DNA of 64,000 nt from Gekko japonicus (Eukaryota). The position numbers and the translations under genes were made by a program. Location of the stretch: positions 475,426-539,425 of the forward strand of contig NW_015177041.1 of the NCBI RefSeq assembly GCF_001447785.1. Direction: 5' to 3'. Shown here piece by piece: positions 1 to 64,000 of this stretch (its first letter is position 1; every line of letters starts with the position of its first letter). Under the pieces are notes generated by a model, which was not told where the DNA came from, did no database searches, and saw only the letters and a list, made by a program, of their open reading frames with translations.

Positions 1-268
1 GGAGAAGAAGAAGAGGAGGAGGAGATTGGATTTATACCCCGCCCTTCACTCGGAGTCTCAGAGCGGCTTACAAACTCCTTCCCCTCCCCACAACAGACAC
101 ACCCTGTGAGGTAGGTGGGCCTGAGAGAGCTCTGACAGAAACTGCTCTTTTCCAAGGACAGCTCTTGTCAGAACTAGGTCTTGCCCAAGGTCATCCAGCA
201 GGTGCAAGTGGAGGAGTGGGGAATCAAACCCGGTTCTCCCAGATCACTTAACCAGTACACCAGTCTGG
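1..268 (-). mobile_element. tRNA-derived Squam3-like SINE
   Basis: tRNA-like head (box A/B), conserved body and (CTT/CTC)n tail, shared with more than 10 copies in the window. Confidence 0.8.
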
Positions 269-919
269 CCCTTTCTACTACATTGGTAGCCCTGGCCTCC
301 AGAGAACAGGTCCACCTGCCCCAGTCCATGATACTGGTAGCCCTGGCCTCCATAGTGACCCAGGAATTCCGCCGACGGAACCAAAAGCTCTTTCGCGGGT
401 CCCCCTGGAAAGGAGTGGAGGGGGTGATTGAGGGGCAGAAACGTAACTGTATCTGGGCTTGTAGCGCTGTGAGCAGAGGTAGGCGCTCTTATGGTGGGGT
501 GCTCACATCGAAAGTTAGCTTGCCGGGAAGAGGGAGACGAGGTTAGCCACCTTGACATACTGGTTTTCCACAAGGGGATCCATTTTTGTCCCGGCCTGAG
601 CTCAGACACAGGCCCGTCTTCTGGCCTGCCGTGTGTGGGAACAAGGCCTGGGTGCATTGAGGCCTGCTGCGGGCCCCACTTGGAAGCCATGTGGGCAGAA
701 GGTCTGTTGGGCAAAGGCCGTGCCAGAGCTTCATGCTTGTTGCTCTGAAGGACAGTCTGGAGAGATCAGCCGCTGGCGATGAGGCATCGTGCCCAGAGAG
801 AGGGCCTCTGGAGAACCCCTGGGGGGGGCCCACCAGCCCCCCTCCTCCAGCCAGCCAAGCGGAGGGTTTGGGAGGCCCGGCTGGTCGGGCTCAGGAGTTG
901 GCACTCGGTCCCTGAGGGC

Positions 920-1080
920 TGCCTTGTTTCTTCCACTTTCTCCTGCCCGCCCGCCAGCCCCCTGAGCGATGTGTTCGATCCTTGAACTCTCTGTGCCACA
1001 TAGTCGTGGCTTGGGCGTGAATTCCCCCTTTACAGCTCTGACTTATCTCTAGCAATAAACAAACTCCTCCTGTATAAATA
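920..1080 (+). promoter_or_regulatory. APOA1 proximal promoter
   Basis: TATAAATA at 1073-1080 and GATCCTTGAACTCT at 977-990, which matches the recalled mammalian APOA1 nuclear-receptor site C. GATA-like CTTATC and FOXA-like AATAAACA motifs at about 1042-1061. Exon 1 donor GTAAGT at 1135. Confidence 0.8.
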
Positions 1081-1487
1081 GCCGGGAGCAGCGACCTGGC
1101 GGCACTCTGGGCAGCAGCAGCAACGGACGGATCGGTAAGTGGCTGGCTGGGCCCCGTGCCGGTCCCCCTGCCGCCCTCTGAGGAGGCATGGGGTGTGCTC
1201 AGGGCCAGCGCTGCCCCCCCCCCGATGGGCCTGCCATCTCCTGGATATCTGTGGGGGGGGAGAGGCGGTGAAGACCAGGGACCACTTCCATGCCATCACC
1301 GGAGCATAAGAGAATCCCCCCCCCCGAGTCCTGGTTTGGGATGGGGGAGGCAGGGCTGTGCTGGGCTGGGGGGCTTCCAAGGGCCTGGCTGATTCACAGA
1401 GGAGCAGCCCAGTTTTGAAGCTTGCATTCCCTTCCCTGTCCTCAGGTGAGACTTTCCTTCTGCCCCCAGGTTGGAACATCTCTCAAG

Positions 1488-3873
1488 ATGAGAGGCATCA
1501 GCGTGACCACCCTCGTCCTCTTGTTCCTCGCAGGTGGGTCGGGGTGGCTGCCGCGGGAGGCGTCCTGCAGTGCAGCCTCAGGCCAGGGTGGGCCCTTGTG
1601 CCTTGGAGGGGGAGGGGGCAGCTCCGGACGCTGCAGGGGGGGTGGGGTAGCTCGGCCAAGGGAGTAGCATCGGCAGAGACGGGGGCTGTCTTGGGCCCCT
1701 CCCCACACGCTGAGCCCCAGGAGCGAGGGGCCCGCTCCGCCTTGCTCTGACGATGCCCCCCGCCTCTGCAGGAACCCAGGCCCGCCACTTCTGGCAGCAG
1801 GATGAGCCCCCCCAGTCCCCCGTGCAGCACCTCAAAGAACAGTTCCACGCCTACCTGGAATCCGCCAAGGCCAGTGCCAAGGAAGTGATTGCACAGCTGG
1901 ATGCCTCCAACTTTGGCCAGCGCTTTGAGTGAGTCAGTCGGTCGGTCGGTGGGGACTTTGGACAGGGGGCTGTGTCGCATAGTGTGTGTGTGTGTGTGCC
2001 TGGCAGCCTCTGGCACTCTGCTGCTGCTGCTGCTGGAGGGGGGGCTGTGCCCCGAGGAGGGTTGCGGGGAGGGGCGCGGGGGGGTACTGCCTCCCCAGGG
2101 GACGGCTTGCCTCCCTGTGGCTGTCTGGCTCCTCTCTCAGCTGCGCCCGCTGCCCTGTGAGACCAGCTTTGTGCCCGTGTGGCTGGCTCCGCGGCATGTC
2201 TCGTCCTTTGTTTTAGATACCACAGGCGTTTTCATCAGCCTCCCCTTTTTTCTCTACTCTCCCCCCCTTTCATACTGAATGTTGAGCCTGATAGGGAAAA
2301 TGTGGGGCAATCAAAAGGTTGCAGGCACTTTTGTGTCCTTTGAGTTGGTCCTGATAAGAAGTCCTGATAAGACCCGGGGTGGGGAAGAGATCAGTGGACA
2401 GAGTAAGGCCAGAGGTGCCCTGCTGGTCTGTTTAGTCCAGCACATCCTGTCTCATGCAGTGGCCGGCCAGTTGCCCTGGATGGCCAAGAAACGGCCTCGA
2501 GGCCGAGGTCTTCCCTTGATGCTGAGAAAGAAGGACTCTTCTCCCTTTCTCACCATACAAGACCTCACGGGCACTCCATGAAATTGCTGAGCGGCCGGCT
2601 TAGAACGGATAAAAGGAAGTCCTTCTTCACCCAAAGAGTAATGAACACGTGGAATTCATGGCCAAAGGAGGTGGCGGCAGCTACAAGCATGTACGGCTTC
2701 AAGTGGGAATTAGATAAACCTATGGAGCAGAGGTCCATCACTTGCCATTAGCCACGAGGTATAGATAGGAACACACTGTCTGGGGCAGCGATGCTCTGTC
2801 TTCTTGGTGCTTGGGGGGCAACAGTGGGAGGGCTTCTCGAATTCTGGCCCTGCTGGTGTACCTCCTGATGGCCCCTGGTATTTTTGGCCACTGTGTGACA
2901 CAGAGTGTTGGACTGGATGGGCCACTGGTCTGATCCAACATTGGCTTCTCTTGTGTTCTTATGCTCTTATGTATTTGCTAGAGATGGCCAGCTGGGGGAT
3001 CAGAAATTAAATAATTCAGTAGACACCCACTGGAGTAATAACTTGGTTTGTTTTCTTCAACTCACCTATACTGTGTTGAGTGTAGACTGTCTTCTCTCCT
3101 CCCCCCCCCCCCCCCGGGAAGGCTAACTGTTCCCCCCGGCAGTCATACCGCAGCGGCACCCGGCGGCGTCTGAAGGGGTTGGAGGGCCCCAGCTGCAGCA
3201 CTGGAGCCACCTGCACATCAATCACCTCTGCCTTCTCTCCCCCCTCCCTCCCTCCAGCCTGGACCTGGGGACCAAGGTGGAGATGGTGGCGGCAGTGGCT
3301 GAGCAGCTCCGTGAGCAGCTGGCCCCCAGCTACCAGGCCATGCGGGAGCGCATTCATTCAGACTACGAGGAGCTGACGGCGGACCTGGCCCCCATCAAAG
3401 CCAAGGTCATGCCCTTGTTCGACGACCTGAATGCAAACCTGCAGGAGGTGGGGCAGGCCTACTACGCGAAGGTGACGCCGCTGGTGGAGGAGTGGCGGGA
3501 GAGCGCGCGGCAGGACATGGACAGCCTGCGGAGCAAGATGGAGCCCATCTCAGCCCAGCTCCGGGACAAGGTGCGGGTGCTGGTGGCCGACTTCCGCCAG
3601 AAAGCGGCCCCCTTCATGGAGGAGGCGCGGCAGGCGATGAGGCAGAAGGCGCAGCAGCTCCAGGAGCGCGCCGTGCCCCGCGTGCAGGAGATCCGCACCA
3701 TCGTCCAGGAGCAGATCGCCAGCCTGCACGAGGCAGCGGCCCCGATAGTGGAGACCTTGCGCCACAAGATGGGGCCCTTGCTGAAGAACGTGGAGGAGCG
3801 CCTGGTGTCCCTGCTGGAGACCCTGCAGAGGAACCTGGACCAGGAGAGCACGCAGCAGCAGCAGCAGTCCTAG
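1488..3873 (+). CDS. APOA1: Apolipoprotein A-I (3 coding exons: 1488-1533, 1772-1928, 3258-3873; 272 aa; non-coding exon 1 ends at 1134)
   Basis: Signal peptide MRGISVTTLVLLFLAG, propeptide RHFWQQ then DEPPQSP, and 22-mer proline-punctuated amphipathic repeats. GT-AG introns in phases 1 and 2 with a 157-nt exon 3. The three LCAT-activating Arg are present (PISAQLRDKVRVLVADFR). AATAAA at 3957-3962. Confidence 0.96.
2420..2972 (+). mobile_element. CR1 3' end fragments in APOA1 intron 3
   Basis: Near match to 17490-17911 including the tail, preceded by an inverted older 3'UTR piece. Confidence 0.8.
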
Positions 3874-4671
3874 AGGGCGGCCCGCACGCGCTTGCCGCCG
3901 GACCTTCGGGCTGAGCACCTCGCCCGCCTCTCTCTGTCTCCCTCCAGCTGGTGCCCAATAAAAGCCGTGCGTGGGATGGCCCTGGTGTGCCGCGTGTCTG
4001 CTTCTGAGTGATGGGGGTGGGGGCCCCTGGGGGCAGACTCCTTTTCTTTCTGGAGCTGGGCTGGTGGGCACTCGGTCAAGCCCGGTGCCCTGTAGAACTC
4101 CCAGGGTGCATTGCTGTACTCTGGTGGCCCAGGAGGGGGAGACATATAGAACGTTAGTTCTGTAGTCCCCCCCGTCAGCTGCCATGAACTTTCTGTAGCA
4201 AAAATACATCAGGGATGCTCTAGGCCGGTCCTGAATCGAGCAGGAGGTTGGACTATATGGCCTGTAGGGCCCCTTCCCACTCTGTGTGCTTCTGGCCAGG
4301 TGTGTGGGGGGGTCCTCAGCTGGCTCCTGGAGCCAGGCAGGAGGGAGCTGGGGCTGCCTTTCCCGCCAAGGGCCCCCAGGCACTCCTTGTGGGCAGGGAG
4401 GGAACATTTCCCAGGTGGGGCTTTGGAAGCGGCTGCTTTCTCCCTCCCTCCCACCCCAGCCCAAGGGTGTAGACTTTCCAATTTCCGGGGGGGGGGGGCT
4501 GGGGCTGGGCCAGAGGCATTGCTTTGCTAGGAGCAAGGGTGGCTCCCGGGGGAGGCTGAGCACCTTCCTGAAAATTTCGGCGGGGGCTGCCGCCCCACCG
4601 CCCCCACGAAGATTACGCCTATGCCCTGGTTCCTGGGAAGTCAGTCCAAGAGAAGCTGTTGTTCCAAGGGC

Positions 4672-5575
4672 TTTATTGAAGTGGGGGTGGGGGTGGAGAA
4701 CACACAGGCCAGGCCAGGCAGCTGTGGGGCCAGAGCAGCCGGGCTCCTGCCTCACTCGGCCCTCCCTTGGCTCAGTTCACTTGTCCCAGGTACCTCGCAT
4801 CTGTTTTGGCACCCGGTTCAGGCTCTTCTTCATCAAGGCCCTGCCAAGAGGGGGGGGGCAGCTGTGGGGGGGGCCCTTCCCTGGCTCCACCCACACCACC
4901 CACAATTCCCCTCCCATGGCCTTTTGACACATGCAAGCCTGCCTCTGGGTGTCTGACCCATATGGGAGAGGCAGAAGGGGCTTCCCTGGTGGTGTTACCT
5001 GAATGACTCATTGATTGATGCCCTTGACCGACTGCAGCAATTAGTCCCCCAGTCTCCCTGCCTGAGCTCCTGCAAGGCGAAGAAGAAGACGAGGAGGAGA
5101 TTGGATTTATACCTCACCCTTCACTACCCAGAGGAGTCTCAGAGCGGCTTACAATCTCCTTTCCCTTCCCCCTCCCCAAAACAGACACCCCCTGCGAGGT
5201 AGGTGGGGCTGTGAGAGGTCTTTCAAGGACTGCTCCTGAGAGAACAGCTCTGAAAAAACTTGTGAGTGACCCAAGGTCACACCAGCAGCTGCAAGTGGAG
5301 GCGCGGGGGAATCAAACCTGGTTTTCCCAGATCAGAATCTGCACACTTAACCATTACACCAAACTGGCTCTCAAAGCGGAGTGGAGGGCTTGGGGCTACT
5401 GCTCCCCCCCTGCAGGCAGGCTTGTAAGCATCCCAGGTGAGGGAGCCCTAGGTGAGGGAGTCTCAGCTGGTGCACGGCGTGCGAACGACCTGGGTTCTCA
5501 CAGGCAGGCAGGGCAAGCAGCACCAGAAGGGGGCCATCCAGCGCAGGAGGGGCCCCCTCATTCTCTCAGCTGGAC
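4672..5575 (-). pseudogene. APOC3: APOC3 pseudogene (exon 2 5575-5502, exon 3 from 5069, exon 4 from 4840, polyA signal 4677-4672)
   Basis: Syntenic position and orientation, convergent with APOA1. Signal-peptide exon ends GCCT|GTGAG; exon 3 starts CAG|GAGCT; exon 4 is phase 2 (ALMKKSLNRVPKQMRGTWDK*); AATAAA on the - strand. The ancestral frame has a 1-nt frameshift and stops at 5502/5069-5068, 5043-5041 and 5010-5008. Confidence 0.72.
5079..5371 (-). mobile_element. Squam3-like SINE in APOC3 intron 2
   Basis: Same family; its tail abuts the exon 3 acceptor. Confidence 0.8.
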
Positions 5576-5811
5576 CTGGAGAGGAAGTCTGCAGGAGGCT
5601 CTTGTGGGCACCTTTCTGGGGGTGGGGAGAGCAGGGCGCCTCCCCAGGACCCATGCCCCCCCCCCCGTGGGCTAAAGCTGATCGTGATCCTTCTCAAGCT
5701 AATGGGCAAAATCAGCCTCTCTGTTCAGGGCCAGGCAGGGGTCATGTGGCTACCCAGGACAAGGTTACTCCTACCTCACATTTTATCTACGCAACAACAG
5801 TCCTGTAAGGT

Positions 5812-5915
5812 GCCCTGGCCTGGATAGCCCAGCCAAGCCTGATCGCAGAAGCTAAGCAGGGTTGACTCTGGCAAGTACTTGGATGGGAGACCTCCGTGGA
5901 ATACCAGCAGTTGGG
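5812..5915 (+). mobile_element. 5S rRNA-derived SINE head
   Basis: GAAGCTAAGCAGGGT...AGTACTTGGATGGGAGACC...GGAATACC matches the 5S internal control region but is diverged. Confidence 0.7.
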
Positions 5916-6965
5916 AGGTGGGGGCAGGCCTCATTCAGCCCCCATCCTCCTGAATATCCTCCAGGCCTCCAGTAGGAGTCAGTCATCAGAGGTCGCCATG
6001 ACTTCCAGGTGCGCACACACTCACACAAGCTTATATGAAAAATACCAAAAAGAAGGAAAAAAACAGTCTTGTAAGGTAGGTCAGGCAGAGTAGGTGTGAG
6101 TAGTCCAGGGAAATTGGGGGGGGGGGAGTTGAGCCTAGGTCTCCCAAAGCCTGTTCTGACACTAACCACTAGGCTACACTGTGAGGGAGGACCAAATCCA
6201 GGCCAGAATGCTGATGGGGGAAGGCAGAGGCTATGGAGGGGACTGTTCAGCCCACAAAGTAAATAATGGTGAGCTAAAGCTCAGAACTGCAGTACCCAAG
6301 GAAGTGAGCTGCGACTTACAAAAATCATATTGAAGGGGTCACTGGACTTTCGTTTTCTTCTTATTAAGCTGCTTGCTTCAAGTCCAGTAACACCTTAGAA
6401 ATCAGCATGATTTTTGGGATATGAGCTTCGGAGAGTCAAAGGGATCCGAGACATTCCCTGCAGAGAAACTCATTTTTCTTTGGAGGTTTGAACTGAGCAA
6501 AACCTTCATCTTTAGTTAAATATATATATATATATTTGGCAGAGAACAGGCAGGAGGAGGGAAGTCCATTCAATTGCTTTCCAGCCTCACCGCAGACCCA
6601 CTTTAGAAATGTTAGTAGGTTGAGGGAGGGACAGTGGGATGGTCAAGCGTCCCTTCCCCCCACCAGCTAGATAGGTGACACCTAGCAGGGAACAGAGATT
6701 TGGAGGACTGAAGGTGCTAGGAAGAGTTCAGGAGGAACTTCCTGGAGACTTCAAGGCCTGGTTAGTGGGAAGAGAAAGAGATGATAGAACTCCTGGGAGA
6801 GAGGAGGATGCTGATTCTTTGATTCCGTGGAAGCAGACCAAACTCTTACCTCTGTGGGAGGTGGCCATTGCCATGGGCTGGCCTGCTCACCTGAGCAGAA
6901 GCTTCAAGGAAATGGGAACTCTGTAGAGGAACTGAGACCTTTTAAGCCAAGGAGCCTGAGATTGG

Positions 6966-7400
6966 GACAGAGGTGTCAATCAAGTTTGTTACGAGGGCCA
7001 GTTCTGACATAAATGTCATTTTGTTGGGCCAGGCCATATGTGCCATAAATTGTAATGCCTGGTACCAGAGAGATAAACTTTACGAAGGACACAGGCAAAC
7101 CCAATTAACGATATTAAATTTTACTCATAATGCAAACATGCTTAAAACACTAGCACTCTTAACAGTATTTCCTTTATATCACAGTCTCGTGCTCTGAATT
7201 ATTGCATTGTAAGCTGAGAATGTAGTTTTGGTTTATTGATATTTATTACAGAAAAGAGCTGTTCACAGATGTGTGTGGTCCCAAACAGAATTTTAGAAGC
7301 AAAAGTCTTAATTTGGTAATTCATACCCCAAAACGGGTAAATTTTGCTAATGCCAACTTCAGAAAACTTATCCTTCGGTACAGCATCACACTGCTCCCCC
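6966..7400 (-). mobile_element. hAT (Charlie/SPIN-like) transposon fragment
   Basis: The - strand encodes FASKILFGTTHICEQLFSVININK, resembling the hAT C-terminal dimerisation domain. A CAGAGGTGTCAA-type terminus lies at about 6969. Confidence 0.6.
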
Positions 7401-8077
7401 ACCTACCTGCGATTTGTGGCATCCTTTCACTGGTAGGAGGGGAGCAGGGTGAAAGTCCTTATTTTGTCAACTGTACTGACTCACTGTCTGTAATCCACCT
7501 TGGGTACACCTCCCACCTTAAAGAAACTTTTCCTGTCTGTTCCCTGCCCCTCCTCCAGCACAAGCAACCCCAGGGGTCCTCTTCCCCCTCTGAAAAGACT
7601 CTTTCCAAAAAAACTACATTAGATCTGCAACTTTTTCCCTCTGGAAGCATTTTTGTGTGTGAAGCAGGGTTTCTCCTCTACTTAGAGAGGTCCCCCCCAG
7701 AACATACACAAATACTGTAAACTGTCCAAGGAACTGGAGCCACCGGCCTCAACACTTGCTCGGTCCACCACAAAAATCATGAACAGTCCTGACTGGGATG
7801 ACTGGGAAGATGGCTTCTGCCTGCTGGAAGCTCACCTGTAGAGCTCCCTGTTTTTATTTGTTTTAGTCAAGTATCCGGCCCTTTATCTTGAGTGACACTA
7901 GAGAACTCTTGAAAGTGCCTTCAGGCACCTTTTGTCGATGTTTGGCGATGAATTGATTTGAAGCCCTGCTCTCATTGTTAAGCCGGAGAACTAAGAGGAC
8001 AATTAGTCGAAACAGCTATGCTGGCGTCTGCCTGCAGACTTTCTACTCCTGGTCCTGTAAACAGCCTCAAAGCTGTG

Positions 8078-8351
8078 AAGAAGAAGTAGAAGATCCTGCC
8101 CCTTCACTACCCAAAGGAGTCTCAGAGCGGCTTACAAACTCCTTTCCTTTCCCCTCCCCACAACAGGCATCCTATGAGGTAGGCGGGGCTGAGAGAGCTC
8201 TTGACAGAAACGGCTCTTTTTCAAGAACAGCTCTGACAGAACTATGGCTTGCCCAAGGTCATCCAGCAGGTGTAGGTGGAGGAGTCGGAAATCAAACCCG
8301 GTTCTCCCAGATTAGAGCCCACTCACTTAACCACTACACCAATCTGGCTCT
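8078..8351 (-). mobile_element. Squam3-like SINE
   Basis: Family match. Confidence 0.8.
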
Positions 8352-8864
8352 CTTTTGCCTTGTTCTAGATAACAAGCTGTAAGTTATGAGTTCTAATAAG
8401 AACAGGAGGGGAAACGCACAATGTAACTGGCTGATCTACTTTCTATTCACCAAGTAGATACGAAGCCTTAGAGACCGAACAAGACTCATCTCCAGCCTTC
8501 ATTAAGTCATCCCTTCCAGGAGGACACTTACAACTCCCCAAAATTAATTGAAGAAAAGGAACCAGTCTAATTAGGCAACGCTGAGGAATACAAACTGGAT
8601 TTAGATTATTTAAAAGATTACTTACTGAAGTTTGTTGGAGATCATTGTTTACTGACTTCACAAACAGTTACTGAAATCTTTCAGCAACTGAATTGCATTT
8701 CTGCTCGACTTGAACAACTTAGATATAGCTTCAGAATTTGTATGCAGGAGACTCTAAATTCTGCCCCTTCAAAAGGTCTACTGGATAAGACACTAAATAA
8801 ATCTGACTAGAATGGAATCCCTTTATCCCAGAAGCTACAGTCTACTAAGCCCGCAGATGGTGAT

Positions 8865-9098
8865 GAAGAAGAAGAAAAAGAGTTACCCCGCCGTTGCCTC
8901 GGATTCTCAGAGCGGCTCACAATCTCCTTCCCTTCCTCTCCGCACAACAGACACCCTGTGAGGTAGGCAGGGCTGAAAGAGCTGTGATTGACACAAGGTC
9001 TCCCAGCTGGCTGCTTGTGGAGGAGGAGGAGTGGGGAATCAAACCCGGCTCTCCAGATTAGAGTTTGCTGCTGTTAACCACGACACCAAGCTGGCTCC
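8865..9098 (-). mobile_element. Squam3-like SINE (shorter subfamily)
   Basis: Family match. Confidence 0.7.
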
Positions 9099-9209
9099 CA
9101 GGGGGAACTTGGGTAAAATTTACTTGTGGAATGGCATGTCAACTGCAAAACAACCAGGTAGCAATCTGGGTCTCAGGAAATGACCTGAAATGAGGTCATT
9201 GGCAAAATA

Positions 9210-9626
9210 GGCATACATCCGAGAGTTCTGAAAGAACTCAAATGTGAACTTGTGGATCTCCTGACAAAGATATGTAATCTTTCCTTAAAATCTGCCTCCA
9301 TTCCTGAGGATTGGAAGGTAGCTAATGTCACTCCCATCTTTAAAAAGGGTTCCAGAGGAGATCCGGGAAATTACAGGCCAGTCAGTCTGACGTCGATCCC
9401 GGGTAAATTGGTGGAAACCATTATTAAGGAAAGAATTAGTAGGCACATAGATGAACAAAACCTATTGAGGCAGACTCAGCACGGTTTCTGTAAGGGAAGA
9501 TCTTGTCTCACTAACCTGTTAGTGTTCTTTGAGGGGGTGAACAAACATGTGGACAAGGGGGATCCAATAGATATTATTTACCTTGACTTCCAGAAAGCTT
9601 TTGATAAAGTTCCTCATCAAAGGCTC
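9210..9626 (+). mobile_element. CR1 LINE reverse-transcriptase fragment
   Basis: IPEDWKVANVTPIFKKG...NYRPVSLTS...YLDFQKAFDKVPH. Confidence 0.9.
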
Positions 9627-9691
9627 CCCATTGGCCAGATTTTGAGAAGAAAGCCTCACGTTGTTGACCTTGTTAAAGTTGGAAAGCTTGA

Positions 9692-9970
9692 GAGCCAGTT
9701 TGGTGTCGTGGTAAAGTGTGTGGACTCTAATCTGGGAGAACCGGGTTTGATTCCCCACCCCTCCACTTGCACCTGGCTGGATGACCTTGGGCAAGCCGTA
9801 GTTCTGACAAGAGCTGTTCTTGAAAAAGAGCAGTTTCTCTCTAGAGCTCTCTCAGCCCCACCCACCTCACAGGGTGTCTGTTGTGGGGAGGGGAAGGGAA
9901 AGGAGTTTGTAAGCCGCTCTGAGACTCCAAGTGAAGGGCCGGGTATAAATCCAATGCTCCTCCTCCTCCT
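9692..9970 (+). mobile_element. Squam3-like SINE
   Basis: Family match. Confidence 0.8.
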
Positions 9971-11177
9971 TGGGACCTTGCGATCAGGGGTGAATCTGCT
10001 TCTCACTTTTCCCCAACCATTCCATGGATGTTGTTACAAATGTGCAGATTCCTTTCACTGTTTGAAATTACAGTCACTAGAGTCTTCCTTGATGAGGCTG
10101 TCTACCCACTATTACGAAACACTAGTGAGACAGAACACCTACTGGCTGGCTGTGGCTTTGGAACAGCTACTTTTAGCAGAGTTCTCGCCAAATCGTTAAG
10201 ATCCTCAAGATTATCTCACAGGTCATTTTACAAACCCCCCAGAAAGGATTGGCAAAATAAAAATCTTTTCCCTACCACATCAAGTGGAGAGATCAGCCAG
10301 AAGGGTGCTCAGTGGTGAGAGAAGGACGAGAAACAAGAAGGTCACCAATGAGAAACACTTTCTCAAACATAGAGAACCAACAAATTACTGATGAAACTAG
10401 TCAAAATCAACAATCAGATTCAGATCTCCGTAAGGCAGAATTTACATGGACTGCTCTTCTTCGTAAGATAAAGTCTGACTTACTCTCTTGTATGTTATCA
10501 GAAGGAGAAATGTCTTCTGGTGATAATGAGCTGGGCATATAGTCATCAAAACCCCGAAAGTGAATAGCTTAGATGTCTGCTGATTATTTCCAACTGACTT
10601 CTGCCTCCCAGTGAGCTGATATGATAATATAGCTACGTCAAAGGAGCTGAAGCTGCCAGTCCTCAGGAGACAACCCTGATTAATTTCTAAAGTTTCCTGA
10701 AGATTTCCTTTATTTGCTAATTTCCCCCCTCTTCTAATTCCTAAAGATTCTCATTTTGGCCTAGGTAGAATTGCCTACCAAAGCTATACATCAGGCCAAG
10801 TCTGCCCCTTACATTATTTTGATGTTTCCTTGTGATTTTGATGGCATACCTGTTTTATCTTAGCCTCCAGCTACACCCCTGCTCTTGCATTCCACCCCCC
10901 TCAAACACCAACACTCACCACCCTCCCTTGCCCCAACAGCTGTATTTCTGCTTCCCTCCCCGGACTTTCCCAGTGTAGTTCCCACCACACACCTCCACCT
11001 CACTGCATGCACTTCAACCCTTCCCTTCCGTGCCCCTCCCTCCAATCCCTTATACCCCACCCCCCTGATGCAGTTTGCCATTCCTACACTTCCCTTAATG
11101 CGCTGCTGAAGCAAAGGGGGAGGCCCAGCACACATGCGCATTGATGGGGAAGCAGCAACCCCCCTGCCTCTGACAGT

Positions 11178-11476
11178 AGGAGGAGGAGAAGAGGAAGAAG
11201 ATGAGGAGACTGGATTCATACCCCATGGCCCTTCACTACCCAAAGGTGTCTCAGAGCGGCTTACAAACTCCTCTCCCTTCCCCCGCCACAACAGACACCC
11301 TGTGAGGTAGGTGGGGCTGAGAGAGCTCTGATGGAAACTGCTCTTTTTCAAGGACAGCTCTTATCAGAACTACGGCTTGCCCAAGGTCATCTAGCCAGGT
11401 GCAAGTGGAGGAGTGGGGAATCAAACCCAGTTCTCCCAGATTAGAGTCCGCGCACTTAACCACTACGTCAAACTGG
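11178..11476 (-). mobile_element. Squam3-like SINE
   Basis: Family match. Confidence 0.8.
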
Positions 11477-12329
11477 CGGCCCCACATGCACAGCCTGGCC
11501 CAACCGAGAGAGAGACAGACAGACACGGATGGACCCTCCAGCCAACCCACCTTTCCGCTGCTCTTGCCGCCACCCCCCTCCTCTTCCTTGCTCAATTATC
11601 AGGCCAGTTTCGGCCCCCCGGGCTGTATGTCTGAACCCCTGCACAGAGGGAAGGAGGGAGGAATTGTGTTTTCCCCCCCCCCTTTTGTTTGAACCCTTGC
11701 TTAATCTGTTGATGTGCTGAGTGTATGCATGTGGACATTTTATTTTCAATAAATGTGTTATAACTTTTAAACTAATAGTGGTTCTCTGTACCACCTTAGA
11801 CCCCCATTGTTCTGGGCCCCCTATTTTAAAAAGGAGCACGGGGGGGGTGGAGTCAGTTGGGGAGCCGTGACACCCTCACTCAGAGGCACACGAGGCTGCA
11901 AGCTGTCCCCGTGGTAGCCAGAGGTTGGATAGCAGGAGACACGGGGGCCTCAAACAGGGCGAGGAGGCCGGGAGCCCTGCTGGCCCTCTCTGTGGGCAGT
12001 TCCTACGGAGGCCAGGTGATGGCAGCAGTTGAGCGCAGAGAGAGAAAAGCTGCTCCAGGTGTTGGGGAAATTAGGTGGGCGGCAGGTGCCAGGTGAAGAC
12101 CTCGGGCAGCCACTGGGACCCAGACCTGGGAGGATCTCCACGTCAGAGCAGAACGGTTCCGCCACAGACCCCATAGATCTTGTGCGTCCCTCCCCTCCGG
12201 GGCTCCTGGACGTATATCAGGCTGTTTGACTGCACACCAACATGTTTGCCCTCTCAAATTAATCAAAAGCCTCTTGCTTCAGAGGTGTATGAGATCCCTC
12301 TTTCTATATTATTTGTTAGAAAAATAAAG

Positions 12330-13140
12330 GACATTGGGCATGACGAATGCCTTCTTTAACTGGCTGCCCTGCTGGATTCTGTACATCTGGTTATGGTGAC
12401 GCATGCTCCTGTAACTGCGCCGCTAGAGTACTGCCACACACTCTGCATGGGACTGCCCTTGAAGCATGACTCGGAAGTTGGTGGAGAATACAGCTGCTCG
12501 TCGGCTTGTCAGCACCCGTTACTGCCCCTGGGAAACAGCAACGTGGGGGTCATTTTTCTTCCGAGTCATGTTTGAGCTGCTGCTATTAATCTCTCAGGCT
12601 CCGTGCAACACGAGAGACTGGCTTTCCCAGGATGAACCTGAGCACCACTGTGACCCTCCCAGGATCTTCTTCAAGTGATGCTCCCTGGTGAGGGGAAGGT
12701 CTGGCCCAGTCTGTCAGAATACCGGTGGAATGAGCTCCCGGAGGAGATCAGGGCCCTGCGGGACCTCTTACAGTTCTGCAGGGCCTGCAAGAAGGAGCTC
12801 TTCCACCAGGCTTTCATTTAGGAGCCGCCACCTCCACTAGTTACCATCACTAGTAACAACTGTAGAGTCTGGTTCCTGGTGAATGATCGACAGCCTGTGC
12901 GCTCCGAGTAAGATCAATGATGGAAATGAACACCATGTGGTAGGCACTCACGCAGCAATGCCATTGTTATGATATTGGAATAACATCGCTAGCACTTTAA
13001 TATTTAATACTGTATTGTTTTAATGGCTTTGGTGATTTGATTTTTTTAATCTGTATTTTATTTTGCGTAAGCCGCCCTGAGCCTGCTCTGGTGAGGTAGG
13101 GCGGGATATAAATTAGAATATAAATAAATAAATAAACAAG
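12330..13140 (+). mobile_element. Degenerate L2-like LINE 3' region
   Basis: RT C-terminal remnants (LEYCHTLCMGLPLK; WNELPEEIR) and a 3' end GTAAGCCGCCCTGAG...(TAAA)n. Confidence 0.6.
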
Positions 13141-13689
13141 AAGGAAGGAGCAGCACCCGGGCCAGTGCAGTTCCTCAGACAGTGCGAGGCTGTCTTCTGT
13201 CGGTGGGCCTTGGGGGGCACTGAGATGGGGGGGAGAGGGTACCGCTGGGGGTGGGGGCGTCATAACATTGTCATAACAGTTGCTCTGCTTTTGATCTGAA
13301 GGGTCTGGGTTCAATTTTGCTGTTTGCTTGACTGGAGTTATGAGTCGCCACAGAAAGGCAGGGCCGAGCGTTTCAGTAAATCGCACATTGGTGCAGATGC
13401 CTTCCTTTGGCTAGGCCTAATGGTATGAAGAGTGGGGGGGCACACTGGCCAGGAACAGCAAGAGAGGAGGGAGATTTCCCCCCCACCCCCAGCCTGGAGG
13501 CCTATAATGAATACAATGAATGAAATTATTGTTAAGGTGAGTTCTGCTTGCTCGAAATACACCGCGTTCCGTTTTTTGATACAAAAATCAGAGAATTTGG
13601 GGGTAATCACTGAAAATCCTCCTCCATAATATTTGTCTTTTGAAATAATTGGGATGCTTTTTTAAGGGCAGGGTTTATTCATACAAAAC

Positions 13690-15483
13690 ATGCTGGCCTG
13701 GATGAATCACAAGCGGGAATTAAGATTGCTGGGGAAAAGATAAACAACCTCAGATATGCAGACGATACCACTCTAATGGCAGAAAGTGAAGAGGACCTAA
13801 AGAGCCTCTTGCTCAGAGTAAAAGAGGAGAGCGCAAAAGTGGGCTTGAAGCTCAACATCAACAAAACTAAGATCATGGCATCCGGCCCCATCACTCCTTG
13901 GCAAATATAAGGGGAAGTCGTGGAAGTAGTGACAGACTTCACGTTCCTGGGATCCCAGATCACCAAAGACTGTGACAGCAGCCATGAAATTAAAAGACTC
14001 CTGCTCCTTGGGAGGAAAGCAATGGCGAACCTCAAAGAAGACGGGGACGGCAAAGGATGAGATGGTTAGACAGTGTCAAAGTAGGGCTGGGCCCTGTTCC
14101 AAGTGGCCCTGCTCGGCATGTTCAGCACAACCGGTCAGAAAGAAGGAAAGTGAAAGGCAAAGGCGAAAAGGAAAGATTTACCCAACTGAATGCAGATTTC
14201 CAGAGAACAGCAAGGAAGGATAAGGAGGCCTTCCTGAATGAACAATGCAAAGTAATAGAAGAAAACAATAGAATGGGAACGACTAGAGATCTCTTCAAGA
14301 AAATTGGAGAAATCAAGGGAACGTTCCATGCAAAGCTGGCCATGATAAAGGACAAAAACGGTAGGGACCTAACAGAAGCAGAAGAGATTAGGAAAAGATG
14401 GCAAGAATACACAGAAGAACTATACAAGAAAGACCTCGATGTCCTTGACAACCACGACGGTATAATCACTGACCTCGAGCCAGACATCCTGGAATGTGAA
14501 GTTAAATGGGCCTTAGAAAGCATTACTAACAACAAAGCTAGTGGAGGTGATGGTATTCCAGCTGAACTATTCAAAGTCTTAGAAGATGATGCTGTTAAAG
14601 TGCTGCACTCCATTTGCCAGCAAATTTGGAAAACGCAACAGTGGCCACAGGATTGGAAAAGATCAGTATACATTCCAATCCCAAAGAAGGGCAATGCCAA
14701 GGAATGTTCAAACTATCGCACAATTGCACTCATATCACACGCTAGCAAGGTCATGCTCAAGATCCTACAAGCTAGGCTTCAACAGTACGTGGATAGAGAA
14801 CTACCAGAAGTACAAGCTGGGTTTCGAAGAGGTAGAGGAACGAGAGATCATATTGCCAACATTCGCTGGATTATGGAAAAAGCAAGAGAGTACCAGAAAA
14901 ATATCTACTTCTGCTTCATTGACTATGCTAAAGCCTTTGACTGTGTGGATCACAACAAACTATGGCAGGTCCTTAAAGAGATGGGAGTACCAGACCACCT
15001 CACATGTCTCTTGAGAAACCTGTATAAGGGTCAAGAAGCAACAGTTAGAACCGGATATGGAACAACTGATTGGTTCAGCATAGGAAAAGGAGTACGACAA
15101 GGATGTATACTGTCACCTTGCTTATTTAATATATATGCAGAGTACATCATGCGAAATGCTGGCCTGGATGAATCACAAGCGGGAATTAAGATTGCTGGGG
15201 AAAAGATCAACAACCTCAGATATGCAGATGATACCACTCTAATGGCTGAAAGTGAAAAGGATCTAAAGAGCCTCTTGCTCAGAGTAAAAGAGGAGAGCGC
15301 AAAAGTGGGCTTGAAGCTCAACATCAAAAAAACTAAGATCATGGCATCCGGCCCCATCACTCCTTGGCAAATAGAAGGGGAAGTCGTGGAAGTAGTGACA
15401 GACTTCACGTTCCTGGGATCCCAGATCACCGCAGACTGTGACTGCAGCCATGAAATTAAAAGACGCCTGCTCCTTGGGAGGAA
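13690..15483 (+). mobile_element. BovB (RTE) LINE composite: fragment 13690-14077 plus RT-coding fragment ~14126-15483
   Basis: FIDYAKAFDCVDHNKLW, GVRQGCILSP and NLRYADDTTLMAESE; open ORF 14057-15544. Confidence 0.95.
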
Positions 15484-16505
15484 CTGTCCGATATTTTTTC
15501 CTTTAAAAAGGGATACAAAACACAATCAGTCTCAAATTCCCTGATCCCTCCCCCTGCAGGAGAAGAATCCAGGAGGGGCCAGCGAGCGCCCCTTTTCTTC
15601 CGAAGATGCTCCCAGCTCCCTCCCTGCCCGTTAAATGCTTTTTGAAGCTGGGATGCCTGAAAGGGTCTTGCATGGAGGGCACTTGGCTGAAGCCTCTCGT
15701 GTCAGTTTGGGGGGACGTGGGACGTGTGGCAGGGGCTCTATTGCTGCTGTGTGAATGTTGGCCTCCTCCTGTCACGTGACTCACTTGCTGGAGCCCACTG
15801 GAGTCTTCAGTTCTGTCGCTCCCTCCCCTCTGTGGGTGAGTCCACTGGGTGAAGAGAGCCGGTGAATGGGCAGTCCTGGCTTACAGCGCGGGGGGGGGGA
15901 GGGGGCTGGGCTCCCATCCAGGCACCCCCCACCCCCCCACACACATTGCAGGAGCCAGGGGTGTCCCGAGAAAAGGCAGTGCCACATCTAAGGCAGGGTA
16001 CAGGATCCTCTGTAGCTGCCTGAAGGAGCAAAGTGGCCCTGCCCACCCCCCCGGCAGTCACCTCCTCTGGATTCTGCCCCGCAAATCCCCCTTGCCTTGG
16101 ACTGTGGTCCCAAGATAACACACGGAGCAGCTGCAGCGGCCTCCTGGCCGGTTCCTAAGCCCAGGGGAGCGTGGGGGATCCAGTCCAGCTCGCCTGCCAG
16201 CCCAGCCCTCTGGGGACTTGCAGGTGGGGAGCGGAGGAGCCACCGGTACCTGCTCAGAGGCCTGTGCCACACATCCCAGGGTGTGCCGCCTGTGAGATGA
16301 GCACGGCCGTTCTGCAGAGGCCATCGTGAGCACCGCCTCCCCTCCTCAGTGGGCACCGTCCTCGGTCTGTTGGGGGCAGGGATGGCTTTGCCACACCCAG
16401 AAGAGCGATGGACCTGGGTGACGTGATGTGCGGGGTGATTCTGCTGACGGCTGGGGAGGCACTTTGGCTGCTGCCGTCACCTGGCCGGCCAGCACAGGGG
16501 AGGGA

Positions 16506-16518
16506 GGGCCAAAGGTCG
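16506..16518 (+). promoter_or_regulatory. DR1/HNF4-like element (candidate APOC3/APOA4 intergenic enhancer)
   Basis: GGGCCA-A-AGGTCG in a GC-rich, repeat-poor island (15.5-16.6 kb). Confidence 0.4.
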
Positions 16519-16642
16519 CGCTGCTCAAAGGCTGCGTTTATCCTTCTCCTGTTGCTGGTGCCACTTGGCCGAGAGCAGAAAAGCAGTCCGAAAGGTGCTA
16601 ATGTCAGCGTTCAGAACTGACTGATGGCAAAGGACAATTATG

Positions 16643-16921
16643 AGCCAGTTGGGAGTGGTGGTTAAGCGCACGGACTCTAATCTGGGAGAACCGGGTTTGA
16701 TTCGCCCACTCCTCCACTCGCAGCTGCTGGATGACCTTGGGCAAGCCATAGTTCTGACAAGAGCTGTCCTTGGAAAAGAGCAGTTTCTGTCAGAGCTCTC
16801 TCAGCCCCGCCTTACCTCACAGGGTGTCTGTTGTGGGGAGGGGAAGGGAAAGGAGTTTGTAAGCCGCTCTGCGACACCTTTGGGTAGTGAAGGGCGGGGT
16901 ACAATTCCAATCTCTTCTTCT
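16643..16921 (+). mobile_element. Squam3-like SINE
   Basis: Family match. Confidence 0.8.
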
Positions 16922-17285
16922 ATGTCTCAAATCTCCCTGCTTGTTACAATGCGCAAGTACGTTCGAGTTGAGGGACTTTGCAGAACACAAATCCCACAAT
17001 CAACGTGAGTTGATCGGTGCATATGGCACATGGGGGAAAAGACATGGCTGTGGTATCTGCTTATGTCAAGTCGTGTTTGCAGAGTTGTGGGGAGTGGACA
17101 TTTCACCACGATGTGGACTCCCTGAGAACAAGCAGCCCCCTCCGCCTCCTTCCCCAGAGGGTGGGATGCCAGGCGGATCACGTGTGGGGAGGAGGCCATC
17201 AAGGACAGCTGCTGGTTTCAGACCCGGCCAGGCCTCCCCCGAAAGCTCCCCCCATTAACATCCCGTACCTTCCAGGGAACTTTCT

Positions 17286-17911
17286 GGTCACCACGCCTTA
17301 AAAAGGATATTATAGCTTTGGAAAAAGTGCAGAAAAGGGCAACTCGAATGATAAAAGGGTTGGAACACTTTCCCTATGAGGAAAGGTTAAAGCGCTTAGG
17401 GCTCTTTAGCTTGGAGAAACGACGACTGAGGGGTGACATGATCGAGGTTTATAAGACTATGCATGGGAAAGAGCAGGTAGAGAAAGAGGTACTTTTCTCC
17501 CTTTCTCACAATAAAAGAAGTCGTGGGCACTCCATGAAATTGCTGAGCGGTCGGGTTAGAACGGATAAAAGGAAGTACTTCTTCACCCAAAGAGTGATTA
17601 ACACTTGGAATTCACTGCCACAGGAAGTGGTGGCGGCTACAAGCATGGACGGCTTCAAAAGGGAATTAGATAAGCATATGGAGCCATCAGTGGCTATTAG
17701 CCACGAGGTATAGATAGGGGCTCTGGGGCAAGTGATGCTCTGTCATCTTGGTGTTTGGGGGGGGGGGCAACAGTGGGAGGGCTTCTAATGTCCTGGCCCC
17801 ACTGGTGGACCTCCTGATGGCACTGGTATTTCTGGCCACTGTGTGACACAGAGTGTTGGACTGGATGGGCCTTTGGCCTGATCCAACATTGGCTTCTCTT
17901 ATGTTCTTATG
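17286..17911 (+). mobile_element. CR1 LINE 3' end
   Basis: EKVQKRATRMIKGLE...[18 protein letters not shown], then the 3'UTR and a (TTCTTATG)n tail. Confidence 0.9.
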
Positions 17912-18299
17912 AGCGACAGGACGTGATTAGTCCTGCCAAGGAAGGTGTCGGGGCTCAACGCAGCCAGAGAGGGCACGCTCCACCTCCCAACCTCCTGCAC
18001 GTTCCACTGTCAGCCCCACAGTTGTGTGTGTGAAAAACCCTTCTGGAAGAACAGCCGAAGTAACACAAGACGGTGTGCAACCTACTTTGGAGTTCTTGTC
18101 AGGGTGGATGTGGGAACACACTGCCTGGTGGTGGTGGTGGGGACCATCTTGGACTCTGTTCTGAAGGGCTCTCCCCTGCCTCCCTTCGCCCGTCCCACCC
18201 CCACCAGCCCCTAAAAGTGGTGTTTGACAGGTGGTGGGAGCCCCCCCCAGCCGTTGTTCCCCTCCTCCTCCAGCAGATAAGTCCTCACCCTGGTCAGCA

Positions 18300-18453
18300 T
18301 CCTGGCCCTCCACGTCCGTCTGCAGCTGCTAAAGTCCAAGTGCTCAGGATGTGTCACCGCCTGTCTGCGTGGAAGCGGGAGGAGAGTCCATCGCGGTCCT
18401 ATAAATACCGAGGGGCTGAGCGGAGGAGCAGCACCAGAGCACCAGAGGCCCAG
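18300..18453 (+). promoter_or_regulatory. APOA4 proximal promoter and non-coding exon 1
   Basis: HNF4-type AAAGTCCAAG at 18331-18340, ATGTGTCACC, CCACGT at 18310-18315, TATAAATA at 18400-18407, and donor CAG|GTGAG at 18453/18454. Confidence 0.75.
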
Positions 18454-18647
18454 GTGAGCTGTCTGCTGCAAGGGGGTGGGGCCGGGCCGGGCCGGGCCAC
18501 AGAGTCCAGGAGTCGCTGCACGCCTTGGGTGGTGGAGGCATGCTAGGCAGCAGGGCAGGTGGGAGATGCGGAAGCCCCTTTAGTCTTGCATTGCTTGAAG
18601 TGATGCAAAGGAGGGCCTCCGTGGCCAAGTATCGGGTGGGTCCCCCA

Positions 18648-18857
18648 CCCCACCCAGGTCCCAGCACCGTCCGCCATCCCATCTGCCGTGGGTGACAGGG
18701 AGGGCCTCTGCCAGTCAGAGGACAAGGCGGGCCTCGCACACCCAGGTCTGGGCCCCACCCAGGTCCCAGCACCGTCTGCCTTCCCATCTGCCGTGGGTGA
18801 CGGGGAGGGCCTCTGCCAGTCAGGGGAACAAGGCGGGCCTCGCACACCCAGGTCTGG
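18648..18857. repeat. Tandem duplication, 2 x ~105 bp, in APOA4 intron 1
   Basis: Units start at 18648 and 18753 and differ by only a few bases. Confidence 0.9.
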
Positions 18858-19011
18858 CTCAGTTGAGAGAAGGCAACTTCCTGTGTCCAGTGGGGGTGGG
18901 GCAGGCCAAAGGGGGGGCTGGAGCAGAGCCGGCCCCATCCGTCGATCTCACTGGGGGTCCTTCTTCTCTTCCACAGCACTTTCCCAGTCCGGAAGCAATC
19001 CCCACAACAGG

Positions 19012-22000
19012 ATGGAACTGAAGGCAGCTGCCTTGATCGTCAGCCTCTTGGCCATTGCAGGTGAGTTCCTTTGGGGATCCAAGCACAGAGCTCGGGGGTT
19101 CAGTCCTCCTCTTCTGCTCCCTGACTCAGAGCAGGGGATAGAACTAGGGGGATACTTCTAAATGCATGCATAACTGAACGCGTGTCCTTGAAGGTCTGGC
19201 AGTGGACCAAAGCATTTATTCCCCAATACTGTCAAGTGCCGAGGTGCCGTTTCCGGCTTCATTTGCCGGCAGAGAGCAGAATGAGAGTGAAGAAGCTTCT
19301 GCCGAATTGCCACGTAGCTCTGATCAAGTGATTTATGAAGGTCTAAGTTGTGAGAGCCGGGGTCCGAACTCTCTCCCAGGTCCCGTTTAGCAAAGCTCTC
19401 GTGAGCAGCAAGTGGGCTAAAGTTGTCTTGAGAAACTCACCCACGAGGTTAGCTATTAGCGGGGCTTTTTTTTCTGGGGGAATGCGCCAGAACGGAGTTC
19501 CAGAAACTCTCTGACAAATTCTTTTAACAATGTTTATGAGTTCATGAGTTGTCAGTGTACAGCCTGAATACTTCATTTCCCTCTTGAGAATTCCGGCCCC
19601 TCTTTTTTATATATATAAAAAGAGCCCTGGCTCTTAGGAGCAGGTTTTGCTTGACTCAGCTGACCCAACCGTTGGACCGGGCATTGTTTAAGAAGCCTCA
19701 AAGAGGTGGCCAGAAGGTGGGCTTCAGCTGGGGAGGTGGGAGGGAGATGAGGCCAGGTGTGTGTGTGTCTCCTGCCTACCCCGGCGCCCGGGCGCTGCTG
19801 GGCCCAGCCTGTCCTTTGTGACCCCCGGTGGCCCATCTTCTGGGAGGCCTCGGGTGCACGTCGCCCTGCCGGCCTGGCTGAGGGGGTGCCGCGGTCATCG
19901 GGAGGGGGGGCTGTGGAGATCAGACCACAAAGAGACTCACGGGAGACGTCTCTCAGGAGAGGCAGCGCAGTCACCCGTCCGGGAGCGGAGTTCTTCTGCT
20001 GGGGTGGGGGGTTTGGGCTGCACACTGGACTCCCTTCCCTCGTCGTCCCTCCAGGGGCCCAGGCGGATGTCAGTGCCGACCAGGTGGCGGATGTGGTGTG
20101 GAACTACTTCACTCAACTGGGCAGCAACGCCCAGGAGAAGGTGGATCAGCTCCAGCAGTCGGAGATCAGCCAACAGCTCCAGTGAGTACCTGCTCTTGGG
20201 GCCCGCACAGCGGGGGGGGGGGTTCCGACTCCTGTCTGGCTACAAAGAGGGGCAGGGGACACTGCACTGCTCAGAGCCCCCCCCCCCCCCCCCCCCCCCC
20301 CANNNNNNNNNNNNNNNNNNNNNNNNNNNNNNNNNNNNNNNNNNNNNNNNNNNNNNNNNNNNNNNNNNNNNNNNNNNNNNNNNNNNNNNNNNNNNNNNNN
20401 NNNNNNNNNNNNNNNNNNNNNNNNNNNNNNNNNNNNNNNNNNNNNNNNNNNNNNNNNNNNNNNNNNNNNNNNNNNNNNNNNNNNNNNNNNNNNNNNNNNN
20501 NNNNNNNNNNNNNNNNNNNNNNNNNNNNNNNNNNNNNNNNNNNNNNNNNNNNNNNNNNNNNNNNNNNNNNNNNNNNNNNNNNNNNNNNNNNNNNNTCACC
20601 CATGCCCCCCCCCCCCCCGGAGGTTGCAACCTCCCACTTACCGATAACCGGCCATACTTAGTTACCTCAATGGGCCGGATTCTCCCTACGGCAAGCATGA
20701 CTATTGATTTTATATGTTTTAATGTGTTTTAAATTTTATTGTATTTATCAAAATGTTGTGACCCGCCCTGAGCCCATTTACGGGGTGGGCAGGATATAAA
20801 TGCAATAAATAAATAAATGATTCAAGGTGGGAGAAGTTGTTATGGGCCTGAGTCCTCTTCCTTAGGTGCCCAAAGGGTCACACGTAGCTTGCCACTGGAG
20901 TATGTATGCACATGTTTGCATAAGGGCATGAGGAGAAGGTGTGTGTGTGTGCATGAACCTGTGTCGAGGGTTAGTTGTTTCCTGTCATGAAATCTCCTCT
21001 CCTGGTCCCTCTGGAGCTCAAGTGGTGCTGCTGAGAAAGCTGGGAGCTGCAGCTCATGTGCACCTTTCTTGGTTGATTCAAATGTGTATACCCCGTCTTT
21101 CCCTGTGTCTCCTACAAAATACCTCCCCCCCCCCAAAGATGTGTGTGGCCTAAACCCCATTTGCAGCCACAGCCAACAGACGGGCCTTGTAGCACCTCCT
21201 AGAGCTTTCGAGTGGTGGCCCCACAGGATCCGGTGGCTTCATCCCGGCTTCTTTCGGGAGGCCTGCTGCCCATGGCATTGAGCCTCCCCTCCAAGCTCCA
21301 GTCAAAGTTCAGAAATGGCCCCCCGGACACTCCTGACCACCGCCCCCCCAAAAAAAACACAGGGGAGGAAAGAGATGCACTTTATTGGGGTTTGGCTCAG
21401 GCTGAAAGTCCACTGCCGTGATATGGGCTACGTCTGCTGTGAAGGAATGGACTTGCAAAGCCCCCCCCCCCCCTTTCTTTGGGTTGGGACCCAGGAGGAA
21501 GTCAGAAGAACCCCACAGCTGTCCCAGGTCCCTGTTTGGCACTGCCGCCATCCCTTACTCCACGGAGGTGCCAAGAACCAACTGGGTAACCCCCACAGCC
21601 ACCAGTGACCCTGGGAGTATCTCCTGCTCCTCGGAACGGTACCTCTTGCACTTTGTACCTGTGTTGCTGCTACGAGTCCCCACTCAGCTGTTGCACCTCC
21701 TGCTTTGTGGCTACAAGCCCACACTGGGGCAGTCTATTGCAACGCAGTCCTCCCAGTGTTGAGATATTGCGCTCCAGGGACGGGGAGCTTAACCCCTGCC
21801 CCTCCCCGTGAATCCCACTTCAGACAGCAAGACTGAATAAGTGTGGTGTGCTGACAGAGATCAGATTTAGAGCATTCAAAATACAATAATAAATGAATGA
21901 AAAGAATATCGTGCAGGCTAAACAAGGGTAGAGCGGATGGGGGTGGCTCCCGCCCCTCCTCCAGCACAGCAGTCTTTCCCATTGGGACCCATCCAAGCCA

Positions 22001-23585
22001 CTTCCACGACTAGTAGTCCCGAGTCTCTGGGTGTTGGGAGAGAAGGAACGACCCACCTTCCGCCAGCGGGTGAAGACTTTTTGCCTTTAGTCTGGCGTTC
22101 CCTCAATGAGCCCTCCTTCCCGCCTTATGTTGTAATTGCCGTCTCCGTGTCTGTATCTTAGTGTTGGCTTTATGGTGTGTTTGGTATATTTATAATGATA
22201 ATTATTTGTTTTGGCAGCCACCTTTGGGTGGCCCTGATGGGGCAGAATGGTGGGATGCAACTGTTTTTTTAAATATATAAAGTTTTATTAGTTTATATAT
22301 AGAAAGGGGGGAAGGGAAAAGAAGGGAAAAGAATTTTTGTTGTTCAGAATACAGAGTTATATATAAAAGCCAATTTGACATTCTGCATGTGAATCTTCTC
22401 ATAAAAGTTTCACAACTATTATATCCATCTTTCTTAATGTTCTTCATTTAGTCTTAGTTTCTCAGTACTTATGCTTTAACCAGTCATAGAACACCCTCCA
22501 TGGTCCCGTAAATTCTTCTTCCATTTTTCCTTTTAGTATATTTGTCAATCTGTCCATTTCAGCACATTCCATAACCTTCGTTATCAATGCATCGAGCTTG
22601 CTGCAACCGTTGTTGCCCAAATCCCTGACTTCTCCCTGCTCCCCCTTTTGATTGCAGGACCCTCTTCCAGGACAACGTCCAGACAGTCAGCATGTACACC
22701 GGGGACCTGAAGAAGCAGCTGATTCCCTTCGCCACAGAGCTGCACGCGCGGCTGACGGAGGAATCCCGGAAGCTGAAGGAGCAGATCCAACAGGAGATGG
22801 AGCAGCTCCAAGCCCGGATGTCCCCCTTTGCCGATGACGTCCACCAGCAGATCAGCAAGAACATCCAGGAGCTGCAGACCAAGCTGGCCCCTTATGCGGA
22901 GGAGCTGGGTGTGCAGGTGGAGAAGAGCACCGCAGACCTGCGCCAGCAGATGGTCCTCCTGAGGCAGAATGTGCAGGCCAAGCTCGAAGAGAACATTGGC
23001 AGCCTCCAGAGCTCCCTCACCCCGTACGCCGACGAGCTGCAGCAGCAGATCAACCAGAAGGTGGAGGACACCAAGAGGCAACTGGCCCCCTATGCCGACG
23101 AGATCAAGGCCAAGGTGGACGAGAGTGTGGAAGAGCTGCGCAAGAGCTTGAGCCCCTACGCCCAGGAGATGCAAGAGCAGCTGACCCGCCAGCTGGAGGG
23201 GCTCTCCTTCCAGATGAAGAAGAGTGTCGAGGACCTGCGCTCCCAGCTCTCGGAACAAACTGAGCAGCTGCGCCTGAAGCTCAGCCCGTATGCCCAGGAG
23301 CTGCAGCAGAAGCTGGAGGAGGGCGGGGCGGACCTGCGGGAGTCCCTGGCCCTCTACGCCCAAGGCCTGGACGGCAAGGTCGGCCAGCAGGTGGAAGAGT
23401 TCCGCCAGGCCGTGATGCTCCAAGGGCAGAACTTGAACAGGCAGCTGGTGCAGAAAATGGAGGAGATGCGGCAGAAGCTGGAGCCGCACACTGACACTGT
23501 GGGAGACCACCTCGTCTTCCTGGAGAAGGATGTGAGGGACAGGTTCAGCTCCTTCTTCGACAGCCTGAGGCAGCTCGGAAACTAA
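19012..23585 (+). CDS. APOA4: Apolipoprotein A-IV (coding exons 19012-19060, 20055-20181, 22658-23585; 367 aa; non-coding exon 1 ends at 18453)
   Basis: [39 protein letters not shown] and TLFQDN...[20 protein letters not shown], with many PYA 22-mer repeats. Coding exon sizes of 49 and 127 nt match APOA4. AATAAA at 23836-23841. Confidence 0.97.
20303..20595. other. Assembly gap (APOA4 intron 3)
   Basis: N run. Confidence 1.
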
Positions 23586-24836
23586 GAGGGGCCCTTTCTG
23601 CTTCCGACACAACCCGTCACAGCCCAACATCCCTTATTTCCGGCTCCAGAGCAGCGTTCCTAGATAACGTCTTCTTTGCTTCCCACCCTCTCCAAGGACA
23701 GGAATGAGAAGCCAGCAGGATTCAGAACTGTGTGGCTGAGCATTAAGGGGGCCCTTTGTCCCAAATGTAGGCGAGGGGCACCTCCCCCTCCTCTCGGTGC
23801 GGCCCGTTCCCATGCAGAGTCAGAGATGTGGATGAAATAAAGGAGCCCCTTTGCAATGAGCCCCCATGACGCTGCCTCTTTGGTTTATTGGGAGACTCGC
23901 TGGTGCCTGTGCCAGAAGGACGCTTGCTTTTATTTAAATGTTGATGCCCTGCCTTTCTCCGTGACTCAAGGTGGTTTACAAATGCAATTTAAAACATACA
24001 ATAACCCACCCCCCAAACAACACCCTCCCCTCTAAAAGCCTTCTCCCCACACATTAAGAAAAGCCCTCTCCCCAAAAGCCTCGCAGAGCCTCCTAGACGC
24101 CTCTGCAGATTTTGCCTCCCAAGCCCTCCCCCACCCGCAGGAGACTCATTGTATAGGACGGGAGCTATGATGGGAAGAGCCTGGGCTGGGGCAGACGCCC
24201 CGGGGGTGGGGCGGCATCCTAAACAGGGCAACAGCAAGCAGGTCACGCCTGGGGGACTGTGGCCGGTGGTGTCAGGGCACACATGGGAAGAGATGGAATT
24301 CTTTTGAAGGGATTTCTTTGGGGGGGAGGGAGGGAATTTGATCACAGTCTGAAGGTTTCTTATTGAGGGGGGCCCTCAGATGAACAATGGAGTGGGGGCG
24401 GGGGTGGTTATCACGAATCAGACCTTTCTTGCAAGGAAAACAAAAAGGATTTAAATGCACAGTTTTTTTTTTTAAATCTGAGACGGTGAGGTTGCGGCTT
24501 GCCTCTGTGTGATGCCCAGGAACGGTCAAGAGCACTCTGCTTTTTGGGGGGGGGGATGAACAACAAAGAGTCGTCTCCGATGGAGAGCCCATTCCCTGAG
24601 CGAAATGAAAGTTTACACAGAGAAGAACAGACCCTTGGAGGTGAAGTGAACTGTGTTTTTGGCCGAAGGGGCTGGGAGTCCTGGGCGTAAAAGTGCACAA
24701 AGCCCTTGACAACTGCTGTGGCTTTTCCCAGCCGTCTTTCCTGCCTGTTGTGCCCAGGCGGACCTCTGAAGCGGATCCAGAAACATTCAGCCTGAATGGG
24801 TTGTTTTTAAACTCAGATACTTTGTCTACTTACAAC

Positions 24837-25044
24837 CAGTGTTCCCTCTAAGCTGAGTTAGTGTGAGTTAGCTCACAGTCTTTTTAGCCTCCGGCTCACA
24901 CATTTTTGTCTTAGCTCAGGAAGGGATGGCTCCAGAGCAAGCTAATTTATGCAGTAGCCAAATCACTTGCTCACAACTTTAATGCCAGTAGCTCACAAAG
25001 TAGAATTTTTGCTCACAAGACTCCACAGCTTAGAGGGAGCATTG
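24837..25044 (+). mobile_element. hAT-type MITE
   Basis: TIR CAGTGTTCCCTCTAAGCTG; TSD cttacaac/tttacaac. Confidence 0.85.
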
Positions 25045-25894
25045 TTTACAACGAACACCTTTCTCAATTAACTAAGACGCTTGTTAAGCTACACACACAC
25101 AGCCCTGCCTCCAAGTCGCTAATGGTGGATTCTTCTCAGGACCCCTGGTGGATGAGCATGAGGGTAGAAAATCCAGCAGAGGAAATGGTAGGCGGGTCGG
25201 GTGGGTGGAGCATCACCAAGTGGGGAGGGGCTTGTGAACCAACTGCCACTGTTTTTTTTAAAAAAAACAGGGATTTCCCTGTTCAAAAGAAGAAGTCTGG
25301 TTCCTTGCACTCCTTTAAAAGCCTCCACTTGGGTAGCCCAAACTAGCACCGCAAGCTGCTTGATGAACCCGTTGGTGTGCCCTGACCACAGGCCAGGTTC
25401 AAATCATTGGGGGGTATAAGGATCCTGGGGGCCCCTCATCCTTTTTTTTGGGGGGGGGGAGGAGGGGACAATCCTATAGCTGAAGCTAAGAGCCGTCTTA
25501 TACGGAAGAAAAGGGAGCAAGAAGACTGTGGAGGAAAATGAGGTCTTCATAGATAACAGAGTCATGGCTGAATGCACGCGAGGATTAAATGTTTGCTACA
25601 CAAGTAAAGCTTTAAAGCGCCGTGTGATGCACAGTGAGAGTGATCTGCTTGCAAACTGGAGGCCTGACTTACTAGCCCAGGAGCTAAACGCCCTCCAGGG
25701 CCTGCCTGAGAGATCCCCAGCAGCAGTTTGTGCTTCGCAAACTTTATCTCCGTGAACCTGCTAGTAGACAAGGTCTTTCCAACAGAAACACCCCCCCCCC
25801 CCAATGTGGAGATCTCCTGCCACAACAACTGTTGTTCTCCAGACGACTGAGATCGGTCCCCCTGGAGAAAATGGAAGCTTCTAAGGGTGGGCTC

Positions 25895-26493
25895 CAGTGT
25901 TCCCTCTAAGCTGAGTTGCTGTGAGCGCCGAAGAATAGATTCTTTTGAACTATGGTGCTGGAGAAGACTCTTGAGAGTCCCTTGGACTGCAAGGAGATCA
26001 AATCAGTCAATCCTAAAAGAAATCAACCCTGACTGTTCCCTGGAAGGCCAGACAGTGAAACTGAAGCTCAAATACTTTGGCCACCCAATGAGAAGGGAGC
26101 ACTCACTGGAGAAGACCCTGATGCTGGGAAAGACTGAAGGTCAAAGAAGATGGGGACGGCAAAGGATGAGATGGTTGGACAGTGTCATCGATGCAACGAA
26201 CATGAAACTGAGCAAACTTCAGAGGACGGCGGAAGACAGGAGGGCCTGGTGTGATGTGGTCCATGGGGTCACGAAGAGTCGGACTCGACTGTGCGACTGA
26301 ACAACAACAACAACAAGCTCAGAGGTTTTTTAGCCTCCAGCTCTCAGATTTTTGTCTTCGCTCAGGAAGGAGGGGCTCCAGAGCAAACGGATTCATTCAG
26401 CAGCCAAATCACGTGCTCCCAACTTTAATGCCAGGCGCTCACCACGGGGAAGTTTTGCTCACAACAAGACTCCGCAGCTCAGAGGGAGGATTG
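25895..26493 (+). mobile_element. hAT MITE with a nested BovB 3' end (~25921-26316)
   Basis: MITE ends flank RRIDSFELWCWRRLLRVPWTARRSN and a (CAA)n tail. Confidence 0.85.
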
Positions 26494-27009
26494 GGCTGGG
26501 CTCCCTGCCGAGGTCCCTCCCCTCCCCAAGCCCCGCCCTCCTCAGGGTCCACCCCAGGGTGAGTCTCCAGGCGTTTCCCAAGCCAGGGCCGGCCACCCTA
26601 ACTGTGAACCCCGAGACGCCCTGCGGGACCCACTGAGCAGCAAGCGCCTGGTAGGGAGTCGTAGGATAGGACGACCGTCACGTGGCAGGAAGAGGTGGCC
26701 GTCTCTGAACCTGCCCGTGCTGAAGAGGATGCCCCTGCTCTGTGTGCGGTGGGTGGGTCGGGGGGGGGGCTTGACTCTCCACTCCCGGCAGGCCCTCCTT
26801 CCAAAAAGGGCTTCTAGGGATTTGGGGGGAGCTGCTGCCTGCCACCCATAGGCTGTGCTTCCTCCTCGAAGACGGAGGGGGTGGGGCTGCAGAGGTCCTG
26901 GAGAAGGTCCTGGGATGGATGAAGGCCAATGAGCTGAAGCAATCTGTAATTTCTACCCATTAGATCTAGTCTCGCTCCAGATTGCAAGACTAGATCGAAT
27001 GGGTGGACA

Positions 27010-27250
27010 TTACAAGGGAGTCGTTACCGGCTAAATCTCAGGAGAAACTTCCCGACTGTGAGAGTGGTTGAGCAGTGGAACAGACTGCCTCGGGAGGTGG
27101 TGGAGGCTCCTTCGCTGGACGTTTTCAAGCGGAGGCTGGACGACCCTTTCAGGTACGTTGTAGGGCCATCTTTCGGCTGTGCTCCTGCAGAGTGCGGGGG
27201 GTTGGACTAGATGACCTGCAAGGGCCCTTCCAACTCTAACATTCTATGAT
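27010..27250 (+). mobile_element. CR1 3' end (second subfamily)
   Basis: TGGAACAGACTGCCTCGGGAGGTGGTGG...GGCCCTTCCAACTCTAACATTCTATGAT tail. Confidence 0.75.
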
Positions 27251-27935
27251 AAGACATGGGCACTGCTGGTCAACAGCAAAGCTGCTGGGGCACTCCTGTG
27301 TCAGCCTGTCACAGAGGAGGCTGGTGTCGTCCCCCCACCCCGGAAGGCATAGGCTAGGGGTGCTACTCGGTCCTGGCCTATGGCTGGAGGCTCACTTCTC
27401 TTCCATGCTACATAGCGCTTCCCCCTCCCCCCCCCAGCTTTGCCTGATACGCCAGCAATGGCCATTCCTCTAACAGCATTGCCTGTGTTGAGCCACACTC
27501 TGACCACATCCGAGTTTGATCGCTGTAACATGCACAGTGGGGGGGGGGGCTGGCTTTGAAAACCGCCCCCAAATACAGCAGCTCTGCTGTTCTCAAGGGC
27601 TTGACACAGAAATCACATATCTCCTCTGCTGAAGGATCTGCATAGGCCACCCGTCTGCTTCTGGGCACGATTCAAAGTGCTGGTTCTTATCTTGAAGGGA
27701 TGGGAATGCCTCAAGACTGTTACCATATATGGAACAAGAGAGGCCAGATGTTCAAGCTGGATTCAGAAAGAGGAGAGGCACTGGAGATCATATTGCAAAT
27801 TTACGTTGGTTATTGGAGCATAGCCCAGCCTAGCCCAATCTCATCCGATCTCAGAAGCTAAGCGAGGTCGCCCCTGGCCAGTATTTGGACAGCAGACCAC
27901 CAAGGAATACTAGGGTCCGTGATGAGGAGGCAGGC

Positions 27936-29398
27936 TGTGAAGAAACGCATGGTCTCCTGGAGGGTTGGCAAGCAGCAAAAGCCTTCCCTGTGCATTTTAC
28001 CAGTTTCCTCTCTAGTCTACAAATGCTAATGACTCTAGCGGAAAAGACAATGGGATGGTTAAGTCTTCCCCCTTCTCCCTCCTTCCCCAACCAAGCAAGA
28101 GAGTTTGGAGGGCTTTAAGCTAGACCAGCCCCAGATACAATCTCCAGGAATGGGCTGGAGGAAGTGCTTCTTTGACCTGGCAGGACCTGGTCAAGGAGGC
28201 GGAGACAGAGAATTAATAAACGTTCCTTGTCAGAGGAAGATGGTCTCTCTTTTCTTTGGGGTGCTGAACAGACCTCTTGTTTGAGGCTGGGAGCAGGCAG
28301 CCGTTTTGGACCAGAGAGCTGGGAGAATGCCTCAAGGTAATGGCAGATCTTTAGAGAACTGGAGCGCCTAAGATAAAGCCTGTTCCACATTTTACCATCA
28401 GATAGGGCACATACAGCTGAGAGTGACAGAAGAGGATTTACATGTTACCAATTATTTTTTGTTCTTACTTCAATCTGGTGCCATGCTAAAATACGCTTGT
28501 AAACATTTTCTTTTTAATAAGTGTTTTAAACTGTTGATGCAAGGACTGGTTCTCTGTACTACACAGGCCCCCACTATTTTGGACACGATCTTTTATAAGG
28601 AAGCTCCAGGAAGGGGGGAGGCAAGCGGTTGGCAACTGGCTATTCCCCCAAGGGTACACAAAGCATTAAACCTTCCCTGTGGTATTCAGGCGCTGGGCTA
28701 GTGGGAGATGTTGAGGCAAGGCCTCTGAGCTTGGATGGGGAGCTGAGGGTCCTGATCCGTTCAGTGGGAAATCCCTATATTGAAAAGGTGGTGGTGGTGG
28801 GCTAATCATGAGCAATGGTCCCTCTAAGCTGTGGAGTCTTGTGTGCAAAAACTCTACTTTGTGAGCTCCTGGCATTAAAGTTGTGAGCGAGCAATTTGGC
28901 TACTGCATAAAGTAGTTTGCTCTGGACCGGAGCCCTCCTTCCTGAGCGAAGACAAAAATGTGTGAGCTGGAAGCTAAAAAGAAGAAGAGGAGATTGGATT
29001 TATACCCCGCCCTTCACTTGGAGTCTCAGAGCGGCTTACCAGCTCCTTTCCCTTCCCCTCCCCACAACAGACACCCTGTGAGGCGGGTGGGGCTGAGAGA
29101 GCTCTGACAGAAACTGCTCTTTTCCAAGGACAGCTGTGCCAGAGCTTGTGACTGACCCAAGGTCACATCAGCAGGTGCAAGTGGAGGAGTGGGGAATCAA
29201 ACCCGGTTCTCCCAGATTAGAGTCCGCACACTTAACCACTACACCAAACTGGCTAGACTGTGAGCTAGCTCACACTAACTCAGCTTAGAGGGAACACTGT
29301 TCATGAGTACAGAAAAAGCCCCTCCAGGGAGTTGGGCACCCCCAAGGAGGGCAGGGTGGAATGGGACTTACAGGCCAGAGTAGGCACATTCTGCCACA
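27936..29398. mobile_element. Solo LTR (~970 bp after removing nested elements)
   Basis: TGTG...CACA termini and a 5-bp TSD CAGGC at 27931-27935 and 29399-29403. Confidence 0.7.
28813..29299 (-). mobile_element. hAT MITE containing a Squam3-like SINE (~28981-29253)
   Basis: TIRs; TSD atcatgag/ttcatgag. Confidence 0.85.
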
Positions 29399-29519
29399 CA
29401 GGCAATGGCAAAACCACCTCTGAAGTCTCTTTCCTTGAAAACCCCAGGGGTCGCCATAAATCAGCTGTGACTTGAGAGCACCCCCCCCCCCCGAACTGGA
29501 GCATATGATAGAAATTTAG

Positions 29520-30318
29520 AAGAAAATCCGCTCATATTTCCTAGAGTATAGCAAAGCTTTTGACTGTGTGGATCATGAAAAGCTATGGTTGGCTTTAAAG
29601 GAAATTGTTGTGCCACAACATCTGATTGTTTGGATGCACAACCTGTAACCTGGACAAGAGGCTACTTAGGACAGAATATGGAGAAACAGGAGGGTTTTCA
29701 ACTGGCAAATGTGTCAGACAGGGATGTATTTTATCTCCCTGTCTCTTCAGTCTACATGCAGAACACATCATAAGGAAAACTGGATTAAATTTAGATTAAG
29801 GTGGAATGAAAATTGGAGGGAGGAACATTAACAGTCTGAGATATGCAGATGAAACCACATTACTGGCAGAAAATAGTGAAGACGTTTGAAACGACTATTG
29901 ATGAAGGTTCAAGCAGAAAGTGCCAAATCAGGATTACAAAACTGAACATCAAGAAGACAAAAGTAATGACTACTGGGGAATTACCAAACTTCAAGGTTGA
30001 CAATGAAGACACGGAAATTGTTCAAGACTTTATATACCTTGGTTCTATATACACCAAAAGGGAGACTGCAAGCAAGAAATCAGAAGGAGATGGTAACTGG
30101 GAATGGCAGCCATGAAGGAGCTGGAAAAAAACTTCTTAAGTGTAAGGATGTGTCGCTGGCGACCAAGATCAAGGTAACGCATGCCACAGTATTCCCCACC
30201 ACTATGTATGGGCGTGAAAATTGGACAATGAAGCTGACAGGGAGAAAGTTGATTCATTTGAAAAGTGGTGCTGGAGGAGAGTTTTATGGACTGCCAAAAA
30301 GACAAATAAGAAGGTTCT
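29520..30318 (+). mobile_element. Old degenerate RTE LINE fragment
   Basis: KAFDCVDHEKLW, LRYADET and LNIKKTKVM with frameshifts. Confidence 0.8.
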
Positions 30319-30320
30319 AG

Positions 30321-30785
30321 GGGCCGCGGTGGCTCAGAAGTTAAGATGCTGAGCTGCAGACCGGAAGGTCTGTAATTCGGCAGTTCTAGACCTGAGTGCC
30401 ACGTGAGGGAGTGCGCTCCCATCTCTGGCCCCAGCTCCTGCCAACCTAGCAGTTTGAAAGCAAGAAATTGCAATGCACCTCAGCGTCTAGTCATGCCAGC
30501 CACATGACCACGGAGGAGTCTTCAGACAGCGCTGGCTTGGAAACGGAGATGAGCACCGCACCCTAGTGTCAAATTCGACTGGCTTTCAAGCAAGGGAAAC
30601 CTTTTAAATAGGTGCCGCTTTGGTGGGAAGGTAACAGCATCCCGTGCGCCTCAGCATCTAGTCATGCCAGCCACATGACCACGGAAACGTCTTCGGACAG
30701 CGCTGGCTCTTCGGCTTGGAAATGGCACTGTATCCCTAGAGTCAGATTTGACTGGCTTTCGAGCAAGGGAAACCTTTACCTTTAG
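30321..30785 (+). mobile_element. Sauria SINE with duplicated 3' part
   Basis: tRNA-like head, CCAGCTCCTGCCAACCTAGCAGTT, CTAGTCATGCCAGCCACATGACC twice, and an ACCTTT tail. Confidence 0.8.
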
Positions 30786-30879
30786 ACCAAATCAAGCCTG
30801 AACTCTCTCTAGCAGCTAGAATTAATTTCACTTTATTGCAGAAACTGGATGTCTCATGCTTTTTATTCCTCCATTAGGG

Positions 30880-31800
30880 GTGTTCCCCCAACGGGGGGCG
30901 GAGAGCCCCTGAGGCCCGGCGAGCCCCCACGGCAGAGAAGAGGCTGGCGCCCGAGTGTGCCGGGGCCCCCCCACACCGGAAGTGCCCCCCTCCCGAAAGG
31001 AGCTGGATGAGGGAACTACCAGGCGGCAGACTCTCCTCGTGGGACCTTCGCCCGGGGGGGGGGAGAGGGGGGGGCTGCCTGCCCGGAGTCCTTCCTCCCT
31101 CCCCCCCCCCGTGNNNNNNNNNNNNNNNNNNNNNNNNNNNNNNNNNNNNNNNNNNNNNNNNNNNNNNNNNNNNNNNNNNNNNNNNNNNNNNNNNNNNNNN
31201 NNNNNNNNNNNNNNNNNNNNNNNNNNNNNNNNNNNNNNNNNNNNNNNNNNNNNNNNNNNNNNNNNNNNNNNNNNNNNNNNNNNNNNNNNNNNNNNNNNNN
31301 NNNNNNNNNNNNNNNNNNNNNNNNNNNNNNNNNNNNNNNNNNNNNNNNNNNNNNNNNNNNNNNNNNNNNNNNNNNNNNNNNNNNNNNNNNNNNNNNNNNN
31401 NNNNNNNNNNNNNNNNNNNNNNNNNNNNNNNNNNNNNNNNNNNNNNNNNNNNNNNNNNNNNNNNNNNNNNNNNNCCCCCCCCCCGGCGCAGGGCGTGACG
31501 CGGCTGCTGCTGACGCGGATCCCCTTCTTCAAGGAGGTCATCGTCAGCTCCTTCGCCTGCGGCAGCTGCGGCTGGGCCGACGCCGAGATCCAGTCGGCCG
31601 GCCGCATCCAGGACCTCGGCGTGCGCTACACGCTGGACGTCCGCACCAAGCAGGTGGGTCCGCCCGGGCCGGGAGGCGGGGCTGTGGGGACCGGCCCTGC
31701 GGCGGCGACGCTTCGGGAGCCCGTTTGTCCGGTCCCACGGATGGAAACGGCATTCCCGGGCCTGGCACGGGGGGGGGGGCACCCACTCCCTCGCCTGCTC
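30880..31800 (+). promoter_or_regulatory. ZPR1 CpG-island promoter
   Basis: CpG-rich sequence with ETS motif ACCGGAAGTG at 30975-30984, just upstream of the gap that contains exon 1. Confidence 0.65.
31114..31474. other. Assembly gap hiding ZPR1 exon 1
   Basis: N run between the ETS-containing CpG island and the exon 2 acceptor. Confidence 0.95.
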
Positions 31801-34800
31801 TGCAAAGCTGGGTGGGGGAAGCCTTTGCGAGAAGCCAGCTGCAGGGGTCTGGATGGGTGCCCGGTCACCATGGAGGCCCCGGAGAAGTGTAAGGGTGCCA
31901 GCACTCTGTCACGCAGGCACCGGGCCTTTTGGGCCACTGCGTGACACAGAAGAGTGCTGGACTGGAGGGGCCACTGGCCGGAGCCACCACTGGCCTCTCT
32001 TAGGTTCTGATGCCTGCACAAATGCCCCTCTTGTCCCAGGCTGAGCCTGTTGAGACGAAGGAGGCTTTCAAAGGTGCCTCAGCATGACTCGCCTAATGGA
32101 GGGTGTCTTGTGGAGGCACGAAGCTGCCTGGTCGCACCTTTCAGGGCAGTAGTGACCTTGGCAGGGTCCTGAGGTCTACGTTTCAAAAACCTGGGGCCAG
32201 ACTGCCCATGACTAAGATGGTGGCTGGTTTGTCAATGTTTTTCTTCATGAGCTAGAAAGGAAGGCTGTTGGTGAGGATGTCGTTGAAGCCCGCACTATTT
32301 GTTTTTAAATGTCTTGACTGCCTTTCTCTGCAACCAGGGAAGGTTCAGAGCCGCTTATGTGCACCAAATCATTTTCACCACAGCAAACATTTACACCACA
32401 AAAACCAGCTCTTAAGATTTCATAGTATAGGGCCAGAGTGACATATCACAACAAAACTTCAGCGGCTGTTCTACCTGCTGTGTGATCCGTGCCACCCACC
32501 TCTGATTCCACCCTCAAATTAGGCTTGTGTTACCCCTTTTCTGATTTTTCTCTGGGTGCTGCTGTCATGCACTAACTCAGTTTGGGAATACATTTCCAGA
32601 CAGGCAGGCAGCCACTAGTGCTGGTCCTGAGTTTGTGCCGCTTCAGCTGGTGGGAAGGGTTCTGCTGTGTCCCTCTCTGCTCATGTTCCTCTCAGCCTGT
32701 GTCCATACCCGCTCAGGTGGGCTGCTGCAGGGTTCCCAGGTTGGTGTAATCTCTCCTTGAATCATTCTCTCCAGGATTTGAATAGGGAAGTGGTGAAGAC
32801 TGACTCTGCCACAGCTAGAATCCCAGAGCTAGAATTTGAAATCCCAGCTTTTTCTCAGAAGGGAGGTGGGTATATATATATGGTCATTCTGGTATGTCTT
32901 GGGGCAGTTGGCAGGGGGAGGACATGAGCAAGAGTGGCAGCAGCTAGCAAGTCCTTGATGCTAAGACTGTGTGTTACGGAGAAGGTGCTGCTCCTTCGGG
33001 TTATGCAGGGAGCTTTTTTTGCAACAGATGCCCTGACTTGAACATTAGTGTTTACGGGGGGGGGGGGGGGCAGAAGGCATGGGTCCACCAATTGGCCTGT
33101 GGGATCCCGACACCTGATAAATCTCTCTTTGCCTGTTAAGAAGTCTGTGCTTGTTGCTCTCTCCTGGTCACATGTTGGTTGCTTGCAAAAACAGTAGTGG
33201 TTGCTTGAAACCTGGGCGCTGAATTAAGTTGTGGGGGATGTCAGCTGTACCCCACCCCCCAGGCACATGCTGCCTGCATCAGAGTTCTAGTTGCAGGGTT
33301 TCCTTGGGGCTGGTGCTACCTTGCTGCAGTAGTGAGAGGCATGAAGCCAGGGGCCATTAGAGGTGAAAAAGGAAGCTGAAGAGCAGGGCTTATGGCTGTC
33401 CATTGACTGGTCAGCTGAGCTAACTCTAGTTTGGGAGAGCCAGCAAATGAACTGCCTGTGCCAATGAAGAGGAGCCCAGTTGCTGCTCTGGAGAGTGGAA
33501 GGGAATAATAAACATATGGCTTTTTCCCTGTCACTAGCACTTACAACCATCGAAGGGATAATTGACAGAGCCGTAGCGGGATTGGAGCAAGATCAGCCAG
33601 TCCGCAAGGTAAGTTGCTTGCAAAGGATCCATGTGAGCAATATCTGGGTGATATTTATTTCAGTATCTGTAGAATACTTTTCTTCCCTGTGGGAACCCAA
33701 AGCCGCTTACAACATTATTCTGCTCTCCTGCACTTTGTCCTGACAACAGCCCTGTGAGGTAGGTTGTGCTGAGAGAGAGCGATTGGCCCAAGCTTCCCCC
33801 ACCGAGCTTCCACAGCAGGATGGAGATTTGAAACTGGGCCTTCCAGATTGGACACCCGAACCACCACACCGTGCTAGTTCTCTGAGACAACACACTATGT
33901 GTGAATAAACCAGCACAAAACAAATGGTTCTAACATCTTGGGCTGGTTGTGATCTCATTGGCTGGCTCACTTGAAGTCATGGGCTCAGAGTGAAAGGACC
34001 GAGAGCCCTTGGCCCGTGCCCTCTGTGTGCCCCTCTAGTCATGCCCAGGTTTTATAGGGTACCTGAAACAGGAAGGGAAAAGCCAGTCCGCAGCAAAGAC
34101 GTTCCTCCCACTCTTTCTCTGCCTGCTGCTTTGTGGTAGTGGGGAGTCGGCTGGAGGGGTAAGATGTGTGAGTGGCCATGCTGGCTACTGATGGGTATCT
34201 TGCTCATTGAACTGGCTGAGACTGAAGTTGAGTTCTTGGGGTTGTAGTGGAAAGCTTAATGAAAACACTGACCCAATGTGCGGCAGCAGTCCTAAGCATT
34301 ATTACTGAAGGTACTAAAAACAAACCGATATTGTATTTAATGATGTGGTGTACTGTATGCAGTTCTGGTTGCCAGAGAAGCCGGTGTGATGTAGTAGTTA
34401 AGAGTGGTGGTCTGTAATCTGGAGAACTGGGTGTGCTGCTCCATGTGAAGCCTGCTGGGTGACCTTGGGCCAGTCACAGTTTTCTCAGAACTCTCTCAGT
34501 CCCACCTGGCTCACAAGGTGACCGTTTGGGGGAAAGGAAGGGAAGGTGATTGTAAGCTGCTTTGAGACTCCTTGGGGTAGAAAAAAGTAGGGCATAAAAA
34601 CCAGAGCTGAAAAAAGTACTAAGAAAGGCAACCAAGACGAATAGGGGGTTCCTATGATGAAAGGCTGGAGATCCTGGGACTTGAATCTAGAAAAAAGATG
34701 GTTAAGAGGAGACATGATAGAAGTTATAAAATTATGCATGGGGCGGAGAATGTGGCTAGAGGGAGCCTATTCCCCCTCTCTTATAATACTAAAATTCAGG

Positions 34801-37800
34801 GTCGGTCAATGAAGTTGAGGTTTAGGACACACAAAAAGAAACACTTACTCAATGAGTAAATATGCAGATGGCACAGAAACATTAGTAGAAGAATTGCTGT
34901 GGGAAGCACAGATCATCTACCTGGGGTTCAACAGTCACCTCTTGGGAAACAAACATTGAACAGTGTCTGGAAGAACTGGAAGACAATGCACAGGTTTGGG
35001 TGCATTTTGAATGGAAGGCTGATTCTGCATATTAGAAACTGTCTAAAAATATAGTTCATAGTCCTAGAGGTTCAGTAAATCAGCACCTAAATGCCCGGCT
35101 GGTTCTTGCAAAAATATATAGCAAGTTAAGGCTATAAAAGGAAAGACGTTAGGCTGAGTGAGGCCAGCTTTCCTTTAGCGCACAGCAGTTGAAGTTACCG
35201 GAGTGAAGCCTGGAACATCTGCCTTTTCATTTCAGGAAACTGACCCAGGTGTGGCAGGACAGATAGATGCATTCATCTCGAGATTGAAGCATCTGAAAGA
35301 AGTGGAGAAAGGCTTCACTTTCGTAAGTCCCTGAAGGCTGGTATTGCTCATGGGGTCAGTTCTCTGTATGAACTCCCCCCCCACCCCCCGGTGACTTTCA
35401 GCAGCAAAATAAGGATTTCAGCTGCTTCCCTTCCCCTCCCTTTCTGCCAGGTCCTAGATGACCCTTCAGGGAACAGCTTCGTGGAGAACCCTCATGCTCC
35501 GCGGAGGGATGAAGCCCTGGTGGTTGCCCATTATAAGCGATCTGCCCAGCAGGCTGTGATGCTGGGGATTCAAGTAAGCCAAAGGAGGAGCTGCTTGGGC
35601 TTGGAGGCTGGATGAAGGCCCTCATGCCACTTTGGCTCACCTCATGCTTCCACATCTTTTGTGGCCCTAAATCGTGGAGAGCCTGTCCTGCTGCTCTCCT
35701 ACCTGCTTGAAGCCCTGCTTTCTCTTCCCTTTTCTAACCTGCATGCAGAGGATGTGATGCTCTGAATGTCTGAGGCTGTCCCAGTTTCAGCACGGTCCCG
35801 TTTCTTTTCCAGGAAGTGGAGTCTGATGATAAGTCAGTGGAACCAGCAGATGATCTGAGGAACGAGGTGAGTGAAGTGTCGGAGAGCTGGGTGTTTGGGC
35901 AGAGGAGTGCCTTTGGGCAGGGCCGTTCCCCCGAGGCAGAATCCAGCCGTGGGCCTGGCTGGCAAGTCTGGGCCTCATTCAGATGCCTTGGTGCTGCCTC
36001 TCTGTCAATCCAGGTGCTGCAGTTTAACACCAACTGCCCAGAATGCAATGCTCCTGCCGAGACCAACATGAAGCTGGTGCGTATCCTTTTCAAGTGCAGG
36101 CGAGCACCTGGTTCTGGCTGCACACATGCGACTGTGGTCCATGAGGCACCTGCGTGGTGATGGGTCGTTCTTCTGGGTGGCCTGTCTGTTGCTGCTTTGT
36201 GGTGATATGGGTCCAGTTCTGGGACTGAAGGGATCCCAGGCTGACGATGCTGGAATCTAGCAGAAAGTTCCCGTTGTGTAACTGGCAGTGGGGGGTGGGG
36301 TGGGCCGATCTGCCTGGAGGAGGATGGCAGCGTGAGCTTGACCACTTGGGTCCGTGTGCAGCATTCCTTGACTGCCCATTTGCAGAGGTCCCCCACTTCA
36401 AGGAGGTCGTCATCATGGCCACAAACTGCGAGGCGTGCGGCCACCGCACGAATGAGGTGAGGCTTTTCTGTCTGGAAGAGGCTGGTTCACCTCCACTTGC
36501 CAGGGAGGGTAAGCCCTGCCTAGCCATTCACTGTGTTCTTCCCTACTTACGTGTAGGTTAAATCTGGAGGAGCCATAGAGCCTTTGGGAACCAAGATAAC
36601 CCTCCACGTGACAGACCCCTCGGACATGACTCGGGACCTCCTTAAGGTAGGGCCTCCCCCCCCCTCCCGGTATGTCCGCTCCCTCTTGGAAGAGCCCTGG
36701 AGGATGAGGGGCCCAGCTAAGCATCCTTCCTTTTCCACAGTCCGAAACCTGCAGGGTGGAGATCCCAGAGCTGGAATTTGAGATGGGCATGGGGGCCCTG
36801 GGTGGCAAATTCACGACCCTGGAAGGATTACTGAAGGATATCCAGACCCTGGTGAGTGACTGGCTCTGGGTCAGCTGCTGCTGGAGGGGGACGGGGTGTG
36901 TGTGTCGCAAGGCTGGACCTGCCACTTGGCGAAAGGGAAACCGTCCCTGAATGAGACTCAAAACGCTCTGTGCCTTGGGGAAGGGGGACTGCCCCTGAGC
37001 AGTCGGCTCATGCGGAGTCCTCTCTCTGCAGGTGGAGAAGAACCCCTTCACCCTGGGGGACAGTTGCACCCCTGGCAGGGCAGAGAAACTCAGTGCATTC
37101 AGCCGGAAGCTGCAGCAGGTGAGGCCCTAGGGGGCTGTGACTTTCAAATGTGGCATGTGCTGTATTCACTTGGAGTGATGCTCTTCCTGGCCCTGGCCAC
37201 ACTCTGATTTGCTGGCTGGGAAGAGAGTGTCTCTGCTGTGTACACGCAGCTTTGCTTTTCTCTTTTTTCTCCTCCTCCAGATTTTGGATGGGCAGCTGCG
37301 GGTACATTTTGTTATGGATGACCCTGCAGGGAACAGTTACCTTCAGGTAAAGTGTGACTGCAGGAAGTGTGCGTGAGATTAAGTTTTATAGCGTGTTGTG
37401 CATCAAAGAGCAGGTGTTCTAAAACCTTGGCCAGCGCAGGGGCAGCCAGAAGACAGCCCAGAGCAGTGTATGTTCCAAAGGGGCAGAAGCAACTGGGCCA
37501 AGGTGACTTTCCTTATGCAGCTTGCTTGGGCTGTGGCTTAGGTAGGAAGGTGGATGAAGCGGAATAGAACAAATGGTTAAGAGAGGGGGTGGAGATGGCT
37601 GCACTGGAGTGAACTCTGGGAGGTCCATTCAAATGCCCACCCGTGTGTCAGGCTCAATAGAGCTGTTGCAGTCCACAATTCATAAGTATAGGTTGCTTCA
37701 TTACAAGTCACTACTGATGCTCTCACATAGCCGTTGTCAGGCATGAAACTCAAAACCAAGCAGGGACAGATATAGACAGTTCAAACACACAGGATTGACC

Positions 37801-38899
37801 ATTGAATACAGTTTGTGCTCAGCAGGAATTCGAGTGGGAGAACAAGGCGGGAGATAGCGTCCAGCCGTTTGAGTCACACCAGCCAGATTGGGAACGGCTC
37901 CAGCAGTCATTCTCACAGCCTTATCAACTACAAAGGCAGCGCCACCTTCCAAAGCCAAAACAAACGGCACCGTGGCACTGAGAGGAAATGAACAGAGAAG
38001 TGCAGGCTAGGCCCCCCCCCCCCAATCATATAGCAGTCAGGTTACACAGAACATACCCAGAGTGCAAATGGCAGTTTACTGACACCATGACACTGGTTGA
38101 TCACCTCGGAGGCCAGAAAAACGACTAGGGAGAGGCTGGGGAGAAGCGCACAATCCTCCAGCCTGGGTGCTGGTGCTGAGGATGGGGAGGGATTTCTTTA
38201 GGGCTGTGTGCTGGGCTCAGCACCAGATTAGCGATTAAGGCATGCCGGTCCTAGTCTTCAGCCCATATCCCAGACTCTGTAAATATCTGGATATTGATCA
38301 GTAACTCTGATCAATATGACATAGCTCTAAGTCCGATGACCTTTGAACATCCGTAGTGCCTGTGGAGGTAGCTTGTTAATCATTGTTCCAATGTAATCCT
38401 TAAAACAAATCCCCCGGAAAGTGATTGTTCTCCTCTGGTTTTCTGAATGTGAACTCTCAACCCCAGCTATGTGAACTCTGAACCCCAGCGCACGGATGGT
38501 GGGGAGGGGGGAAGCAGAATGGGGATAAATAAACTGCTGCTGCCTTGAGAGGCAGACTGATTTCTCTACCCTCAAGAGAGTTGTCTCGCATGAATCTTCA
38601 CATGCCCTTCTCCCCCCCCCCTCAAAGTGGCACAAAAATCTAAGTATGTTCTTGTTTTTGACTTAATTTTCAGGGTGGGGAGGCAGGGGTCTATGGGAAC
38701 CTCTCTCCGTCCTGGCTTTTGCCCCAGACCCTGCTGTAACTTAGCCTTCTGTTCCTTTCAGAATGTATATGCCCCTGAGGAAGACCCAGAACTGTGTGTG
38801 GAGCACTATGAGCGCAGCTTTGAGCAGAATGAGGAGCTGGGCCTCAACGACATGAAGACAGAGGACTACGAGACAGAGAAGGCCTCCTCTGAGCAGTAG
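31492..38899 (+). CDS. ZPR1: Zinc finger protein ZPR1, exons 2-14 (31492-31653, 32775-32865, 33538-33608, 35236-35322, 35451-35573, 35813-35866, 36014-36080, 36386-36456, 36557-36646, 36741-36851, 37032-37118, 37281-37346, 38762-38899); 5'-partial
   Basis: [80 protein letters not shown] and [10 protein letters not shown]. All exon phases are consistent. Exon 1 lies in the gap 31114-31474. AATAAA at 39310-39315. Confidence 0.97.
34378..34860 (+). mobile_element. Older Squam3-like SINE inserted in a CR1 fragment (ZPR1 intron 4)
   Basis: SINE at 34378-34603, followed by [15 protein letters not shown]. Confidence 0.6.
36081..36385 (+). other. U12-type (minor spliceosome) GT-AG intron in ZPR1
   Basis: Donor GTATCCTTT and branch point TTCCTTGAC at 36364-36372, 13 nt from the acceptor. 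Splicing keeps the frame (LV-Q-VPHFKE). Confidence 0.9.
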
Positions 38900-40052
38900 C
38901 CTTGCTTCTGTCAGGCCAAGCCAGTGGTGGGGGATGAGAAGCAGTGAAGGAGACGGGGGTTGCCTGTCCCCCAACTCGGGACACAGCCTTAGCTCTGCCT
39001 AAGAAGCAACTTGTAACTGGTTGCCCACATAGCAGCTGTAGCAGAGCGTGGCCAACGCATTAAAGCTGAAATGATGCTGCACTTGAGGCTGTAAGGATGA
39101 CATTTGTTTTGCATACAGAAACATAAGCGGTGTTCTGAGGAAATGTTTCTTTTTCCCATGTGGTTCTTTTGCAATGGAAGCGCATTCAGTGCTTGGTTTG
39201 GTACTGGATGCTGGTCAGTGCAGGGGCTGACACTTCTGTGGCTGGCTGCAGAATGACAGTTTTAGTCACCTCCCCATATGTTGTCATTTCCATCTGTTTT
39301 CATGAAAATAATAAAACACGTTCTCCTAGTTCACAGAAATCTTGAAGCTACGAAAAAGCCCGTGTGTTTCCATTTTGTTAGGGGAAAATGAAATTTTGGA
39401 GAAAAGTGAAATGTCTATAGAGTACTTACCTATCAAACTTAAACTTGTACTGATTGGCCAACATAAAAAGTTTCATTTATAACTTGACATACAGAATTGT
39501 ACTGTGACATTTTTACAGTGTTTACATTTCTATATCTTAGTTTTCTGTAACCGTACCACATGTATCTTAATTTTTGCCAGGAAAAGGTGAAGGCACAAAA
39601 ATTCTGTAATGCAAAGAAAGTCTATTATAACAGAAACACTCATAGTCACCATAGATAGGCTTACCAGTAATATTTGAATATAAAACCTCATAGAACTTAA
39701 GATCACCGAACACTTCAATAATGTGTACTGATTAGATTCATGTCCAGTCGTACCTTAGTGATAAACAGGAGTTTCTGAATATCTTCTTGGTCTTTAAGGT
39801 GCTCCTGGACCCAAATCTTGCACAGCAACACAGCTGCTCTCCGAAGCATAAGAACATAACAGAGAAGCCAAAGTTGGATCAGGTCAATGGCCCATATAGT
39901 CCAACTCTGTGTCACACAGTGGCCAAAAATACCAGGTGCCACCAGGCAGTCCAGCAGTGGGGCCAGGATATTAAAAGCCCTCCCACTGTCCCCCCCCCCC
40001 AGGATCAAGAATACAGAGCATCCCTTGCCCCAGCCTGAAAGTTCCTATTTAT

Positions 40053-41760
40053 TTTGTTGTTGTTCAGTCGCACAGTCGAGTCTGACTCTTTGCGACCCCA
40101 TGGACAAGATCCCACCAGGCCCTCCTGTCTTCTGCCGTCCTCTGAAGTTTGCTCAGTTTCATGTTCATTGCATCTATGACACTGTCTAACCATCTCATCC
40201 TTTGCCGTCCCCGTCGTCTTTGACCTTCAATCTTTCCCAGCATCAGGGTCTTCTCCTCCAGGGAGTGCTCCCTTAGTCATTGGGTGGCCAAAGTCCTTGA
40301 GCTTCAGTTTCATTATCTGGCCTTCCAGGGAACAGTCAGGGTTGATTTCTTTTAGGATTGACTGATTTGATCTTCTTGCAGTCCAAGGGACTCTCAAGAG
40401 TTCTCCAGCACCATAGTTCAAAAGAATCTATTCTTCGGCGCTCGGCCTTCCTTATAGTCCAACTCTCGCAGCCATACATGACTACTGGGAATACCATTGC
40501 TTTGACCATGCGGACTTTTGTTGGCAGGGTGATGTCTCTACTTTTTATCATGCTGTTTAGGTTCACAATCGCTTTCCTCCCAAGGAGCAGGCGTCTTTTA
40601 ATTTCATGACTACTGTCACAGTCTGCAGTGATCTGGGATCCCAGGAACGTGAAGTCTGTCACTACTTCCACAGCTTCCCCTTCTATTTGCCAAGGAGTGA
40701 TGGGGCCGGATGCCATGATCTTAGTTTTTTTGATGTTGAGCTTCAAGCCCACTTTTGCGCTCTCCTCTTTTACCCTGAGCAAGAGGCTCTTAAGGTCCTC
40801 TTCACTTTCTGCCATTAGAGTGGTATCGTCTGCATATCTGAGGTTGTTGATCTTTTCCCCAGCAATCTTAATTCCCGCTTGTGATTCATCCAGGCCAGCA
40901 TTTCGCATGATGTACTCTGCATATATATTAAATAAGCAAGGCGACAATATACATCCTTGTCGTACTCCTTTTCCTATGCTGAACCAATCAGTTGTTCCAT
41001 ATCCGGTTCTAACTGTCGCTTCTTGGCCCTTATACAGGTTTCTCAAGAGACATGTGAGGTGGTCTGGTACTCCCATCTCTTTAAGGACCTGCCATAGTTT
41101 GTTGTGATCCACACAGTCAAAAGCTTTAGCATAGTCAATGAAGCAGAAGTAGATATTTTTCTGGTACTCTCTTGCTTTCTCCATAATCCAGCGAATGTTG
41201 GCAATTTGATCTCTAGTTCCTCTACCTCTTCGAAACCCAGCTTGTACTTCTGGTAGTTCTCTATCCACGTACTGTTGAAGCCTAGCTTGTAGGATCTTGA
41301 GCATGACCTTGCTAGCGTGTGATATGAGTGCAATTGTGCGATAGTTTGAACATTCCTTGGCATTGCCCTTCTTTGGGATTGGAATGTATACTGATCTTTT
41401 CCAATCCTGTGGCCACTGTTGCGTTTTCCAAATTTGCTGGCAAATGGAGTGCAGAACTTTAACAGCATCATCTTCTAAGACTTTGAATAGCTCAGCTGGA
41501 ATACCATCACCTCCACTAGCTTTGTTGTTAGTAATGCTTTCTAAGGCCCATTTAACTTCACATTCCAGGATGTCTGGCTCGAGGTCAGTGATTATACCGT
41601 CGTGGTTGTCAAGGACATCGAGGTCTTTCTTGTATAGTTCTTCTGTGTATTCTTGCCATCTTTTCCTAATCTCTTCTGCTTCTGTTAGGTCCCTACCGTT
41701 TTTGTCCTTTATCATGGCCAGCTTTGCATGGAACGCTCCCTTGATTTCTCCAACTTTCTT
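40053..41760 (-). mobile_element. BovB LINE, 5'-truncated, with 3' (CAA)n tail
   Basis: Open RT ORF 40336-41847, nearly identical to the copy at 14.3-15.5 kb. Confidence 0.95.
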
Positions 41761-41938
41761 GAAGCCTGCCAGCCAGCCAGCCCGCCCGCCCGCCGAATTT
41801 TTTTTCAAACTTTTTGCATTTTTGTGCACACGTGGGGACTGGCCCACGTGTGCACAAACCTCCCCCTCCCCCCCACCTGCCCCCTCCGTGCTGATTTAGC
41901 GATCCGCACGGAGGGGGCAAGTTGGCTATTAGATATAT

Positions 41939-42373
41939 AGATAAGCAAGGTGACAATATACATCCTTGTCGTACTCCTTTTCCTATGCTAAACCAATCAG
42001 TTGTTCCATAGCCGGTTCTAACTGTCGCTTCTTGACCCTTATACAGGTTTCTCAGGAGACATGTGAGGTGGTCTGGTACTCCCATCTCTTTCAGGACTTG
42101 CCATAGTTTGTTGTGATCCACACAGTCAAAGGCTTTAGTGTGGTCAATGAAACAGAAGTAGATGTTTATCTGGTACTCTTGCTTTCTCCATAATCCAGCG
42201 AATGTTGGCAATTTGATCTCTAGTTCCTCTACCTCTTAGAAACCCAGCTTGTACTTCTGGCAGTTCTCTATCCACGTACTGTTGAAGCCTAGCTTGTAGG
42301 ATCTTGAGCATGACCTTGCTAGCATGTGATATGAGTGCAACTGTGCGATAGTTTGAACATTCCTTGGCATTGC
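41939..42373 (-). mobile_element. BovB internal RT fragment
   Basis: KAFDCVDHNKLW...GVRQGCILSPCL. Confidence 0.9.
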
Positions 42374-42719
42374 TTATCCAATTCCCTCTTGAATCCCTCT
42401 ATGCTTGTAGTAGCCGCCACCACCTCCTGTGGCAGTGAGTTCCATGTGTTGGATCACATGCAAATTAATGGTTGCCAACATTTATGTTTACATAACCATT
42501 CTTCAAAATGTTATACAGATTTATCTTGCATAAAAACAGGCGTACTAATTATTTTGAGTAGAACCTTGTCTATAAATTCAATCACTACAAAAGGACAAAC
42601 AAAGTCCCCCGTCCCCCCTTTCATTGCTCCTCCACATCTGACCCCTGGCAACCCTGAGCAAGGCCTCAGACGTGTTGTAAAAAGTCCAGCTGGGGGAACA
42701 GACGGAGAAGAACATTCCC

Positions 42720-43480
42720 TCCCCCGGGGGGGGGGTCCTTGGCGCGGGGGCAGGCGGCTGACAGCCCCCTAACCTGCCTCTCGCACGCGGCGTTCCCGGC
42801 CGGTCGAAGGCCCAGGAAGGGTGGCGGAGCCCGGACCTCGAATCCGCGCTGTGCGGAGGCGGCCGGCATTCCCGCAGGCCTTCTCCTCCTCCAACCACCG
42901 AGGTCTGAGGCGCTTCCGCTACCGGAAGCCGCCCGGCCCGGAAGCTGCGCAGCGCCACTTCCGCTTCCGGTCGCCCGCCCGGCGAAGATGGCGGCGGCGG
43001 CTTCGGGCCTGTCCAAGGCCGAGTACCTGAGGCGGCGCTACCTGGAGCCGGGGGAGGCCGAGGCCGATTCGGGGGCCAAGAAGCGGCGCCGGAGGAAGCG
43101 GCCCAAGGAGCTGCCGGGGGGGTGAGCCGGGGGGGGGGAGAGGGAGCCCGGCCGGCCTGCCGGCCTGGAGCGTTTCCGGGCGGGCGGGCGGCGACAGGGC
43201 GCGTCGTCTCCAGTCTGCTGGCGGCCCTGCCTGAGGAGCCCCCCCCCCCGACCGCGGGAGAACCTGCCCCCCGCTCTGCAGAGGGTTCCCAACCTCCCGG
43301 TGGTGCCTGGGGGTTCTCTCTGGCTGTACAGCCGAGCGATCGCCGGACTTTGGAGGGTCGTTCCCCTGACCGCCTGGGCGGGGATGGCCACGTATCCATG
43401 CCGGACTCCTCCCCCGGCATCACCTCCCGCTCACCTGCGCTTTTGAAGACCAGAGTTGTACTCCCTCGTTTAGTCGGGTG
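42720..43480 (+). promoter_or_regulatory. BUD13 CpG-island promoter
   Basis: Clustered ETS/GABP motifs (CCGGAAG, CACTTCCGCTTCCGG) at about 42912-42970, and a YY1 motif AAGATGGCGGC overlapping the ATG. Confidence 0.7.
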
Positions 43481-46400
43481 GGTGACGGGCAATGCTCCCC
43501 CTGAGCCGTGGAGTCCTGTGGGCAAAAATCCCACTTTGTGAGCTACTGACGTGAAAGTTGTGAGCCGGCGATTTGGCTACCTGCATAAGTTAGTTTGCCC
43601 CGGAGAGCCATCCTCCCTGAGCGAAGGCAAAAATCTGTGAGCTGGAGGCTAAAAAACTCTGAGCTGGCTCACACTGACTCAGCTGAGAGGGAACACTGGT
43701 GAAGGGCTACCAGGTTAGGCTGTTTCAGGAGCACCGGGTTCAACCTGGACTCCAGAGCTGCCTGCAGAAGGCCCTGTGCTGGCTCCGGCTGCCCCCATGG
43801 CAGGAACGCCGGAGTGACTGAGAGGAGTCTCCATGTACAGAGGACAGCAAACGTCTGGCTCCCAGGGGTGGGAAGAGGTATCGGGGGAGGGCCTTGTCCT
43901 CAGTGTCCTGCTTGTTGGCCTTCCAGCACTGCTGTGCAAAACAGGATGCTGGGCCAGATGGACAACTTGTCTGATCCAGCAGGACTCTTTTGATGCTGTT
44001 ATGAAACTGAACATCTTGTGTGGCTTTTGTGTTGGTCTTTTGGCAGGGGTATGGAGGTGACATTGAGAGAACCGCAATGGTCGCTCTTCTTGCCTTCTGC
44101 CAATCGCGTGGGACCTCACAGGGCTGAGCTTTGCTAGATATCAACAGAGGAGCCTTTGGAAGTTTTCACTTGCTAATAAGTCAGAATGTGCATTTTGCAC
44201 TGAGATGCAACATGTGTCTGAGGATATCTGGTGCCACAACCTTGTCAACAGTGGGCTAGCTCCATCACAGAAGAAAGGCACAATATAAATGCAGTGGATA
44301 AATAGCAGGTGTGGCTTTTTCCCAAAAGAGTTGGAAGCATTGTCCGTGGCCCCTGAGATAATAATTTGGTGGAAATAAATATGAGTCCAGTGACAAATTG
44401 AAATAGGTGACAGTCAGTGTTCCCTCTAAGCTGAGTTAGTGTGAGCTAGCTCACAATTTTTTAGCCTCTGGCTCACACCTTTTTGTCTTCGCTCAGGAAG
44501 GGTGGTTCCAGAGCAAACTAATTTATGCAGGAGCCAAATCGCTCGCTCACAACTCTAATGCCAGTAGCTCACCAAGTAGGATTTTTGCTCACAAGACTCC
44601 GCAGCTTAGAGGGAGAATTGGTGACAGTTGCAGTTCTCTTTCAGTGTATCTGAAGAAGTGTGCTTGCACACAAAAGCTTATACCCAGAATAAAACTTTGT
44701 TGTCTTAAAGGTGCCACTGGACTCAGACTTTGGCCATGGACAGTTACACTAGATTAAAATCTCGTTAAGGGCTGCCAGATTTCTGCTTTGTTTTGCTGCA
44801 ACAGACCAATAGAACTATCTCTATGGAATTATTATTTGATGAGAAAGACTAGCGTCATCCTTCAGCATCTAATGACTCTCTTCATTGATGGCAGCTGGCT
44901 GGAAAGGTGCTGGCGAGAAATCAAGCAATGGCCTTGTCAGGGTTTCTGTTCTCGGCCGATGGTACTTAATTTCTTACTAAAGTCACAGTAGGTTGATCAT
45001 TCATCGCCTTATTTTCTTTTGATTTCCAGGATGCGTATAGTGGATGATGATGTGAGTTGGAAAAGCATTTATAATGTGCAAGAAAAGGAGGAGGAAGAAG
45101 AGGAAGATGGAGACCTGCCTGTGGTGAGTGTTTGGCTCTGGGCATTGAGCATTTAGGCTGCAAATCTAAGGATGGGACAGGGCGGTTCCGTGGGAATAAG
45201 CTTCATCGAATAACGTGAGCACATTTGAGCAATTGAAGCCGTTTTATACTGAATCAGACCCTTTGACAGTCACGGTCAGTGTTGTCAGACTGGCAATGGC
45301 TGTCAAGGGTCTCACACACAGGTCTTTCACATTGTCTATTGCCTGATTCTTTAAACTGGAGATACCAGGGATTGAACCTGGAACCATCTGCACATCAAGC
45401 AGATACTCTTATCACTGAGCCACTGTGTCCGCCCCTCCCCACAGGACTTACTTCCAAATAGCTCTGATTAGCACTGCTTCCTCAGTTACTCTATTTATTC
45501 AGAAGGAAGGCAACTCTGAATATAAGACCCCCCCAAAGTTATGCACTCCCCAATTTTTCTTTTACTGGACATGGCTGTAGTTTGTATGTGAATATAACAC
45601 CCACCCCCACCCCCCGTGGCATTACTGAGAAGAAAACCAGCTCTTGCTTTGGAGTAAATACTATATACAACACTGTTGTTACTAAAAACTGTACCTAGGA
45701 ATCTCATGTATGGGTTACTTTAGTGGGTTTCTATCTAATGGCTAGTTGTTGGGGTTTTTTGGATTTTGCAGTTTGGTAGTTCTCTCGAGCTTGCCCAAAA
45801 GTTTTTTCATACCCCATTACTTCTAGGTGGCAGAATTTATTGATGAGCGGCCAGAAGAAGTAAAGTGGATGGAGGAATTCCGTGGCAGTAAAAAGTGGAA
45901 GCTCTTGGGAGGTGAGCATTCTCTCGTTCTGTGCTTTATGAGATGCTTTGGTGGGCTTTGCACAGAGAAACACAGAAGCCAGGTAGCGTTTGGTTTCACG
46001 GAGAGGAATTCAGGATGTTTGGTTGTGTATCCGCTTAAGCAGGATTGGTTAGAGGGTGAATAGAGGTGTTTGGGAAAAAGCCATGGAAGGGTGATGCATA
46101 GATCGTACTGTGCGAATGAGAATGGGAAAAGGAAGAGCTGGGATTTCAGTCAAAGCGTTTAACTCTGTAGTATTCATTCCATGACTCACGCAGAGCCACA
46201 TCTGCATTTATAGTCAAAAGAATGACAAGACTCCTGTATGCCCTATCTACCACTCCACCAAACCCTTCCATATAGCAATATAAAATATAACTATTAATAT
46301 TAAATACATAGCAATAATTATTTAATTACCAGAGTATATCTGTGTGTGTAGGATTTTCTCTCCCAACCACTGTCAAAATTAGCCTTCAGATATCTGGAGA

Positions 46401-49400
46401 AGTGCTGGAGAAGACTCTTGAGAGTCCCTTGGACTGCAAGAAGATCAAATCAGTCAATCCTAAAAGAAATCAACACTGACTGTTCCCTGGAAGGCCAGAT
46501 AATGAAACTGAAGCTCAAATACTTTGGCCACCAAATGAGAAGGGAGCACTCACTGGAGAAGACCCTGATGCTAGGAAAGATTGAAGGTCAAAGAAGACAG
46601 GGACGGCAAAGGATGAGATGATTAGACAGGGTCATAAATGTAACGAACATGAAGTTGAGCAAACTTCAGAGGACGGCGGAAGACCTGAAGGCCTGGCGTG
46701 ATCTGGTCCACGGGTTCGTGAAGAGTCGGACTCAACTGTGCGACTTAACAACAACAACATATAATTGGAGTAAAAAAAAGAGTTTCCCCGTCTGCCTTCC
46801 TGCTCTCCCCTTGGCATGAAGCACAGCAGGTTGTGGGGGGAGAGTGAGATTGCCAGGGTGCCTGGAGGAGGGCCCGGGAGAAAGGGGAGCATACCTCCCC
46901 TCCACCCCCCCGGTGGCCATCTTGCTCCTTTTCTAGGTGTCTGTTATGGTGGCTTGAGTCTCTTCTCTGTGGCCAGCTTGCTCTCCTTGCGACAGTCACC
47001 TGAGTGCTGGAATGGGAGTGCAGAGGCTGTGAAGAAGGGTGGGGGGGATTATTGGAAAGGGCGGGCCCTCTACTTTCCATCACTGGCATGTGGCCCACAG
47101 AGGCTTCAGTTTATCCACCCTCTGTTTTCTCCAGCAGAAACTATTTCAGAATGGGAACCACAAGTACTACTGAGCAGTGGCCGTGGCCGTTTTCTGAAAG
47201 AAAAGGCAGGTGCCACATTAGGCAGCGGTGCTCAGAAGAGAGACTGAGTGTTGCTGGTTTAGCCTATCTAGAGATGATGGGGCTGGAAATCTTTTTAAGA
47301 AACCAAAAAAAATCTGTCTGAGTCCCAGTAATAAAAAGTATGCACTAATTATGCACAACTTCAAACATAATTCAACTAATTGAAAAGAAAGCAAGCAAAT
47401 CCTTATTCATTCATTCATCTGGTGGGAGGTGGAGGCATGCTGAGGAGCCTTCATGGGAGTGGAGTTCAAAGAAGAAGAATCTTCAGAAAATCTACTGAAC
47501 TGAAGTGGGAAAGGACTTTTATGCTCTCCTCTGTGCGATGGTGGCGGGGTCTTGTCTTGCTTATAAGTGCACCTGCCTCCTGATGGAGCAATGAGTTGAG
47601 ATGGTTTAATTATGTCTTTTAGATCACAATGAAGAATCACAAAGCTCTGATCTTTCTGGAGCTGCAAAATCAAACAGGTGAGGGGGTTCGCTGGGTGGAT
47701 CACAGCCCATTATTTAGCCCATATATTTGTGTGTGGGGAGGAGCAGAATTGTGTGTGCCTGTGTGCAAGGGAGTAAGCTTTCCTCTTGCCTGTAGGAGTA
47801 GTTCTTTAAAACAGCTTGAAGGGGGAAGGATGACCAGAGGCCTTTTCATGGAACACACTAGCTTTGTGAAATAGTAAAAAGTAAGACACAACGTTTGTTG
47901 TAGATGCCTTGAAAATAGACAGTTGGCAAATGTGCAGGTGACCCTCCAGCATGGTTAGAACTGCAGGACTTGGCATGGGATGTGGGAGGTGTGCCCTGCT
48001 AAAACAGCAATTGCTGTATGACCCCAAACGAAGCATTGGCATGCTGGCTGCATCGTCTGTAGCAGTGGGGGGAGAAACTGCTTGTGGCTCGTTGCAGAGA
48101 CCGAAGTGGCAGCAACAGGAAGCTGAGAGGGACGTTGAGCAGTTGCTCTGGCCGGGACAGCATCTCCAAGGTCGCTTCAGATGTTTGCTGTATCTCAAGG
48201 CAAAGGCCAAAGGCACTTGGCAAACCCGTATCGGAACACTGGAAGAGCCCTGCTGGATCAGATCAGTGGTTCCTCTGGTCCAGCATTCTGTTTTGCACTT
48301 AGCCAACCAGCTGCCTCTGGAGGGCCAATGAACAGGTGCAGTGAGAGGCCAAGGTCTTCCATTGATGTTGCCTGCTGGCTGTGGCATCCAGAGTTTGCTG
48401 TCTCTGGAGGGAGGGGTTTAGTTCAGTCACCATGGTGAGTAGCCATTGTTGGGCCTATTCCTCTCCATGAATCTGTGTGATTCCCCTGTTAAAGCTATCT
48501 GTGCCAGCAGCCATCGCTGTCCACCAGCAGCAGTGAGTTTCTAATCCATAAGAGGACCATTCGTCTTATGCCATGATTGCTAAGTTTACTCAGAGGTCTT
48601 AGCCAAAAGCCTTCTGGAAGTCGAAGTATACACAGTGTCTCTTGTATCACCTTTTATCCACTTGCTTATTAACATGTTCACCAAACTCCAAGGTGAGGCG
48701 GGGACTTCCCTTTGCAGAAGCCATGCCGCTTTTCCCTCAGCAGACTTTATTCCTCGGTGTTTTTGATAGTTTGATAAAGAATATGGATAGCAGGATCTCC
48801 TGGTCCATGTCTGTGCATGCAGCAGCTCCTTTTTGTCTTTCAGTTCGGAAGCCGTAAAGCAAAAGCAAACAAAGCATTTGTCAGAATTGTCCCCACCCAG
48901 AAGGGGCCGCCACAACTTGCCAGATCCGCGTCATTCTGTGACGGGCAAGAGCCATCGCAGAACTGCAAGTGGAGGCCAAGAAGAACGCCTTCCAGATAAG
49001 CACTTAGCCCGTCAAAGGCAGCAGGTCACCTCTGATTTATCCCCACCCAGGAGGAAAAGACATGATTCTGATGCTGACTTGTCGCCTCCTCGGGAGCTGA
49101 CGTCATCCCCCCCTGGGCTGAGAAAGCAAGGCAATGTCAGAGGCAAGTGGGCGAGTTGGAGGTGCCAGGCAGTGGCGTGTGAAGTATCCGTGTGCCTGGA
49201 AAAAGACACAGTTCCCTGTCTCCCTGGGTTCTAGTATTTGCCATCTTTCTCTTGGCAGGCTCTTCTCTGGCCTCTAAGAAGTCCCAGCGACATGATTCTG
49301 AATCTGAGTCGGATTCTGCTCCCGCAACGATGAGCACCAAGGCCTCCTCCGATTCAGACCTTTCCTTGCCACGGGCCGTTCGCCGCACGCGGCTGCAGGA

Positions 49401-52400
49401 CTCTCGTGCTGATCTTTCTCCTCCCAGAAGGAACCGGTGTGCGTCTTCAGACTCCGATTTGTCTCCTCCCCGAAGAGGGCAAGATGTCGGACAGAAGGCC
49501 CGCAGGGCACAAAGTCCACCTGACCTCTCACCACCGCGGCGGGCCAGAGACTCCAAAGGAAGGGGCGACGGAGCGCAGGTAAGGATTCTGCTCTTTGGCA
49601 CCCAACTGACTCTTCCTCCAGCTGATAGCCTGAAGCCGTTGGGGGGCATAGCCTGCGTCCTTGGGACGAGCGTCAATGACAAGGGGATCCCGTGCCTTAG
49701 GCATGGATGGAAGAGCCAGCCGATGTGGAATGGAGGAGGGGGGTGGCTCGTTTTTGGAAACAGCCCATGGCCGCCAGTCACTGACCCGACTGTTACGTTT
49801 GTTCTGGCTTGTGCGTAGGACCCTCAGATGCTGTCCGGTGGCAAAGCAGGCTTGGTGTTGGCTGACCTCCTGCGGAGGGAGCGGCAGGAGTTCCGGAAGC
49901 AGGAGAGGGGCAGCCAACATCTGGAAGGTGAGAGCGGGGTGGAGTGTGCCCAGGGTGTGGGTGAGGGAGGGCTGAGGCAGGCAGCGTCTCCTGCCCAAGA
50001 CCATAGCTCTGGTCAGAGGTGGGTTTCAGTCCCGTCTTGATTGGGCTGTGTGCCATTCCTCCCAGGGGCAGAGATGTTCTGCCAGGCTTTTGGTTGAGGG
50101 CAGCAACAGTTACCCATTGGCTGGCACCCTCCGCTCCCCCCTGCACTGAAATTTTTATTAAGTTACATGTAAATGTTAATGTTTTGTATTTCATGACATT
50201 GTGTCTTGTACATCGCCCAGAGCCTGGCATAACCTGGGATTGAGCGATTAACAAATCTAATGATGATGGTGATGTTGATGATGATGATGATGATGATGAT
50301 GAGACAGGGCTGGCGGTGGTTTCTGGGATGAGATGTTAGGCTGTCATGCTTATCAGGGCTGGGTTGTGCTCTGGACAGGCCCTCCTGCCAATGCCACAGA
50401 AAGGGGTAGGAACAAGTAGGTGCCAGGCTGGCATTCTCTCAGGGGTCTCTGAAAAAGTGGGCAGCTGGTAAAGTGCTCGGCAAGCCCTGGCTGGAGCTTT
50501 GTTTATTTCTGTCACTTACCCTCCGCCTTCCTCCCAGGGGCTCGAGGCAGGTTCCATATAGGGAGTCAATACGGTCAACAGAAGGGGACATTGCGTAACC
50601 CATTCACGAGGAATTTAGAAGTCTGGAGCCATCAGGAAGCATGGAAACATAGCCATAAGTATTCACGTGGCACATTAAGTGGTACAGAAATCCCATAAAG
50701 AGGCTCCTCCTTGCAATACGCTGTATGCAGCAGTATAGGCCACCATCTCAATTATTTATCCAAGTCAGTTTGTGAACCCTTCAGTACAGTCTAAACCTGT
50801 GACCTGCACAGAAAAGCTCTCTTGACTATTTCAGTCTTGCATGGTTTGCGGAAGGCCAGGAGAGTGGAGCCTTCTGGACCTCCTCGGGCAGGCGGGAGCC
50901 CCAGCAGAGAGGGCATGTGTACGGGCAGTTGATTTTGACCATTTGCGGGCTGGCACCTGCAGCAGCCCCTCCTGATCTAAGTGGAGGTGCTGTGGCAGAG
51001 AGGCAGTCCAGCAAATGAGAGGGGCCGAGGATGTGAAGGCCTCTGCACATGACAGCCAATTCCTTCAACTGAGCTCGGTAACGGGTGGGCAGTCAAAGGA
51101 GCGTCTGCAGAAGGGGAGTCAGAGGCACGGCTCCGTCCAGCTCCCGCTAAAAGTCAAGCCGTGGCGTTCTGAACGAGTCGGGGTTTCTGAGTTGGATTTG
51201 TGGAGAAGTTCAGTACGTGAAAGTAACACATAAATGTAGTGCCAGGTAAATTAACAGAATACTGACCCAGTTTCCGAAGCTGCCCTGTGACTCACGCCAG
51301 TTTGGTGTCGTGGTTAAGTGTGCGGACTCTGATCTGGGAGAACTGGGTTTGATTCCCCACTCCTCCACTTGTACCTGGCTGGATGACCTTGGGCAAGCCA
51401 TAGTTCTGATAAGAGCCGTTCTTGAAAAAGAGCAGTTTCTGTCAGAGCTCTCTCAGCCCCGCCTACCTCACAGGGGGTGTCTGTTGTGGGGAGGGGAAGG
51501 GAAAGGAGTTAGTAAGCCGCTCTGAGACTCCCCTGGGTAGTGAAGGGCGGGGTATGAATCCAATCTCTTCTTCTTCTTCATAGTCCCCGGGTGCAGAGTG
51601 GCTGAAAACCCTCCAGCCCAGAGAGTCCAGCTTGCTGGCAGCAGGAAAGATTCTGCCGGGGACACGTACATTGACTTGATTCAGTGGAGTGGACTGAATT
51701 GGTCAACTTGATGGTGTGGCATTGTGGAGTGTGCTAATGTGGCCGGTGCGATTGTTTCCCACAGATGACTCGCAGCATGCAGCCACTGTCTTCCGGGATA
51801 AGTCCGGCCGCAAGAGGGACCTGAAGCAGGAGCGGCTGGAGCAGCAGAAGGCAGCGCAGCAGAAGTCCGAGCGGGACGCGCAGTATGCCAAGTGGGGCAA
51901 GGGGTGAGCTGCCCGGTCCCTGGCCTGTACTGCCCTCAGCTCTGCCCCCTGGGTGATAGTGGGGAGGGGGCCACAGCTGTGTGAACCCACCCCAACAGGT
52001 CGCTGCCTGGAGCTATGTTCTGGCTTGGGAGGCCTGCCTTCTCCAGGCAGCCAATAAGAATCCTCCAGCCCCGTGACCCTGTTGCCTTTTGCAGGCTCGC
52101 CCAGAGCAGGCAGCAGCAGCAGAACGTGGAGGACGCAGTGAAAGAGATGCAGAAGCCGCTGGCCCGGTACATCGATGACCAGGATTTGGACCAGATGTTG
52201 CGGGAACAGGAGCGAGAAGGAGACCCCATGGCCAACTTCATAAAGAAGAGGAAGAGCAAGGAGGCGAAAGATCAGAAAGGTTTGCATTTGGCCGGGGCTT
52301 ACTGGGCTGGAGGGTGGAGACCAGCTGTGCTTGGGCACCATGGCTAGTGGGGGGGCGGGGGTGGGGTCAGCTGCCGTCGAGGGGTGGAGCGTTCTGTATA

Positions 52401-54284
52401 GAAGTACTGATCTGGAGAGATGCAAGCAATTTTGCTGCAACTGCTTGTACAGAACTTGAATTATAGTGTCTGCCCCTCTTTTGGTCGGGGTGGAAGAAAG
52501 GGCTCCACGAGAGCCGTGGGTTGGGGGCTCCTGCGAAGGGAACGGTGCAGAGTGCAAGCTCCCTGACCCCCCCCCTTCCCCGTCCCTCTCTGGGCTGCAG
52601 CTGACTTGCACATTCCATTCCCTTGTTCTCCTCTTCCTACGAGGGCTGGAGGCTTGGCTTCTCTAAAGGAGGCTGTATTCAAAGGTGCCTGTGCTGGAAA
52701 GGCCGTTTGGCCCCCAACTCAGCCGTCCTCCAATTCTTGACCGCTGTCTGGAGAAGCCGTATTCCACAGGGGTGGTTCCTCCTCCTCCTCCTCCTCAGTG
52801 CTTTCTCCATGAACTTAAATCTTATTAGTGCTAATTAATATTTATTTACTGCCTTGAGTCTGAGGAAGGCAGGCAGGATAGAAGCCTTTTAAATAAAGTA
52901 TTTACATTATGTTAACTCATAAAACTGTAAGCCCCTTTAGGGGCCAGTTTCTGATGGAGAGTGCAGACTGTCGATGATGTTAGCTATAAATAATACAGAC
53001 AATAAAAATACCTTGCACGTGGAGGTTGGTAGCGGGCTGTACTAGATTCTGCACTCATTCCTGGGCTGGCCTGTGTGGGGTGCGAGTGTTGACAGCTGAT
53101 ACAGAGAAAATGATGAGGCCTTTTGTTGTCACCTCCCCCCCAGAAAAGCCAAAGTACAGTGGACCAGCCCCACCTCTCAACCGATTTAACATCTGGCCCG
53201 GGCATCGCTGGGACGGAGTTGACAGGTAAGGCAGGCTTTCTGCTTGTGGTGTTTCTTTGTGGTTTATAGTCCACCTTTCTCAGTGAAACACAGGGATCAC
53301 ACAGTATATGCAGCAATATGATCAACAGGACGGGGCATCCAGTAACCACTGAAATAGTGTTTGGATTGCAGAAGTCTGGAACAAAGCAAAGGCGTTTAAA
53401 CATGACCCGTTAAACGATGCAGAGGTTACGTAGAAGGGGAGCATCTTTTTACAGAAACAGACAGTACCAACGCTCCCTCTAAGCTGTGGAATCTTGTGAG
53501 CAGAAATTCTACTTTGTGAGCCACTGGCATTAAAGTTTGGAGTGAGCGATTTGGCTGCTGCATAAATTAGTTTGCTCCGGAGCTATCCTTCCTGAGCTAA
53601 GACAAAAATGTGTGAGCTGGAGGCTAAAAAACTGTAAGCTAGCTCACACTAACTCAGCTTAGAGGAAATGCCATACAGTACCCCGTAGTATGTGGTCCAC
53701 AGTCTCTTTCCCATTGTCAAAGCATCTTTATGAACCATTTCATTGCAATACAGCCCTATTGCCTGTGTTTAAAAAAGCCTTCCTGAATAATTCAGTTTTG
53801 CTTAGTTTGCAGAAAGCCCCCCAGGCTTCTCTAATGGATGGTTCTGAATTCAGGTTGCGTCTTTCGTACACTAGATTGTTTCTCAAGGCTGACAAGACTT
53901 TTGTCAAGGCGTCTGTTTTCTCTTTCATCACTTGCTGTCTACAAGCCCCACAGCCATCTTTGCGTCCCTAGCGGGATCGTACAGATGTTGGAGATGTGCA
54001 GCTGCTGCCTCCCTTGAACAACTGTCTTGCCCTGGACCAGGCTGTGGAGTTCTAGAGGATGCTGGGTGTGCTCCTTGATGCCCATCGAGTTCCCTCAAAG
54101 GGCTCCCTCCCTCCCTCCCCCACCCCCTGCTCTCAGTGGTTTGGGCAGAGTTCCTCACAGACCCTTTTGCTGTTGTCTCCATTCCTGCAGGTCCAACGGC
54201 TTTGAGCAGAAGCGCTTTGCCAGAATTGCTAGTAAGAAGGCTGTGCAGGAGTTGGCGTATAAGTGGAGCGTGGAAGACATGTGA
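42988..54284 (+). CDS. BUD13: BUD13 homolog (RES complex), 11 exons (42988-43121, 45030-45123, 45827-45911, 47623-47677, 48844-49142, 49259-49578, 49819-49927, 51765-51903, 52095-52279, 53144-53225, 54191-54284); 531 aa
   Basis: LSKAEYLRR, GMRIVDDDV, VAEFIDERPEEVK, DLSPPRR repeats, [51 protein letters not shown] and YKWSVEDM*. Phases are consistent. ATTAAA at 54348-54353. Confidence 0.96.
43490..43698 (-). mobile_element. hAT MITE
   Basis: TIRs; TSD gtgacggg/gtgaaggg. Confidence 0.85.
44415..44620 (+). mobile_element. hAT MITE
   Basis: TIRs; perfect 8-bp TSD GTGACAGT. Confidence 0.9.
46402..46758 (+). mobile_element. BovB 3' end
   Basis: RVPWTARRSNQSILKEI and a (CAA)n tail. Confidence 0.9.
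50260..50302. repeat. (GAT)n microsatellite
   Basis: Direct observation. Confidence 0.85.
51295..51580 (+). mobile_element. Squam3-like SINE
   Basis: Family match. Confidence 0.8.
53468..53673 (-). mobile_element. hAT MITE
   Basis: TIRs; TSD gacagtac/tacagtac. Confidence 0.8.
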
Positions 54285-54969
54285 ACGGCCACTCCGAGAT
54301 AGGAGAGAGCCTCCTGCCGCCCTCTGCAATAGCTCCTAGCAACTGTGATTAAAGGCGTTCAGCTCACAGGACCCTCTCGGGTGCTCTTGGGTGGTGACGG
54401 AAGCCGCTCACTCTGGGCAGCCAGAGCAGAGTGAGGCTGTTGATGCTCCTGGAGTGGACACTGCGCAAGAAGGAAGAAGTGCGTGCGAGGGCTCTCCCGT
54501 GTGAGGAAGTCCCGGGGACAGCCACTGCCAACCCTGCCTGCTTCCCAGCAGGGCCCGTTCCTGTTGGGTCTGAGCTGTTCATTTCAGAGCCCCCGCGAGG
54601 GCAGCGGCCAGATGTCTGGCGTCTGCCAAAGCTCAGGCTCTTGTAAAGGTTTAGTTTGTTTGGGAGAAGAGCGGAGGCGGGACAGAGGAGGAGGACTCCT
54701 GTTCAGCAGCACTTCATCAGGGAAGCCTCGGGCTGGGCAGTCCGGACTGCGGGGCAGGCGGGGTGGTGGCTCTGTAGTGTGGCCTTGAGTTTCCTGCCTT
54801 GCAGAGCTGGGTTGGACTTGTGCAGCTTCGAGGCCAGAGCGGCCCTCCCTCGACCTGAGGGTGCCCAGGCAGATTGCTGAGCACAGTTGCAGTTTTCAGG
54901 GTGGCAATACATTCTTTCTAGCTGAGGCAGCTGGTTGGGAAATTAATAGGTAAAGGTGAAACTCTTAGA

Positions 54970-55024
54970 NNNNNNNNNNNNNNNNNNNNNNNNNNNNNNN
55001 NNNNNNNNNNNNNNNNNNNNNNNN
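54970..55024. other. Assembly gap
   Basis: N run. Confidence 1.
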
Positions 55025-55800
55025 AGTGCAAAGGACGTTTCCTACAAAGTGAGATTCTTCAGGGGTGGGGGCTGTTCACAGTTAACATTTCTGAAATCCT
55101 TTGTAAACTTGATGTACAGTTTTGTAAATAACAGCTTTGTATTTCATTGTGTGTGTGTTTTTAGACAAGTTATTGTTGCTTTGGTATCCAAGGCGTGAGG
55201 CATCAGGGTGTGAGCTCCTGGGCCCTTGTTTTAATGAACGTACTCATTGTTATTGTCCTCTATGAATTATTAACACCCTTTTACTGTAGTGTGACCAAAA
55301 CTCAGAAGCACCAAGGTGGAGAACCAGAATCCTCTCTGCAGATAGGCAGGTGTCCAGCAGCGGCACCCCAGGGCCAGGAGCATAACGAGTTATTTGTTGT
55401 TTACAGCAAGGGGGACGGTAAGACTCTGCTTTAAAAGAGCTGCACTTTCACATGCCCACAGCTGTACCAAACTGACAGGGTAGTTTTGTTAGCGAGCAAG
55501 TGAAGGATTGTACTTGGAACTTCTCCCTGAACCGCCGAATCTCAGCCTACTCAAACACGGTCAGTGTGTCTCGTGGGATATCTCCCTCATTCCCCTCACA
55601 AGTCCCTAGCTTACCATTTCCCTAAGTCTGACCCTGGGAGCTTTGACTCTTGGAAACTCACACCCTGACCATTGTGTTGGTTTCTGAGGTGCCGTGGGAC
55701 TTGCTCCCCAGCTATCTACCGTGGCCCATCCTACACTATTAAGGGCCACAGTCGATGGGGTGGTCTCTAGGCTAATGGTCTTCTGTCCTTTCACACACTA

Positions 55801-56086
55801 GAAGAAGAAGAAGAAGAGATTGGATTTATACCCCGCCCTTCACTACCCAAGGGAGTCTCAAAGCAGCTTACAAACTCCTTTCCCTTCCCCTCCCCACAAC
55901 AGACACCCTGTGAGGTAGGTGGGGCTGAGAGAGCTCTGACAGAAACTGCTCTTTTTCAAGAACAGCTCTTATCAGAACTATGGCTTGCCCAAGGTCATCT
56001 AACCAGGTGCAAGTGGAGGAGTGGGGAATCAAACCTGGTTCTCCCAGATTAGAGTCCGCGCACTTAACCACTACACCAAACCGGCT
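55801..56086 (-). mobile_element. Squam3-like SINE
   Basis: Family match. Confidence 0.8.
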
Positions 56087-58584
56087 AGGGAATACACTAG
56101 GGAATTGTACTTATTCCAATAGCATGGATTTTGCTAAGCTGCAAGCATAAACTAGTATTTCCAGTTTCTACTAGTTCCTATTACTGATCAAATATCCTGA
56201 ATAGGAATTCGACATAGTATGTTTGCTATATAACCTCAGTGCAGATTCATTGCAGCCTAGTAGATTACCTGTTTCCCTAAGGTGACACAGGATAACTGCT
56301 CTGTTCCTGCCTCTTCACCAGCCCCAGAGCCCTATGTACCTCTCCTATAGATAACAGTTCTTTTCCGTCATGGGGCAAAGTCTAACTGTCCTCCTGGCAG
56401 ACTTCCCCAGTTTCTCACTTGTTTCCTCAAGCCCCATTTGAAGCAAAGACAGACTTTCCTTCCACTTAATTCCACCCAGGCATGTGAGGCAGATCCTACC
56501 TGGCAGTAGGCAATAGGGGAGGCTCCAGTCTTTCTAGCACCGTGCTTTCAAAAGTAAGAACCAGCACTTTGAATTGTGACTAGAAACATCTGGGCAGCCA
56601 GTGTAGGTGTTTCAGCACTGCAGTTTCACAATGCTCACGTCCCCAGGCTTCTGTTACGAAGTGTAAGAGGAAAGCGACACCCTCTCTTCCGCCTGTGTCT
56701 GTGGCTCCTACCTTGACCATAGGGTCACCTTTGCATTTCACAGCCATCCCTGTGTCCACATGCGCTCTCAGTGGGGTGAGCTCGGTACTTGCAGGTCCCC
56801 GGGCCCTCTGGAGGAAGAGAATATGGACCCACAGTCACTGTATTCACAGAGACATTCGAGGGGAGTGTTATCCAAATTGTCTTATTTATTAATAAATTTG
56901 GGGAATTGTGAATGTTAAATGGCAATAGGCATTAAATATAGGACCATAACCCATGTGTACGGGAGTCAGAGTTCCCAGGACCCAGGAATAGATGCAGAGG
57001 CTGTATTGTTAAAGCAATGATTTCTCTACTGAAGGTTTTCCAAGCATACAAACATAAAATAAAGCATTCACTCATACGATACAGGGCTAAGAATTCCGAG
57101 TAGAAAATACAGAGATGTTTGCATTAGCAGGAAGTGTCGTCGGTTGGGTGATACGTTACCTGCCCCGCAAGACAAGTTGATACTGCAGTGCAAAAGGGAT
57201 AAAATAAGGGAAGGGGGCCGTGAGTTGACCAGCGACACACGTGGAAAGGTGCCAAACTGTGCAGGAATGGAACCAGCAAGATAGGGGATAGGAGAGGCAA
57301 AAGTAAGAGAGCAAACCCAGAAAGGGCTCTCCTTATATACCTAAAATGTGACCTGAGGCTAACACTGGTCCCCTGGAGATATTAACAAAACGTAAACTAT
57401 GAATGAGGCAGAAAAGGGATTAATGGTTGGGCAATTGTAAACTTAATGGTCGGCCAGGAATGACCCCTCTGGGGGAAGGGGGTGAAACAAAGGAGAGAAA
57501 GAAGAGCACCAATCACGTTGCAGGGCCGGTGCTGTGGATTAACCACCAGGTGTTTGAGAGCAGCGTTATCTCGATGGGTAGCAGGAAGACTTGATGGCTT
57601 GCCATGGTTTGTCGTTGGGCACACCGTTTTGCCTTAGGCTGCCTCAGGAGAGGAATCTGTTCCACGAAGGTGTGTGTGGGGGGATGCCTGCATGATGGAG
57701 AAGGGAGTTTCTCATGGCTGCTTCTGTGCAGGAACCTCTTATCCTTTTTGCAGGGCACGGCTTCCTTCTGTGATCTGCTGCTGTGTTTGCGTGTATGGAG
57801 GTCAGTGCTGCTGGTCTGCATCCTGGTGTCCCGGGGGGGTCCACATCTGGCTTGGCATGCTTCTTAGGCACAAGGCTCCCCTTGGCCGCAGTGCGTCCCG
57901 TGGTCCAGGATATGGCACTGCTTTTGGGAACACCGCTCTGTCCATTGCCCTGACACACTCTTTCCACCGTTCAGCAAAGCAGTCATATTTAAGAGTCTTT
58001 AGTAATGCCATCTGAAGTGGCTGCATGGCAACAGGAGGGGGGGGGGCGCTTCGTTTTGTGTGATTTCCGGCCTAGAGAATTTGCCTGATGCAGCGGCCCG
58101 TTCTCTGACTGAGAAGTGCTGGCAGGACTGGAGCTTCCTGGATTCCAGTTGCCCCTTCGTTTTGGCAGAGCACAGGGGGCTCAGTGGTGGTTGCTACGTG
58201 GCCCTCGAGCCCCGGCTTTCTCCTTCCTCTCTGGGGACGGTTGGAATGGGCCTGGCCTTGGGGGAGCTCTCTGCCGGCAGAGGCCTCTTCCATAGGTGCC
58301 GGCTGAGATGCACAGCACTGCTAAGCCTGGCAGCCAGAGGGAAGCAGGCAGGCAGGCTAGCAGCAAAAGGGTGAGTTTTAGAGCACCAGCCTGCAGCAGG
58401 TTTCTTTCTGCCCGCCAACAAGTGCCCACTGGTGGTGTTCAGGAGCCCAACTCCCTCCTTTGACGGGGCAGGGAGGCTCCTGCTTTGGAGGGAAGGGGGT
58501 CTGGCAGCTGGGGGGGCGAGCCGGGCGCTGGCTCTGTGGAGTGGTGCTGCAGCACTTGCTGGACTCTGATCCAGCCTGCCCAGC

Positions 58585-58760
58585 AAGGTTGCCAATATCC
58601 AGGCGGGGCCTGGAGATCTCCTGGAATTGCAACTAACCTCCAGACTATGGTGATCAGTCCCTCTGGAGAAAGTGGCAGGCTTGGAAGGTGGATGCTTCGG
58701 CTTTCGGTCCCCCCCGCCCCGTCCTGCTTTCACCAGGCTCCACCTGGAGCTGGCAACCTT
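58585..58760. mobile_element. Second MITE family (AAGGTTGCCA TIR); related copies at ~25790-25890, 59980-60140 and 61400-61890
   Basis: AAGGTTGCCA...TGGCAACCTT inverted termini and a shared core GATCAGTCCCTCTGGAGAAA. Confidence 0.55.
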
Positions 58761-61700
58761 ACACTGCGATGAAGGGCTGCTGGGCCCTGCTTGCCTCCTG
58801 GGCAAGCTCAGTGTCCCTGTCTGCCCCTTGGTGTTTGGAGGGGTGGAGGAAGAGACTGTCCGGTGCCCCCGCCCCTTTCAAAATGCCCGGCTCAGTATAT
58901 TAACGGGGGGCGGGGGGGAGCAGCACTTTTGGAAGGTTCACAACTTCCGAGTGGTGTGTGTGGGGGGGGCAGAGCATAGCTCCCCGGTGGCCAGAGCTGT
59001 TTGGACCGGTCAGCCTCCTCGGAGTAGGAGAGGGTAAAGGACTTCTGCATGTGTAACGCCTCCCTCCTTCCCCGTCCAGGGGGACCAGGCCCACAGCGCT
59101 TCCCTGGTGCCTGCGTTCCTGCAGATGTGTCTGTGGCCGTTTCTGCACATTCCTCTTAATCCGTGTTCCCTGCAGTGTCCTCCAAGCAACTCTGCACTAA
59201 AATCGCCTTCAACTTTCTTGTTAATCCGGGGGGGGGGCAGTCCGATCTTGAAGTGCCGCCCTTGGGGCTCCCTTGCAGTCTCGGCTGGGCTTTGAGGGGC
59301 TTGTGTCGGCTCCTGGAGGGGTGTGTGTGTGTGTCCAGCTACAAAGTGGGCCTGCCGGCAGAGTGTGCTGTGGCATCAGCCATCCAGCAGCCCCCCACCT
59401 CTGTTCGCCAGAAGCTCTTGATGGGCAGTTCGGCCCTCGTGTTTTGTTCCCCCGGTGACTGGTCCTTCCTGCAGTTCGTGAGCGGGACTAGGGCTGTGAA
59501 TGCACTCGCCACCCCCTGAGCCAAATCCCCAGGATTCTTTGGGAGAGAGCCATGACACTAAACTTCTGTACAGCAGGTGTAAATCAGCAGTATGTTTATT
59601 TTTAAGTTCTGTACAGCCTTGAAAACCTGTTGAATTGTCTGTTGGAGCCGAATCTGCCAATAATGTGTCAGAGGTGATAAAAATGAATTTTCATGCATTG
59701 AAAATGATTCTAGTTTAACCCCACCCCACCCCCCAAGTTAAACTGTACCATCTAGTGACAAGAAACACACTTTCAACTTAAAACTATTGTGGTCAATAGT
59801 TACTTGTTATGGAAAGAATACATCTTAACAGTATGGACATTGGTGTTGAATCGCCCCCCCCCCCCTTACAGCATTTACACAGCCTGCAAACCATAGTGCT
59901 CTTCTGAGCGTTACTGTGACTGAAAAACCATCCCATAAAACCATATAATAACTTGAGCATAATTCAATCAGCCCCACATTTGGGGTTTCCAACCCTTGCC
60001 TGGGGCTTAGAGAGCTCCTGGAGTTACAGCTGACCTCCAAAATACAGAAATCCGTCTCTCTAGAGAAAATGGCCGCTTTGGAAAGTGAATTCTCTGGCCC
60101 TGAGATCCCTCCGAGTCCCACCTCCAGCTCTGCAGGAGTTTCCCAGTCAGAAGTGGCAGCCCTTCTGTACCATCGACTGTATTAAAATAAAACAGCAATT
60201 GGTGCTGAGACTTCACTTTTCCATCCATGCCTTTTCAAACTTTTGGAATTTGCTTGGAAAGTCACCCTTAGCTTAACAGCAGGCACCAACTTCCAAGGTG
60301 ACTTGAGGGGTAGCAGCTGACCTCTCAACTGTAGCAATTTAGCTGCCTGCCAATTAAACCCCCTCCCCCCCAACAATGGGGAAGGGCATCAAACGGACCC
60401 CTCCAGCCTAATGGGACGGCTTTTGTTGGCACACCTTTGCAAGTGGCCCAGCTTTGAAGCCTCACAGTGTGGAAGGATTAACCGCTACATGAAGAACATG
60501 GAGATAAATTTAAATCTGCTAACTGAATTCTCCACCCAGGGCGTAAGTAACCCCAGCACACTTCTGGTAGAACTTTTCTATTTCTACAGAAAATGGCACA
60601 TTTATGATAAGATAAAATTCGACCCTGTGTTTGGGGTCAATGCAGCCTCTTTAATCAGGGTGTGTATCATGTTTTCATTTCCCCTGTTAATTCCCATTGG
60701 GGCCAATTATACCCCAGTAGTGTTCTAACATTTTTCTTAATTTTTATTTTTAAGTAAACCTGGGGACTCGACTGTGTGACTGAACAACAACAAAAAAACC
60801 TGGGGAGAGGGACTGAGAAAGTGGGGCACGGTGGCCCCTCTCCTTACTATTGAAGAATGCGACGAGACGAAGAAGTCTAGGGTGGCTAAAGAAGCCGTGG
60901 TAGGGTGTATATCTTCAGGGGTACTACTATCCAGCCCTTCAAACCGTTTTATCTCACAGCTCTCAACTGTTGCTTCCAAGGTGGCAGTAAATATTAATAA
61001 AAGCAATTCTTTAGAAAGTGCAAAAACATCCATCTGCCACACAGAAGTATAAAATGTCAGTTAAAGTACGCCTCCTTATAAAACACCGGAACAGCCCATC
61101 ATTCAGAAGTAGCCCAAAACACGATTGGGGGGTGAGGGGTGGCCACAATAGACACAAATCAGCCAAATGTCTGGCAAAATAGTATATTTATTTATATTTA
61201 TATTTATTTATAGGTTTAATTTATACCCCGCCCTCCCCGCAACGTGGGCTCAGGGCGGCTTACAGTCAGGCATAAGCCAGTATCAAATATAAAACATTTT
61301 AAAAACCATTTAAAAATTTTAAAAAGTAGTGTTTTCCCCTAGTCCCTAAAGCCATGCGGGCTATGGGTCAGGAGAACAGCTATTCCGTTAAGAGACCCAC
61401 CAGATAGGGGTTCGCCTTCTGACATCGCAGCCGACCTCCACCCTACAGGGATCGATTTCCCCAGAGGAAATGGCGGCCTCAGAGGCGTCGCCTCCTCGTC
61501 GAGCTTCCTCCCTTCTCAAGGCACTACCCAAAATCTCCAGGAATTTCCCAAGCCAGAATTGGCAACTCCACATTCCACAGTTGGGATGTCCCACCACCGG
61601 CAAGGGCCCGTCTCATGGCCACTGGCACTGCGTATGAGGATGCGGGCACACAGCAGGTGGTCATGGGTGGGGAGAGTAGGCTTGCCAACCTTCAGGTGGG

Positions 61701-62144
61701 GCCTGGAGAGCTCCCAAAATGACAGCTGGTCTCCTCCAGGCTGCAGAGATAATCCCCCCCCCAAGAACATGGGTGCTCCCGAGAGTGGACTCTGTGGCAT
61801 TAGGCACCCTGCTGACGTCCCTCCCCTCCCTGAACTCGGCCTTCCTCAAATCTCCAGGGGTTGTTCCCAAAGTGGAGCTGGCAGCTGGCAGGGCAGGGTT
61901 CCGTCTGTGAGCAAGGGCCCCGGTCCAAGACCACGGAGGACTTTAAAGGTCTTGAGCCACAATTTGCATTCTCCTCAGCAGCAAAGCTCTTTTTAAAAGG
62001 GGCAAGACAGTTTGTTACAGACTAACAGCACTTATTTCAGTATGACCCTACGTGGGTCTCACAAAGGCTCATACTGGAATAAATGCCCTTTGTATTTAAG
62101 GTGCCACCGGACTTTTGGTTTATTTTGCTATAACAGACCAACAG

Positions 62145-63015
62145 AAGTCCTGCTGGATCAGACCCATGGTCCATCTAGGCCAGCATCCTGCCTGTCTCAG
62201 CGGCCAGCCAGTTCCTCTGGAGGGCCAACAAGAGGGCAGAGAGGCCCTGATGCTGCCTCCTGGCACTGGGATTCAGAGAATGACTGCTTCGGAACATAGG
62301 GGTTCCCTTCACAGTCACCAGGGCTAGTAGCAGCGGAGAGACCCGTCCTCCATTAACCTGTTCAATTCCCCCTTTAAAGCCTTCTAGACCCGCAGCCGTA
62401 GCTACATTTTCTGGTAGTGAATTCCACATTTTGATCACTCGCATAAAGATATATTTTGTTTGTCCATCCTGAATCTACTGCCCAACATCAGCTTCATTGG
62501 GTTCCCTTGAATTCTACTATTTTGGGAGAGGGGGAAAAAGTTTTCTCTTTCTATTCTCTCTACCCTGTGCGTGATTTTATAAACCTCTATCATGTTCCCC
62601 CTTATCCTTCTTTTTTCTAGACACACATCAGCCTTTCCTCGTGGGAAAGGTGTTCTAACCTCTCGATCCTCTTGGTTGCCCTCTTCTGCACTTTCCCCAG
62701 CTCCGCACTATCCCTTTTGAGATACAGTCATCAGAACTGCGCACAGTGCTCCAAATGTGGCTGCACCGTAGCTCTACTCAAAGGCATATGATCCTGGCCG
62801 TTTTATTTTCAGTCCCTTTTCCTAATAATTTCTGGTATGGAGCTTGCCTTTCCGTGGTTGTTGGACACGGAGTCAGCAGCTTACCCACACTGAACTTACT
62901 TTGCTCCGTGGTCGCCCACTCGACCATTTCAGAGAGATCCTCCTCTAACTCTTTACAACCCACCTTGGTTTTCTCCATACTGAATCATTTGGTATCATCC
63001 TCTGCAAATATTGTC
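62145..63015 (-). mobile_element. CR1 LINE 3' region
   Basis: LEKRRIRGNMIEVYKI, WNSLPE and the 3'UTR. Confidence 0.8.
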
Positions 63016-63837
63016 AACAGCCAGTTAACCCAGACTATGCTACTGACCGGCTGTTGTCTGAGGGTTCTGCAAAGCCCACCATCTGACATAAACATTATAT
63101 TTTACAATGTCCAGAATTGTATTATCTAATTCTGTTTTAATATTTTATGTGAGCCGCCCTGAGCCTGCCTTGGCAGGGAGGGCCGGATATAAATTAAACG
63201 AATACATGAATAGAAAACCTGGCCAGCCCTCAGCGACACCCCCCCCGCAGTTAGGCACTTGGTGCTGCTCAGCCTCCTGGCTGCAGTGTTGCGATGCTTC
63301 TGAGGGTTTGTGAAAGGCTGTGGGATAGCTGACGTGGGTTATGTTCATGGTCCCCACCACCACCTCGAGACGCGTGTGGGTGAGAGGGCATCCAGGAAGG
63401 TTCGTTCCGCTGAGGAAAAGGGTGGGTGAAAAGGGTGAGTGTTTCTCGGGGCCAAGAGAAAGGCCCTCTTGCACATGTTCCAAGGCTGTGTGGTCAGTTC
63501 TGAATATGCCACTTTTAATGCGCAGTACGTCTTACAAGAGCTCCTCTGGGCAGAGCCTGAAGGCGAGGGGCTTGCTCGGTAGGCTGCCCCCCACTCTGTT
63601 TCACTGGCTCAGCTGCATGTGGAACCCGGGGGGTGGGGGGGAGGCAAGGCGAGGCCTCCTCCTGTGGTCCTGGATCCCGCCAAAGCAAGACGCAGTGGTT
63701 GCCGCCCAGTGGAAGAAACAGGGGCGCTCTGCATCTTGTAGGATGCCCTGGCTCCTGCCGCCACCCTTGTTCTCCAGGAGCTCTGGTGGCATGCCACCCG
63801 TGGCTGGAGCAGCACGTCTTTCCTTGCTTGACTGTGA

Positions 63838-64000
63838 GGCCAGTTTGGTGTCGTGGTTAAGTGCGCAGACTCTAATCTGGGAGAACTGGGTTTGATTTCC
63901 CACTCCTCCTCCACTTGCAGCTGCTGGTGTGACCTTGGGCAAGCCGTAGTTCTGACAAGAGCTGTTCTTGAAAAAAGAGCTGTTTCTGTCAAGAGCTCTC
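63838..64000 (+). mobile_element. Squam3-like SINE (cut by window end)
   Basis: Family match. Confidence 0.8.

What the first reader, a model, noticed from the sequence alone, without database searches (positions are those of the whole stretch)
4672..5575. Hidden APOC3 remnant with multiple inactivating lesions
The ORF track misses it, but exon architecture is clear on the - strand at the APOC3 position. Exon 2 gives MRGPLLRWMAP and then, after a 1-nt shift at the G5 run 5529-5533, LLVLLALPA. Exon 3 gives AQAGRLGD*LLQSVKGINQ* and, shifted, NTTREAPSA (human KTAKDALSS). Exon 4 gives ALMKKSLNRVPKQMRGTWDK*, followed by AATAAA. Several independent lesions argue against a single homopolymer error. 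This would be a natural knockout of the lipoprotein-lipase inhibitor.
Basis: partly seen in the sequence, partly recalled or inferred. Interest (0 to 1): 0.85.

Follow-up and report, generated by a model that had tools for sequence, protein, structure and literature searches.

The report
Probable decayed APOC3 gene in gecko
In the Japanese gecko, the slot where the lipase-inhibitor gene APOC3 normally sits holds a small three-exon gene skeleton that looks like a broken APOC3, but neither its APOC3 ancestry nor its loss of function could be proven with the tools that worked here.

Summary
The window is Gekko japonicus: its APOA1 last exon is 100% identical to NCBI's G. japonicus apoA-I. Gene order is APOA1(+), candidate(-), APOA4(+), ZPR1(+), so the candidate at 4672-5575 sits in the APOC3 slot, tail-to-tail with APOA1.

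- the exon translations and the G5 run;
- a TGA at the exon 2/3 split codon, the position of human R19X;
- a TAA and a TGA in exon 3;
- AATAAA after exon 4.

Exon 2 is the only signal-peptide-like exon in 128 kb of sequence (both strands). Its hydrophobic core is out of frame with its ATG.

Two things are not established. First, no frame of any exon shows detectable similarity to Apo-CIII, by Pfam, by PDB search, or by phmmer against 1.84 billion proteins. Second, the lesions depend on the frame chosen. Two of the three frames of exon 3 are open, and a 64-codon path through canonical splice sites is uninterrupted.

Best reading, about 0.58: an old APOC3 unitary pseudogene. It is a new member of a known kind and of moderate interest. 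The scan had already noted the split-codon stop (s1-831025) and the missing APOA5 (s1-830880) on this same DNA.

The parts
5502..5575 (-). Putative exon 2 (signal-peptide exon). ATG at 5561-5559 in an A-at-minus-3 context. The ATG frame reads 20 codons to the donor (phase 0). The hydrophobic core LLVLLALPA (5529-5503) lies in another frame and ends in phase 1 with T5502.
   Evidence: the only signal-exon-like element in the window
5529..5533 (-). C5 run (G5 on the + strand) between the ATG-frame part and the hydrophobic core.
5070..5501 (-). Intron 2 (GTGAGA ... TTGCAG), 432 nt.
5080..5376 (-). Old tRNA-type SINE filling most of intron 2. Its (CTT)n tail ends about 10 nt before exon 3 and supplies the pyrimidine tract of the acceptor.
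   Evidence: at least 10 further copies in the window at 74-84% identity; 3' ends aligned
4999..5069 (-). Exon 3, short form, 71 nt, bounded by CAG| and |GTAACA. Frames a and b are open. Frame c, the family phase, has T5502|GA5069-5068 = TGA, TAA at 5043-5041 and TGA at 5010-5008.
4939..4998 (-). Possible remainder of an ancestral-length exon 3 (5069-4939 = 131 nt, against 124 nt in human). It contains NTTREAPSA (4996-4970, frame b), ends ...CAG and is followed by GC, not GT.
   Evidence: the human exon length is from established knowledge (coding positions c.56-c.179)
4672..4840 (-). Exon 4: acceptor TTGGCAG|, G4840 completes the split AG|G codon, then 20 codons, TGA at 4779-4777, about 100 nt of 3' UTR and AATAAA at 4677-4672.
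1488..3962 (+). APOA1 (context): exons 1488-1544, 1768-1929 and 3259-3873, AATAAA at 3957. It converges on the candidate; the two poly(A) signals are about 0.7 kb apart.
   Evidence: (100% identity to G. japonicus apoA-I over the last exon)
19900..23585 (+). APOA4 (context): N-terminal exon near 20.0-20.2 kb and an intact last exon at 22692-23585.
   Evidence: PF01442, E = 2e-63

Best explanation
This is the orthologous remnant of APOC3 in Gekko japonicus, a unitary pseudogene that still shows the gene's skeleton. The ancestral gene ran on the minus strand from about 5575 to 4672. It had a signal-peptide exon ending one base into a codon, a middle exon, and a last exon whose first base completes an AG|G codon, followed by AATAAA.

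In that ancestral reading no apoC-III can be made:
- The ATG is out of frame with the hydrophobic core.
- The split codon at the exon 2/3 junction is TGA, the same position and the same change as the human null allele R19X.
- Two more stops follow in exon 3.
- Exon 3 has a length (71 or 131 nt) that cannot keep both intron phases.
- Exon 4 is about half the expected coding length and lacks the aromatic-rich lipid-binding helix.
- An old SINE sits 10 nt from the exon 3 acceptor.

Shown here: position, strand, neighbours, splice and poly(A) signals, stops and frames. Inferred: APOC3 ancestry (from synteny and architecture only), loss of function, and the physiological consequence that lipoprotein lipase and hepatic remnant uptake are freed from apoC-III inhibition.
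For: Synteny: APOA1(+) is 100% identical to G. japonicus apoA-I. APOA4(+) matches PF01442 at 2e-63 and ZPR1(+) matches PF03367 at 8.7e-18. The candidate lies on the opposite strand, 0.7 kb from the APOA1 poly(A) signal, as in human.

Architecture and stops.

Exon 2 is unique in the window as a signal-exon-like element, and its hydrophobic run is not in the ATG frame.

No intact Apo-CIII-like exon exists anywhere between APOA1 and APOA4 on either strand.

No annotated protein of 41-131 aa shares three 5-residue words with the 75-aa piece that holds the exon 4 peptide, although the database holds G. japonicus RefSeq proteins.

SINE next to the acceptor.

ApoC-III is reported as widespread and stable in amniotes (PMC6854765), so a gene or its remains is expected here.

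Human intron phases follow from the standard variant names c.55C>T (R19X), c.55+1G>A and c.179+1G>T. That numbering is established knowledge; the variants themselves are listed in PMC4304213.
Against: No statistically detectable similarity to Apo-CIII in any frame.

By hand, frames a, b and c of exon 3 each give a comparably weak alignment to human apoC-III, so the frame path and the lesion count are not anchored.

All GT/AG splice sites of the short-exon model are intact and good, and an uninterrupted 64-codon path exists through them.

Only one genome and one window were seen: no reads, no RNA, no other gecko.
Confidence: 0.58

Rival explanations
1. The locus is APOC3-derived but not dead. 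It is still transcribed and spliced through its intact GT/AG sites. It either encodes a strongly diverged 64-residue product (ATG-frame exon 2, exon 3 frame a, exon 4) or acts as a non-coding RNA.
For: All splice signals of the short-exon model are canonical and strong, and AATAAA is kept. The 64-codon path has no stop (read exon by exon).
Against: Open frames of 20-23 codons in 60% GC DNA are expected by chance; two of the three frames of exon 3 are open.

The product would have a poor signal peptide (…FWCCLPCLP, proline at -1) and five cysteines. It would lack an apoC-III-like amphipathic aromatic helix.

No protein in the databases shares words with the piece that holds its exon 4 peptide, and there is no family hit.
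Confidence: 0.14
2. The pattern has no APOC3 ancestry. APOC3 was deleted outright or lies elsewhere, and these exon-like pieces belong to an unrelated transcript or to none.
For: No sequence similarity to Apo-CIII at any threshold tried. The pyrimidine tract of the 'exon 3 acceptor' comes from a SINE tail. The peptide resemblances to human are at noise level in all frames.
Against: Exact syntenic slot and strand. A unique signal-exon-like element, against 0.4 expected in the whole window. The hydrophobic core ends in phase 1, and an A-x-A motif spans the junction as in human. The last exon starts with the G of an AG|G codon. AATAAA lies 100 nt after the stop.
Confidence: 0.2
3. An intact APOC3 is hidden by assembly errors in a GC-rich, gap-containing scaffold.
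For: The window has three N gaps and many long G/C homopolymers near the exons. One lesion sits at a C5 run.
Against: Correcting the C5 run still leaves TGA at the split codon, then TAA and TGA, in the same frame. Substitution errors creating three stops are implausible. Exon 3 and exon 4 lengths are also wrong.
Confidence: 0.05

Closest known systems
Human APOC3 (apolipoprotein C-III, 11q23.3, APOA1/C3/A4/A5 cluster)
   Same: Position between APOA1 and APOA4, on the strand opposite to both and converging on APOA1. Small gene with a signal-peptide exon ending in phase 1 and a last exon entered in phase 2 through an AG|G codon. AATAAA lies shortly after the stop.
   Different: No detectable protein similarity. 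Exon 3 is 71 or 131 nt instead of 124. Exon 4 codes for 21 instead of 39 residues. The canonical frame is closed by stops and has no in-frame ATG.
Human APOC3 null alleles R19X, IVS2+1G>A and IVS3+1G>T
   Same: The gecko's split codon T|GA is the same codon position, and the same C-to-T type change, as R19X (c.55C>T). Human carriers have low triglycerides and low apoC-III (PMC4304213).
   Different: In man these are rare heterozygous variants in an otherwise intact gene. Here the stop would be fixed in the reference genome and accompanied by further decay.
Lineage-specific losses in the exchangeable apolipoprotein family (ApoE, ApoC-I and ApoC-II in birds; ApoA-V in platypus; the human APOC1 pseudogene)
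   Same: Loss or pseudogenisation of one family member in one lineage while its neighbours stay intact (PMC6854765).
   Different: That survey of 30 species found ApoC-III stable once it had appeared. A squamate loss of ApoC-III was not found in the searchable literature.

Membership tests
APOC3 orthologue (by position) | Lies between APOA1 and APOA4, transcribed opposite to both, 3' end facing the 3' end of APOA1 | tested here: met
   APOA1(+) 1488-3873, poly(A) signal at 3957. Candidate(-) 5575-4672. APOA4(+) 19.9-23.6 kb. ZPR1(+) at 31.5 kb.
APOC3 orthologue (by gene structure) | Coding exons split at phase 1 (after c.55) and phase 2 (after c.179); middle exon 124 nt | tested here: inconclusive
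   The hydrophobic-core frame ends in phase 1, and exon 4 is entered by AG|G. But exon 3 is 71 or 131 nt, so length minus 4 leaves a remainder of 1 and both phases cannot hold at once.
Apo-CIII protein family (Pfam PF05778) | Significant sequence match to the family profile or to a solved apoC-III | tested here: not met
   No hit at E <= 10 for the exon pieces. No hit at E <= 1 for any stop-free piece of at least 38 aa between APOA1 and APOA4. No PDB apoC-III hit at E <= 10 from any frame. Pieces are short, so sensitivity is low.
Functional apoC-III | Open reading frame from an ATG through a cleavable signal peptide | tested here: not met
   The ATG frame and the hydrophobic-core frame differ. 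The A-x-A cleavage motif spans the junction, but its middle codon is TGA.
Functional apoC-III | C-terminal amphipathic, aromatic-rich lipid-binding helix encoded by exon 4 (39 codons in human) | tested here: not met
   Exon 4 reads 20 codons with one W, a central P and then TGA. The human comparison is from established knowledge, not from a tool.
Functional apoC-III | Abundant liver and intestine transcript | not testable with these tools
Unitary pseudogene | Inactivating lesions shared by related species, or confirmed in reads, and no functional copy elsewhere | not testable with these tools
Only this window of the genome could be seen.

The most novel reading that the evidence does not exclude
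Gekko japonicus, and perhaps geckos more widely, has lost both triglyceride regulators of the APOA1/C3/A4/A5 cluster: the lipase inhibitor apoC-III as a decayed pseudogene, and the lipase facilitator apoA-V with no trace between APOA4 and ZPR1. That would be a natural double knockout of an antagonistic pair, in a family member so far described as stable across amniotes.
Probability: 0.3. Interest if true: 0.6.

Novelty: new member of a known kind. Interest (0 to 1): 0.4.

Why it matters
ApoC-III is a validated drug target. People who lack one copy have low triglycerides and less vascular disease. A vertebrate lineage that lives without it, possibly also without apoA-V, would be a natural experiment on how triglyceride clearance is controlled. 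That is especially relevant in animals that store fat in the tail and feed intermittently. It would also correct the published view that ApoC-III is stable across amniotes. As it stands, the case is one reference assembly and a synteny argument, so its value is as a cheap, well-defined target for a cross-gecko comparison.

Tried and rejected

I did not resend a trimmed stretch, so read laying could not be used.

Sequence searches that gave nothing:
- Pfam on the exon pieces at E <= 10.
- Pfam on all 234 stop-free pieces between APOA1 and APOA4: no Apo-CIII, only reverse transcriptase and noise.
- PDB phmmer with the frame a, b and c pieces and exon 4 alone at E <= 10: no apoC-III, only chance hits.
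- Word-based protein search with the frame c piece: no candidate.
- Exhaustive phmmer with the frame b piece: one hit, a translated tandem repeat (P0006), irrelevant.
- Protein atlas on the exon 3 and exon 4 parts: no usable hit.

Literature searches for APOC3 loss in reptiles or any species found nothing. The supplements of two papers are not held.

Recent duplication of the APOA1 or APOA4 exons was rejected: blastn of the locus against the window finds only SINE copies and one 55-nt repeat.

Full report
**What the window is.** The + strand ORF at 3277-3870 carries an Apolipoprotein A1/A4/E domain. It finds NCBI's Gekko japonicus apolipoprotein A-I at 99% identity. G. kuhli (80%), Heteronotia (63%) and Euleptes (56%) follow. 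A tblastn of these proteins places the APOA1 exons at 1488-1544, 1768-1929 and 3259-3870, and the last exon is 100% identical to G. japonicus. A second apolipoprotein gene on the + strand has an APOA4-type N-terminal exon near 20.0-20.2 kb. Its last exon at 22692-23585 is intact (PF01442, E = 2e-63). A ZPR1 zinc-ribbon exon follows at about 31.5 kb on the + strand (PF03367, E = 8.7e-18). The order APOA1, candidate on the opposite strand, APOA4, ZPR1 is the amniote APOA1/C3/A4/A5-ZPR1 order. The candidate therefore lies exactly where APOC3 should lie. Its AATAAA (4677-4672, minus strand) faces the APOA1 AATAAA (3957, plus strand) across about 0.7 kb.

**The observation.**
- Exon 2 starts after CTTCCTCTCCAG at 5575 and has its ATG at 5561. 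In the ATG frame it reads MRGPLLRWMAPFWCCLPCLP up to the donor GTGAGA at 5501.
- Downstream of the C5 run (G5 on the + strand, 5529-5533), a different frame reads LLVLLALPA plus one extra base, T5502.
- Exon 3 starts after TTCGCCTTGCAG at 5069. Frame c reads AQAGRLGD, TAA (5043-5041), LLQSVKGINQ, TGA (5010-5008).
- NTTREAPSA lies in frame b at 4996-4970.
- Exon 4 starts after CTCTTGGCAG at 4840. It reads G + ALMKKSLNRVPKQMRGTWDK, then TGA (4779-4777), with AATAAA 100 nt later.

**Is it more than chance?** I scanned both strands of the window for signal-exon-like elements. The criteria were a pyrimidine-rich AG acceptor within 45 nt upstream of an ATG, a GTRAG donor 36-90 nt after it, and a run of at least seven A/L/V/I/F/M residues in any frame between them. 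The only hits were the two ATGs of this exon. Locally shuffled sequence gave a mean of 0.4 hits per window. I set the criteria after seeing the exon, and they miss the APOA1 signal exon because its donor is GTGGG. The number is therefore only a rough guide. Even so, an element of this kind on the right strand within 2 kb of the APOA1 3' end is unlikely to be chance. The script also shows that the hydrophobic run is not in the ATG frame.

**What fits APOC3.** The standard human variant names c.55C>T (R19X), c.55+1G>A and c.179+1G>T give the human coding exon boundaries. That numbering is established knowledge; the variants are listed in PMC4304213. The human signal exon ends one base into codon 19, which is C|GA. 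The middle exon is 124 nt. The last exon is entered through codon 60, which is AG|G.

In the gecko:
- the hydrophobic-core frame also ends one base into a codon;
- the junction codon is T|GA, followed by GCT as in man, which gives A-stop-A where man has the A-R-A cleavage motif;
- both candidate ends of exon 3 (4999 and 4939) are ...AG, followed by the G that opens exon 4.

So the split-codon stop noted elsewhere by the scan (s1-831025) is real, and it is the counterpart of human R19X. ApoC-III is reported as present throughout amniotes and stable once it appeared (PMC6854765). A gene or its remains is therefore expected in this slot.

**What does not fit, or is not anchored.** No frame of any exon gives a detectable match to Apo-CIII:
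- Pfam at E <= 10 on the exon pieces;
- PDB phmmer at E <= 10 with the frame a, b and c pieces and exon 4 alone;
- phmmer of the frame b piece against 1.84 billion representatives, which returned only a translated tandem repeat;
- a word-based search with the frame c piece;
- the protein atlas.

The pieces are 8-40 residues long, so these negatives are weak. They do mean that APOC3 ancestry rests on synteny and architecture alone.

By hand, I could align each of the three frames of exon 3 to some part of human apoC-III at about the same low score. Frame c gives LLQSVKG against LLSFMQG. Frame b gives LIAAVGQGH...NTTREAPSA against LLSFMQGY...KTAKDALSS, with no stop at all. Frame a gives ASINESF against SSVQESQ.

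Frames a and b of exon 3 are open. There is a good internal donor, CAG|GTAACA, at 4998. Taking the ATG frame of exon 2 (20 codons, phase 0), frame a of exon 3 (23 codons plus AG) and exon 4 (G plus 20 codons) gives an uninterrupted 64-codon path through canonical splice sites. I read this exon by exon.

Open stretches of this length are expected by chance at 60% GC. The product would also have a poor signal peptide, five cysteines and no aromatic amphipathic helix. I therefore do not think it is a working apoC-III, but I cannot exclude that it is made.

**Other signs of decay.**
- Exon 3 is 71 nt, or 131 nt if it once ran to 4939, where GC now stands in place of GT. Neither length is compatible with phase 1 at its start and phase 2 at its end.
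- Exon 4 codes for 21 residues where human has 39. Read past the TGA it continues TEPR..., so WDK*TEPR faintly recalls human WDLDPEVR. This may mark a premature stop, or it may be noise.
- A roughly 300-nt SINE fills 5376 to about 5080 of intron 2. At least ten other copies lie in the window at 74-84% identity.
- The SINE's (CTT)n tail ends about 10 nt before exon 3 and provides the acceptor's pyrimidine tract. An insertion that close to an acceptor is unusual in a constrained gene.
- CpG observed/expected is 0.21 across the candidate, like the flanks, against 0.47 in APOA1.

**Is there an intact APOC3 nearby?** All 234 stop-free pieces of at least 38 residues on both strands between APOA1 and APOA4 (3874-19700) were scanned against Pfam at E <= 1. 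No Apo-CIII hit appeared, only reverse transcriptase and noise. The rest of the genome could not be searched.

**What could not be done.** I did not resend a trimmed stretch, so there are no reads and no RNA.

**Verdict.**
- The most likely reading (about 0.58) is an old APOC3 unitary pseudogene. It keeps its exon skeleton, is closed in the canonical frame by a frameshift in the signal peptide, an R19X-like split-codon stop and further stops, and has mis-sized exons 3 and 4.
- Rival, about 0.14: an APOC3-derived locus that is still transcribed or translated.
- Rival, about 0.20: a pattern with no APOC3 ancestry.
- Rival, about 0.05: an assembly artefact.

A lineage-specific pseudogene is a known kind of thing, and the literature I could search reports no ApoC-III loss in any amniote. 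Together with the missing APOA5 noted by the scan, it is a worthwhile and cheap target for a cross-gecko comparison. It is not yet a demonstrated natural knockout.

Noticed in passing
window 23586-31113: No Apolipoprotein-domain match in any stop-free piece of at least 40 aa on either strand between the end of APOA4 and the N gap before ZPR1, and no long + strand ORF there. APOA5 is not detectable at its syntenic place. This agrees with the scan's note s1-830880. A 361-nt N gap (31114-31474) is too small to hide its last exon.
   Followed up: partly
window 5080-5376 and copies at 1-272, 8100-8352, 9688-9968, 11184-11477, 16642-16920, 28976-29254, 51296-51579, 55800-56086, 63832-63968: An abundant tRNA-type SINE of about 300 nt with a (CTT)n tail. 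Copies are 74-84% identical to the intron 2 copy, so it is an old family. One copy ends 10 nt before the candidate's exon 3.
   Followed up: partly
window 9189-10196 and 13994-15541 (+): Two LINE reverse-transcriptase ORFs (RVT_1, E down to 3e-40) occupy much of the 16-kb APOA1-APOA4 interval, which is far larger than the gene remnant itself.
   Followed up: no
window 5700-5712 (-): The motif TGATTTTGCCCA lies about 130 nt upstream of exon 2. It resembles the HNF4 site TGACCTTTGCCCA of the human APOC3 promoter (recalled from memory) but is one base short, so the half-site spacing is lost. This may be chance.
   Followed up: no
window 5652-5664 (-), 4851-4858 (-), 4530-4541 (-): Long G or C homopolymers (8-13 nt) flank the candidate exons. 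Assembly errors would be most likely at such places, and they should be checked in reads.
   Followed up: no
window 20303-20595: A 293-nt N gap lies inside APOA4, in the intron after its N-terminal coding exon. It was left as it is.
   Followed up: no

Follow-up and report, generated by a model that had tools for sequence, protein, structure and literature searches.

Absence of APOA5 from its syntenic slot and a likely APOC3 pseudogene in the apolipoprotein cluster of Gekko japonicus

In humans, APOA5 and APOC3 both count among the major triglyceride genes, and the latter serves as a drug target (PMC11201263). An initial annotation of one Gekko japonicus locus held that APOA5 is missing from its syntenic position and may have been lost jointly with APOC3, which raises the question of what became of each gene and by what route. 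We examined the locus in a 64-kb stretch of DNA (the window), in which APOA1, APOA4, ZPR1, and BUD13 follow one another on the plus strand, an order and orientation like those of the mammal and bird APOA1/C3/A4/A5 cluster. The genes are as follows.

1488-1533, 1772-1928, and 3258-3873, plus strand: coding exons of APOA1 (272 aa; polyA signal at 3957)
19012-19060, 20055-20181, and 22658-23586, plus strand: coding exons of APOA4 (367 aa; polyA signal at 23836)
31492-38900, plus strand: ZPR1 from exon 2 to the stop, exons read (Pfam PF03367, E = 3.9e-17)
42988-52344, plus strand: BUD13 from its start codon to the exon tested, with the 3′ end beyond the mapped part (Pfam PF09736, E = 3.1e-15)

APOA1 and APOA4 both have open frames. 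ApoA-I structures were the best PDB matches of APOA1 (E = 4e-26), and both introns of this gene are spliced in RNA; the gene at 19,012-23,586 matched ApoA-IV in the PDB (E = 2.9e-87). That the latter might be a misnamed APOA5 was ruled out by its best solved relative, ApoA-IV, and by a protein tree that placed it with APOA4, outside the single 100/100 clade formed by lizard APOA5 proteins (364 to 425 aa). A scan for HNF4-like DR1 sites gave 2 matches against 3.16 expected and was thus not above chance. In a bird-like fused gene model, APOA4 runs directly into APOA5, which documents their same-strand adjacency in another sauropsid. Unlike the mammal and bird cluster, the window lacks APOA5, its APOC3 slot is disrupted with no RNA seen, and about 7.3 kb separates the end of its APOA4 from the promoter region of ZPR1. 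The slot in which APOA5 is expected is the following.

23900-30900, no strand assigned: vacant slot of APOA5 (repeats make up at least 41%; APOA5 searches negative)

No APOA5 was found between APOA4 and ZPR1 (23,641-31,113). Pfam recognized an apolipoprotein family in none of the 128 plus-strand stop-to-stop ORFs of at least 20 aa in 23,590-31,113, while the positive control, the last exon of APOA4, returned PF01442 at E = 1.2e-66; a long last exon with this Apolipoprotein A1/A4/E domain is absent from the plus-strand ORFs of 23,641-31,113. For the 125 minus-strand ORFs of the slot and for the 203 plus-strand ORFs in the spacer from APOA1 to APOA4, coverage came from the APOA5 HMM and from tblastn rather than from Pfam. 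When six lizard APOA5 proteins were searched against both strands of the slot with tblastn, the best E value was 0.057. A lizard APOA5 HMM peaked at −1.1 bits, compared to −2.4 to 6.5 in 12 shuffles, and a frameshift-tolerant APOA5 profile scored 26.7 on the plus strand and 30.0 on the minus strand, compared to 25.2 to 33.4 in 15 shuffles. Even with frameshifts allowed, similarity to sauropsid APOA5, including its conserved C-terminal helix, did not rise above shuffle level anywhere in the slot. The absence of APOA5 claimed in the initial annotation is therefore upheld by the ORF/Pfam scan, by the tblastn and HMM searches that it had proposed as a check, and by the frameshift-tolerant profile. 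We also considered an inverted gene ending at the minus-strand AATAAA signals at 23,889 and 23,934; the minus strand of the slot holds no apolipoprotein signal, and this candidate was rejected.

The sensitivity of the frameshift-tolerant profile was gauged with simulated decayed exons. At 900 nt, 10/10, 9/10, and 8/10 exons were found at 0.3, 0.4, and 0.5 substitutions per site, respectively, and at 400 nt, 10/10 and 7/10 at 0.3 and 0.4; exons of 200 nt were mostly missed past 0.3. The slot had been described as mostly repeats, and much of it is indeed repeat-derived (2,867 of 7,001 bases, 41%), yet a majority was not reached by this figure, a lower bound with reference copies taken from the window only. 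The repeats identified include the following.

25923-26312, plus strand: 3′ fragment of an RTE LINE, which we take to be BovB-like (93% self-match to 40,054-40,443; tblastn with the window's RTE ORF)
27810-27923, plus strand: 5S rRNA-derived element (Rfam RF00001, 30.4 bits, E = 0.0035, under the gathering score)
28812-29315, no strand assigned: nested SINEs (the copy at 28,976-29,256, of 281 nt and with a (CTT)n tail, lies within a second family)
29496-30055, plus strand: decayed RTE reverse transcriptase fragment (tblastn E = 4.8e-42; Pfam RVT_1 E = 1.3e-4)

The (CTT)n-tailed SINE has four copies of 279 to 287 nt including the tail, and in size and tail it fits Squam3B3, a Gekkonidae marker of about 270 nt plus a (CTT)n tail (Table 1 of PMC7983390). 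The longest stretches without a repeat assignment are 23,900-24,820 (921 nt), 25,051-25,806, and 27,914-28,463, and about 4.1 kb of the interval is so unassigned. These bases could harbor fragments of an APOA5 that decayed in place very long ago, in stem geckos, past recognition among the repeats. A plus-strand AATAAA at 28,215 would suit such a history, and so would the limits of detection: of the 900-nt exons, 2/10 were found at 0.6 substitutions per site, and of the 200-nt exons, 0/10 at 0.5. However, no collinear series of weak matches was seen in the interval, and the sole suggestive one, a plus-strand match to Sceloporus APOA5 at 27,592-27,909 (E = 0.077), was rejected because both an RTE fragment and the 5S element overlap it; we give ancient decay in place a small chance.

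A missing gene may also reflect the assembly. The window contains three gaps (20,303-20,595, 31,114-31,474, and 54,970-55,024), all at G/C runs. The interval 23,900-30,900 has 0 N and is gap-free, as annotated, whereas the path from APOA4 to the ZPR1 start codon is not, since a gap lies just past the interval.

31114-31474, no strand assigned: 361-N assembly gap between C-runs (flanks 71% and 75% GC) that hides ZPR1 exon 1

APOA5 might thus have collapsed out between repeats, several SINE copies in the interval being 80 to 90% identical, or it might sit in an undersized gap between the interval and the first visible ZPR1 exon, or elsewhere in the genome. The preferred reading of a true deletion is exposed to this at two points: repeat copies within 23,900-30,900 may have been collapsed in the assembly, and the 361-N gap may exceed its stated size. 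Nonetheless, the GC-rich exons of APOA1 and APOA4 were assembled intact, and the gap must already house ZPR1 exon 1 (the first visible exon begins at position 16 of the Pfam ZPR1 model), while the coding sequence of a lizard APOA5 takes up about 1.1 kb. Gecko APOA5 was also absent among the nine matches listed in a word-limited search, which is weak evidence. Altogether, we regard an artifact or relocation as unlikely.

APOA5 is annotated in Tiliqua, Elgaria, Sceloporus, Zootoca, Lacerta, and three Podarcis species, which represent skinks, anguids, lacertids, and iguanians. Because several lizards have kept the gene, its loss is not squamate-wide; a squamate-wide loss was ruled out by these named genes together with PMC13268604 and PMC12773762. 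The squamate proteins are the nearest orthologues expected, and they have no counterpart in the window.

In humans, APOC3 occupies the opposite strand between APOA1 and APOA4, its 3′ end towards APOA1. The corresponding slot of the gecko, at 4,672-5,575 on the minus strand, contains a three-exon apolipoprotein-like relic placed in the same way, between the two genes and tail-to-tail with APOA1, its polyA signal 710 nt from that of APOA1. Its parts are listed below in order along the window.

4672-4840, minus strand: last exon (acceptor at 4840; amphipathic helix of 20 codons; stop at 4779-4777; AATAAA 100 nt beyond)
4943-5069, minus strand: middle exon (phase-1 start Ala-Gln-Ala; stops at 5043-5041 and 5010-5008)
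5083-5369, plus strand: SINE with a (CTT)n tail, found by self-match, within an intron and abutting the middle-exon acceptor
5502-5575, minus strand: signal-peptide exon (hydrophobic run leading to a phase-1 GT donor; ATGs at 5561 and 5537 out of frame)

The relic shows apolipoprotein exon anatomy, namely, a phase-1 signal exon, an Ala-x-Ala start, a phase-2 junction, and a short amphipathic last exon, a pattern that was in part defined post hoc. An opposite-strand unit tail-to-tail with APOA1 and with intron phases 1 and 2 is as in the mammal and bird cluster. The hydrophobic moment of the last-exon helix falls in the top 0.6% of 4,134 background 20-mers. The middle exon has either a GT donor after 71 nt or a GC-type donor that would make it 127 nt long, like APOA4 exon 2, and the phase-2 junction requires this second donor or a frameshift. 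An acceptor followed by an [Ala/Thr]-Gln-Ala exon start occurs at three sites on both strands of the 64 kb (APOA1, APOA4, and the relic) and in 0/300 spacer shuffles, the pattern having been relaxed after the relic was seen; a stricter paralog-only pattern with one mismatch gave 4 sites versus 1.27 expected. The disruptions comprise two stops and a frameshifted start. Both stops are carried by a DNA contig over 4599-5108, from a run that may be the assembly's own sample; the frameshift lies outside the listed DNA contigs. The relic resembles a unitary pseudogene in keeping splice sites, a stop, and a polyA signal alongside coding-frame stops, a frameshift, a transposon insertion, and no RNA seen; it differs in that its parent gene is inferred and that a working copy might exist elsewhere in the genome.

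No sign of a functional APOC3 was found at the relic, which has neither an intact secreted-protein frame nor RNA cover in three of three RNA-type runs. Depth was 0 in bins 4696-4926 and 5389-5619, with none at 5023, in runs of unspecified tissue that all splice APOA1, at a depth of up to 1.4e5 in one; two of the three consist of contigs, which drop rare transcripts. None of the indexed runs that contain the sequence was recorded as RNA, and a raw RNA run was included on its species label. Sequence comparisons were less telling. The relic, in pieces of 20 to 41 aa, matched neither Pfam Apo-CIII (PF05778) nor the PDB apolipoproteins, but genuine short exons, from APOA4 and APOA1, were likewise missed or marginal (APOA4 exon 2 went unmatched in Pfam). 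Against a profile of A1/A4/A5 N termini, 200 of 300 shuffles scored equally high. At the DNA level, similarity to APOA4 exon 2 was modest (8/500 shuffles equally high), and that to APOA1 exon 3 was not significant (62/500).

One might therefore ask whether only APOA5 was lost, the minus-strand element being a live rewired micro-gene or a chance look-alike and the true APOC3 residing elsewhere. One GT-AG splice path does give an open, cysteine-rich frame of 64 codons, and an ApoC-III match is lacking, with Pfam weak on short exons. Yet none of the three exons has RNA in any run, the apolipoprotein-like features sit in the broken frame rather than the open one, and Apo-CIII was detected in 0/228 minus-strand ORFs of at least 20 aa across 3,880-18,400; we consider this reading doubtful and quite unlikely. 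By position and exon anatomy, the relic is likely a silent APOC3 pseudogene.

We thus favor as probable that, in this lineage, likely geckos, both genes were lost by different routes: APOA5 most likely by outright deletion from its slot, with the APOC3 slot now a likely silent pseudogene. Deletion rather than slow decay of APOA5 is suggested by searches that reach to about 0.4 substitutions per site and found nothing of it, and recombination between the abundant SINE and LINE copies is a plausible route. The relic would descend from APOC3, and further copies of either gene are presumably absent from the genome. Enhancer sharing in the cluster is described in PMC6909560 (section 4). The spacer around APOC3 would carry the enhancer that this gene shares with APOA1 and APOA4, which may be why APOC3 decayed where it stood; APOA5, which presumably needs no such enhancer, would be cleanly removable. 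The joint loss put forward initially is supported for APOA5, as a loss from its slot, and is likely for APOC3 function at the locus, although APOC3 left a relic rather than vanishing.

Whether the losses are coupled is a separate matter. Without the lipase inhibitor APOC3, the lipase helper APOA5 could become dispensable, or the reverse, on the same branch. Both genes look nonfunctional in one cluster, and mice lacking both reportedly have near-normal triglycerides, a point counted in favor although not found in the literature searched. The single mouse knockouts are opposite in phenotype, with triglycerides at −30% for APOC3 and +400% for APOA5 (PMC6909560). Against coupling, APOA5 left no datable remnant, whereas splice sites, a stop, and a polyA signal can still be made out in the APOC3 relic; decay states so unlike allow widely different dates, and one species provides no correlation. 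Moreover, APOA5 acts via ANGPTL3/8, which is unique to mammals, ANGPTL8 being mammal-only (PMC12773762), and the platypus, which lost ApoA-V and ApoC-I, has an ApoC-III described as stable (PMC6854765, Results). A coupled compensatory loss is therefore improbable, and there is a rather slim chance that a gecko lineage represents a natural double knockout of APOA5 and APOC3, both opposing regulators having gone on a single branch because each rendered the other unnecessary, and this in an animal that has no ANGPTL8. A compensatory link is not supported; relaxed selection on lipase fine-tuning most likely would account for both losses, strict compensation not being required.

When a single lineage loses a gene for an exchangeable apolipoprotein, this resembles the vertebrate cases of PMC6854765, such as the loss of ApoC-I, C-II, and ApoE in birds. 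The gecko case is unlike them in that this paper, in the text consulted, describes ApoC-III as stable and mentions no loss of A5 and C3 together. No paper on APOA5 or APOC3 loss in squamates or geckos was found in the literature searched, outside which most subscription papers fall; the double loss is probably lineage-specific and apparently unreported. If the losses are unlinked, the case would be a further gene loss confined to one lineage and moderately interesting; if each made the other dispensable, APOA5 and APOC3 would act on one common, ancient pathway. If the double loss is true, the view of ApoC-III as stable across amniotes would need correcting. PMC12773762 raises as unanswered the question of what role APOA5 plays where there is no ANGPTL8; a living lizard lineage devoid of APOA5 and APOC3, set against lizards in which APOA5 persists, would offer a natural means of comparison.

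The window spans an apolipoprotein cluster of a squamate, in which the APOA5 interval (23,900-30,900) lies between APOA4 and ZPR1. The features that frame it are the following.

1,488-3,873, + strand: APOA1; best solved relative ApoA-I, E 4e-26
19,012-23,586, + strand: APOA4; 367 aa, ApoA-IV match at E 2.9e-87
31,114-31,474: assembly gap of 361 N, between the APOA5 interval and the first visible ZPR1 exon
Visible from 31,492: ZPR1; PF03367, E 3.9e-17
From 42,988: BUD13; PF09736, E 3.1e-15

Both coding introns of APOA1 were spliced in RNA; the gene is strongly divergent (3,127-3,873, + strand; tree branch of 1.58) and ends in a glutamine run. In a 26-protein tree, the gene at 19,012-23,586 joined APOA4, outside the 100/100 APOA5 clade. 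The tree placed three retrieved lizard and tortoise "APOA4-like" homologues (P0009, P0026, and P0015; ~250 to 314 aa) with fish APOA1-type sequences, not APOA4; they are a putative further reptile apolipoprotein paralogue with no counterpart in the window. A perfect match to an HNF4-type DR1 consensus lies at 16,506-16,518 (+ strand), within unique, GC-rich sequence that precedes the APOA4 start codon by 2.5 kb; it could be part of a common APOC3/APOA4 control region, and the number of such matches across the whole window is not above chance. On the 5' side of APOA4 (18,400-18,990, + strand), the order of a TATA box (~18,400), a donor-like site (~18,455), and an acceptor (~18,977) suggests a 5' untranslated intron; this putative intron contains an imperfect tandem duplication of ~110 nt (18,625-18,860) that the tandem finder did not report. 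A 5' untranslated intron is described, in a passage of PMC6854765, as lost from the APOA4 gene.

The initial annotation held that a gap-free 7-kb interval at the syntenic position lacks an APOA5 ORF, and our searches bore this out. There is no N within 23,900-30,900, though a 361-N gap follows at 31,114-31,474 and hides ZPR1 exon 1, a caveat absent from that annotation. None of the 128 plus-strand ORFs (≥20 aa) in 23,590-31,113 gave an apolipoprotein family match (APOA4 control, E 1.2e-66). APOA5 query proteins were gathered by homologue searches starting from APOA4. The suggested tblastn and HMM searches with sauropsid APOA5 gave no APOA5 signal in the interval: 20 APOA5 proteins from bird, turtle, crocodile, frog, and mammal found only APOA4 spill-over, six lizard APOA5 proteins reached a best tblastn E of only 0.057, and the top score of a lizard APOA5 HMM was -1.1 bits, versus -2.4 to 6.5 in 12 local shuffles. 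A frameshift-tolerant APOA5 profile scored 26.7 (+) and 30.0 (-), versus 25.2 to 33.4 in 15 shuffles; six further stretches, scored on each strand, gave 24.5 to 34.9, and APOA4 gave 310. As a sensitivity control, a held-out lizard APOA5 was decayed by simulation and sought with this profile. With ten trials per level, a 900-nt remnant was detected 10, 9, 8, and 2 times at 0.3, 0.4, 0.5, and 0.6 substitutions per site, respectively, and a 200-nt remnant 10 times at 0.2 and 3 times at 0.3; plain HMMER was less sensitive. Thus, given scores at shuffle level and this detection power, the interval holds neither the gene nor a moderately old APOA5 pseudogene. APOA5 is very likely missing from the interval, and probably from the whole genome.

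Repeats are plentiful in the interval (SINEs, RTE and CR1 fragments, and a 5S-derived element), as claimed, but the share shown, at least 2,867 of 7,001 bases, stops short of "mostly." Four measured SINE copies in the window (279 to 287 nt, (CTT)n tail) fit, by length and tail, Squam3B3, the chief SINE subfamily in two Gekkonidae according to part of PMC7983390, and thus make a gecko the likely source. Two SINE-body copies, 83% identical, lie shortly before the ZPR1 promoter region (30,474-30,777). A pair of young, almost identical RTE reverse-transcriptase copies, whose open frames exceed 500 codons (13,994-15,544, +; 40,336-41,895, -), points to recent LINE activity, and a CR1 reverse-transcriptase fragment in frame with a SINE (9,189-9,627 with 9,693-9,971) creates an artificial 336-codon ORF.

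Lack of APOA5 is unusual among lizards. A homologue search returned 9 proteins out of 1,975 candidates: the query itself, proteins annotated as APOA5 from Tiliqua, Elgaria, Podarcis, Sceloporus, and Zootoca, and three sequences of bird type; a further search added APOA5 of Lacerta agilis and of two additional Podarcis species. Lizard APOA5 also figures in sections of PMC13268604 and PMC12773762. No gecko or snake APOA5 was among these matches or the best 120 of 148 in another homologue search, a weak negative because such searches require common 5-residue words. The retrieved homologue P0005 is a fused gene model in which APOA4 runs into APOA5, so that the two are neighbors in a bird-like genome as well.

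APOC3 had also been considered gone. A functional gene is probably lost at the locus, but the slot between APOA1 and APOA4 holds a disrupted three-exon unit on the minus strand (4,672-5,575; here, the relic), directed toward the APOA1 3' end. None of the 228 minus-strand ORFs of this spacer matched Apo-CIII, although Pfam missed APOA4 exon 2 as well. The first exon has a hydrophobic run and then a phase-1 GT donor at 5,502; the middle exon follows an acceptor at 5,069 and, like its APOA1 and APOA4 counterparts, begins with Ala-Gln-Ala; and the last follows an acceptor at 4,840 and runs for 20 codons to a stop, with AATAAA 100 nt farther on. The exon-start signature occurs at three sites in 64 kb on both strands (APOA1, APOA4, and the relic) and in 0/300 shuffles; it was loosened after the relic was seen, and the pattern built from the paralogs only, allowing one mismatch, matches 4 sites versus 1.27 expected. 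The hydrophobic moment of the last exon ranks in the top 0.6% among 4,134 background 20-mers, and, with a GC-type donor, the middle exon would match APOA4 exon 2 in length (127 nt).

The apolipoprotein-like frame of the relic is disrupted: neither ATG shares the frame of the hydrophobic run, and the middle exon has stops at 5,043-5,041 and 5,010-5,008. An alternative GT-AG path leaves an open frame of 64 codons with five cysteines. The relic matched nothing in Pfam or PDB, scored no better than shuffles against an N-terminal profile, and showed DNA similarity to APOA4 exon 2 that 8/500 shuffles equalled; by eye, two middle-exon frames may resemble human APOC3. Because direct tests of similarity gave weak results or none, we regard it as probably, but not demonstrably, an APOC3 relic; derivation from APOC3 is, in our judgment, quite likely.

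Read evidence came from 4 of 24 listed runs, over window positions 1,000-7,900. A DNA contig over 4,599-5,108, from a run that may come from the sample used for the assembly, shows two differences from the window, a substitution and a single base within an intronic G-run; therefore, both stops are present in reads. The first-exon frameshift site, outside the listed contigs, might reflect a homopolymer error. Each of the three RNA-type runs (a raw RNA run and two contig sets presumed to be RNA) contained spliced APOA1, with a depth of up to 1.4e5 in one of them (X5), suggesting liver or gut, and all three had zero depth at 4,696-4,926, 5,389-5,619, and 5,023. Since contigs lose rare transcripts and the raw run covers APOA1 only about 10- to 20-fold, silence of the relic is likely, short of proof.

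The locus combines an empty APOA5 slot with a disrupted apolipoprotein-like unit, lacking RNA coverage, in the APOC3 slot. APOA5 would have been deleted, plausibly through recombination between repeats, while APOC3 would have decayed where it stood. In humans, the APOC3 enhancer acts for APOA1, APOC3, and APOA4, not APOA5, as stated in part of PMC6909560, and a common enhancer would shield the APOC3 spacer from wholesale deletion. We lean toward APOA5 loss and a nonfunctional, APOC3-derived relic both being true. Coupled, compensatory loss, as initially proposed, would accord with the opposite triglyceride shifts of mouse knockouts (-30% and +400%; excerpt of PMC6909560), but it appears unlikely: APOA5 acts via ANGPTL3/8, described as mammal-only in sections of PMC12773762, and the role of APOA5 in reptiles is speculative there; the platypus lost ApoA-V while ApoC-III is called stable (passage of PMC6854765); and the two gecko genes are in different decay states, giving no common date for their losses. 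Our literature search turned up no squamate for which loss of APOA5 or APOC3 had been described. Deletion of APOA5 and in-place decay of APOC3 would probably represent a lineage-specific double loss at one locus, apparently unreported, within an already known kind of event, apolipoprotein gene loss.
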